From Kudoa neothunni (Eukaryota; Animalia; Cnidaria): a stretch of DNA of 64,000 nt. This document shows, in pieces, positions 1 to 64,000 of the stretch. The translations under genes and the position numbers were made by a program. The stretch is taken from positions 10,115,220-10,179,219 of the forward strand of contig OZ199840.1 in NCBI GenBank assembly GCA_964304625.1, read 5' to 3'. Within the stretch, counting starts at the first letter, position 1. Every line of letters starts with the position of its first letter. The notes beneath the pieces were generated by a model, which saw only the letters and a program-made list of their open reading frames with translations, was not told the DNA's origin and did no database searches.

Positions 1-1225
1 CTACTGCATGTATATCAATTTGAGTAGCGTATTAGTTCTCTACTTTCTTCTAGTCAAAGCACTTGACTCATATAAACTTGACTCCGGCGAATTTCCTTTT
101 CAGTCCAACGGTCAAACTGATGTTACCAAAATCCTTACCAGATTTTACGTGAAGGAGGACGGAACATGCGAAAAATTTTATTATAAAGGAAGTGGTGGTA
201 ACTCCAATAACTTTGGAACTGAACATGAGTGCATGGATCACTGTAAATAATATCGATTGTGAAAGATATTTATTCCGTATTTTAGTGAAAGAACTTACTA
301 AGTGGGAAACTCTCCAGGGATGTAAGGAAGGATACATTTCGAAAGGTCCATGCACCAAGACTGTTTCTAAATATGGCTATGAAGCTAGCACTGGAAGTTG
401 CACACGATTTGATTATGGCGGTTGTGGTGGGAACAATAATCGATTTGAGAATGAAAACGATTGTAAAATAGCGTGCGAAGGTAAAAAATCGAGGAATATA
501 TTATATATATATGTTTTCATAGTCGATAATGATAATAAGGCTCCTAATAAATATGATTGTGATCTTGCACCAAAATATCCAGTAAGTGACGAGGTTAAAA
601 TTGCAATAGTTAAATCACAAGACAGTTCACAAACCAAGTGTCACTACGCCATTGTTGATAAGGCGGAAACAAGAGGAATATTCCCTACTTTCAGCAAATG
701 TCTCTCAACATGCTATGGTATGTTTTATAAATATGCATATAATATTTTTTTAGAAGAATCTAATCTGATTCAGGCATGTCAGAAGGAAATACCAGATCAG
801 GATAATAGTAGTGGAAAAAATTTAGTTGTGAAGTTTTACTATAAGAAAACAGAAAAAGCATGTTTTACATTTCTTACAAGAGAAAAAAATTCAGGTTTTG
901 AGGCGTCAACAAATTATTTCAATACAGAGGAAGAATGCATGAGCTACTGTCCAGTTGATGAAGGTAATAATATTGAACAATTTAAATATATAACAAAAAA
1001 TTAGATAAAATAAAAGAGATGACTTATCATGTATCCAGAGATATCTGCAGCATGACAACACCACCCAGTGCATCTGGATCACTGACTGGCGTTACTAAAT
1101 GGTATTACAATAAAAGCGCTAGCACTCCAGCATGCGAAAGCATGACTCACGGGGGAATTGGAGATATAAATGGTCTTTTTGATTCTCTCGATGAATGTAC
1201 TACTTTGTGTGGAAGTAGTTCATAA
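1..1225 (+). CDS. Secreted penta-Kunitz protein, paralogue 1 (5' end outside the window)
   Basis: Phase-1 GT-AG introns of ~36-44 nt (e.g. 10-53, 243-285, 481-522) join five Kunitz-like exons in one open frame. Domain 2 is canonical: C..GPC..C..GGCGGNNNRF..C..C. Stop at 1223-1225. Confidence 0.9.
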
Positions 1226-1866
1226 AAAACGTAGACTTTTGTTCCTTTCATTTTTTTCATTTATATTTATAGAATTTGATATTTTATTTAAAAAAATATT
1301 ATTTTATTAAATAATGCTTAAATAACGTGACCAAAATTATAAAATTTTTCTAAGCTCTTCTTGGTAGTCCATATAATTAAACTTTATTAGCTAAGCGACA
1401 AGTATTTTTTAAATGCGAAATATAGAAATCTCCATATTAATTAAAATTTAGGCATGTAAACTAATAATTCTTATCTTAAATTTAGTAGTTGTGTTACTGC
1501 CAAAAATTAACAAGAATGTTGTAATCAAACATCATTGCTAGATCTAAGTTGTATTTTAGTTATTAATAACGTGGCAGGTACTTTTTATCATAATTATTAT
1601 TGTGGTTCTTTATATTATTTTACTATTTAAATTTATTCGTGAAAAATATTTTCAACTAAAAACGTTATTTTTATAGCTTCATTTGATTGTGTAGAAAAAG
1701 TCTCGTTATTTAAACGTTACGTATCGTTTTCTACAAAACCGAATATCTTTGCTAATTGAATTGAATGTTATATATTATAATTCGATACGGCAAGCAATAA
1801 TTTAATAAATGGGACTATTTTACAGTATGTTATGAATTTTGACATTTTTCGTTAATTATCGAATAA

Positions 1867-2760
1867 TTGCGCGGGATGGGAAGTTTTAGGAAATTATTCA
1901 CCTTAGAGGACATCGACGATGTAAAAGTCTTTGATTTTGCATATTTTCGTGAAGATAATTTATATACAATTTATGTTTTGCACCATCTTGGAACACTACA
2001 AAGCTACATGAAATGTTCGTGTGGCGCGGTAATGAAGATATCAACAAGAAAGTACAACCGTGATTACTACCAATTTAGATATGAAAATTGCCAAAAATGA
2101 TGCTCAGTAAGAAAAAATAGTGTTTTTGAATTATCCAAACTTCCTATATGGAAAGGTTTTCTTTTTGTGGTTTTCGTCATCCAGGACCTAACGGCTATTT
2201 ACGAACCACTACAATTTTATTTCAAAATAGAGTCATATGTCATTGTTTTTGAATGGAAGAGTATTATTCACGACTTAATGGCTTCAAAACATGATGAAGA
2301 ATCCAGAAAAATCGGGAGAGTAGGAGTTGTTGTACAGATCGATGAAACCGCCATCTCAAACAGAAAATACAATGTAGATAGAATATTGAAGAACCAGCAG
2401 TATTGGATGATAGACGGGATAGATGAAGATTATTACTGTTTCTTAAAAATTTCCCGTCTTAGAAATCAAAATGCTCTCGAGGGAACAATCATCCAAAATG
2501 TTGAAAACGGTTCGACAATATGGGTAGATGGTTGGGCTGGATATAATCGACTGGCCGATTTAGGGTTTGTTCATGAATAGGTGATCCATAAAAGGAGGTT
2601 TGTATCGAACGAAGGTGTTCATACTAATCGAATCGAAGCTACTTGAGGAGCTGTCAAACGCAAATACAGAAACGCGACCAAAAAAAGTCCGAGTAAACTT
2701 GCCGGGATAAATATCCGATTTATTGTTTAGAAATAAATATCAAAATAAGGAATTGAGCAC
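1867..2760 (+). mobile_element. Merlin (IS1016/IS1595-like, ISXO2 domain) transposase pseudogene
   Basis: Motifs VVQIDET, GSTIWVDGWAGY and GVHTNRIEAT*G, with in-frame stops and frameshifts. Confidence 0.85.
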
Positions 2761-3916
2761 TCTGTGTAAATGTGTAATGGTTTTATATTCAACCAGCGAG
2801 AATTACTCAGCGTCGCTTTAGGAAATTTTTGCATAGATACGTCACTTAATAATATTCAAAAAATATACTGAAGTTTGAAGTTAACCCATAGATGCAAAAT
2901 AACAAAAAAATTTTGAGTGACGTACTTTCATCGATTTGGATTAGCGAAAATTAAATTATAATCATTTCTGTGAAGGAAAATATCAATTCCGGAGTTCATT
3001 TAAAAATTTGGTGTCCTGGCACCAACGCTAAAGAATTTATTGTCAGTGTCGTATTTTTTTGCATGGCCGAATTATTTAAATCCCTTTAAAAAGTTACCCT
3101 AAACGTTATTTTTGGTCCAGCTCAGAAATTTTATGCCCCAATGTTTACGGGAGACAAATATATAGAGTTAGATGAAAATAGACGAAAATTAATTTTTTCT
3201 GCTCAAATTAATATCTTTTGGCCTGGCAAGAGTTTAATGCACGTTTTCCCTTAAACAGTCACAAATCAAGTCAACTTCAACATAAACAATTTAAATAATT
3301 GGGTGAAATAAAATTACAACCATAAGCATTGAATTTAATCAATGAAAGTTCAACATAGCGGACGATTTCAATGAAATCCACGGACATGTTGCTTGTGCTA
3401 TAAAGCTTCAATTTATCTGATGATCGCATACACAATTAATTCGCTATTAATGAAACAAATATAGACTTTTTCTCATATTTTAAACCATTAATAGAACTTT
3501 CAAAAGGTGTTTATCAAGTCAAATACGTTAAAACTCCACAAATAAGAAGTGTATCTGCATGATCACCTAAATTTACAGACTTAATTTGTATACAAAGTCA
3601 GATAGCAGCTGTTAATCAACATTTGATAGAGCATACAAAGGGGAAAATTAATTTCAACCGACCCTCATCATAACATAAGCCGATGTTAATCTCATTGTTT
3701 AACTCAAGTAATCCAATAAACAAATTTTGAATCGACAAAATCACCGTTTTCTAAACATATTTGGGAACATTTTGTAATGTTAAAACGATTTAAAGATTTT
3801 TTAATACATCGTGACATTAAAAAAATTCTTAAATGTCTCTATAAGGAAAACATTTTGACGCACGTGCGCACTTGTAGACACACACACGCGAACACTTTAG
3901 CTTTATATATATATAT

Positions 3917-4996
3917 CAGAGGTGGCTAAACCTGTCCAAATGGGGAACCAACTTTAAGGTTTCCAAAATTTTCAAGAGTCACAAGGCATTAAAATCATTT
4001 ATATACCTCTTCCTTATTTAAAACTTACATTTTGGGGAAATTTTGGTATATATTAAGATAAAATGGTGTAGAATTATAAATAATGTTTTTTAATTTTTTC
4101 TTATTAAGTTAACCGCTGGAAAATTTACTTATAATTTTTATAGGTTTAAATTAAATTAATATAGGTTTTCCAAAAAAATAAATGAGTCGATAATGATCCA
4201 ATAAAACTTTTTCTCTATGAAAAAGGTCACGAAAATTGTAAAATATTTTTCATATTTAATCATGTATCTTATTCTGACAAAAAATAAAATTAAATATTTA
4301 CGAATAATGTAATAACACAAGAATTTAATGTTCTCGAGTTTTTTAAGAAATTTTCTCTAATAGGACAAGTTTTTCTTGTTTCCACATTATCAATGAACTG
4401 GCGATAACCTGGTTCGTATGCTGTTAACGTTGTACGAATTAGTTCCGTCAGGTGTTTGTTTGTGAGGTAGGGATCCGCAATACCTCGATTTTACAAATAT
4501 CATCGTCGAATAAATAATTTCACAACAATAAGTTTTATCTAAGATAGAAACATGTTTGAGGAAGATTTCTTTTAATTTTGAATATTTAGTTTCTGGAACG
4601 TATTTCCACAATTCATTTAGTGGGTTGGAATTATGAATCATGTTTAAAGCCTTAATGAATGTTTTATTCATTCGATATCTATCAATTTGGTAATAGATAA
4701 ACGCTAGTTCTAATTGTATTTCCTAATGAAACTAGTGATAATTCTAATTTTCATCAAATAATATAACTATATGGTAGGTTGTAACTGTGTTTTCTAATCA
4801 AAAATATTATCTAGTTTAAGATTAAAGATTTAATTTCTTCGCCTGATTAAATAGTTAAAACATTTCACTTTGCTGAATTAACGTTCTGGTTGAATTAGGA
4901 AAAATATTACTAGAAAAAATTTTTTCAAGAGCCACACCATAACTTTCAAAAAGCCACTTGTGGCTTGAAAGCCATGATTTGGTCATCCCTGATATA
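3917..4996 (-). mobile_element. hAT (Charlie/SPIN-like) remnant
   Basis: Terminus CAGAGGTGGCTAAAC at 3917. Minus-strand peptide LWKYVPETKYSKLKE..TYCCEIIYSTMIFVKSRY resembles the hAT C-terminal dimerisation region. Confidence 0.7.
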
Positions 4997-4998
4997 TA

Positions 4999-6787
4999 CA
5001 GTAGGTAACCAATTTTCCATAACTTTCTGCGCATGTTAAAATTAAAAAATTTACTTATTTTAAAGAAATTCATTTCATTTATACATTCATCTCCTTTTAT
5101 CGAAATAATATGTTATTTAATGTTACTTTTATTTAAATTTTTAAAGACGTATGTCGTAATTTTATCGTCTTAACTCATTATTGAGTCTAGATAATTAATT
5201 CCCCTCTGTCGTGTATTTATTCTGCCTGTTTAAAAATTTAAATACATCTTTTTTTGATAAAAATTCTGCCACTCCTAAATCTTCAGTTTCAGAATCCGCT
5301 GATTCAACGATCAAAGGAGCAAGCTTGTCAAAGTGTTTTGATGTAGGCATAATGACACTCCCTTTAATAATCACGGAATTTCCAGCTGAGATTTATTGCC
5401 CAAATTAATATTTAATGAACGCTGGTATTTATCGGCTGCAGGAAACTCACATTTTCTGAATCAGTTAAATACAATATCCTTTGAAACATCGTCCCATTAT
5501 TTATAATTAGGAACAAAGTTTGAAGCATACCTTTTGAGGATGTGTTTATATCACAGCTAACTACAGCAACATGGTTTTCTACTAAACTGTTTTTGTAGTT
5601 TGCTTTGAATTTGAAAGTGATTCCATGGTCTAATAGTTGCAAAACACTAGTTGAATTTTTTGTAAGGAATATAAGAGAGATATTGGATAAATGAATTTAG
5701 GCGTGGCAAGTGACATTATTAAGAAGTAGTAAACTCTCTTGCACGTAGTTCTGAATACATTGTTAAAATTAGAAAGATATTTGTTAGATGTTTCCCTAGT
5801 CATCCATTTTTTCCTGCTTGATTTGTATTTAACTAGAAATGTTTTATTTAGCATTTTTAAAACAACATGGTTTTTGTGATTTCCAGTTACAAGAGATTAA
5901 ATGCAACCTCCAGACATAGATTCATGCCACAAAACAGTAACTATTTTTTTAGATTTTCCCCCCTTTGAGTTTTTTTCTCTCGACGAAACGTAGAATTAAA
6001 AACAATGGACCTCTATGTTGTTAATAAAATAGTGCAGTTTCGTCAAGGTTATAAATACAGTTATCGTTGTTACCTTTGACTTAGTGATTCATTTTAGATT
6101 GCCAACTTTCTACAAAATTTTAATCAACATAAGCAGCATCACCATAAGCAGTGATATGTTTAAATTAAATCATGATTTAAAACCAAGAAATCAATCATGG
6201 GTCATTACTGCGTTTAAGTTCAATTCTTTTGTCAATTGGTTTCTTCTATATATGATATCATGATCAGATAGTTAAATTTTTTTATCTCAAGTGATTCACA
6301 CAGTCATATACCAAAGTATCGAGGTCGTTATTTGAACACTGTTTAAAATTTTTTCTCTCTGAAGAAGCCAAGCCAGTTATAAGATAAAACTATATCTTTC
6401 TTCCTAATCAAGATGATATCTAGAGTAGAAATAGAAAGGATCTTAAATTTATTAAAAGTAGTAATTTTGCACTCCTGTTTAGTATACTTTAAAAAAATCA
6501 GTAAATTTATATTTTAGTTTTAGTTTTATTATTTCCTCATTTTTAACTTTTTCAGACATTATAAATGTAAAAAAAGGCACAACACTAAATCCGCCTAGAG
6601 CTGAAAAATTACGGAGAATCATTAATCGCTAATAATGTGAAAACCCCCACGTTTAAATGTTCAATTTTTAAAATTTTTGTAAATTATTATTGAAATCTAA
6701 AAGTAAAATCAAATATATGGTCTAAAATATTAAAACAATATTCTAATGGAAGAAAGTCCGAAGTTACCGAAACTCGGTTACCTACTG
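4999..6787 (-). mobile_element. Tigger/pogo DNA transposon, degenerate
   Basis: TIRs CAGTAGGTAACCAATTTTCCATAAC and the reverse complement CAGTAGGTAACCGAGTTTCGGTAAC, both flanked by TA. DDE_1 fragments VKYKSSRKKWMTRE and LQLLDHGITFKFKANY. Confidence 0.85.
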
Positions 6788-7088
6788 TATATATATAATA
6801 GATAATAATCATTATTTAATACTAATATTCCTAACTCAAGTAAAAGGTTATATTTCCCGCAATCTTAAAGATAACGTTAAATTATACAAAATATGTTTCC
6901 ATAATTATGAGAAAATCTATTATGATGTATTTAATAATATTTTAGGTTTCAATTATTTTAACGTATAAAAACACTAAAAATAATTATTCTATTCAGAAAA
7001 TCGAACAATAGTTGGCACCAAGTAACAAATAAGGATCTCTTTACATATTTCTTATTTAATAATAAATTTCTACTGCATTTTTAATATA

Positions 7089-9041
7089 CAGTAGTACAGG
7101 GATACTACGCACTTTTTTGAGACAAACCTTTTAGGTGCGTAATATCCCTGAAGTACGCAGTATCCATGTTAGCGCGTGGTCGTATTTTGTATTCAAAAAT
7201 TACATTTTCTTTCTTATGTTAATGATAAATCGTAGATTTTCATACAAAGTTGAATGTTAAACAAAAACAATAAATATCGAATAAGTACATTATAATTATT
7301 CTAAAATATGTACATTTTTTTAAATAGTCAGCTATTTTATCATTCGTTTACGAACCGTGTCTTATTTTACAGATGGAGAAGTTCAGTTTTATTTTACTTT
7401 CCAACACAGGTAAGACATGAATAAAAATATTTTCTCTTAATTTATTTTAATGCCCAATGACTTCATTCATGGAACTAATGATGCTAGTTTTTTCATAATT
7501 TTCATCAGTAAACGATTTATTCATTGCGTCGACTTCATTATTTATTGTGTTAACATGTTTAGCTTCTGGACCTTTAAATGAAGTAATTTCATCTATATTA
7601 ACCTGAACCTTCAGTTTATTTTTTCTAAGGATTTACTCCAATCGAAAGAATAATGCCTCCTGACCCACAAATTATTAACAAGAATGGTTTTTAAAACTGA
7701 TTTTGATTGTTCCTTCACTCATTAACTTCCATACTTCTTTCATCATGTGCATATCAAAAAGTAAATCTGGTGGATCATTATTTAAATTTTTATCAAAAAT
7801 ACTAATGGAATTAACAGCAACTTTATTTATCAAATAATTCGTCAGACGATTTTTGTAAATGTATTAAACACCGTTAATAATTCCTTGATCTGATTGTTGC
7901 AATACGCTGGTTGTTTCTTGTGGGGTAAAACTGAGTTGAATATTTGAAAAATTTAGCGTGATATGAGCTGGGATATTTTTACTTAATCATATGATTCTTC
8001 TTTTACAGTGAAAAGTTTCAGATTTATACCGTCGGATATTTTGAAAAAATAAAGTCTTCTTATTAGTTTAATAGGGGTGCGAGAGGTCTTATATTTTGCG
8101 CAAGCACTAAGGTTTTTCATTATTGCGAATTATTAATAAGAGTCTTTTTTCTGACATCGAGTAGATCACAACAATTGTTACTTCCTCTTCGATTTTGTTA
8201 GAACCGCGCAAATTTTCCTCCATTTCAAATGGATAAAAATAAATTAAATTTCACACAGAGATGTAAATTTAAATGATATTTTACCTTATTCTGCTGGAAA
8301 AATAGCCCAGTTTCATCCAAATTAAAAATATCATTTGGACCATAATTTTCGATCAATTTTAACTGTTGATCTTTCCAAGAGAAAATTATTTCAGGGACAG
8401 CATTCCTGGATTCACCTATGAATTTGTTATTTTCAACCCAATTCTCGAAGAAAATCCTTAAAACCAACCTTAGAAATTGTGTTTTAACTTCATATGAATA
8501 ATTATGTACCTTTTTAATTATATCATCCTGAGAGAGTTCGATATAACATGATCTCATTGGCTCAGTCCGCTCTCTAACTTTAGAATCTAAAATGTTGAAA
8601 TTATCTTTTATTGAAATTTCTTTGCTGTGATATAGGTCCCCGGTGTTATAATCTTCCAGAATAATGTTCTTTTTTTAATATTATGCTGTTTAAAGCAGAT
8701 TTCGATTTTAATTCAAATTTCTCAACGGTTTTAAATTTTGAGGCGCTGAATTTTTTAATATCACCATAATAGTTTATTATTTTTACTTTATTATCTAATT
8801 ATCGATACTTTTCATATTTCTTAAATGGGTACTAACTATGTCGTTGGATTAAATTGGGGGATTTTTAGTGCGTAGTAATCATGCAGTCAAATTTTCTCTG
8901 AATCTGGGTCATATTTTCGAAAATAATTTCGCTTGATTAAGAATTTTTAAGTATTTATTACTAAAAATAGCAATGCTGTGAATTTTTATTAGGAATCCTT
9001 GCCATAATATCAAGAAGCGCGTAGTACCCCCCGCACAACTG
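7089..9041 (-). mobile_element. Tigger/pogo DNA transposon, near full length, degenerate
   Basis: Imperfect ~26-bp TIRs CAGTAGTACAGGGATACTACGC / CAGTTGTGCGGGGGGTACTACGC with TA target duplication. Transposase motif YGPNDIFNLDETGLFF. Confidence 0.85.
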
Positions 9042-9388
9042 TACTTATTTTGGAACCACAAAATAAATTTTCGATAATTATTTTGAATTTTTATTATACT
9101 ATAATAATAAATTATTTGGAAAATAAATAGGAAAAGATTAGTTGATTAAATGACGTTATTCATTGTATTTAACTATTTCTAATATTTTTTTTTAAATAAT
9201 TTATTGACAAACATTAAAATACATGGGTATTTGATTTCTAATTCCTCTATTCAAGCTCATTCTCTGTTGTCACCTAATTCACCATATATGAATTAATCGG
9301 AACCAACTAAATGGCAACGACTATTAAATAATTAAGACAATACATAGTTAATATAATCTTGTTATTCGCTGAGTATTAATTTTTTACT

Positions 9389-10665
9389 ATGGCGAAACTA
9401 CATTTTCTATTTATCACATTTTCGTTGTTTTTCCGTAACATTATCACATGTAAATAATTTATGTTAAAATTTCAATTTCTCATCTCTATTTAGTCAAAGC
9501 ACTAGACTATTATAAACTGGATTCTGGTGAGTTCCCCTATCAAAAGGATGGTAAAATAAATGTCACCAATATACTCACCAGATTCTATGTAAAGGAAGAT
9601 GGCACCTGCCAAAAATTTTATTATAAAGGAAGTGGTGGTAACACCAATAATTTCGGAACTGAGCATGAATGTCTGGAACATTGTAAACGATAACGCTTGT
9701 GACGGATATTTAATTCGAATCTTAGTGGCTGAGCTCACTAAATGGGAAACTCTTGAAGGTTGCAAGGAAGGATATATTTCGGAAGGTCCATGTACTAAAG
9801 AGGCCGTTACAAGATACGGCTATGTTGCTAATTCAAAAACTTGTAATTCGTTTGAGTACAAGGGATGTGGTGGAAACAATAATCGATTCATACAAGAAGA
9901 TGACTGCAAAAAAGCATGTGAAGGTAGAACAATTTAAAAAAAAATTTTAATATTTTTTAGTTGATAATGAAAATAAGGCGCCAAACTCATACGATTGCGC
10001 TCTTCCGCCAAAACACCCCATAAGCAACGAGGTTAAAATTGCCATCGTTAAGTCACAAGATAGCACACAAACAAAATGTTACTATGCCATTGTTGATAAG
10101 GAAGAAACTAGAGGAATATTCCCTTCATTCAGCAAGTGTCTTACAACCTGCTACCGTATATTTTAAATAAATATTTATTTTCTATTTATTTATATTAGCA
10201 AATGGTCAGATTGGGGCTTGCTCAAAAAATGTACCCCATCAAGAAACTACTGCTAATGGAGACTTAGTTGTAAAATTTTACTACAAGAACACTGATCAAA
10301 CGTGTTTGCCATTCCTTACCTACCAATCATCGGATTCATTTAACCCAGCTAATAACTATTTTAATACAGAAGAAGAATGTATGAGCTACTGCCCAGTCTC
10401 TGAAGGTAACATTCTTTAATATAGAGTATATATCACTACAGAAATAGATAAAATAAGAGAGATGACATTTCGAATAACTAAGGATGCCTGTAATTTAGCA
10501 GCTGCTCCGACAGCGTCTGGATCGCTTACTAGTGTAACTAAATGGTATTACGACAAAACTACCGATTCTCCAAAGTGTACAAGCATGAGTCATGGGGGAG
10601 TGGGAGACACTTCCGGACTTTTCGATACTGAAATTGAATGCAAAAATTTGTGTGGAAACGTTTAA
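9389..10665 (+). CDS. Secreted penta-Kunitz protein, paralogue 2 (~350 aa, 6 exons)
   Basis: Signal-like exon MAKLHFLFITFSLFFRNIIT, then five phase-1 introns at the same positions as paralogue 1. Open frame after splicing. Confidence 0.9.
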
Positions 10666-12353
10666 TGAAAAGCTTTCAATATTTGTCTCATCGCCTTCAA
10701 CTATCTTTATAAATTGTAGTGACAGTCGTCTTACCATTAAATTCTATTGTCTTATGAACTCTCTTCCTTCAAAAATAACGAATGCATCAGTGATACAAAT
10801 ATTGCTAAAATTTTTTCTTTATCACATCAATTCATGTATTAAAGTAAAAAGTTTCTTCTTTAATATGAAGAAGTGTTAACATTATAATACAAATATAAGA
10901 AACTAAAGCAATATTTCTTTTTATAAATAAATGAATCTTAGAAAAATAATAATTCTTGTTTAGAGTAGAGTTCATGTATGATCGAAGTTAATTAACTATG
11001 TATACAATCAATCACTATAATCATTCTTTTTAATATTTTTTCTTCTCATTACCATAATAATCTACATTTGGTATCAATTTATTAAGTAAAATATCCCATC
11101 TTACAATTTTTTAAATTTATTGACGGCATCATACAGATTATGGTTAAATCCTTCTTAAATGAAAATCTGTATTGTGGTAAAAATATATTTATTACATGTT
11201 TAATAACTCACCATAACAATATGTATAATAATTCGACCCAGATAAATAAAACTTAATAAATATAATTTATGAATCGTAAGCAATTAAAAAGAATAATTCT
11301 AAGCAACTGTTCAAAACTTATTGATGGGATACCTCATTTTAATATAAAATGAAAAATGGCACAATGATTTTTTAAATAATTTTAATTTAGTATTAATTTT
11401 TTTTTATTCTGACTAATGTTTATACACTTTTTAGTGACAAAATTTTAAGTTTTTATGACAAACAGTTACACAATTGTATTTAAATAAAATTGCATATGTT
11501 ATTCATAATTATTATTAAAATGACTAATAGTAAAAACAATAATCAAACCTATTCGGAATAGATTAAATTGAATGAATACGATTTATTGTAATTTAGCGCA
11601 TTAAATAATGTTGCAGCAATTAATTTAGAAACTAGACCAATAAGTGGTAATGTAAATACTTAATATCCTCAAAATCCTGATATTTTTCACCTTAATTGGA
11701 TACTCGAGAACATTTATTTGCATTTAGAGATATTTTTATTTATTATTTGTCTTCGATACTTGAATACAGAAGGGGGAAATATTCATTTAAGTAACAAATA
11801 AATGATTTAATGAACGATTTTAATTCAAAGGTATTATAGTCAAAATATTTGATGAGTATTGTTTTCGTCATATTTTAAATAAACCTTTTTTTATAGTTTT
11901 ATAAGGACAACCAAAAGACAGTATACCTTTTTTATTTAAATTTACTTAGTTTATATATAAACTAAAAATTAGAGAAGTTGTTTAAAATAATATTTTGTTG
12001 AATAATAATTTAATAGCCGGAAAATTTGTATTTGGACAATAATTGACTACCTACTTTTATTTTTCAGATAATTATTATAATGGCAATGGAAACAATTGTA
12101 TATAAGAAATACAGTACAAACTAGATGGAATGTAAAAATGTGTGATATATTTGTATTAAATAACGAAAAGTGTTCAATGATAACATGGTCAGAGTTATTC
12201 GGGATTCTCGTATAGAAGATTATTCTATATTATCTACAGCTAAACCTTCGGTTTATAAATATGTCGGGAACTGTTAATTGAAACGATTTTTCATGAATAA
12301 ATTTCTTAAATAATTTCCGTAATCTTGCTTTTGTAAAATCCTAATTTTTCAAC

Positions 12354-13634
12354 ATGATAAGTAGTTGTTTTTTTTTCATTCTCAAATTACAACTTCTGGC
12401 TCACCGCACTGCTGCGTGTATTTTATTTTGGCGAATATATTAAACCTTGATTTTCTCGTAGTTAAAGCACTAGACTCTTATAAACTGGACTCTGGCGAAT
12501 TCCCCTATCAAGAGAATGGTTCTACGGATTTCACAAAAATTCTCACCAGATTTTATGTAAAGGAAGATGGCACCTGTGACAAATTTTATTATAAGGGAAG
12601 TGGTGGTAATTCCAATAATTTTGGGACTGAACATGAATGCTTGGAACATTGTAAATGAAATCTCTATTGATAATTATTTAATTCGAATCATAGTATCTGG
12701 TCTGTCTAAATGGGAAACTCTTGGTGGTTGCAAGGAAGGATATACTTCCTCCGGTCCATGTACAAAGGCAGTTGCTACAAGATACGGTTTTGATGTCATT
12801 TCAAACACTTGTAAAGCCTTTGACTACAAGGGCTGTGGTGGTAACAATAATCGCTTTGAGTCTCTCGATGATTGCAAAAAAGCATGTGAAGGTAGAAAAA
12901 TTTTTAAAAAAATGTAATTATTTTTTAGTTGACAAGGAAAATAAGGCGCCAAACACATATGACTGTGATCTTCCGCCAAAATACCCTATAACTGACGAGG
13001 TTAAAATTGCAATAGTAAAATCACAAGAAACTAGATATAAAAGGTGTCATTATGCCATTGTCGATAAGACAGAAAATAGAGGAATATTTCCAACGTTCAG
13101 CAAATGTCTTGAAACTTGCTACGGTATATTTTTAATTAGAAATTTATTTTATACACATTTATATTAGGAAATGATCTGGTTGAGGCTTGCTCAAATAGTA
13201 CGGCACATCAAGAGGTTACTGGTGGAGGGGATCCTGTTGTAAAATTTTATTATCACCCTGTAGATAAAACATGTTTGCCATTCCTTACCTACGAAAAAAC
13301 GGGATATTTTAAACAAAAACAAAACTCTTTTAATACAGAAGAAGAGTGCATGAGCTACTGCCCAGTCGCTGAAGGTAACATTTTTAAACAATGAACATCT
13401 ATCAATATTGAATTAGATAAAATAAAAGAGATGACAGTGAAAGTAGCTAAAGATCTTTGCAACTTATCAACCGCTCCTAAAGCGTCCGGATCACTTACTG
13501 GTTTAACTAAATGGTATTACGACAATAATGCCAACCCACCAGCATGTACAAGCATGACCCATGGAGGAGTTGGAGACATTTACGGTCTTTTTGATTCGGT
13601 TACAGAATGCAACGCTATATGCGGAAATGGTTAG
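12354..13634 (+). CDS. Secreted penta-Kunitz protein, paralogue 3
   Basis: Leader exon MISSCFFFILKLQLLAHRTAA, same 6-exon structure and Cys pattern, stop at 13632-13634. Confidence 0.9.
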
Positions 13635-13959
13635 CAGGAAGAGCACTCATCGCGAGCTTTATATTTTAGTTTTCACTGGAAATAAATACAACAATAATAT
13701 TTGTTAGCATATTTAACTATGTTAATGTTTGACGTTTTTATAATAATGGACGTTTTATTTAACAATAATAATAAATAATAATAGAATATTTAAAGAATAA
13801 AATATTAATATTCTCGTGACAAATTCGTTGAAATCTAAGAGAAAAAAGTTAATTCGTAGCCCAAATACACAGGCATTTAAGGAGAAAAGGCAATAAAATA
13901 CTCAAGTGTTAAAATGTAAGAAACAGTGAAGTTAGTGTCACTATAGTAAAAACATAATC

Positions 13960-16900
13960 CTAATTAAAAACAATGCTTATGGATAGATCAGTTGGGAAGA
14001 TGGTGGATTTGATAGACTGGATTTGTTTGTTGTCACTCTTAACTAATTTATTGTGTAGATTGAGGATATCATGATTTTTTGCGTCAATAAGTGATAGGAA
14101 AATCGCAGGGATAAGGATATCATTGTGATAATCATCGGAAATCATATGAATCACCAAATCATTGGACCTATTAAAGATTAGATATTGGAATAAAAACAAA
14201 CTAAAAAATTACGGTTGGTTGTTAAGAATGTAGGCTGCGATGCCACCAGAGCGTTGGATATTTCTCGCCTACGTCATATCGACATCGTAGTATTATGCGT
14301 AAAATTTGAATAAACATATAAATACCTTGACAACAAAGTTGCAATTTCCTCTGATAGCAACGACGATCTTACCAGAGAGTTCATGGGAGTTGGTGAGTTT
14401 GGAGCAGGCATCGAAGGGCTCGGCTTTCGAGAGATAACCTTCCAACTAAATGCAGATAACAGTCAACAAATTACAAGAAAATGAGTTTTTACCGAGGCGA
14501 AGTACTTGCTGATGGACCTGCCGAAAAATGCAACTCCAACTTGAACGATGAATTCAGCACCGCCGATGGTAGCGGATGGCAGTTTAACAAACGAAGGTTT
14601 TTCTGAGATTTTAACGTAAACATCATTAAACATCTTCAAATATATCAACAAAAATACCCATATCCATTTTTTTGGATTTGTAATTGAGAAGTTTATGATG
14701 TATATCATAAACATCACCCGTGTTATTCAAAAATTCATTATATTCTCGCTAGAATATTGATTAAAATATAAAAAATGAAACCAACAGAAATTATTACATT
14801 TAAATCAAAATTAAGTGTGAAAATCTGAGTATTTTTATCTTTATGATGTGCGATATTATTTTGTGACAAAATTTTGTTGTGGGATTGATTTTTCTCATCA
14901 AAAAAGTAGAATTGAAATTCGGAAAATGCATTTGCTGATATGTGCGTGTCATTTTCAATCTTTTGGAGCACTTTATCTCTATCCTCTTGCAGATTGGGAA
15001 TGTTACAATAGTAAAAATCGTTAGAGCAGGAAAATAGGATATTATTTTGCCAATTTAAAGAATAAATTCTAGGTTTCTAAATCAATCAAATAATTATTTA
15101 ATTTCAAGAGTTGTATGATGTAATTTAGGGAAGAGAATGATGGATATTTTCATATTTAATACCATATTTCCTGCCCGCAAAAATTATTCACATACATCTA
15201 CATTGATGATTGGTAGCAAATGTGCTTCAGTATTGAACACATAATCATCCAAATTGATAGGAATCTCATTCTCATCATCGAGTGAGAACAGTAGATACGC
15301 ATATTTTAAAAGTTCTGACAGAAAAAAAGTTTCCGTTCTAGAAAAATAACATCAATTACAGCCAAGAAATAAATTTCATTAATTCGCTTACCGGTCCAGT
15401 TTAGTTCCTCGAATGCTGCTTAACGTCGAATAACCACATTTACTTCGACAATAATTTTCAATAGAGTATAACACAAATTTTCCGACATTCAAAAAAAATG
15501 GGTCCTTAGTAACCTAACATATCGGATTATTCTCTGAAAGTAATTTCAATAGAAAGAATATCGTACTCTGTAGAGATAAAAATTGCTCTCCATTAACTCA
15601 GGACGTAGATTGAAGTTGGAATTGGTAGGACGCAAATCACTCAGTTGAAATGACTACAAAAGTGTGATTAATCCAAGAACAACCAACCGTAATTACTTCA
15701 GGAAGTAAAACATGGGATGTTAAAACTTTGAAGAGATAGTAAAAGAAATGCAATCCATTTTTAAAATCCCCATGCATCAACTACAAAACGAAATAGAAAA
15801 ACTGATCTATTCAATTTTTAGATTGTGGAAGAAATATTTACTTGTATGGATGGCCAAAAAGCTTCAAAAGCATCAACAACAGAATCCTTAGGTGAATGGC
15901 CTCCGCCAATAGAACCATATGCGTAGTTATATTTTAGATTTTTTTCTATTGACTCGTAATTCTAAAGTGCATAATAATATATTAATTTTTTTGACAAGCT
16001 CGTTAAATAATGTTACTTGAGAAAAACGCTCATATAATGTAGCATTTCCTGTCATAATGTAACCTTTCATGAGATACTCAAAATATGAATCCACCCCAGA
16101 GCCGAGTGTTGATCCTAATCAAGTGTTTACATTAGAAAATATTCGATATGATAAATTAAAGCAATATATTATTATTACGATCATAATATTAATTTTGAGC
16201 TAAATTTTATTATATTAAATTTTACTATTTCTAGTTAACGAGCGTGATGATAGATTAGAAATAATTCAGTAAAACAAAATCTATTAAATTAACTAATATT
16301 ATCATTTCTAACTTGGAGTTATTTTGGTTAAAATATAGAGTTTCTCGATCAAAATGAGATTTTTTGCACTCAATGCGGGAATTCATTTTCTAGATAAGAT
16401 TGCCTTTAATTGAAATGAGCGCCAAGCAAAGTGGTGTGTGCTTAGTTGCCTAATAGTTGGATTCGCCACCGTCAAGTGATATTAAGGGGTTACTTTTGAG
16501 GCGACGAGGTTTTTCATATCTTCAATATTAAAATGCTATTCTTTATATTTTATAAATTCTTAATTTTAATAAGGAGTTAAACTCTGGAAAAGGTCAAAAA
16601 ATACAAAGTAAATAAACACTGGCTTAGAAAATGTAGTAAAAATCATAGAAAAAGTAATAAAAGCAATAAAATCAATAAAAGCAATAAAAGCAATAAAATC
16701 AATAAAAGCAATAAAATCAATAAAAGCAATAAAAGCAATAAAATCAATAAAATCAATAAAAGCAATAAAATCAATAAAAGCAATAAAATCAATAAAAGCA
16801 ATAAAATCAATAAAAGCAATAAAATCAATAAAATCAATAAAAGCAATAAAATCAATAAAAGCAATAAAATCAATAAAAGCAATAAAAGCAATAAAATCAA

Positions 16901-19900
16901 TAAAATCAATATCGGAAAAACATATTTTGATGTCTTCACTAAATTACAATATAACAGGCTTTTAAAAATTCAAAAGCGTGGAGAAGATAGAAAATCAAAC
17001 TTATTCTATTATTAAGAATTAAGCATTTAATCTTGGATTGACTGTAATTTTCTGTTGCGATTGAACAAAATCATTAGAGCAATACATGAAAAGTTTGAAA
17101 TTTAGGCCGGCTTTAGTGCTGTTTATAGGATAATACGGAACTTCCATTGCATGATTAAACCTACTGTCCCGATTCCTAAGATAAGCAATTGTGTATCTAC
17201 CATTGAAATGAGATTCAAATACGCCAAAGACTAGGAAATTTGAAAAGGAGGTAAAAGATAAAAATTGGATATTTATGATGAAGCTTAGCAGGGGTTGGAA
17301 AAAATTAATTGCAATTATGATAATTTTAATTAATACATTATAATGAAAATTCTTCTTTATTAAAATTTTGTTGTCTTTGAACCCATTCATCTGTGTTATA
17401 CATGTTTCAGCATCATGTCTTAAATGATACATAATTTTCAGATTTTCATGCTTGTTTAAATTATGATCTACATCCATATGTATTAACTTGCAAAACGATA
17501 TTTTATAAATAAACGATTTTTCTCTTAAACACAGAGTAAATATATTTTGATTTTTATATTTTATTTGGATCAGATGATGCATCTTAATATCTAATGCCAG
17601 ATTTACATGACCAAATTTTGAGTAATGGTAACGACTAATTCTTAAAATCTTCTAATATATAAATTAATTTTTTAATGGAATCTATATATTGACCAATTTT
17701 GATTCCAATTAATATTTTAACCAAAAATTTCTAACATAAATTGTTATTATTTCTAAGTAACTAATTGAATACGTGTTTTTATGATTGGTCCATCAATTTA
17801 TGCAATTTTAAAAGCCTTAAGCATCCTCTTTTCACATTTATAAGGCCAATATCGACAAAATATTCTCAATCGAAATCTAGATTTTTGAAACTATAATTTA
17901 AACCATCTCTTTAAATTCACATATTTGAAGTACTTTTGTTTACTCGTATCTTGATTATTATATTACGATTGTGTTATGGTATCATTTATTATTTTTCCAT
18001 GTGTTTTATCTCGATTTTATATTTAATTTTTCTATAATAGACGATAGTGTAAGACGAAATCAATTATAGCCTAGAATAATTAGGATTAACCACTTTAAAA
18101 GTAATTTACGAACGTATTTATTTTTATAACTAAAATAAGAATTATTAATCGTTTGTTACAAGCATTTTCGTGAAATAATTGGTATTAATAAGGCTTTTTA
18201 TACAATCTGGCACATTGCGTTATTTGATTAATTTAATTTTAGTAATCATAAAGTGTTTATTAGTTTTTAAGGAAAAAATATTTCTAGTTTTATGTAGAAA
18301 ATAATGATTATAACTAACTATAGTTAATCAAAATTTTCATTTCAATTTTTAATATTATAGGCTGATAGATTTGATATGTAATAATCAAGCTTCAATCATT
18401 TTTAGTCCTTTGGGTTTGACAAACTTTAATGTATTAAATAGTTTATTGATTAAAATATCTTTAAAATATTAACAATTAGTATGAAAATATACCCCTAGAA
18501 AAATTTTAAGAATTGCAATCATTTATTGTGACAGAGTACAATTAATTATTCCCAACCGCTGGAGCTTAGGTTCTCGGATATGATAAAATCTAAGAAGAGA
18601 GAGTTCAACTAAAAGTGTTTCGTCTTAACTTAGCTAAATTTGACCTATGTATAAATATTCAGGTTGAGTCTGCCGTGAATAAATATGGAATGATATATTT
18701 TAAAATTCTCAATAAGGCGACCAATGTTGAAGGGAAAAAATGTCTTGTTAAAATTAAATATGCCTTCATATCCAAGCAAATAAAAAAACGATTTATATCT
18801 CAACCGAATGCGTAGTACGCATCGGTTCATAAGGCTTACAACACAATTTATTTATTTAAAATCGAATTAATCTGCCTGCCATTGTATTATCTTTTTTTAA
18901 AATTTTCTAAAAAAATATCTTTATCAAGCAGAATCAAAAAATGAACATCATATAAACTCCAAAAGATTAATGACTCCCATTATAATAAATTCTATTAGAT
19001 CTCAAAATACATGTAAAAATGGAAACAAACAAATAATTAGTCAACAACTTTTTGATCACTTACTAATATTAGTTGTGTAATACTGAACATTGTACTCGAT
19101 GTAGAATGTAAGTCTATCTTCACTTGTGGCAAAAATTAAATAAAAAAACACTCTAATCTATAGGATCTAATAACTATTACAAAATAATATTACACTGATG
19201 TCAAAAAATCTCACACTAATAGGGAACCCCTATAAAATAGAAGATCCTAACTATTCTTCCCTATGGACCCCTAATGTGTTCGTTCAATGGACTTATCACG
19301 GATCCTATTTTGTTTTAATGCATAATCCAATCATACGTATAAATATTTTAACTGTCGTTCCCATTGTTCATTTCGATGGGAACGAAAAAACCATTTTAAA
19401 TTATTTTTTTAATAAAAATTCAAACTGAATATAATTTGAATATTAATTTAATAATAATATAGTTTAAAAAATCTCGATGGATTAGAAAAATTTGGGAACG
19501 AAAGGGTAAACTTAATTTTTTTTATCTAATATTCCAAATTAATAAAATATTTATAATATTAATTGATTTATTAATTATATTGATTTATTAATTATATTGA
19601 TTTATTAATTATATTGATTTATTAATTATATTGATTTATTAATTATATTGATTTATTAATTATATTGATTAATTAATTATGTAATGGTTTTGTTTTGAAA
19701 GATTACTTAAAATGTCGAATCACTAAGACATTCATTATTTTTTGTATTAAAACGAAAAAGTATTAATTATGAAAACTATCTCAGTAATTTTTTAGAAATT
19801 ATCAAAACTCTAACCGAGTATAGGCAGGCGATGATGCATAATATTGTAAACAAAAACTTTAACGAAATTTGTTGAATTATTATATATACATATGTAAACG

Positions 19901-22573
19901 TTTAAAAGGTAAATCTGTAAAAAAATTTGATCGAAAAACGCTTTTATAATTATCGAAATATTTTTTCTATATAAAATCTCTATTTATGTTAATTATTGTA
20001 TTTACAGCGGATGACAGTTAATTCGTAACTTTCCTTAAAACTTTATCCCCTCAGTTAAATTTATCAAATAACATGTATTATGAGTTCTTAATTAAATATT
20101 AACTAAATATAAGAGTAAGTTTTGTGTTTAATGGAATAAAATGTTTTATAACTGTGTAATAACCTATAATTCATAATTAATTCTAAATGTCCGAAAAAAG
20201 AATTCACAAATCCATAAGTCTTCACGAGAAATATGCTATAATTACATATTATGATAGTTTACCGCCCCTAAATAGAAAGACAGAAACTATTAACCATTTC
20301 AAAATCGGTTATATTTCAATTTTAAATGGCGTTTTAAAGAAATGGCTCAAATTGAACAGGCATTTGAAAGACAATTGCTTCTAGCTAAACGAAGATCAAT
20401 ACAGAAAGGAGATGACGCTGATCAACGAGTGTATGAGTTCGAAAAGAATCGAATCATCGCCCATCGAAATAATAAATAAAAGAAATGAGATTGATTCTTC
20501 TGAAAATGATTTCAAAAATGTTACCTATGGACAGTTTCGTGACTTTAAAAATAGGTTCAACTTCAAAAAAATCAGTTTCCATGTCGAAGCTGGCTAGCAC
20601 GGTACCAATAGGAATCATTACAGATTGGAACACTCAACTTTTTTAAATTCTTGAAAATTATAAGGAGGATCAAATATATTGATATATGGTGTCGATGAGA
20701 CTGCGCAGTTCTATCGATTAACACCTCGTAAACGATTCAAAAACATGGTTATTCTTGTTTCGAATAAATTGTTTTTCCGTGCATTAAATGCGAATGGAAC
20801 TCAAAAGTTCTTAATAATATTATTGCCATGACAATTATTTTGGGCGTATCAAAAGAGTTTTGTATTATTCTTTAGTTTTGATCTAAATTATGAAAATTCT
20901 TAAATCGATGAATCAATAAAAGTCAGTTTTTCATTTTATCACGCAAGCGCAAAAAAGCTATTGCGGATTAGACGTCACTAACATGTAATTCGTAATTCGT
21001 AATTTTCCCCGACCCCAAGGGGATTACGAATTAGTGGTCACCGACTGTATTAAAATAAAGAGTTAACAAAGGAGGGATTATTATATAATAGAATGTGGAG
21101 TTAATGCAACAAAAATTTTATATAAATAATTTCTTTTAAAATAATAATTAATGAGATTTTTGTAGTTGCTTTTTATCAATAGGTCCACCTAACTCTGGTA
21201 ACGTATTTGAAAGAGCGACACGCATATATAAGCGATTTCGTGACTTTGTTTCTATGGCGACCAGCATGAAAATCTATTTCCGCAATAATAAATTGTCTTA
21301 AAAGTAGTAATCATTCTAATTGCATAATCTGCAACACTAGGAAATATTTTTTAAAGATTTTTAGTTTTTATCGAATAACGTGTTTTTGTTGATTTTTTTC
21401 AAAATAAATTAACACAGTTTAGCTTTTGTGTGTTCGTTACTAAGATAACTGTTTTTAAATTGATAAAATTAAGTACAAAATAAACATGAAAACTCCAAAA
21501 ATTAAATTTTTACACTTTAGTTCTGAATATATGAATACACAAATACATGATTAACTCCAATAATTTTATTTTTAAGACTATGTTCTAAATGAGAAGAGCA
21601 AAAATTAGGTTATCACACAGCAAAAGCTTAAAATTGTGTCGAAACCCAATAAGCGGCGCCAAACTAAATAATTCATACTTTGACTGTTCCAACCACCAGA
21701 ACCACTATCCAAATATTGGTAAGGCAGGTGGTGTTCGCTTTGACTTGACAACAACCATAACTTATCAAGAGCAGCCAACGCAGCATCCTAAACAATAAAA
21801 TGATGAAGATTATTTTTGATTGATGAACAAATATCGAAAAAAAGTACACAATACGTCGAGTTACCAATCATATGACTCAGCGAACAGAATTCAATCATAT
21901 ATGAACCAACATCGGCGGTGGTAGTGGAATCATATGCTACCACAGGTTTATATCTATTAAGGTATACCTAAATAAACATAGACAGAGATAAGTTAGTTAA
22001 TTAATTAATTAATCATTAGAATGAATGTGAGGGGTGTAATACTTTTTTGTAAGGAATACCGGAAGGTGAACTTGTGAATGCAACCATTAAACGATCAGCA
22101 AGATCTTTAGCTAACGTTAGCAGTTCATCATTGTAGTTGGGGAATTTCGAATGTAGAGCTTCTATTTGGTAGATGAGGATGTGTGCCGAAAGTAAACCAC
22201 CCAAAACACGAATGTTCATTTCGAAGCCTGACACAACAATATCTTGGTTAAAGTTGAGATGAGCGATAACTAGATTCACAGCTTCGTGGAACTCATCGTA
22301 AAACCCCATTAAAGCCAACGTGTCAAGTGATTCCACCAATGTCAAACTGAAATTCCCATTAAATTCATTGTCTTTGGTCAACCCCGAAGTGTAGTAGACG
22401 GGTTTACAAGTGATTGGTGTGACTTGATCACATGTGTGACCACAGTAATTTTTGTATGATTGGAACGAGTGAAGAAACATGGACCTGGTTTTTTCCCTAT
22501 TTACAACCAGTATAAATCACACGTCATCAACATACGAACAAAAACAGTAAAATATAAGTTTATTTTTAAACAT
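13960..22573 (-). CDS. EDEM3: ER degradation-enhancing alpha-mannosidase-like 3 (GH47 + PA domain), multi-exon
   Basis: GH47 motifs [55 protein letters not shown] and FNTEAH. C-terminal PA domain [35 protein letters not shown]. Start codon is tentative. Confidence 0.85.
16656..16910. repeat. 9-bp tandem repeat AATAAAA(G/T)C, ~28 copies, intronic
   Basis: Directly visible as two alternating unit variants. Confidence 0.95.
19562..19680. repeat. 17-bp tandem repeat ATTGATTTATTAATTAT, ~7 copies
   Basis: Directly visible. Confidence 0.9.
20005..21047 (+). mobile_element. Internally deleted Tigger/pogo element inside the large EDEM3 intron
   Basis: TIRs CAGCGGATGACAGTTAATTCGTAA / CAGTCGGTGACCACTAATTCGTAA with TA flanks. 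CENP-B-type HTH start [19 protein letters not shown] and a VDET motif. Confidence 0.8.
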
Positions 22574-24718
22574 TAGGTTATATTTGAAAATAAGAATTAA
22601 TGTTTAATCAAATTTAACTGGTCGAAGCAACATACAAAAAATCTAATCACTTCAAATATTGTCGTTCATTGTGTTCCATTGGTTGGTTGAAAGATTGATA
22701 AAATTCATCAATATCCATCGCATTAATCGAACACACCAAACATACAAAAATCCATAATATCATCCTCGACTCAAAAACAACGCTAGTGGTTATTCACTAA
22801 CACTACGAATCTGCTGATGGGGTAACTCGAGTGGTTACGAAAATATTTGGGTTTCTTAAATATTCCCACACAGTCTACCAATCGAATCTATCTTTAACTG
22901 TAACCTTAAATATGTTTAGTGTAATAGTTTCACTTGTCATGCCTCACAAAAACAATATATAATACATTCTCTTTTAATTGGAGCATTAAAGATGAAAGTT
23001 AATGTGGTTTAATTAGTTCTATTAACCAGTCAAGTATATATATATATATATATAACAACTGATTAATAATTTTTGGTTTTTGGAATGCTTTAACGCAAGA
23101 ATTCTAAAATCTAATCTTATTACACTTATTTTATATCGCATTGTTCAATTCGTCTATAGTAATCTTCATATGAATTACTCATGAAAGAGCATTATGCTAG
23201 TAATACTTTGAAAATAGTTAAACACCTTCTTACACTGGATTGTTAAAACATTTTTATCTCATTAAGTTTATATCCAACCCAACTTTTCGATTCCATACAA
23301 AATATTCTAATCTCTAGAGCAGCAATCTTCAACCATTGATCCACCGGAGTCACCTAGGGGATTCGTAGCATACAAAATATAGAAATCTACAGTAGCTACC
23401 TATTTATAGATGCATGTTGTATGGGTTTTGGTGATGTTGAATTAATTTTAGGAATATTATATTTTTGTAAATAAATACATGGAAATTTTGTATAAACCAT
23501 GTTATAACATCCTACGGCGGACGTAATCGAATAAAATAAAGAGGTTTTTACATTTTCTATTTTATTTGTTTACAATTTCTTTAATATATATATATATATA
23601 TAATGTATGTATGTATGTATGTATATGTATGTATGTATGTGTGGATCTCCCTTTCCAAAAAGGTTAAAAACTACTGCTTTAAAAAGTTTAATTAAACCTT
23701 ACAATGAATTGTTATTTATGTTTTATTGTTACTCTGAAAATTTCGATATAATATTGAGAAAGGCAAGTGTCATGGATTTTTGTGTACGGTCACTATTAAG
23801 TATGTCATATCGCATTCATACGCTTGCACGGACTAAAATTAAAAAATTTTATTTTTACAGTCAACAGTGATTATAACATTATTTCTGGAATATTTTCAAA
23901 TAATAATGAAATGAATATTTTTTATTGTTTTTTGGGGGGAGGGGTTGGTGGGAACTTTTGCATAATTATTTGCCTTGTTAAATGTGAACCTTTATATTAT
24001 TATTGGATAGAAGCAGTCGATAATCGCATTGCCCACTACTAATAATTATTTCTTCGTTGGCTTATTACGGTAAGGTTTGTTAAATAATGAGCCGAAAAAT
24101 ATATTAATTAAATTTATTTTGAAAACGAAGAAAATATTTGTTAAGCATTTAAGGCAGATTTTGTTCATTTATTGTGGTTTGGGATTAAGAACCAGAATTA
24201 TCTAATATCATCTTACTAATCTGTTAATATTTTTTGTAAAAATTACTTAGATTTTAAATAAATTTTTCGTTTCTGATGATTTCATATTATTTTAAGATAC
24301 AAAATCTATATATATATTGTATTAATTTAAATGAACAATATATTTATACTCAACTGGTGGCAAATAGAAGATTATATCTATTCATCATGTAGACTCTGAA
24401 AACATCAAAGTTTCCCACAGTAAGTTGTTTGTTGATTGATTGCTTTTTGTAACATATTATATAGAGTTAAAGATCTTGTATTGGTGCTAAGCACCTGATG
24501 TAAGAATTTTTTATTTGGGACGGTAATCTCAAATAAATAAAGTAGAATACATATATATTGGAGCTCCAAGATAGGTGCGGCACCAAAGGATGCTTGCTCA
24601 AAGTTATCATCTTGCGCGGATCCTCTTTTTAATATCATACTTATCTATATAAACCCCTTAATATAAGATTCTTCACGATAATATATTATAAGAAATGGTT
24701 TTTTGTCTTTGTAACACA

Positions 24719-24840
24719 AGGTCCGGATCGGGATTCGAACCTGGATTATTTGCATTAAAGGTGGTGGTGGTGGTGGTGACATACCGCACTTCTCTTGGTC
24801 GGCATCTATGGTTGGAGAAACATAACCCTTACAATCCACA
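24719..24840 (-). other. tRNA-derived fragment (pseudo-tRNA or SINE head)
   Basis: B-box/T-loop CCAGGTTCGAATCCCG on the minus strand. No intact cloverleaf; a (CAC)n run interrupts it. Confidence 0.35.
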
Positions 24841-25199
24841 CTTTACAATCTTGACAACACAATAAAATAAAAATTACGTTTTTAATAAATAAAATTAATG
24901 AGAAACTGTAGAACAGTGGACGTAATTTACATCAACTACAACGAGAAATCCCATGACAGAATTTTGTTTTTGTATATTTTTTAAGGTTGATGCAACTATA
25001 TTTTACATTCAATATTCTATTTGCTACACATGCTAGTGAATGTGGTCACTTATCCTTCAGGAGGGAGGGGTACGCGCAAATAAATGTATTCGAACACAAG
25101 AGGTATAATTGGTTTATTTTGTAACATACCATTTTAAATATTTAATTTTGAAAACAAATATTACTTATAATATTGGAACATTATTTATAAACCGAATTT

Positions 25200-25560
25200 A
25201 ATCAAATAAGGTGTGTAGTTCTGGTTTTTCTATCACTTGGACGAACACAGAGATGTCACCATCTTTTTAAATAAGGATGAATTAATGCGTGAAATTTATA
25301 CTTGTTGCCTCCGTCAAAAATTAAAATACATATGTAATTATCTTTTACCTTTTTATTAATTTTCTCTTCTTGTAGTTGTACAAACATCGACTTCAAGAAG
25401 TCTTTTCGGCAGGTTGGGTTTTTTGCTTTCGTACAGTATAATACATGTGCATTTATTGGCATTATATCTATCAAAGTGTGGAACATGACGGTTGATCATC
25501 TTTTCGTTGTTCGATAGGTAAAGAACTAAAAAATATTCGACTAATTGTATCTATTCCCCC
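25200..25560 (-). mobile_element. piggyBac transposase C-terminal remnant
   Basis: RTTKR*STVMFHTLIDIMPINAHVLY and a degenerate Cys-rich tail KRW*HLCVRPSDRKTRTT. Confidence 0.7.
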
Positions 25561-25810
25561 TTTTGTATAATGAAATAATTTCTGGAAGTTTTTTTGGATA
25601 TTGTAAAATAGACAATAATATGTGAATAACATTTTTTTTTAAAGCACAAGATGACTCCAGTTAAGAGTTTAGGTGAAATATAATGCACCTGGGGTCCACT
25701 GAACCCAAAAAAAAACTTGGTGCATAGTCGGTTTGGCATGCTTAGAAAGTTAAACTAAAAATTGAGATATTAAGTATCTTTTGAATAATATAAAATTGTG
25801 TATATATATA

Positions 25811-26184
25811 CAGGTTGTGTACGTATAATAGATCTGATTTAGTTGGGTCAATTCGGGAATAAATCATCAAAATAGGACTCAAAAATTCCTGCAAATACTT
25901 ACTTAAGATATCATAACAACAGAAATTATTTCAATGATAGTCTTTTAAATATAAATAAACCAATACTTTAGATTTTACGCCACAAATTGTCGTAAAGTCA
26001 GCAAAAAAGGCTGATTTTGATCGTAAAATCTATATCGCACATTTTAACGCGAAAATTTAAAATTTAATAGAAATAAATACGGAAAATAATAACTAAAATT
26101 ATAGGTCTAAACATTTTCAGAATTAGGAGAAATTCGTTTACGTGGCAATAGACAGTCCCGACAACATTGGATTATACGCTAGCG
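25811..26184 (+). repeat. Dispersed Tc1/mariner-like terminal repeat, copy 1
   Basis: Starts CAGGTTGTGT after (TA)n. Homologous to the reverse complement of 35345-35740 and partly to 37760-37840 and 40290-40375. Confidence 0.65.
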
Positions 26185-26870
26185 CAGTGGTTTTCAACCG
26201 GGGATCCGCGGCAGGAGTATATATGAAAATTTTTTATCGGCATATAAATTTAAATATATGTTTCTGATATGTTCTAAGATGCCGAATATGAACAATTTTG
26301 TCCATTTTAATTAATTATTATTCTCATAACATGTACCTAAATTTAGAATAATTTTAATGATAAATATTTAAATCTTCTAATTTGTTAAAACCCCATTGAA
26401 TGCTGTTAGCAGTGCTCCAGGAATCTGAGTTCGTTTTTAAATGCAAGAGCCGAATTTCATCAAATAGTGCTGTCTTCCGGCTTTTTTCCTTTAAAATTTT
26501 TCTGCATAGCAAGCATTCTGTGATACCAGGGATCGTGTGTTCTGTCGCAATTGAAATAACAGAAAGTGAATGACCCATGTTTTCTTCCACTTATGATCAA
26601 TATCCACAAAGTTATCATTTTTGATTCAACGTTTTAATATGGAGACAAAAATATCCAAAATATTGTAGCTGTAATACGTAGTCATCAACCCCAAATATCA
26701 TATTAGTTTTTATTTATTTTGAAAATATCCCAGTTATTTTTTGGTTGGCTCGCGTGAACAGTTTATAACATTTATTTTCTTCATATGGATTTAATTTTTT
26801 AAGTGGGGACCTGCGACAAAATTTTAATCTCTTTGGAGTTCCGACGTTACAAAAAGGTTGTAAACAACTG
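26185..26870. mobile_element. Non-autonomous hAT element nested in the Tc1-like repeat
   Basis: TIRs CAGTGGTTTTCAACC / GGTTGTAAACAACTG. Partial 8-bp target duplication CGCTAGCG / CGCTAATA. Confidence 0.75.
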
Positions 26871-27299
26871 CGCTAATATGTTAATATCCATTGACTACAA
26901 AAAACTAATAAAAATCTATCAATCATAAATATTATTATAACATTTAAAACATCTATATTATTCATAAAAACAAATAAATCTAATTGCACATAGCATTCAT
27001 TTATCAATCAATCCAATGAAAATTGTCAAATATATGGAACCTTAATTTGATGTTTTAACATAAACAGTTACATCAGATAAAGTTAATTATTTAATACAAT
27101 TTTCCTAAACATTTTTTAAATAACCATCGTGACGATATTAAAAATGAATTTAACGTGAAATGATTTTATGAAATTTCTCGCCATGATTGTCTCGTACATC
27201 TCATGAATAGGTCACATTGGCATGATAAAATATATAGTAGACAAATCAAATAAAAAAAACATAAAATTAATAATATTAAAAAATATTCAGTAATACATC

Positions 27300-30200
27300 A
27301 GCGTTGATGTAAAATTTACTAAAAAATAGCATTATTTACACATTTAATTCTATTAATATTACTCTTGCAACTTTGAAATTTTTCATGTCTTTATCGTAAA
27401 AAATATTATAACTTATTATATTTTAGGATTTTCAATTACATGGAACCTCGTGGATATTATAGGTTGATAAATCCTTCACTTTCACTCTTAGTTTATAATT
27501 CTTTTCCTTCGATAACCTATTGAGACTGATGACGCACCCATTGGCTCAACAACCCTCCTCGTCACTACACCATACAATTATTGGCTCCGGTTTGTTTGCA
27601 TCAGTTGTCTCGTGTAGCATGAATGGGCATTTTGGGGTTCCTTCTTTATTATCAAAGTTTACTGTAATTTTTATATCGCTTTCTATGTCGTATGTTATGG
27701 CAACATTTGTTTTGACGTTATCTATTAAACCCATTTATTATAAGGTGAGAAAATATTTTTTTACTTGTCGTAATATCAAATGTTTTTCCCTTTCTTCCGT
27801 AAGATGGTTCGACAATTATTTCGTAAGTAACACCCAATCCGAGGTTTACTAGTTTAAACGTACTGTCGCATCTATTTTCACAAGCTCCAATTCCATCACA
27901 TGTAGCCATAAATTTTGGAGACGTTCCAACCTTTCTTTTAAGTTAAATTCTGCATATTGGAAGTGAATTATCAGCTTGAAAGAGTGTCAAAGTAGCGTTT
28001 CCTGCTTTCGTCGCTAAATCTGTAGTTTCTGGTGCATTCAAGTCAGTTCCGCCAGCTAGATATTATGTAAACGTTATGAGGATTGTAATTAGGTTTTACA
28101 TGTTCTAAAAGAAACTTTTCTGACATAAGGTTCATTAAAACCAAGGTTTGAAACTGTTACTGAAATCATGTAATTCGTACCAGCTGTAAGGGCCAGTAAT
28201 CGAATACGAACTACTACATTTAGAGTCACAATCACCATTGCTGCATCGAGCTGTCGTTTCAGTAAATATTGTATTCATCTTACGTATTTTAATGGTGCAT
28301 GTTGGATGGGTATCTTGTTTAATGATTTTGTAATTGTCTAAACCAGTAAGTTTAACTTCAGTCTCAGTGATTTCACTTAATCCAATGTCGTTGTCTCCAC
28401 CTATGAGAAATTAATTTATAAACAAATTAAACATTACTTATAAAATATTGTTTAAAACCAGAAGAATCAAATCTTCGTTTAACAATAACACCAATTTTTT
28501 TATAATCTTTTTTCAACTTAATTAAAGAATCTTGACAAAGTTGGTAACATCCATTCTCTGGATTATCGCAAACATTAAAATATTATTTGATTTATCTTCA
28601 CCATTAGCATCCACCTCAAATACTTTTATTTGGCACATTTCATCGTTATACGGACCGGGAGAGAATTTAATTTTAATTTGGTTATCTTTATTTGCGACGG
28701 CTGCTATAGAATACATAATCTCTGATTTTAGAGGAATAGTGCTATTCAGTATGGTGGTATTCAGTATGGTGGTATTTGTGAAATAGAATATTCCAGGCAA
28801 CGCAAGTGTTGAGTTAACTTTATAATAACTCATATATCTATCGACCGAGAAAGTTGCGGTCTTTTCTTTTATTTCATCTGAGTAACTTGATACGTTTAGC
28901 TTATCTTTTTCGGAACTATTGAAAGTGTCATCAGTCGTATCAACATATACCTCCCAATTATTTATCGACGCTGTCTTGTAAATAAACTTTATTTCGCCGT
29001 CACCATGATTTATTATGTAAGTATTTTTTTTGCGTAGATCCTAAAAAATAGTTGAAAAAGCTCTATCATTACATCAACTGTCTTTGAAAATAATTTTTTG
29101 AATGTTTAAAAGTTATTTCTTTAAAAAATCACTGATAATAATAATTACATACATACCCATTTTGGTCGAAAAAACTCTGGCCTTTTTGCAAGTTTTTGCG
29201 TCCTCGTCACTTTCTCCATAACAAACAGATATATACCGATCAATTTTAGAATTAGCATAACCTATATCAAAGTCTGTTTCTTTACAATCCACCAGGTACA
29301 AATTAGTGCCAGCATTTGAAGAACACGTTGGTTTAATTAATCTGGGTGTCTCCTCAAAATTGATATTTTTACAACGCATTTATATTTATCCGGAAATCCT
29401 GATAAGCTAATTGAAAATTTAGCTATATTATCACTAGTTTTTTGGAGTAAATTTTTGTATAAGTTTCCCAGTTCGAGTAAAGGCTAACAAAATATCACCT
29501 ACAAACATTTAATTAACTCTACCTGGAATTGCGATTTTAAAAGGTGAAGATTTTCCATTTACATAAATCATTAATCTATAATTATGTTTGTTGCTATAGA
29601 GCGTGGGATTAAACTGAATATCGTCGCATTTTTTAACATTCTCGGTTGGTTCATTACATTCGATACATGATTGTAGTATATGTGTCGGTGAAGCTAAACA
29701 AAAATTATAAAATTATAACCATTTTAATTACTATCATTTTTTTCGTGCACATAAAACTGGTAATAACAATTAGTTGTACTATCAATTTCATTATTTTGCG
29801 TTGGTTTTATTATTAGATTATTTTCGTAGACTTAGACGAAATTTTGAATTCAATTGTAATTCCATCTATTTATAATATATTTAAAGTTAAATAAAATTTA
29901 TACCAGTTTTTTCATTTTCAATCGTTTTGATCTCATAGTCCCCACTAGGTATAATTTTTATATCATAATTGGTATTCGAATACAATCCGATGATGCTAAA
30001 TTGTGTGCTGCATTTATTCACACACAATTTATTTTGCGAACATATAGCAGGATAATAATGAGGCGTTTTATTCTCTTTTACGTAAATTTTGCAAATATTT
30101 CCTAATTCAGACTTGGGAGTAAGTGTGAATCCATTTGCTTTCGAAATAACTGAAGTCTTCTCAATAGTAAGAGAGTATGATTGAGCTAAAAAAATTAATT

Positions 30201-33200
30201 ATAAAATATCGGATTATTAAGAATTACTTATTTTATGGTAAAAGTATTCTCTAGGAATATAATTGGGTACATTTGTTATTGTCACCATAACATCATTTGG
30301 TAAATTAGAAGAAGCTGGTGTAATCTTCATTTCTCCAAAATTACAATCTGTTGGGTCGGTAACAGCTTTCCTTCCAGTTTCACTTATTAATGGAGCGTAT
30401 ACATTCCAGATCTTCAATTCACAAGCTGCAGCAGGATTCCCCAGCTACTGCCGTACCATCATCTTTGTTGTTAATAACAATGTTAATTTTTATTTTATTA
30501 CTTTCTGGGCTAGTCACGGACGTATCGTTGCCGTGTTTCACTAGAATATATATTTTATATTTTTTATAATTTGAATTATTACATATATAAAGGTTGTTTT
30601 GGTAGCCAACAGTAGGATCCATTCCTAATTTGAGAACGCGTACTTTTACTGCCTTCACATTTGTTGGAATATTTCCAAACGTAACAATACTACACAAACT
30701 GTAAATGCAATTGGCAGTATTCTCACAATTGTTTGAAAAAAATTTATTAGAAGATGAGCTAGTTGCGTCAACCCCATTCAAATGTGCATATTTCTGAAGG
30801 TTCTTCGTTAACCAGTTTAATGGTGAATTTATTATTTTCATCATTTACCGCTAATTCGTAATAAAATCTAATAAAGACAGGTGCGTGATTTTTGATAAAC
30901 AGAATTGTCATAAAAATAATGGAAGTCGAAATATTTTGGGCAACTTATGTAATAGTCTTCAATTAATTCGCCGAATTGAATAGAATAACTGTCAGTGTTA
31001 CAAGATGTCCCAGATGGAGTTGCAGCAAGGGAACTCAGCTTATTTTCATCCGTGTATCCATCGCAGCTTAATAAACACTTATTTACTGAAAGTTTGATAT
31101 TGTCTTCATGCAACGTGGCTGTGTGCGTTATCTCCTCATAATGATCTTAAAATAGTTAAAATATTTACTCAAATTAATATTACCTATGTAGTATGAAAAG
31201 ACCCTTCCTACAGTGAAGTTGGTTGGTCGTGCTGATTCAGGATATATTTTGTCAAGAACGTACTCAGTGCTACTATAAATTACGCCGATAATTGATATAA
31301 CAATATCAAATGGAGAGACCCATCGTCTAAGAGATTCAGGTTTTTTAATCTCTAAATAGGTGACCGAAATATAATTTCGCTTATTTTGATTATTATGATT
31401 AATAGCGAATTCTGCATTAAGTTGGTTGCAAACCTTTTGAACACTCATAGCACCGTCTGTAATATTCACATAATCAGTGAAAGCGATATTGGATATTCTA
31501 ACTGTGCAACTTTTTTCAATACCTGGGAACAGAGCATTCTTGAATTTCACTTTATACTTTTTCTGTGTTGAATCATATCGAATAATCATATTTTGTTCAT
31601 CATCAACGAATTCTCCTAACATAATTACATCTAATCTTTATTTTAAATTAATTAGTTGATATCTCAATTTTCTCTTTCAAAATATGATCTTTATATATTA
31701 CAACTACTTCGTAAGCAATACCATCAGTGAGAGTTCGCCATTCAAATTCGACAGCATTTGAGCTTACAGTAGGAACACATTCGTTGTTCAAACAATCAAC
31801 TATTGTCGTTAAAGATTCTTTTTCCATCATAATATAACTCCAATAATTTCCAGGGTTTCCATTTGAAGTAGCAGAAATTTTTATAGTCGTTTTTTTGTGG
31901 AAGCTTCATCAGATTTATTTAAATTTACGTCGATTCCACTAGCTATTTAAAATAATTGTTGTGTTATTATTATATAAAATACTAGTAATTTGAGCGCTAT
32001 CAGCACAAGTATAACCTTTGGAACAAACAGTAATTTTGTAGTTCGTTTTTGGTTTAAGGTTTACAATCTTAAACGGGCCAATAAAAATATCAGAACAAAA
32101 TACCCTTTTACTTCCTTTATCACAGGTAGCAGGGAACTTTGCTGGTTCATTTTCTACCTCAAAGAAGTACAGTTCACATATAACGTTATTATCAGACCCT
32201 TCTGAAAAAAAATTGACGATTGTTAATGATAATTGCGTATTTTCTTTATTAGCATTAGTTGTTGTTATTGGATTTCCATTTTGAAATTCATTCCCTAATT
32301 AACCATTTAAACAAATCTTAAAACATAAAATTGCCTTTGGTTTTGAAATATAAATATCGATGATAATGTTTCACTTCAGGTGAATCTATGGTTTTTAACC
32401 CTGTTATTTTAACCTTTAGAATATATTCAATTAAGGGTGAAAGTCCCGTTATAGTTTTCGATGCGAGATCTTTGCATTCACCATTACATTTCGCATCTTC
32501 TCCAACGCTTTCTATCCCAAAAAATTTTGAAATAATTTTCATTTCTGTGATCATTGCTTTATCACAGGCTGTGCTATCTTCGTTTTTATTCAAATTAGAT
32601 AAACCAAAGGTTACTTCATCATTTTTATTTGTATGGGTAACAGCAAGTTGACTATTACCAACTAAAAAACTATAAAAAAGTTGAAATTACTCAAATTAAT
32701 ACATGTCACGGTTTGAATAAATTCTTTTTATATCGATTGTCCGACTGATCTTACAAGTACTTGAGCGAATTTAAAATCACTATCATGTAGTAATGTCGCT
32801 TTGTGGCAGGGTTGTAGGCATGGACCAGCTTTATTCATACTTGAGCAATAGGACGAAAAGTGCGACTCGTTAATTTCTTTTATACCGAAGTAACACAATT
32901 TTGATGGTTCTGGGTTCTGTACTTGTATAGTATAATAATGTTTTGTCCCTTTAGTTTGTTTTTTTCCAGTCGCAATAAACCAATCTTCAACGGGTTTTTT
33001 AGGATTGAGAAATATTTCAGGAGATTTATGGTTGAATTTAACAAAATATTTTGGTTGATACGACATTGCATGAAGAGTTATAATTTTCTCAGTGTAAAAA
33101 GCACTGTCGGAATCCACTATATTTTTTTCGACATCGTCAATTTTGAGAATATGGCCCTTAATAACTTTGCTCTTAGCGGAAACGGAAAATTTGTAATTTT

Positions 33201-33756
33201 TCTTTTTCACAGTATAAACGCTTTTTAAATAGAGGTCTAATATACAATAATTTTAGAATAATAAAATTTATTTAAATACCTTTGGCTTTAAATACTCTCT
33301 TTACAGGGCATTTTTTTACTTCAGCTTCGCTCTTTCCTTGGCATCATCTTAAATATTTAATTTTCTTAAATGCATCATACTCCAATTTGATTTCGACTTT
33401 TCTGCAATCATAAAAGCAACTTTTTGAATCATTATAAACTTTAACTTCATCATTATTCATAACAGTGGTACAAGTTGGAATAGCCTTAAGTGACAATTCC
33501 TCTTTATCATATAATACTGCAGAGCACATTTTCTGTGGCTATTTTCAATGTTGTATCCAGAAAGTGAAAAAATAAATTTTTGGGTGTCGGATTCAAAATT
33601 CAGTTTTGTTTTGCTATTATCAATGTCGTGTGTAGAGGCGAAATTTCCTAGCAAAACTAACAAGAAATAATTGTAATAACATGTTTAAAAAATACGAGTA
33701 AAAAATAAGGTGCATATTGTGGATAAACACCTCACCCTTTCTGACATTACTATCAT
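27300..33756 (-). pseudogene. Paralogue A of the large Cys-rich FN3-like surface protein; disrupted, with no recognisable TM exons
   Basis: Colinear exon-by-exon homology to B/C (e.g. QNPEPSKLCYFGIKEINESHFSS, FSPGPYNDEMC). TGA at 33344-33346 where B/C have TGG. Frameshifts near 33510, 29820, 29450, 29365 and 28580. Boundaries are approximate. Confidence 0.75.
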
Positions 33757-35344
33757 TTTTGGAGATGAGAATGACGTTTAATAGTATTTAAATATATGAA
33801 TATGGATCTATATTGTTATTTAAGAACGAAAAATCTATTTATTGCATTAATTCGGTGAAATTTAATCCCAAATTTTCTATTAAGCTTTAATTGTATTTAT
33901 ATGTTGAATACAATAAACACTATAAGTAAATATTATGTTAACAAGATTTTAAATTATTTACTAATTAGCGAACCCATGTTTTCTAGGGTTATATTCAATT
34001 ATAAATTAAATATATAAAATTTTCTTTTTATAATTTATCACGAGAAATATTATTCTACAGATGATAATTTATTTTCTGGTTTTCTAATGGGATTTCAAGT
34101 GATGTAATATTTTTGTTACTGAATGCATTTCGCGCGTGAGCGGCCAAAAAATCATATTTATTTTATTATAACTATATGTCCTATTAAAATGATATCAGTT
34201 ATTTATAATGAATGTATGAAAATTTTTTCAGATGATGATTCATTACATATTTTTGGTGAATATTGATGTTAATTTTAAGAATGGGAACATAAATGTGATT
34301 TTGAATTATTTAAAACATTCATAGGACATTATAATTTAATGCTTGGCAATTGTGAAGCGTGTGGCATCCCCCGGTTTTAGCGTGTTTGCGGGTTTTTCGT
34401 CTAAAACAGTTCCAAAAAATCTTATATGCTCACTTCATACGAAGCGAGTAAAACTTTTCTCCTAATCACAATACGGTAATGTAATCAACAACATATTCCT
34501 CGTTTTAAAAGCTGGTTTCTAAATCTCACTATGAAGGAATAAAAATTAGAGTACCATTCTTGCATTAAAATGTTTATTATATTTTTATATTATATTCTAC
34601 TGAAAACAATTTTACAATATGCTTTTATTAATAGCTGTTGCTCAGAAATGTAGAATATTCAACATTTCTCTATATTAATATCACCTTCTTATTTAAATTG
34701 TTTCTTAATTAAGGCACTATAATTATTGTTAGTAGTTGGAATTTTTTTCAGTCAAAACTTTATATTCTTAGAATAAATTATTGAGCGGTATTTGATAAAT
34801 TGTCTCCTTAACTGTATATAGAGTATGATTCTTAACTGAGAAATTGTTAAAAAATTAAAATAATAGTTCCTAAAAAGGTTATTAATTGAGATTAATCTCT
34901 AGGATCGAAATTTTTTTTGGCGGACTATTATTAATGAAAAATTAACTACATTATATAGTTAAGTTCATAAAAGTGTTTTTGACTCAAATATTCAACATCG
35001 ATTTTTTTTCTTGGTTAAATGTAATTATTTTTTTTATTGTTCAATTTCTTTTTTTCTGTATTTTCTTGATCTGTAATGGAACAAAGAATGACAAATATCA
35101 ATTTAAGGGTTTAATTAAATTAACTAAAATCTATAAGAATATTCTATGATTTCAGGCGCTCAAATTCCACCTCAACGTTGAACCAAAATACATATTTTAT
35201 TTTTTTAAGTTTTTAAACAAATATTTTGGTTAATATAGTGTTAATTTAATTATTATATTCCAATGATGTTGAATACTAATACTTTTTTTGTAACAAACAA
35301 AAATCAAACTAAATGCTCTTAATTTGTTGTTATTTGAAAGTTTT

Positions 35345-35740
35345 TTTATAAAGGCAGTGGCTATTACCACGCTAGCGTATGATCCCATGTTGGAGCTGTC
35401 TATTGCCACGAAAACGAATTTTTCCTTATTCTGAAAATGCTTAGATCTATAATTTTTGTTACATTCAAATATATTTTTATCTATTAAATTTTAAATGTTC
35501 GCGTCAAAGTTTACTATATAGATATTACGATAAAGAGCTGTTTTGTGCTACGTTTAACTAATGTTGGTGGCTTAAAAATCTAAAATATCAGTTTATTTAT
35601 ATACAAAAAGTGATAACTAAAACATTTTTTGATGTTATACCAAAACAACTGAATATTTCCTGGCTGTTTAGAACCTTAATTCAATGATCCATCCTCAAAT
35701 CGACCTAATTAAATCTAAAATACTATAAATACACAACCTT
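35345..35740 (-). repeat. Dispersed Tc1/mariner-like terminal repeat, copy 2 (inverted relative to copy 1)
   Basis: Ends ACACAACCTT followed by (TA)n. Its reverse complement aligns along 25811-26184. Confidence 0.65.
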
Positions 35741-37899
35741 TATATATATATATATATATATATACATTTTTCTGTTCGTTAAAAGAAATTTAGTACCTAC
35801 GGTTTTGGATTAATGATATTTACCTGACCTTTTAGGGTACTATAAATGGATAACTCTGAAAACGGTGTAAAGGTGTTATGAAAATAATCTGACAAAACTT
35901 GTAATACTTATAAAAATGAATTATACTTAATTTTATATTTATTATTAAGGATTATAGATAATTAATTATTTTGATGCATTTATGTGTCAAATTTTTTATG
36001 AAATTATAATGTGAGCGAATAAAAAATAATAGAAGACAATGTTGAGAGTAATATCATTTAAGTAGAGGAAGATTTATCTCGTCTATTAGCTAGGAGATTC
36101 TTTATTCATACGAAGAAAAATCATTATGTGAAATTTGTTCTCTTCCAAAAAATTTAATGGGAAGTTAAAATGCTGTTATATTTACTATATTTGTTATTTT
36201 GGTGACCATTATCGTAATAGATCAAAGGGTGTAAGTGAGGCTAAAACTTTGTGAGGCATCGGCCAGGCTCACATTAAGGTAGGAGTCAGCTCCGATGGAA
36301 TAATCGTGAAGTAAAATTTTTCCACCTACAAGATAATCACATAAAAAATCAGATTCTTTTCAAGTTTACAGCCATAACGTAAATTCGTCCGCAATAATAA
36401 ATTAAAATAAGAATAAATTTGTGTATTTGCCAATGAAAAAACGTTGCGATCTAAAATGCAGTAAGAAACCGGTGAAATAATTACATGCAATGCCGTAAAT
36501 ATACTACAAATATATCTTCCTAACGTAATTAAACAAACAATTTTTATAAGATTTTAACTGTGGATCATAACTGTGATGTTAAATTTCTTACTGGGGATGC
36601 GAATCATCTCTGTGCAATGATATTTAAAGACGAAGAGATGAAGGTTTCTTCCTTTTTTTATAATTTCTTTGTGTAGATGCAACCCAAAAATTACTGGAGT
36701 CGCGATAAAAACTCACTATCCATACTTCATTCATTTTTTAAACTCTCAATTTCATTTAACTTTCTTCGATGTTCCCCAATACCTAACAGTTAACGATTTT
36801 CCATTAAGCGAGTTATATAAGTAGTGCATGTATTATTCATAAAAAAAGAAGTCATTTTAAACCAGTATATTAATGAATTAATATCTATTCTTTCATCGGT
36901 AAAGGAGGTATTTTCTGTTAAAACTGATAAAGATTAGAAACTCTCAGTCTTGAGAATCAATTATCTGAAATCTAAACTATTTATGTGTAAATTTCACATT
37001 TTCAAATTGTTGAGTGGAGAATATTGCTTTTTGTATATAATATCACTCGAGAATTAAAAGATTTGATATTACAAATTCTTCAACAAATAGTCATCGTTAG
37101 AAATTAAGGTGATTATCAGAAAATGTGTACTGAGCTTGACAGCTAAACGCTGTCAACATTAATTTGTATTTTAAAAGAATTGGGATCTAATTAGATCACA
37201 GTGAATTAATTTATCAGGCAATATAAAATTAATCAAATCTACTGGAATACTAGGGTTTTATTTTATTTGTGACTACCCACATTTTTGGCTGATTTTACAC
37301 TTTTTAAAAGGTTTAAAGCAATATAAAGACTAAGGGGTTTTAGAGTGACCGCAATCGGGAAGAAAGGGGGAAAATAGTAAACTACATAACTGAATTAAAA
37401 AAAAGTTTATTCGTGGGCTGTCAATCATTAGTGCGTAATTTTTTCTATTTGTCGTAAAATCTTAAATACTCAAAGTTAAATCAATGATTATATGAACCCT
37501 ATTATGACTTGCGAATCCGATGTTGTGTTTAAGATATCCATTATTTATTCTTTCATCCTTTTAAGTAAATAATTTTATCATCAAATATTTAATAATAACT
37601 AAGTAACTATTACAAAAATGTGAAAAATACGCGGTTATATGCTGCAAATGCCAAATATAGGTGGATGAATTATCATATGAAAATTAGAATTTTATAGTAT
37701 ACAAAGTTCTCAATAAAAATATATGAACAGAAATATATAATATTCTGTGGTTATGGGGAAATTCGTTTTCGTGGCAATAGACATCCCCAACATGGAATTA
37801 TACGCAGGCGTAGTAATAGCCACTGCCATAATAAAAAGGCCTAAATGGCCAGTTCCATTTTTGTGTCTTTTCTTGAAAAATAGAATAGGCAAATCATTA

Positions 37900-38745
37900 T
37901 TCATAAGAAAAAATTTTATTATTTCTCGACTATTTCGTAGCCTACAACAAAATATTTATCGAATGTAACACTGCTACTTTCCTTCGAACACAACCAATGT
38001 GCTACAGCCACTGAATCAGGGAATTGTTAAAGTTTTAAAATGATGCACAAAAGAAAGCTAATGACGTCATTTATACATTAGATCGAATTTCAAGATATTA
38101 GCTACGTTGTAACTAATGCCTTGAATGTTATTCATTCGACAACCAAATTATGGGAATACATTAAAACGGAAACCATAGTTAACTGTTTTAGGAAATCATT
38201 TTTCTCCTCTGAAAATCCATTAGATGATGATAAATTTAATCATAACATAATTGAGCTGATTGAAGGAGGAAAATCACTAGAATTAACAAATCCTATTGAA
38301 GAAACTCTTGAAAGAGACACAGTCGACACCTGATATCTTTACCTTTACAACACCAGATTTTCGTGATTTTGACAGGATTGATGACGACTCTGATTATATT
38401 GATAAAGTTACTATATCAAACCAAGAGGAACTATATTAATTGGTTAAATTTAGAAAACTCTTTCTAAATAAAATTTTGTCAATGATTGACAATACAAACA
38501 ACTTGAAATGGTTGATTCAATATTTTACCAGTTTTTTTCATAACAAAAAAAAAGAACATTATTTTAATATGAAAAAATAAACAAGTTAATTTTTTCTTTA
38601 AATTGATTTATTATTGATTATATTGTCGATGGAAAACTGTTATTTATACCTTAACGCATGAGCCATTCGAACGTGTCCAACGCGAAAATCGATACAACGC
38701 AGTGATTTTCGTCTTCCCAATTTCTGCGTTACATCCATACACTTA
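37900..38745 (+). mobile_element. Tigger/pogo DDE_1 remnant
   Basis: PSNTTNVLQPLNQGIVKVLK and KLWEYIKTETIVNCFRKS. Confidence 0.7.
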
Positions 38746-39111
38746 ATAATTATTATCTATAAGAATTCCAAAAAATAATTTATTTCTTAACTGTTTTAAA
38801 TATTCAAATTATGCAAATATGTTTCCTACTTCAAATAAGTGAGCAATTACCACAAAATTAAATAACGTTTCTTGGCGCACACTCATATTAATAGAAACCA
38901 AAATTGTTTATTTTCTCTAAGTATTTTCCTTATTGTAAAATTTTAGTCAAATATTTTTGTTTTTTAATTTTGTTAAACGTTGAAATAATGGAAAAAACTA
39001 TTTTAGCCCCAGACTTCTTACAATAATGTTGTAATTTCCAATAATGTATTTTTCTCTAAAAGTGTTATTTATGTTAGGCCAAAAATTGTTAATTAAAAAT
39101 GTGAATCTTAA

Positions 39112-40281
39112 CCCTCTAATGATCCCAAAAACGATGAACGTGTAATGGACTTTGGGGTAAACTTTACCCCAAATTTTTTTGAATTACATCAATTTAAAAA
39201 ATCCAATAATCAATATTGTGAAAGAATTTTTAATTTCTATGGATGAAACGATGGCAAATGCATATTAAATTTAGACATAATCCGCGTGATAATCGGCTTC
39301 GCGCACGATCCGTCCCATATCGGTACACATCGATGTTTCATTACAAAAATAATTGCGTTAATGCAGCGGAGTTAAACGTGTTGCACCAGTTGAAATATTA
39401 AAAAAACGTAAGAAAAATTCTTGAAAGTTACGAGAAGTTATAACAGTTTTTAAATGCGTGAAATGGACAATAAAATTTATAATATTCGCGCGATTTAGGA
39501 GATTTTTTATCATTTTTCCTCTCATTGTATCCATATGTTACTCGATCTAAATTAAAAAGAGGTTCCTGTTGAGAAGCATAAACAATGCTAGAACCTGTTT
39601 TGATTGTTTTGTTTGTGGAGTTTGTTGTCAACAATGTTTCGTATAATTGTTCTGCGGATTTTTTAAGAAAATAACGCACTCTGATTTATTAGGAACATAA
39701 GGTACCAACATATACTTTTCATGCAAAACAAAAATGTTGCCCCAACAGGATCCATTTGGTGATGATTGGAGGCAAGGTGGTACCATTTTATTTTTTCCCG
39801 GAATGTCTCTACGGTTAATTTTTTCAACAATTTTTCTGCAAGAAACATTGAAAAGAAGAAAATTTCGTCAAAACCGTGATATTCATTCTCTGATAAACAA
39901 AATTCATCGATGAAATCGCTAGAATCACACATCATCGTACAATTTACGCATGCGATTTATTCACTTTATCTAACATTTCCTTACTTTATACAAAAACTAC
40001 TCTTGAGAATTTCATTATATTTAAATTCGAAATTGTTTACATTTTTTGAAATATTATTAATAAAAAAACATAGGGTAAATTTTACTCCAAAGACCATTAC
40101 AGGATAAAAGAAAAATTAGAACTTATACAATAATTTCTCGCAAAAAATTTTTTCATCCAACCAAATGAAAAATTATATCACAATAATAACTGGAATCTAT
40201 TAGGTATTGGTTTACTGTATAAAATGATATACCATTAATAAAATCGTTATGGGTAAAACATACCCCAAAACCATTAGAGGG
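39112..40281. mobile_element. Non-autonomous piggyBac-type element
   Basis: TTAA|CCCTCTAATG ... CATTAGAGGG|TTAA, with subterminal palindromes GGGGTAAACTTTACCCC and GGGTAAAACATACCCC. Confidence 0.85.
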
Positions 40282-40751
40282 TTAAATAGGTCTTTAGGTT
40301 CGGAGTTATTCCCCCTGTAGCAATAGACAATCTCCACATGCGGATTATACGGATCCGTAGCAATAGCCAGTACCAATTTTATTTGGTGAAACAGGTCTAA
40401 CTTTTAATGTTAAGATGACTCTAACATTAAATATAATAAATAAGATGAATATTTATCTTTAAATATTCAAGAACTTGGACTCCTTTCCAAGTTGAATACA
40501 ACTCGAAAACTCCATGTTATGTTAAGGTAATCCATTTTTTTAAGTCAATAAAAATATATAGCTTCTTGATTATTTGTGTCTGAAATAAAATAAAGAGATT
40601 AAATAAATTGGTATTAATGAAATTAATTAATACCCATTGATTAGAAACCTAATAGGATTTATTTTTCTTTTTTTAATGAAAACAATCGAGTATCACAGTA
40701 GTAATTGGTATAATTTTTCGTCTAACGACTCAAGTCATTGAGAAACACATT

Positions 40752-43700
40752 ATGCTATTGATATATGTTTTTATAAAATTTATCTTTATTATTAAAGGTA
40801 TTTTATTCTAAAAATGAATTTGTCATTTATTGTTTAGTGTTTCTCGATGAAAATGTTAAAAATAATATTGACAACAATATATTAAAGTTCATTTATTTAA
40901 ATAATGAAGAAAAATACAGAATTTCAATCACTGGATACAATATTGAAAACAGACATAGAAAATGTGCACTTCAGTATTATGAGAGAGAGCATTCAGCCCT
41001 AAAGGCAGTTACATCATGTACCAGCATTATACCAGGCTCATCTCTTGACCAAGCTTCAAATTTGTGTCTCTATGATTGTAAAAAGATCGATTTTAAGATG
41101 GATGGAATAGAAATCGATAAAATAAAGTTTGTAAGATGGTGCCAAGGAAAGAATGATACAGAGGTAAAAAAGTGTATTTACAAAAGAGTGTATCCACTAA
41201 GAGGTATCTGTGATTTTTAATGATTTTTATAAAAATATTTCCATAGATATTTATATAAAAACTGATATTAAAGCCAAAAAGGAAAATAATGAATTTAATA
41301 TATCCGTTAAAAGAAAAGTAAATGATAGCTTCGAGTCTATTGTTGACGGCACAATAAAAACTACTGTAAATAAAGATGATAGTAAATTTGTTAAGAAAAC
41401 TCTTAAACTAAGTTCATTATCATATGAAACTACATCTGTAGTCGAGTTTACCAACCGATCGCCCCAAATATTCCTGAATCCAAAAAAACCTAGTCAAGAT
41501 TGGTTTATCGCAACTGGATCGAAGACAGCTAAAAATGGAAAATTTTACACTATAAAACTTCAAAATCCGGAACCATCTAAAATTTGTTACTTTGGAATAA
41601 AAGAAATAAATGAGTCTCATTTTTCATCTCACTGTTCAGATATGAAAAAAGCTGGGCCGTGTTTCCAACCTTGTTACAAGGCTACTCTCTATCATGATTC
41701 AGATTTGAAATTTGCACAAGTCATTGTGGTGTCTCAAGTAAACCAACCCCCAAAAGAGTTTATACAGCTCGTGACATGTAATATTTATATGAAAAATTAA
41801 ATTTAACATTAAATTAGTTGGCACAACTCAGCCTAATATAAGAATTGATACTAATAATCAAGCCACTATTGATTTATCTAATTTAAACAAGAATGAGGAC
41901 GCTACTAGCGTAGAAAGTCAATCTGAAATGACTGAAATGCAAATTGTAGAAAAATATCTTGGAGTTGAGGCTGATGGCGTAAATCCAACGTGTACAACAC
42001 AAGGTAGATGCAAGAATTTTGACTCAGTCATATTTACAGAACTTAAGCCGTTAACAGAATATGTTTTAAAACTGAAAATAACCAAACTCACCACCTTAGA
42101 TTCTCCTGAAGTAGAACATTATCACAGATATATCTATTTCAAAACCGAAGGTATTTATATATAGAAATTTTCTTCTAAATTTAAAATAGGAGCTAAATTT
42201 TCTAATAATAATCAACTTTCTCCATCACCTATTACATCCGAACATACAATATTAACTCTAGCTCCTGCTACTTTTATCTCGAGTGAAGTTAATTCAGGCT
42301 CAAAATGCGAACTATACTACTCCGTATTAGGGGAACAATCGCCAAAATATCCTGCTACCTGTGACAAAAATGGAAATAAAATATTCTGCTTTGATACTTG
42401 TACTAACACTTTCAATATTATTAACCTCGATCCAAAAACAACATATAAAATAACCCTATGCACAAAGGGATATACATGTGTTGAAAGTGAACAAGCAGCA
42501 AGTAATACCATGTCTAAAAATGTATATATTTATATCTATTTATTAACAGCGGGTGGTACGACACTCACTATTACTCCAGGAAATGATTCTGAACCGAAAG
42601 ACGACATTTACCATGACCAAATCATCAGGAGACATATTCGGGAATTCTTGGGCTTATTTTATTGTTGAAACAATGTCGAAAAAAATAGTTATTGATTGTT
42701 TGGATGGCGCTTGTCAAAACAATGTAGCCACAACTGGAGGAAATACGTTAGAAATTCAATGGACTAAACTTAACATTGGTGTCCCTTATAAAGTTGTTGT
42801 GATAAATCAAAATTATACTAAACCTGCCACGGCAGATATAACAAGTTATTATTATAAGCGAGACTTCAACTTATTTTTTTTTAGTAATCGAAGAAGAAGC
42901 TAGCGATGGCATGATTCTAACACGCGACGCAACAAATAATGGGTACAATGTTAAATTTAAAGGTGAACTGGCCGGTGTAACCGATAAAGATTGTACAGTG
43001 AAAAGATCTAACTTAGATTTAACTGGTTATGAGAGTGCTGATAGAAGTAATGAAGAATTAAAAAAATCCTGCAACGATCTTGGTACTGAATCCGCTATTA
43101 GGCATAATCCTCAGAATAAATTAAATTATATATCTGTCACTTATGAGGTTATCGAAACTACAGTCAATACTCGTTCAGTCGAGACTTCTTCAGTCATTAA
43201 AGCTGAGGAAACGAGTCAGGATGTGAAGAATGCGGAGAAATTGGATGGTCAGGAGAACACATCGAATTTACATTTATCATCGCCTCTTAAGATTACCAAA
43301 TCGTATTATAAAGGGAAGGTCTTTTCATATTATATAGGTAAAACAATATAAAAATATATTCATAACTGTATCTTTTTTTTAGATTATTACGAGGAAATTA
43401 ACTACGTAGCAAAGATAGATGGAGACAAAATAAAACTGGGAACAAGCAAATCTACACAATCATGTAAATTTCATGCGGACTCACAAGAGCAAAACGGTGG
43501 CTCTGTAACTACAACCGAAGATGGCTCCACTCATACATATAAACACTACTCTTTACAGTTTGGTGAACTTGTCGGCGATTATCACATAGATTGTCCTGAA
43601 TATTTTGATTTTCATTATTTTTATGACAATACATTTGTGAAAACCCACGCACCTGTTTTCAGTAGATTCTACTATGAGCTAGCTTTTAGCGAGGAGAATA

Positions 43701-46700
43701 AAAGACTTACTGTTAAATTAACTAACGAGAATCCTTCTGAAATATGCACATTTGAATGGATAGATGCAACATTCTCAAAATCTAATCGATTTTTTTCGAA
43801 TAATTGTGATAACGGAGCTAACTGTTTTTATAGCCTCTGCAGTGAAATCACTTTTGGAAATATACCAGAAAGCGTAAAAGCAGTAAAAATTCGTGTCCTT
43901 AAATATGGAATGATTCCTATCATTGGTTACCAAAACAACATTTATTTACGTGATAATATAAATAGTTTCGTTTAATAAGTTCGTTTAGTTAATCATGGGA
44001 GCGATACTTCTGCGGAAACTAACGGTCAAAATATCAAAATTAACATTAGTGCTAACAATAAGAATGAAGATGGTCAACCAGTCACAAGTCCAACTGCAGC
44101 CGCATGTTCATTGAAGATTTGGAATACTTATGCTCCATTAATTAGCGAAAATGGAAGGACAGATGTGTCTTCCCCCTCTTGCGAGTTCTCCGAGATGGAA
44201 ATTCCACCCGCACCAGCTGATTTACCTAATGATATCATGGTAACCATAACAAACATACCTCATTATAAACCAAGAAAATATTTCTATCATAAAATAAGTA
44301 TTCTTTATAATAATTGATTCTTTACTATATTTTTCTAAGCTCAATCAAATAATTTTTCGCCTCAAGCAATCTCGTTGTCGGCCATTGCAGATGGATTCAC
44401 TTTCACTCTTAGTTCTACATCAGTATCAAACACATGCACTATTTACGTGAAAGAAAAAGATTCTAAGAACGGTTTTCATCCAGCTATATGTTCAGATAAT
44501 AATTTGTGCGTAAATACGTGCGGCTCTTCTTTCACTATCAAGGGCCTTTATTCTGGTGTCACGTATAGTATCAAAATAGTGCCGAGTGGAAATTATAACA
44601 TTAAAGTTATAACTGAGAAACGAACAAGTAAAAAATATAAATTAACATGTAATAAATAATATAATATATAGCTGGTGACAGCATTACATTTAAAGTTTCA
44701 GATGAAACAAAGAAAAACCTACTTGTTATAACTCATAATGACGTTATTACTGGTGTTAATGATAAAAATTGCCATTATCAATTATACAGACACGAAGGAA
44801 ATAACAGTAATTACATTTATTTTATTACGATCATAATATTATTTAGCTTCGCTGACTGAAATAGTGCAGTCGTGTATTGGATGCGTTAGCGATAATTCAA
44901 ATAATAAAAAATGCAATAATATTAGTTTCACTAACAATTTATATAACAAAAAATTTAATTATCGGTTGCTAATTTATGTAGAGGGGAAATCAAAGCCATT
45001 TAAGATTGATATTCCCGGTAAAATTAATTAATTTTATTTTTCGGGTAAATATTTTTGTAGCATTTACCCGAGGTGGGAAATTTCAACAAGGATTCATCAC
45101 AAAAGAAAAGAGTGAACAGGATAAATTCTCTATATCACTTTCCCAATTTTCAACGGACACCAAATGTGTCGTAAAATTATCAAAATTTGATTACTCTGAT
45201 TTTGCAGACCCAGAATGCAACTCAGAAGGTAACGAATTTTGCTTGATGGAGTGTAATTCTAATAATGCTGAGATTGGATATATCAACTCAAAAATTGATC
45301 GATACGTAGTGGTTTGTTACGGCCCAAGTGATGAAGAAGCAAAAAAATGTAAAAAAAGAAATGTTTTCTCAATTAAAATGGGTAATTAATAATCATATTT
45401 ATTAATTTCTATTACAAAATTGTTTATAATTCAATAACTAATTTATTTTAAAATAATGATTTTATTTAATAGATTACAAACATAAACAAATATATTCTTT
45501 GGGCCATACGGATGGCAAAATTAAATTTTCTTATAAATCTAACTCAGTGACAAATTGGGAAATCCAAGTCGATGGTATTAATGATGAATTCAACAAATCT
45601 CAAAAAGATGGGTTAAATCTATCAAGTTACTCAGATACCATAACGACAAATTCTGCTTCGTTGCCAATAGATAGATTCATGAGTTATTACAATATTGATT
45701 CTACAGATATGTGGCCAAGAATAATCTATTACACTAATAATACATACTTGAATGAAACTATTGCCTTGAAATCCGATATTATATTTTCCATTAGTGGAGT
45801 TGATGGAAACCACAAACAACTTCATATAAGTTTCTCACCAGGCCCATACAATGATGAAATGTGTCATATCAAAGTGTTTCAAGTCAACAATGAAGGTGCA
45901 GACAAAGTAGAGGTTATTTTGAATAAATGTGAAAACGTTGAAGATGGTTGTTATCAACTTTGTCAAGATGGCATTATTAATTTGACGGAAGAATCTGAAA
46001 AAGTTGGTGTAACCGTCACGAGAAGATTTGATAACAAAAAATTCAAACAATACTACATAAGTAAACGAATTTTTCAACCTTATCACTAACATTTTATAGG
46101 AGGTGACAGTGGTTTTACTTTAACTGAGATAACCAGCTCAGGAGTAAAACTTAATGGACTTGAATCCTACAAAACTCTACACTCTGGCACTAATGTTCCA
46201 GCGTGTACAATAAATATATATAAAGCCAGTGTCATTCCCGCAGAAACCAGGGCTCATTGTTCAAACTCAAACTGTAATACTGATTGCGAAGTTTCTTATT
46301 CCATTGTTTCTTTGGAGGCTGGTTCGAGTTACGTGATTTCAGTAGAAATTACCAACCTTGGTTTCACGGAAAAATACATCAAGAAAGCAATATTTAGAAC
46401 AAGTAGATCTTATTTAATATTCTCAACATCTAAATCAGTTTAGACGATGGGACCGATCTAAATATTAGCAATGAAAGTGCAAAAATTCAAAATAGAACGG
46501 CTACAGTCACACCATTTCAATCTGAACACTCCTTACCAATTTGTAGAGTCTATCTTGAGAAACAAGGCGGAGCTGATAAAAAATATATGGCCACTTGTGA
46601 GGGATTGGGAACTTGTGAAAACAAATGCGACAGTGAGTTTTATATAATTAACCTAGAATTAGGAAAGACCTACAATATGACTGTGGAACCATCTGATGGG

Positions 46701-47628
46701 AAGAAGGTTAAAACCTATAATATTACCACGGGTATGACAAATTCAGCAGTTAAATAAATATAGCGGAATTTAGTTAGTGGGGAAACATCGGTTAGTTATA
46801 ATTATAAAGACGGCACTGAATTGAAAATTCGTGTGGATTTTGATGGGAGGAACTCCAAGAGTAAATGTCCATTCATACTAAAAGAGAAAACATCTGCTGG
46901 TCAAATATTATCAACAAACACTTGGTGTAATGATGACGAGGAGTGTTCAGCCAACGGATGTGACATCGAAATTAATAAGTTGTCGAAAAATAAAGATTAT
47001 GTACTTTCAGTAAAAGTGAAGGATTATTCTAATTATGAAAATTATGCAATTTTATGTAAATTAAATATTTCTTATATTGAAATATTTAATATTTATTTAC
47101 AAAAAAAGATTCAAAACCTCCAAAATCAACAGGGTAATTACTATAATTATATTTGTTATGATTATATTTTTATTAGTAATTAATAAAAAAACAAAATTAC
47201 TCAATGATTAATAGAAGAACAACAAATAAGAAGTGAACATGAGAACGTCGATATAGATGATATTTTTCAAAAAGTTATCAAAATGGTTGAAACAGGGTGG
47301 ATAAAAAATAATTTTGTCAAATTTTTATAAAATTTATGTTTAGTAAAAAATTTATGATATAATTATAAGATTATCCGATCTTGATTAGATAGTAAGCAGA
47401 AACAAGAACATGCAGCTGCGAAGAATATCAACTCGTAGCTTTTAGTCCAATTATTTAAATCTAACTTTTAAATAGATCTCTCGTCCCATACCTGTAAATA
47501 CAAGCGTGAATTATTTATATAATTGTTTTAGCATTTATGGTCTGATACCAATTGTGGCTTCAATTTTTGTGGTTGTCGGCATTGCGGTTTACTCAAGGCG
47601 TCCCAAAGATGTTGCCTACGATTTATAA
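40752..47628 (+). CDS. Paralogue B: ~1,950-aa type-I membrane protein with signal peptide, Cys-rich FN3-like repeats, TM helix and short tail
   Basis: Leader MLLIYVFIKFIFIIK. About 22 exons, almost all joined by phase-1 introns. FN3-like 'L.P.T.Y.(I/L).(V/I)' motifs (ELKPLTEYVLKL, NLDPKTTYKITL, GLYSGVTYSIKI, NLELGKTYNMTV). TM LIYGLIPIVASIFVVVGIAVY, tail SRRPKDVAYDL*. One apparent frameshift at ~42600. Confidence 0.75.
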
Positions 47629-47632
47629 AATA

Positions 47633-48696
47633 CAGTCGATATCGGATATTGTGTAATTCCAAAATTTCAACGTTTTTCTTTTTAGAGAGAAACTTAATTT
47701 TATGTTATTGTTATTATTTTATCATTATGTAAACCTGGCTAACATTAAAAATAAAATAAATATTTCATTTATGTATAATCTCGGTATTGCGTGGAAACTT
47801 TTTATTGCGTGGCTTTTGTGGCCGATCTATTTAATAATAAGAATGTTTTCTTCATTATGTCCCGTTAAAACGTAGTATATCAGATAAAAGAGAAATTGTT
47901 GGTTATTATAATTCAAAAAATGACAATTTTTAAGTTTAAATTGAATATTGTGATGATCTATGTTGAATATTAATATAAGATCATTTAAAAATTGACAGAA
48001 TTCTTTCACGCAAAGATAAATTCGAAAATGGGGATATTGAAACTAAAAGGTAGAGACATTTTTCAGGCAGATTCAGAAATATAAATGTTGAGTTGTATGA
48101 TTGGTTTGTTAAGCAACGAGTGAATGATGTTCTGCCGAGAAATGCCATTACAGAAATTGATTTATACATAACAAATAAAAAAGAAATATCCAATTCTAAG
48201 TTTAGTTAGGGATGGCAAAGGGTCCACGTCAAGATATGGGCAGCCTTCAAAATGTTTCATGGTGAGGCTGCGAATGCAGATATTTCTTCTGTTGACTCAT
48301 GGATTGTTGAAACCATTAATTTGGTTAAGGCATATAGTCTTGAAGACGTTATAAACATTGATGAAACTACAATTTTTTCTGAGAAGCTACAAAAAATTTG
48401 TTATGTTTTAAAGGATGAAGCCGGAATATAAGGGAAAAAGCATCCAAAAAAAGGAGTGACTGTTTTACGGTCATTCTTCTTTAAATATGGATAAGCTTCC
48501 ATTAGTTTTTACTAGTAGATTTCCAAATCCTAGACGTTTTAAATGAGTTAACATCTATCGCGTGAATAAAATTAAAAAAAAATATAGTTGATTTGTGTTA
48601 TATTTATAGGCATAACGATAAAGTTGAACCAAAAATAATAGATGATAACAGAAAAGGTTTACATTTGTTGTATCAACATCCTCTTCATCCCAAGAA
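47633..48696 (+). mobile_element. Tigger/pogo remnant starting 4 nt after the gene B stop
   Basis: TA|CAGTCGATATCGGATA terminus. ELYDWFVKQR, FHGEAANAD and YSLEDVINIDETTIF motifs. Confidence 0.8.
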
Positions 48697-48710
48697 AACA
48701 CTTTTTATTG

Positions 48711-48800
48711 CAGCGCTTCTCAACTAAAACTGAACTTGCACCCCCTGAGACCAAAGTTCGCACCTCTGAAGGTGTAAGAATTCCCAGTTGGGAACCCATA
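48711..48800. mobile_element. Short hAT-like MITE at the inner palindrome junction
   Basis: CAGCGCTTCTCAACT ... CAGTTGGGAACCCA termini. Confidence 0.45.
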
Positions 48801-49494
48801 CCGTAGAGGGTTTTTCACTGACTGCACAATTTCATTTTTACTAGTTTATTATCTCCAACAAATTCACTTTCCGATATTTGAAAAAAAGATCTAACTCGCC
48901 ATCTGACGATAGTATTTCTTCCCTTGAGTTACTACAGCCGTTCATTTTATTTGTTTAAAAAATAACACGTGAGATATTTCAAATTTAAACAAAACAATCG
49001 TATTGATACTTAAGCAACCAGACTCGAAGGATAAGTCAACAAAGTTAAAAATTTAATTAATTATATATTGGTTTAATTATTTAGGAGAAACAAGTTGGGT
49101 TTAAACCGATTATCCTACAACTAACAAACGTAAACACAGACACGATCGCGATTGATTTCACTGAAACTTCACCGAAGCTATACGACGTAGATTAAATGGT
49201 GGAATGATTTCCATTTTTCTCGAAATTTGTACCATATAATTTTATAAAAAATTCCAATTTAACTCATAACAATGTTTATAATTAATTTATGAAAAAAATC
49301 TGGGGTCATTTTAATCCCAAAATTCGTTGGAGGATTCATCTTTTTTGGAGGGAATTACTCATATAATCATTTAAAAATTTTAATATATGAAACGAGAGAG
49401 AAATTTAGGAGAGTAACTGGAGTTCTAAATTTATTGATAGTGTGCGGAAGATTTTATAGACGGATTAAACGAATTTAGGGTTAGAGGGTTAAAA

Positions 49495-50222
49495 CAGTGG
49501 TGAGCAAAGTGTGGCCCTCGAAGAAATTTTTTGTGGCGAGCGGACGGGTTTATGAGGCTGAAAAATTGCGCGAGCATGTACATTTTTTAAAATCTAGAAA
49601 CATCAAGGCACCATTTGCCTTCCATAAACAAATAAATAAACAACCTTTTGATGAATATTATGGATTTGTAAACTTTAATTTTACGCGATTTTATTATATG
49701 ATTTGATGTTTTTTCTATGATTATCATATGTAAATGTGAATGAAGTAAGATCTAGTACGCCCTTAAACAAAATCACGTCATAAACTTCAGAGAAAAATGG
49801 TACACGAGATTCAATTAACAACAGAAAGAATCTAAAAATAACTAAATGGCAGAAAAACATATGACCATGCGATACTCATACATAAATTAAGTTTGACGCA
49901 ATAAGAATCATATCCATATTTTCCATTACATTCGCAGAGTTAAAAAAATCTGATTTATTAACATATTTGAAAAGCGATAAAATCTATTATTCCGATCGAA
50001 ACTTGAAATAGTATGCCGATCACCAAATTTCTATTTTTTAAAAATTATTTAGTTCCTTTTTAAATTAATTTATACACTAACTTTTTTATTGTACCGAAAA
50101 TGTTAGAAAAACTACCAATAGGTATTTAAGTTCTCAGAGAACATTTAATCAATAATGCGGCCCTCCAAGTTTTTGTAATGGGCCAATGTGGCCCGCAGAA
50201 CCAAAAGTTGCGTCCATCACTG
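49495..50222. mobile_element. Non-autonomous hAT element
   Basis: CAGTGGTGAGCAAAGTGTGGCCC ... GTTGCGTCCATCACTG, with 8-bp target duplication GGTTAAAA / GGTTAAAG. Inserted at a piggyBac-like end (AGAGGGTTAA). Confidence 0.8.
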
Positions 50223-50707
50223 GGTTAAAGGGTTAAAATGTTAAATGTGATTTCAACTTCTTATGTTCAATGTTTATGTATATAAAGATGAGCTATCCCT
50301 TTTATAAAAAAGAATCTACTTTATTTTATCAGCTGAAAATATAATAGCAGAACTGAGGAGTAAAAACTGAATTATTGAATAAATTTCTTGTTGAAAAATT
50401 AATCAAATTTAAACAATCGCACGTGCAATTCCATTTAACTCCAAACATGTTCAGAAAATTTTAATTCTAATTCCATCATCCCATAATTATAATAATAGAA
50501 AGATAATTTTTTTTTATGAATTATCCGAAAAGCTGTACTTTTATATAATGTTCACCTTAAGAGTTGTTATAGCCCAAAAATCAACTATACACACACTAAA
50601 ATTAAGCATGGCGCCAACTAAACAAACTTGTTCTATATAACGATTTTACTCTATTAATGTGAACGTATAAATAGGAAACAAGTTTTGAGTAAAAAAATAA
50701 ATTGGTT

Positions 50708-52346
50708 TTAATCACTATTATCATTATTGTTATTATCAATGCTAATAACATCATCAATACAAAATTTCGCTCTACATGTCGGACACCGACTAGTTCCTGT
50801 TGCCCATTCACTTTCAGGTCTTTGTTGTTGATGATCGATAAACAAACGACCGAGACATTTTACACACATGACAGGATTACAGCGACATTCTTCGCACAGA
50901 TCATTTCCACATTGTTTCACGAGTTTGGCGTTGGCTCTATTCGAGATGCAGATAATACAGTATTTTGGTTCCTAAATATATTTAAGTTACATATAATTTA
51001 TGACATGTTTAAAATATAAAATTTAGAATTATTTACGACACCTCATTAGAAACAAATCAACAAATTAACGTCAGTTTATTATTTTATGCAGGTGTTGGGT
51101 AAAAAATTATTTTGTCAAAAAAAAATTAACAACAGAAATATAAGAAAAAAAATTATATACAGCTTTATATTTTATGTCTACCGCCTAAATGCGCACACAA
51201 ATATAGAGGGCTCCCTTAATTTCGGCACTTACCGCTGGCCTAACTGTGGTTTGGTCTGTGGAATTAACTGACGTTTTATTGCGTTCATTGTAGATTTTTG
51301 TGTTAATACTGATAATATCACTAAAGTAATTGAGAAACTGTTGGTCGATCGGCAGTAGGATAGACACCGAAGTATCGACCAGCACAGATTTCCCAATTTT
51401 AATCTCAATGTCGTTCAAACAATGTACAGGCGCACTGAAACTGAAATAATAATTGTCGATATCATGAGATGCCATGAGCAGTAACGACTGATCAATGGCG
51501 CTTCGATCTAAGGCCACTTTAAAGTTGAGTATCTACGACGATATGGGACAACATAAAAAAAATTAAAAACACAATATTGGCAACCTGGAATGCCGAGTTG
51601 CTCGCATTGACATTCACCAAATTAAATGTATTCATGTTGAGCGTTCCGTATTGAGAGGTGAAATGACGATGGTTGAACGTCGATTGGATCGAAACAACAC
51701 CCCAATTGATAGGTATCACGTAGATGTTGTAGGTGTCGGTTTTTATGAGGAAATTTTCGGTGATAACAACACTATTAAAGTTGTGTAAACCAGGAAATAT
51801 CAGATTTTCCGATCTCCTTTCCAGTTCGTCATTGATCTAATTATTTTCAATGAGTTGCTCAGAGTGTACAGCAGACAATCGTTGCTTACAAGTTTTAATG
51901 TATTAGATGTGGTAGGAGATGAGTCAGAATAATGATAGTTGGCCAACAGAAAGTCCAGTATAGTGCTGGCATAGAAATTGTTGTAAACTTTAAATACGCT
52001 CCAAACAGAAACTGCGATCCCACCTGGAAATAAAACTTTCACCATCTCAAACAAACCACGTCCACCAAACACATAAATCATCACAAAATAAGCTACGAAT
52101 TTATTGATAGAGAATGGAATCTACTACAGAAATTATACCCGTGAACAGGTTGTAATGTAGTAATGTGTTTAGAGCGCATCGTCTCTTGTGAAACTGAATA
52201 AAATCGGGCTCATTACGAAACAATGGCGCCAATAACATTTGAATTGAAAGACCCACATTGTCCACTGCCTTCGGTGGAAACACACAATAGAAAACAAACA
52301 CAATATAACAAAAAGTATAATAAATTAAAGTTGAAAATTCGTTCAT
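50708..52346 (-). CDS. TMEM129: E3 ubiquitin ligase TM129 (ERAD), ~5 exons
   Basis: N-terminal TM segment YIVFVFYCVFPPKAVDNVGLSIQMLL..FIQFHKRRCALN. C-terminal C4C4 RING CIICISNRANAKLVKQC..CEECRCNPVMCVKCLGRLF..CPTCRAKFCIDDV. Confidence 0.9.
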
Positions 52347-52490
52347 TGAACACACACTCTATTATAATTGGACCCGGCAATGACACCACACCACCAATAG
52401 AGATCCAACGATAAATCCCTGACCAATTTAATCAAACGATCGCTTATAATCGTGAGATTTATATATATATAAAACTCTATTGAGTTCCAA

Positions 52491-52853
52491 TCAACAAACT
52501 GATAGACTATTAATTTGGCTAATTCTATTGCGCAGCTTTTCAATCTTATTTCTACAAAATATGATGGCCTCATCTAGTGACATCTCAAGAAAAAATCCAT
52601 ATCCAATAGAGACCATCACCTTTGATGGATTATTCAGATGGGATTTTTGAAATATTCCAAGTCCAATATTGTTAATCATTTCAAATGGTGGTGTGGTGGT
52701 GGATGAGCATTTGATTTTCTCCATCCGAACACTCAACGTTTCCAATAATTCTATCCAGTTGTAGCATTCCATCTCAAACTGTTGAATTTTTTTTGATGTA
52801 ATTAATGAATATGTGGCATCATTAGATGCCGGAGGGTCGTGGCTGTTAGGCAT
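52491..52853 (-). CDS. UXT: Prefoldin alpha-type subunit, UXT-like (3' end probably spliced)
   Basis: NIGLGIFQKSHLNNPSKVMVSIGYGFFLEMSLDEAIIFC matches the UXT/prefoldin-alpha hairpin motif. Confidence 0.7.
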   Translation of the reverse strand: MPNSHDPPASNDATYSLITSKKIQQFEMECYNWIELLETLSVRMEKIKCSSTTTPPFEMINNIGLGIFQKSHLNNPSKVMVSIGYGFFLEMSLDEAIIFCRNKIEKLRNRISQINSLSVC

Positions 52854-53647
52854 TACTTAAAGAATTTGTATGCGCGATTTGAATAAGGTCACATTATACT
52901 AACACGCTTGCGCACCAATCTGGATGTGAATAACGATTTTCTTATGCTTAAGTTCGATGATTGTTCGTACAAGAAAACTTTGTTATATAACAGCTAAAAT
53001 TAAGTTTAACTGAGGAAGAATTATTAAAACTTGTCAAAAAACTTTTCAATTGATATTTTTTAAATTCTCTCCGTTATGGGAAGTGAATCAAACAATCGAG
53101 ATAGAGCTAGTTGAATGAAGGCCTTCATTTTAACATTCATGATATTTTTTATTTATTGGTTTGATAACATCAAATTATCCATTTGTGGACAATAAGTTCA
53201 CATGATTTTGACCCTCACATTTTGCCTCATATCATCGTCAAAAATATTTTCGCCATCTTCGATCTAATTTAAAAAAATTAATTTGATATACATAAAATTT
53301 TATTCTGAGACTATTTCTAATGTGGAGTATCTTTCTTATTTCTGCTTGGTTCATAAACTGCTTATAAGTTTATAATTGCAGTTTTTTACTACTGTCAAAT
53401 ATTTTTAATTATCAATACAATTAGTAATAATTTCTGGCGTAATACTCCCTCAAAATTTAGTTAATGTCAAGATTGAGTTTAGTAAGGTATATTTCTCGAT
53501 CGTAGAATCTTCACATAAAAACGTGTGCTTGGTCAGTGTACTCCTATACCTACTTTTAGTGAATTTAATGAGGCCTAAATTATGCGTTGTAGAATATTAG
53601 TTGTATTTTAGGGAGGAAAAAATCAGATATTTTAAAAAAAATCAATA

Positions 53648-54710
53648 TTCTTAGGATGAAGAGGATGTTGATACAACAAATGTAAACCTTTTCTGTTATC
53701 ATCTATTATTTTTGGTTCAACTTTATCGTTATGCCTATAAATATAACACAAATCAACTATATTTTTTTTTAATTTTATTCACGCGATAGATGTTAACTCA
53801 TTTAAAACGTCTAGGATTTGGAAATCTACTAGTAAAAACTGATGGGAGTTTATCCATATTTAAAGAAGAATGACCGTAAAACAGTCATTCCTTGTTTGGA
53901 TGCTTTTTCCTTTATATTCCGACTTCATCCTTTAAAACATAACAAATTTTTTGTAACTTCTCAGAAAAAATTGCAGTTTCATCAATGTTTATAACGTCTT
54001 CAAGACTATATGCCTTAACCAAATTAATGGTTTCAACAATCCATGAGTCAACAGAAGAAATATCTGCATTCGCAGCCTCACCATGAAACATTTTGAAGGC
54101 TGCCCATATCTTGACGTGGACCCTTTGCCATCCCTAACTAAACTTAGAATTGGATATTTCTTTTTTATTTGTTATGTATAAATCAATTTCTGTAATGGCA
54201 TTTCTCGGCAGAACATCATTCACTCGTTGCTTAACAAACCAATCATACAACTCAACATTTATATTTCTGAATCTGCCTGAAAAATGTCTCTACCTTTTAG
54301 TTTCAATATCCCCATTTTCGAATTTATCTTCGCGTGAAAGAATTCTGTCAATTTTTAAATGATCTTATATTAATATTCAACATAGATCATCACAATATTC
54401 AATTTAAACTTAAAAATTGTCATTTTTTGAATTATAATAACCAACAATTTCTCTTTTATCTGATATACTACGTTTTAACGGGACATAATGAAGAAAACAT
54501 TCTTATTATTAAATAGATCGGCCACAAAAGCCACGCAATAAAAAGTTTCCACGCAATACCGAGATTATACATAAATGAAATATTTATTTTATTTTTAATG
54601 TTAGCCAGGTTTACATAATGATAAAATAATAACAATAACATAAAATTAAGTTTCTCTCTAAAAAGAAAAACGTTGAAATTTTGGAATTACACAATATCCG
54701 ATATCGACTG
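53648..54710 (-). mobile_element. Duplicated copy of the Tigger remnant at 47633-48696
   Basis: Near-identical reverse complement. Confidence 0.85.
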
Positions 54711-54714
54711 TATT

Positions 54715-57700
54715 TTATAAATCGTAGGCAACATCTTTGGGACGCCTTGAGTAAACCGCAATGCCGACAACCACAAAAATTGAAGCCACAATTGGTATCA
54801 GACCATAAATGCTAAAACAATTATATAAATAATTCACGCTTGTATTTACAGGTATGGGACGAGAGATCTATTTAAAAGTTAGATTTAAATAATTGGACTA
54901 AAAGCTACGAGTTGATATTCTTCGCAGCTGCATGTTCTTGTTTCTGCTTACTATCTAATCAAGATCGGATAATCTTATAATTATATCATAAATTTTTTAC
55001 TAAACATAAATTTTATAAAAATTTGACAAAATTATTTTTTATCCACCCTGTTTCAACCATTTTGATAACTTTTTGAAAAATATCATCTATATCGACGTTC
55101 TCATGTTCACTTCTTATTTGTTGTTCTTCTATTAATCATTGAGTAATTTTGTTTTTTTATTAATTACTAATAAAAATATAATCATAACAAAAATAATTAT
55201 AGTAATTACCCTGTTGATTTTGGAGGTTTTGAATCTTTTTTTGTAAATAAATATTAAATATTTCAATATAAGAAATATTTAATTTACATAAAATTGCATA
55301 ATTTTCATAATTAGAATAATCCTTCACTTTTACTGAAAGTACATAATCTTTATTCTTCGACAACTTATTAATTTCGATGTCACATCCGTTGGCTGAACAC
55401 TCCTCGTCATCATTACACCAAGTGTTTGTTGATAATATTTGACCAGCAGATGTTTTCTCTTTTAGTATGAATGGACATTTACTCTTGGAGTTCCTCTCAT
55501 CAAAATCCACACGAATTTTCAATTCAGTGCCGTCTTTATAATTATAACTAACCGATGTTTCCCCACTAACTAAATTCCGCTATATTTATTTAACTGCTGA
55601 ATTTGTCATACCCGTGGTAATATTATAGGTTTTAACCTTCTTCCCATCAGATGGTTCCACAGTCATATTGTAGGTCTTTCCTAATTCTAGGTTAATTATA
55701 TAAAACTCACTGTGGCATTTGTTTTCACAAGTTCCCAATCCCTCACAAGTGGCCATATATTTTTTATCAGCTCCGCCTTGTTTCTCAAGATAGACTCTAC
55801 AAATTGGTAAGGAGTGTTCAGATTGAAATGGTGTGACTGTAGCCGTTCTATTTTGAATTTTTGCACTTTCATTGCTAATATTTAGATCGGTCCCATCGTC
55901 TAAACTGATTTAGATGTTGAGAATATTAAATAAGATCTACTTGTTCTAAATATTGCTTTCTTGATGTATTTTTCCGTGAAACCAAGGTTGGTAATTTCTA
56001 CTGAAATCACGTAACTCGAACCAGCCTCCAAAGAAACAATGGAATAAGAAACTTCGCAATCAGTATTACAGTTTGAGTTTGAACAATGAGCCCTGGTTTC
56101 TGCGGGAATGACACTGTCTTTATATATATTTATTGTACACGCTGGAACATTAGTGCCAGAGTGTAGAGTTTTGTAGGATTCAAGTCCATTAAGTTTTACT
56201 CCTGAGCTGGTTATCTCAGTTAAAGTAAAACCACTGTCACCTCCTATAAAATGTTAGTGATAAGGTTGAAAAATTCGTTTACTTATGTAGTATTGTTTGA
56301 ATTTTTTGTTATCAAATCTTCTCGTGACGGTTACACCAACTTTTTCAGATTCTTCCGTCAAATTAATAATGCCATCTTGACAAAGTTGATAACAACCATC
56401 TTCAACGTTTTCACATTTATTCAAAATAACCTCTACTTTGTCTGCACCTTCATTGTTGACTTGAAACACTTTGATATGACACATTTCATCATTGTATGGG
56501 CCTGGTGAGAAACTTATATGAAGTTGTTTGTGGTTTCCATCAACTCCACTAATGGAAAATATAATATCGGATTTCAAGGCAATAGTTTCATTCAAGTATG
56601 TATTATTAGTGTAATAGATTATTCTTGGCCACATATCTGTAGAATCAATATTGTAATAACTCATGAATCTATCTATTGGCAACGAAGCAGAATTTGTCGT
56701 TATGGTATCTGAGTAACTTGATAGATTTAACCCATCTTTTTGAGATTTGTTGAATTCATCATTAATACCATCGACTTGGATTTCCCAATTTGTCACTGAG
56801 TTAGATTTATAAGAAAATTTAATTTTGCCATCCGTATGGCCCAAAGAATATATTTGTTTATGTTTGTAATCTATTAAATAAAATCATTATTTTAAAATAA
56901 ATTAGTTATTGAATTATAAACAATTTTGTAATAGAAATTAATAAATATGATTATTAATTACCCCATTTTAATTGAGAAAACATTTCTTTTTTTACATTTT
57001 TTTGCTTCTTCATCACTTGGGCCGTAACAAACCACTACGTATCGATCAATTTTTGAGTTGATATATCCAATCTCAGCATTATTAGAATTACACTCCATCA
57101 AGCAAAATTCGTTACCTTCTGAGTTGCATGATGGTTTTACGAACGCAGTGTTATCAAATTTTGATAATTTTACTGCACATTTAATGTCAGTTGAAAATTG
57201 GGAAAGTGATATAGAGAATTTATCCTGTTCACTCTTTTCTTTTGTGACGAATCCTTGTTGAAATTTCCCACCTCGGGTAAATGCTACAAAAATATTTACC
57301 CGAAAAATAAAATTAATAAATTTTACCGGGAATATCAATCTTAAATGGCTTTGATTTCCCCTCTACATAAATTAGCAACCGATAATTAAATTTTTTGTTG
57401 TATAAATTGTTAGTGAAACTAATATTATTGCATTTTTTGTTTTTTGAATCAGTGTTTTCACATTCAATACACGACTCCACTATTTTAGTCGGCGAAGCTA
57501 AATAATATTATTATCGTAATATAATATATCGAACTACTGTTATTTCCTCCGTGCTTATATAATTGATAATGGCAATTTGAATTACTAGCGTCAGAGATAT
57601 TTCCAATAGGATCTATAACAAGTAGGTTTTTCTTTGTTTCATCTGAGACTTTAAATGTAACGCTGTCACCAGCTATATATTATTTATTATATATTAATTA

Positions 57701-60700
57701 ATATTTTATACTTATTTTTTGGTTTTCAATAATTTTAACATTATAATTTTCCACTCGGCACTATTTTGATACTATACATGACATCAGAATAAAGACCCTT
57801 GATAGTGAAAGAAGAGCCGCACGTATTTACGCACAAATTATTATCTGAACATATAGCTGGATGAAAACCGTTCTTAGAATCTTTTTCTTTCACGTAAATA
57901 GTGCATAGCTCGATACCACTGCGGAGTTAGGAGTGAATGTGAATCCATCTGTACTTGGAGTCAACGAGATCTCTTGAGATGAAATATCAGTTAATTGAGC
58001 TACGTAAAATATAGTAAAGCAGCAATTATAATAAAGAATACTTATTTTATGATAGAAATATTTTCTTGGTTTGTAATGAGGTATGTTTGTTATGGTTACC
58101 ATGATATCGTTGGACAAAACAGATGCTACCGGTGTTATTTCCATCTCGGAGAACCGCAAGAGGGGGGAGAGACATCTGTCCTTCCATTTTCACTAATTAA
58201 TGGAGCATAAGTATTCCATATCTTCAATGAGCATGTGACCGATTGACCATCTTCATTCTTATTGTTAGCACTAATGCTAATTTTGATATTTTGACCGGAA
58301 GTTACCGCAGAAGTATCATTTCCATGTTTAACTAAATGAACTTATTATTTTAAAATAATTATATTGTTACGTAAATAAATGTTGTTTTGGTAACCAATGA
58401 CAGGTATCATTCCATGTTTAAGGACACGTACTTTTACTGCTTTCACCCTTTCTGGTACATCCCCGAAAGTGATTTCACTACAGAGACTATAAAAGCAGTT
58501 AGCTCTGTTTGCACAACTGTTCGAAAAAAATTGATTTGAGGCTGAGAATGTTGCGTCTATCCATTCAAAAGCACATATTTCAGAAGGATTCTCATTAGTT
58601 AATTTAACAGTAAGCCTTTTATTCTCCTCGCTAACACCCAGCTCATAGTAAAATCTACTGAAAACAGGTGCGTGGGTTTTCACAAATGTATTGTCATAAA
58701 AATAATGGAAATCAAAATAATTATGACAATCTATGTGATAATCCTGTGTAAGTTCACCAAACTTTAGGGAGTAATGTTTATATGTAGGAGTGGAGCCATC
58801 TTCGGTTATAGTTTCAGAGTCACCGTTTTGCTCTTGTGAATCCGCATGAAATTTACATGATTGTGTAGATTTGCTCGTTCCCAGTTTTATTTTGTCTCCA
58901 TCTATCTTTGCTACGTAGCTAATTTCCTCGTAATTATCTTGAAAAAATTACACTTATCAATATTTATTTTTATTTTTTACCTATATAGTATGAAAAAACC
59001 CTCCCTTTCTTGTACGTTTTAGTAGATTGAGTTCGCGCTGATGCATCTGGAACAGGTTTGGCTTCTCGTCCACCCTCACCCATTTCTTCAGATTTTCTGA
59101 TTGGAGGAGTATTGATTGTTTCAATAAGCTCATAAGTGAATGAAATATAATTTAATCTATACTGAGAAATAGGCGTAATATCAAATTCAGTACCAAGTTC
59201 GCTGCAGAGTTTTTTTTGGTTTCCACTACTTCCATCAACAACCTCATAACCGGTTAAGGCAGTATTGGATCTTTGCACAGTGCACTCTGTATTAGATACG
59301 CCGGTTGGTTCACCTTTAAATTTAACGGAGTACCCACCAGTTTGTGCATTGTATCTTAGAATCATACCATCGTCGGCTTTTTCTTCTTGTTCGTTTACTA
59401 AAAATGTTAAGTTAAAATCTAGCTTATAATTATTACTCGTTATTTCTCTCTCAACTGGTTTAGCTTTATCTTGATTTATCAATACGATTTTATAAGTAAC
59501 ACCAGTATTAAGTTCAACCCACTGAATATCTAATGTTTTATCCCCATGTGTGGCCACATTATTTTGACAAGCGCCATCCAAACAATCAATAATCATTTTA
59601 TTGGATGTTTTTTCGACAATAAAATAAGCCCATGAATTTCCTAAAGTTTCGCCTGTCTCCACAGTCATAGTAAACTTAACCGTCTTTTCTGCTTCTTTAT
59701 TTTCTGAAGAGGCAGTGAGTGTTACTCCAGTAGCTATTAGGGAGGTAAATAGAAAATTTTAGATGTGGTATTACTTGTTGCTTGTTCACTTTCAACACAT
59801 GTATATCCCTTGGTGCACAAGGTTATTTTTATATGTTGTTTTTGGGTCAAGGTTAATAATATTGAAAGGACCAGTACAAGTATCATAGCAAAAGGTTTTA
59901 CTTCCATTTTTGTCGCATGTAGCAGGATATTTTGAAGATGCATCCTCCGCTACCGAGTAGTAAAGTTCGCATTTTTCCACTGAATTAATTCCATTTTCGA
60001 AAAGATTGGATGAAGTTAAGGTTAATTTTGTATGTTCGTTTGTATCAGCTTCTGGATTAAGTTGTTTATTATTAGCAAATTGAATTCCTATTTTACAGTT
60101 AAAAGACAATTATTTTATATGAATACCTTCGGTTTTGAAATAAATATATCTATGATAATGTTCTAATTCAGGAGAATCTATGGTGGTGAGTTTGGTTATT
60201 TTCAGTTTCAAAATATATTCTGTTAATGGTTTAAGTCCTGTAATTGTGATTGAGTTAAAACTCTTACATTCATTTCCTGTTGTACAAGTTGGATTTACGC
60301 CATCAGCTTCAATTCCAAGATATTTTTCTACAATTTTCATTTCAGTCATTTCAGATTGACTTACGTCGGCAGCGCCCTCATTTTTATTCAAATTGGATAA
60401 ATTAATAGTGGCTTGATTCTTATTATCAATGGTTACACTGGGTTGAGTTTTGCCAACTAATCTAATGTTAAATTTAATTTTTCATATAAATATTACATGT
60501 CACAAGCTGTATAAATTCTTTTGTGGTTTGGTTTACTTGAGACACGACAATGACTTGAGCAAACTTCAAATCTGAATCATGGCGGAGAGTAGCTTTGTAG
60601 CAAGGTTGGAAACATGGTCCAGCTTTGCTCATGTCTGAACAACGAGATGAAAAATGAGATTCATTTATTTCTTTTATTCCAAAGTAACAAATTTTGGATG

Positions 60701-61522
60701 GTTCCGGATTTTGAAGTTGTAAAGTGTAAAATTTTCCATCTTGAGTATCCTTTGATCCAGTTGCGATAAACCAATCTTGACTAGGTTTATTCGGATTCAG
60801 AATTATTTGAGGAGATCGGTTGTTAAACTCAATTACAGATGTAGTTTCATATGGTAATGAACTTAGTTTAAGAGCCTTCTCAACAAATTTATTATCATGT
60901 TGATTTTCAGTAGTTTCGGTTGTGCCATCAACAATAAAATTGAAGCCATCATTTACTTTTGTTTTAACGGATATATTAAATTCATTATTTTCCTTTTTGG
61001 CTTTAATATCGGTTTTTATATAAATATCTATATAAATATTTTTATAAGAATCATTAAAAATCACAGATACCTCTTAGTGAGAATACTCTTTTGTTAATAC
61101 ACTTTTTTACTTCTGTATCATCCTTTCCTTGGCACCATCTTACAAACATTATTTTCTCTATTTCTGTCCTATCTATTTTAAAGTCGAGCTCTTTACAATC
61201 ATAGAGACATAAATTTGAAGCTTCATCCTTAGTTGAGCTTGTTGTGACGATGCTACATGTTGTAAATGCCCTTAGGACTGATTCCTGCCTATGATAGTAC
61301 TGAAGTGCACATTTTCTATGACTATTTTCAATATTGTATCCAGTGATGGAAATTTTGTATTTTTCTTCATTATTTAAATAAATTAACTTTAATATATTGT
61401 TGTCAATATTATTTTTAACATTTTCATCGAGAGACGCTAAACAATAAATAACAAATTAATTTTTAGCATAAAATACCTTTAAAAATAAAGATAAATTTTA
61501 TAAAAACATATGTCAGTAGCAT
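54715..61522 (-). CDS. Paralogue C of the large FN3-like surface protein (frameshifted as assembled; possibly a pseudogene)
   Basis: Same exon structure as B and leader MLLTYVFIKFIFIFK. Single-base indels versus B near 59826, 58156, 57907 and 56961. Confidence 0.7.
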
Positions 61523-63249
61523 AATATGTTTCTGAATGGTTTGAGTCGTTAGACGAAAAATTATACCAATTTACTACTGTGATACTCGATTGTTTTCATT
61601 AAAAAAAAGAAAAATAAATCCTATTAGGTATCTAATCAATGGGTATTAATTAATTTCATCAAATAAAATTGCTACTAGAAGGAATAACTCCGAATCTAAG
61701 AATCCAGTTAAAATTTGAAATTCATATTTTTAATTAATGATTTTTGCTTTCAAAACCTAAATACCTTAACTTGAGGTTAATGGCAAATTTTTCTTATTAT
61801 TTAATAGAGTTAGATAAAAAAAAGAAGTTTATATGTATATGTACCAGATATACATATTTAATCCAATTAGGGTTGATATCCATAAGGGAAAAATTTTGAC
61901 CAAGGAATGTCCACGAATGCTGAAAATAACCCTTTAGATCACCGTTTTCCCACATGGGGTTCAGGAGTCGTTCTATAATACATTTAAAAATTAATCTTAA
62001 TTTATTCATTTCTTAATTTTTGATAGTTTCCGTTTAAATCATGTAAGAACGTAATGCGTGTAATAATATCTTTTGTTGTTTAGTTTATTTGATTCTATGA
62101 AATGGCGCAGCAAAATAATAGTTAATATTAAGTCTATTCAACCTCCAAAGTCTATCACTCGCTATTTTCATGTAAAATCGCAGCTTTGTTATCTTTTAAA
62201 GTAACATATTTATATGCTGAGGCTGTAATTAGGTTGTCATCATTTTTTTCTATTTAGAAATAATCTATGTCCTCAAAAATAAAACTACGATATAGTTTAA
62301 ACTGTATATTATCCATTATATTACTTTTTAAGTTTCACGCTCAAATTTGTACCTGGCCTCTGGTATGAATTTTAGCTAAATTTTCTTTATAAACGTTGGT
62401 ACAACGAAAATCAGAGCATTCATTTATACATTTAAATAAATGAATGCTAATTTTAATAAAATAATTAGTTATTTTTATTCAGGTACATTATAAAGGCATC
62501 TGTTTTGAATTTCCTGAATGATTAAATTAAAATCTAACTCGATATGGAATATGGAATTCGTTGGGTTTTTCCGCACAAGATGGTATATGAGGCAGGTTCC
62601 TCGACTTTATTGTGTATAAATTAAAAGTATCGGAATTCCTTGAACCCCCAAACGATTTAAAAGTACCATTTCCAAACAGTGTTCCACGCTTTGAATTCCT
62701 TATCAAAAATCGGCGAGAGCGAGAAGGCTGCCAGATTAATTAAACACCAAATAACATTTTTTTGAAAAGGGGAGTTTTTTGTGAACTATATGGATTGATT
62801 ATAATTATTTGGCCTATTTAAATTGCTCCTTTAAGTACAGAACTTAATCAAGCGACTGTAATTTTTATTAATATAACCTAGTATTATTTTTATATAAATT
62901 TTTTGTTTTTAATATTTCAAAATAATTATAATAACATTTTTAAGTTGGGATTGTTTATTGCTCTACATAAAAATGGTATGTTCAAGCAGGAATAAATAAT
63001 AGCTTCAATCGTTGAGTGTTAAGTCATGGGGCTGGAAAAGATATTTTTTCTATTGATGCCTTTAAAAAAATCGTAAAATTAGGAAGTTAAAATATCATTT
63101 AAATAATAGATCAAATTAAACCTTGACTTTGACATGGTGGAGGGGACGCGAGTGTAAAATTTGTAGGGAAACACTGCTCTATGGCATATGCAATACAAAG
63201 AGTTAAAAATATTTCAGATTGCTTTCTTATATTCATTACAAATGGATTG

Positions 63250-64000
63250 TGCTATGAGGCCATGAAGCATACAAATTCATTTGAAAGCTAAGATCAATTA
63301 AAAGACTCATACATTGATCTAGATTAATTGGAGTTAAAGGGATTCTTGGGAACTCTCATTTTGGTGGGTTTACGTAAAGATTGGGAAGAGTCTTTGCGTG
63401 AACTTTTTAATCTAACGGAAGGCAGAGAAATATATCGCCAACTATTCTCCTACAATCGATTTAGACAAACACTAGGAAGAGTGCACGATAAATTTTGTCC
63501 AATTCGTCAACTTTGGAATATGTGGGTGGAAATACTTTCATCGTGTTTTTCAATTGATGATGTCACTGTTGATGAACAGTTGGTACCGTTCAAAGGAAGA
63601 TGTGTTATTCTGTTGTCTACAGATACATCAAATGTAAAGATTTCCGAAAAAACGAAGAAAAAATAGCCAAATACAATTCCATGGTACAACACAACTAAGG
63701 GTGGCGTATATACATATACAATCGATAGAATGTTGTCATCTGTTTCGACAAGAAGATTTAATAGAGAAGATGGTCAATGACCGTATTTTTCAATATTATT
63801 GATATATCATCGGTAAATGCTTTTTGATTATACAAAAATATATTCGATGATAATGTTAAACTACGCCGAACCTTTTTGAAGGATATAGCAGAAGCATTAT
63901 ATCAACCATTATTACATAAAAATCCTAAAACCAAACAAATCTGTCAAAATATCTCATCCAAAATATACCCAGACAACTGCTGAACCACCTAAAAGTCCAA
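63250..64000 (+). mobile_element. piggyBac (PGBD4-like) transposase pseudogene with internal deletion
   Basis: ELKGFLGTLILVG, DKFCPIRQLW, VTVDEQLVPFKGRC, WYNTTKGGV and RRWSMTVFFNIID motifs, with stops. Confidence 0.85.

What the first reader, a model, noticed from the sequence alone, without database searches (positions are those of the whole stretch)
47133..47388. Two consecutive nested twin introns ([D1,2] stwintrons) gate the transmembrane exons of gene B
Seen: both upstream exons end ACAG followed by G-GT. Site 1: G47133, inner intron 47134-47176 (43 nt, GTAATT..TAG), then TAATT..TAG 47177-47214. Site 2: G47296, inner intron 47297-47343 (47 nt, GTGGAT..TAG), then TAAAAA..TAG 47344-47388. 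Removing each inner intron joins G+T into a new donor (GTAATT, GTAAAA) of a 39- or 46-nt outer intron. All four introns are of the modal size in this window. Two-step splicing gives phase-1 junctions, like every upstream intron of the gene, and one open frame: ..YSKPPKST/EEQQIRSEHENVDIDDIFQKVIKMVET/DSKQKQEHAAAKNINSSLVPYLIYGLIPIVASIFVVVGIAVYSRRPKDVAYDL*. The one-step GT-AG alternatives I tried at site 1 all hit a stop before the TM. Established: this GGT..AGT..AG layout defines [D1,2] stwintrons, described in fungi. Inference: I know of no tandem case in an animal-type gene, so this lineage may use ordered nested splicing.
Basis: partly seen in the sequence, partly recalled or inferred. Interest (0 to 1): 0.9.

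Follow-up and report, generated by a model that had tools for sequence, protein, structure and literature searches.

The report
Nested twin introns in fish parasite
A family of about 60 surface-protein genes in a fish parasite (almost certainly the myxozoan Kudoa neothunni, an animal) carries two back-to-back introns that each sit inside another intron's start signal and so must be cut out in two ordered steps, a layout so far described only in fungi; it is kept in a distantly related species too, but no RNA was available to prove the splicing.

Summary
Both G|GT..YAG|TA..YAG units are invariant in 23 inspected paralogues (53-99% identical) while intron interiors drift. A strict tandem pattern finds 46 family copies genome-wide, against 2 hits with the exon one base shorter. 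A collinear homologue from another, unidentified species (L041, 23-47% protein identity) has both units at the same positions, the same 24- and 81-nt exons, and halves matching its own shorter introns (36-39 nt). Only two-step removal keeps the frame to the transmembrane helix using the conserved acceptors. An Illumina contig confirms GGG at site 1. The genome matches Kudoa neothunni; the protein is an FN3-like-repeat type I membrane protein. Best reading: two genuine [D1,2] stwintrons, the first I can find in an animal (0.85). Limits: no RNA (three runs gave zero reads). No excess appears outside this family, so it is not shown to be a lineage-wide splicing mode. A membrane/secreted 'gate' is unsupported. 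First-stage readers noted the same layout in other copies in this genome.

The parts
40838..47055 (+). Ectodomain exons of gene B: tandem, mostly one-exon, phase-1 domains of about 95-110 aa, at least the last FN3-like; whole model about 1,975 aa, 5' end uncertain
   Evidence: model; 7-strand sandwich, pLDDT 86; best Foldseek matches FNIII and monobodies, TM about 0.5-0.56, E 1e-3; profile hits carry fn3
47056..47108 (+). Ordinary phase-1 intron (53 nt)
47109..47132 (+). Exon A, 24 nt in 23/23 copies and in L041
47133..47133 (+). G1 of the split outer donor, site 1
   Evidence: G in 23/23 copies while the base before varies G19/A3/C1; read-level support
47134..47176 (+). Inner intron, site 1 (43 nt; 41-50 in paralogues; 39 in L041)
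47177..47214 (+). Remainder of outer intron, site 1 (39 nt with G1; donor GTAATT formed after step 1)
47215..47295 (+). Exon B, 81 nt (27 codons, phase 1-1); 78 in a few copies; 81 in L041
47296..47296 (+). G1 of the split outer donor, site 2
   Evidence: G in 23/23 and in L041
47297..47343 (+). Inner intron, site 2 (47 nt; 38-48 in paralogues; 37 in L041)
47344..47388 (+). Remainder of outer intron, site 2 (46 nt with G1; donor GTAAAA formed after step 1)
47389..47493 (+). Stalk exons C (47389-47434) and D (47476-47493) with an ordinary 41-nt intron
47532..47628 (+). Last exon: transmembrane helix (19-residue mean hydropathy 2.6) and short tail ending Y-D/E-L
54955..55210 (-). Same tandem pair in the near-identical inverted copy of gene B

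Best explanation
Two consecutive [D1,2] spliceosomal twin introns flank an 81-nt stalk exon of a large FN3-like-repeat type I membrane protein family in Kudoa (Myxozoa, Cnidaria). Proposed mechanism (inferred, not observed in RNA): the spliceosome, pairing short GTA..AG units of about 40 nt, first removes the inner intron. That ligates the preceding G to TA.., creating the GT donor of the outer intron, which is removed in a second round and takes the G with it. The net junction looks like a GG-AG intron and keeps phase 1. Order is obligatory in this copy: outer-first destroys the inner acceptor, and inner-only or single-step removal leaves one extra G and a stop within 1-7 codons. The pair predates the split from the L041 species and was multiplied with the gene family. 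It is most likely an old, tolerated gene-structure accident (two intron insertions between G and T of existing donors, or one unit duplicated with its exon) rather than a designed switch.
For: Shown: signals invariant in 23/23 copies at both sites while interiors average 65-74% majority and vary in length like ordinary introns. Exon lengths 24 and 81/78 only when G1 is intronic; 21/23 copies open through the TM and 23/23 stopped by one-step use of the same acceptor. In the 4 copies that lost an outer AG, the next AG lies 3 or 9 nt on, which keeps this frame. 41 family hits with an 81-nt exon and 5 with 78, against 2 hits with 80. Second species L041: collinear exons at E down to 4e-28, same two units, CAG instead of TAG at one inner acceptor, halves 39/36/37/37 nt against its own median intron of 36, while K. 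neothunni halves are 38-52 against a median of 41. The only copy seen with G1 changed to A is a truncated pseudogene. An ordinary 91-nt intron of the same gene has no central AGT and varies about 45-110 nt between copies. Known: layout and mis-splicing match the fungal definition (PMC12403724); Kudoa splice signals are reduced to GTa..AG with weak +6 T (PMC13644364).
Against: No RNA: three raw metatranscriptome runs gave zero reads on the stretch, so neither the mature junction nor the intermediate was seen. Branch points were not identifiable. In-frame one-step routes to distal AGs exist. Paralogues are not independent samples. The species of L041 and the identity of the genome rest on inference.
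Confidence: 0.85

Rival explanations
1. Each unit is one non-canonical GG-AG intron (82 and 93 nt) removed in a single step, giving the same mRNA; the inner GT and central AGTA are incidental.
For: Gives the same protein. GG-AG use is reported once in human (CPSF3, PMC4176328). Ordinary introns of 91 nt exist in this gene.
Against: Does not explain invariance of the central YAG-TA in 23/23 copies and in L041 with unalignable interiors, nor that both halves track each species' intron size. A canonical GT sits one base away. No GG-AG among about 60,000 fly introns (PMC4528330).
Confidence: 0.05
2. Ordinary one-step GT-AG introns that use a more distal AG (47134-47230 or 47233; 47297-47392), with the G exonic (Gly or Arg codon).
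For: These routes are canonical and in frame in this copy; +16 or +19 AGs at site 1 occur in nearly all copies.
Against: The 16 nt that would become intronic behave as coding in the two-step frame (conservation by codon position 0.77/0.89/0.62, 23% G against 8-10% in introns). The distal AGs are simply Ser/Arg codons. At site 2 the +4 AG is missing in 9 of 23 copies and no in-frame AG lies within 40 nt in 6. L041 has none at the same place. Two conserved YAGs per unit would be left without a role.
Confidence: 0.05
3. The nested units are a selected regulatory switch: incomplete or one-step splicing makes a secreted ectodomain (or skips exon B in frame) and complete splicing the membrane form. 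This is an add-on to the best explanation, not an alternative structure.
For: Both units lie in the juxtamembrane stalk. All failure products stop before the TM. Skipping exon B from the rebuilt site-1 donor is in frame. A fungal stwintron takes part in exon skipping (PMC6616335).
Against: Stops fall 1-49 codons on with no conserved tail. UPF1 is present, so nonsense-mediated decay is likely (inference). Neighbouring ordinary introns are equally retained, so persistence needs no special function.
Confidence: 0.2
4. Assembly artefact or pseudogene: the extra G is a homopolymer error, or the 3' ends are dead.
For: Single-G indels in G runs do occur in some copies (L009 exon B; the inverted copy at its 91-nt intron).
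Against: Illumina contig identical at site 1; 46 copies; second species from another run; coding-type conservation. An error would still leave the central YAG-TA unexplained.
Confidence: 0.01

Closest known systems
[D1,2] stwintrons of ascomycete fungi (Hypoxylaceae, Aspergillus lipS, Helminthosporium aox; PMC12403724, PMC9024468, PMC5639578)
   Same: Inner GT-AG intron between G1 and U2 of the outer donor; short introns; one-step mis-splicing leaves a G and shifts the frame; position conserved between species with unrelated interiors; phase 1; some copies have a G after the unit and allow the equivalent [A2,3] route (L006, L007, L022, L026).
   Different: Animal host; two units on consecutive introns around one symmetric exon; spread by duplication of a whole gene family rather than as mobile sister stwintrons in unrelated genes; no recognisable branch-point consensus; no conserved terminal stem (fold z -1.8 and -2.0 here, -0.3 and +0.7 in L041); no RNA proof yet.
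Recursive splicing / zero-length exons and intrasplicing in flies and vertebrates (from general knowledge; reviews listed)
   Same: A first splicing step creates or exposes the donor for a second step.
   Different: Recursive sites are AG|GT with a complete donor inside very long introns. Here the junction is AG|T, the G comes from upstream of the inner intron, and each piece is about 40 nt.
U2/U12 twintrons (Drosophila prospero; vertebrate cases, PMC3564746 abstract)
   Same: One intron inside another in an animal gene.
   Different: Those are alternative, mutually exclusive events using two spliceosomes; no splice signal is interrupted and no order is forced.
FN3-repeat type I membrane proteins (Dscam, receptor-type FN3 arrays)
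   Same: Phase-1 one-exon beta-sandwich repeats, one TM helix, short tail.
   Different: No Pfam hit for the exons; lineage-specific family of about 60-66 copies with no named homologue.

Membership tests
[D1,2] stwintron | Internal intron lies between G1 and U2 of the external donor (G|GT..AG|T..AG) | tested here: met
   both sites, 23 copies and L041
[D1,2] stwintron | Both constituents have canonical donor and acceptor and normal intron size and composition | tested here: met
   GT(A/G), YAG, 82-86% AT, 38-52 nt against ordinary median 41; L041 36-39 against 36
[D1,2] stwintron | A branch-point element in each constituent | tested here: inconclusive
   No invariant branch motif in these or in the ordinary introns; myxozoan branch sites are weak (PMC13644364)
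[D1,2] stwintron | Removal of the whole unit including G1 restores the frame; one-step removal to the same acceptor shifts it | tested here: met
   (in silico)
[D1,2] stwintron | Position and phase conserved in homologues | tested here: met
[D1,2] stwintron | Mature exon-exon junction seen in RNA | not testable with these tools
   zero reads in three RNA runs; no RNA holder indexed
[D1,2] stwintron | Splicing intermediate lacking only the internal intron | not testable with these tools
   as above
Mobile 'sister' stwintrons / introner-like elements | Sequence-similar copies in unrelated genes, with terminal inverted repeats | tested here: not met
   copies confined to homologous positions of one family; the four halves are not similar to each other (z at most 2.1); no conserved stem
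Recursive splice site | AG|GT with intact downstream donor in a long intron | tested here: not met
   junction is AG|TA and the units are 74-94 nt
Fibronectin type III repeat proteins | Seven-strand beta sandwich / fn3 profile match | tested here: inconclusive
   fold consistent (best E 1.3e-3), no Pfam hit

The most novel reading that the evidence does not exclude
The first animal stwintrons, ancient within myxozoans, are kept in tandem because they act as a splicing checkpoint that sets the ratio of membrane-anchored, secreted and short-stalk forms of a 60-member parasite surface-protein family.
Probability: 0.2. Interest if true: 0.85.

Novelty: new variant of a known kind. Interest (0 to 1): 0.7.

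Why it matters
All seven primary stwintron papers in the searched library concern ascomycete fungi, and none of the myxozoan genome or intron papers read mentions them. A conserved case in a cnidarian shows that an animal spliceosome can build a donor by splicing, probably an independent origin favoured by tiny, size-defined introns with minimal signals. Two units on adjacent introns, kept across roughly 30% protein identity and in dozens of paralogues with natural mutations, give a ready test set for intron definition, splicing order and intron gain. Practically, gene predictors and aligners that require GT-AG will truncate or mis-model the membrane anchor of one of the parasite's large surface-protein families.

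Tried and rejected
RNA test: runs X5-X7 laid on 46901-52900 gave zero reads even over the prefoldin gene, so the parasite is not detectably in them; no test. Ten non-family pattern hits fetched earlier gave no convincing stwintron: repeats, ordinary introns followed by a stop, or non-coding. Protein searches were done exon by exon by reference; the joined spliced model was used only inside scripts and never sent to a search. They found one true homologue (P0007/L041) and no transcript-derived protein that spans the junctions. A search with a conserved exon to confirm the taxon returned nothing at E 1e-30. The run accession of L041 is in no paper of the library. Tandem duplication of inner from outer intron: no similarity. 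Conserved hairpin: not seen. The 91-nt intron at 45382 is not a third stwintron. A micro-exon between the halves is excluded because the second half of site 1 has no GT or GC.

Full report
Observation. Removing each unit together with its first G gives an open frame through exons of 24, 81, 46 and 18 nt into a hydrophobic last exon. A short-read contig from an independent run of the same sample is identical over 47005-47238, so GGG at site 1 is not a long-read error. Site 2 was not among the pieces shown, but no indel was listed there.

Organism and gene. The genome is 40.26 Mb in 4 contigs, the largest 17.2 Mb, with about 30% GC in this window. This matches the Kudoa neothunni assembly recovered from yellowfin tuna data: 40.2 Mb, three chromosomes, N50 12.0 Mb, GC 30.4%, QV 48.5, almost no parasite RNA (PMC12239612). 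The DNA holders are about 800-Mb contig sets, host-fish sized. The identification is an inference, not a marker-gene result. Gene B models as about 1,975 aa with nearly all introns phase 1 and 39-45 nt. The last large exon folds as a seven-strand sandwich whose best structural matches are FNIII domains, at borderline E-values, and its profile picks up fn3 proteins weakly. Two exon profiles find about 60 and 66 copies in the genome.

Paralogues. In 23 copies of 53-99% identity (median 59%), G1, GT, the central YAG and the following TA are present at both sites in every copy. The interiors are no better conserved than the ordinary introns beside them and vary in length. Exon A is 24 nt in all copies and exon B 81 or 78 nt in all but one. 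21 of 23 read through the TM under two-step removal, the exceptions carrying 1-nt indels. One-step removal to the same acceptor stops in all 23. Four copies have lost an outer AG; in each the next AG is 3 or 9 nt away, which preserves exactly this frame. Genome-wide, a strict pattern spanning both units gives 45 hits with an 81-nt exon (41 in the family), 6 with 78 nt (5 in the family), and 2 each with 80 or 75 nt. The one copy where G1 is an A is the truncated, stop-containing copy at about 27.4 kb. As an internal control, an ordinary 91-nt intron upstream in the same gene has no central AGT and ranges from about 45 to 110 nt among copies.

Second species. A profile of one exon found a single full-length homologue among 1.8 billion proteins (P0007), on a 3.1-kb Logan contig from another run (L041). 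It is collinear with gene B exon by exon (E 1e-14, 2e-10, 3e-15, 4e-28, 4e-9; 23-47% identity). At its 3' end it has a 24-nt exon, G, a 39-nt GT..CAG, TA.. 35 nt to CAG, an 81-nt exon, G, a 37-nt GT..TAG, TA.. 36 nt to CAG, then two short exons and a TM exon. Only two-step removal reaches the TM in frame. Exons A and B share just 11/24 and 22/81 bases with K. neothunni and the intron interiors do not align, yet the signals remain. The four halves (36-39 nt) match that species' own shorter introns (median 36 against 41). Shuffling gives such a central motif in 1.4% and 2.2% of cases. This is the strongest evidence that the midpoint is a working acceptor plus half a donor. The species is unidentified; another myxozoan is my inference.

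Mechanism. Shown: the signals, their conservation and the frame logic. Inferred: inner intron first, G+T ligated into a new donor (GTAATT, GTAAAA), outer intron second, as demonstrated by intermediates in fungi (PMC12403724). Kudoa signals are reduced to GTa and AG with a weak +6 T (PMC13644364), and the rebuilt site-1 donor has that T in 13 of 16 copies. With such weak signals, pairing by distance would favour two 40-nt steps over one 82-93-nt step (inference). The pre-mRNA also holds a GTA at the midpoint that borrows the acceptor's G; using it first would destroy the inner acceptor, except in the few copies whose next exon starts with G, where the fungal [A2,3] alternative gives the same mRNA (PMC5639578).

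Rivals. A single GG-AG step gives the same protein but leaves the invariant midpoint unexplained. They are Ser/Arg codons, would discard 16 nt with coding-type conservation at site 1, and are absent from many copies at site 2. Neither can be formally excluded without RNA, and the three RNA runs held no parasite reads.

Scope. A strict single-site pattern gives 35 hits preceded by G and 139 preceded by A, C or T. Twenty of the 35 coincide with family exons. The remaining 15 of 154 (10%) is below the genomic G content, so there is no detectable excess outside the family. This pattern catches only about a sixth of family sites, so scattered cases are not excluded. One further tandem candidate (C3:2222979-2223229) lies outside both family profiles and could not be fetched. 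In the 64-kb window the only qualifying units are these two and their inverted copies.

Function. All failure products end before the TM, and skipping exon B is in frame, so a membrane/secreted or stalk-length switch is possible. But the stop positions are not conserved, UPF1 is present, and ordinary introns are kept equally well. I rate a regulatory role at about 0.2.

Novelty. The library's stwintron papers are all fungal, and the 2026 survey of myxozoan introns, as far as read (parts 1-2 of 3, up to the references), does not mention nesting. Subscription literature is not covered, so 'first in an animal' is provisional. The mechanism is a known kind; the kingdom, the tandem arrangement and the depth of conservation are new. 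Earlier first-stage notes of this scan report the same layout in other copies in this genome; they are not independent evidence. Searches were made exon by exon; the joined model was left out of all searches.

Noticed in passing
window 40614-48696 / 53648-61662: An 8-kb inverted duplication (90.5% overall, over 99% at the 3' end, more diverged in the distal domains) holds two copies of gene B, suggesting gene conversion near the TM end. The minus copy has an extra G at the donor of its 91-nt intron (about 56,960): a frameshift or a homopolymer error.
   Followed up: partly
window about 27,300-33,600 (minus): Third, truncated family copy: in-frame TGA in the last domain exon, 1-nt insertion in exon A, G1 changed to A at 27363, nothing beyond site 1.
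   Followed up: partly
window 47600-47628 and paralogues: Cytoplasmic tail ends Y-(D/E)-L-stop in most copies and D-E-I-stop in L041; possibly a PDZ-binding or sorting motif (from memory, untested).
   Followed up: no
G000:C3:2222979-2223229 (minus): A tandem G|GT..TAG|TA pair with about 78-nt spacing that neither family profile hits; a far paralogue or another gene.
   Followed up: partly
L021 (G000:C1:91282-91369, minus): A degenerate-looking relative with an exon-B-like stretch, a GGT..TAG|TA..TAG unit and a TM-like exon, but the frame fits a one-step phase-0 intron.
   Followed up: partly
window 1-1200, 9500-10700, 12400-13600: Three tandem copies of a gene whose translation looks like multi-Kunitz protease-inhibitor domains (by eye, not scanned).
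   Followed up: no
window 22016-22480 and 52491-52853 (minus): Glycoside hydrolase 47 (mannosidase/EDEM-like) exon and a prefoldin subunit (Pfam).
   Followed up: partly
G000:C1:14852608-14853095 (minus): UPF1 zinc-binding domain present, so the NMD core is at least partly retained in this reduced genome.
   Followed up: partly
L031, L034, L040; L032, L033: Two dispersed repeat families carry a GGT..TAGTAA..TAG motif by chance in non-coding context.
   Followed up: partly
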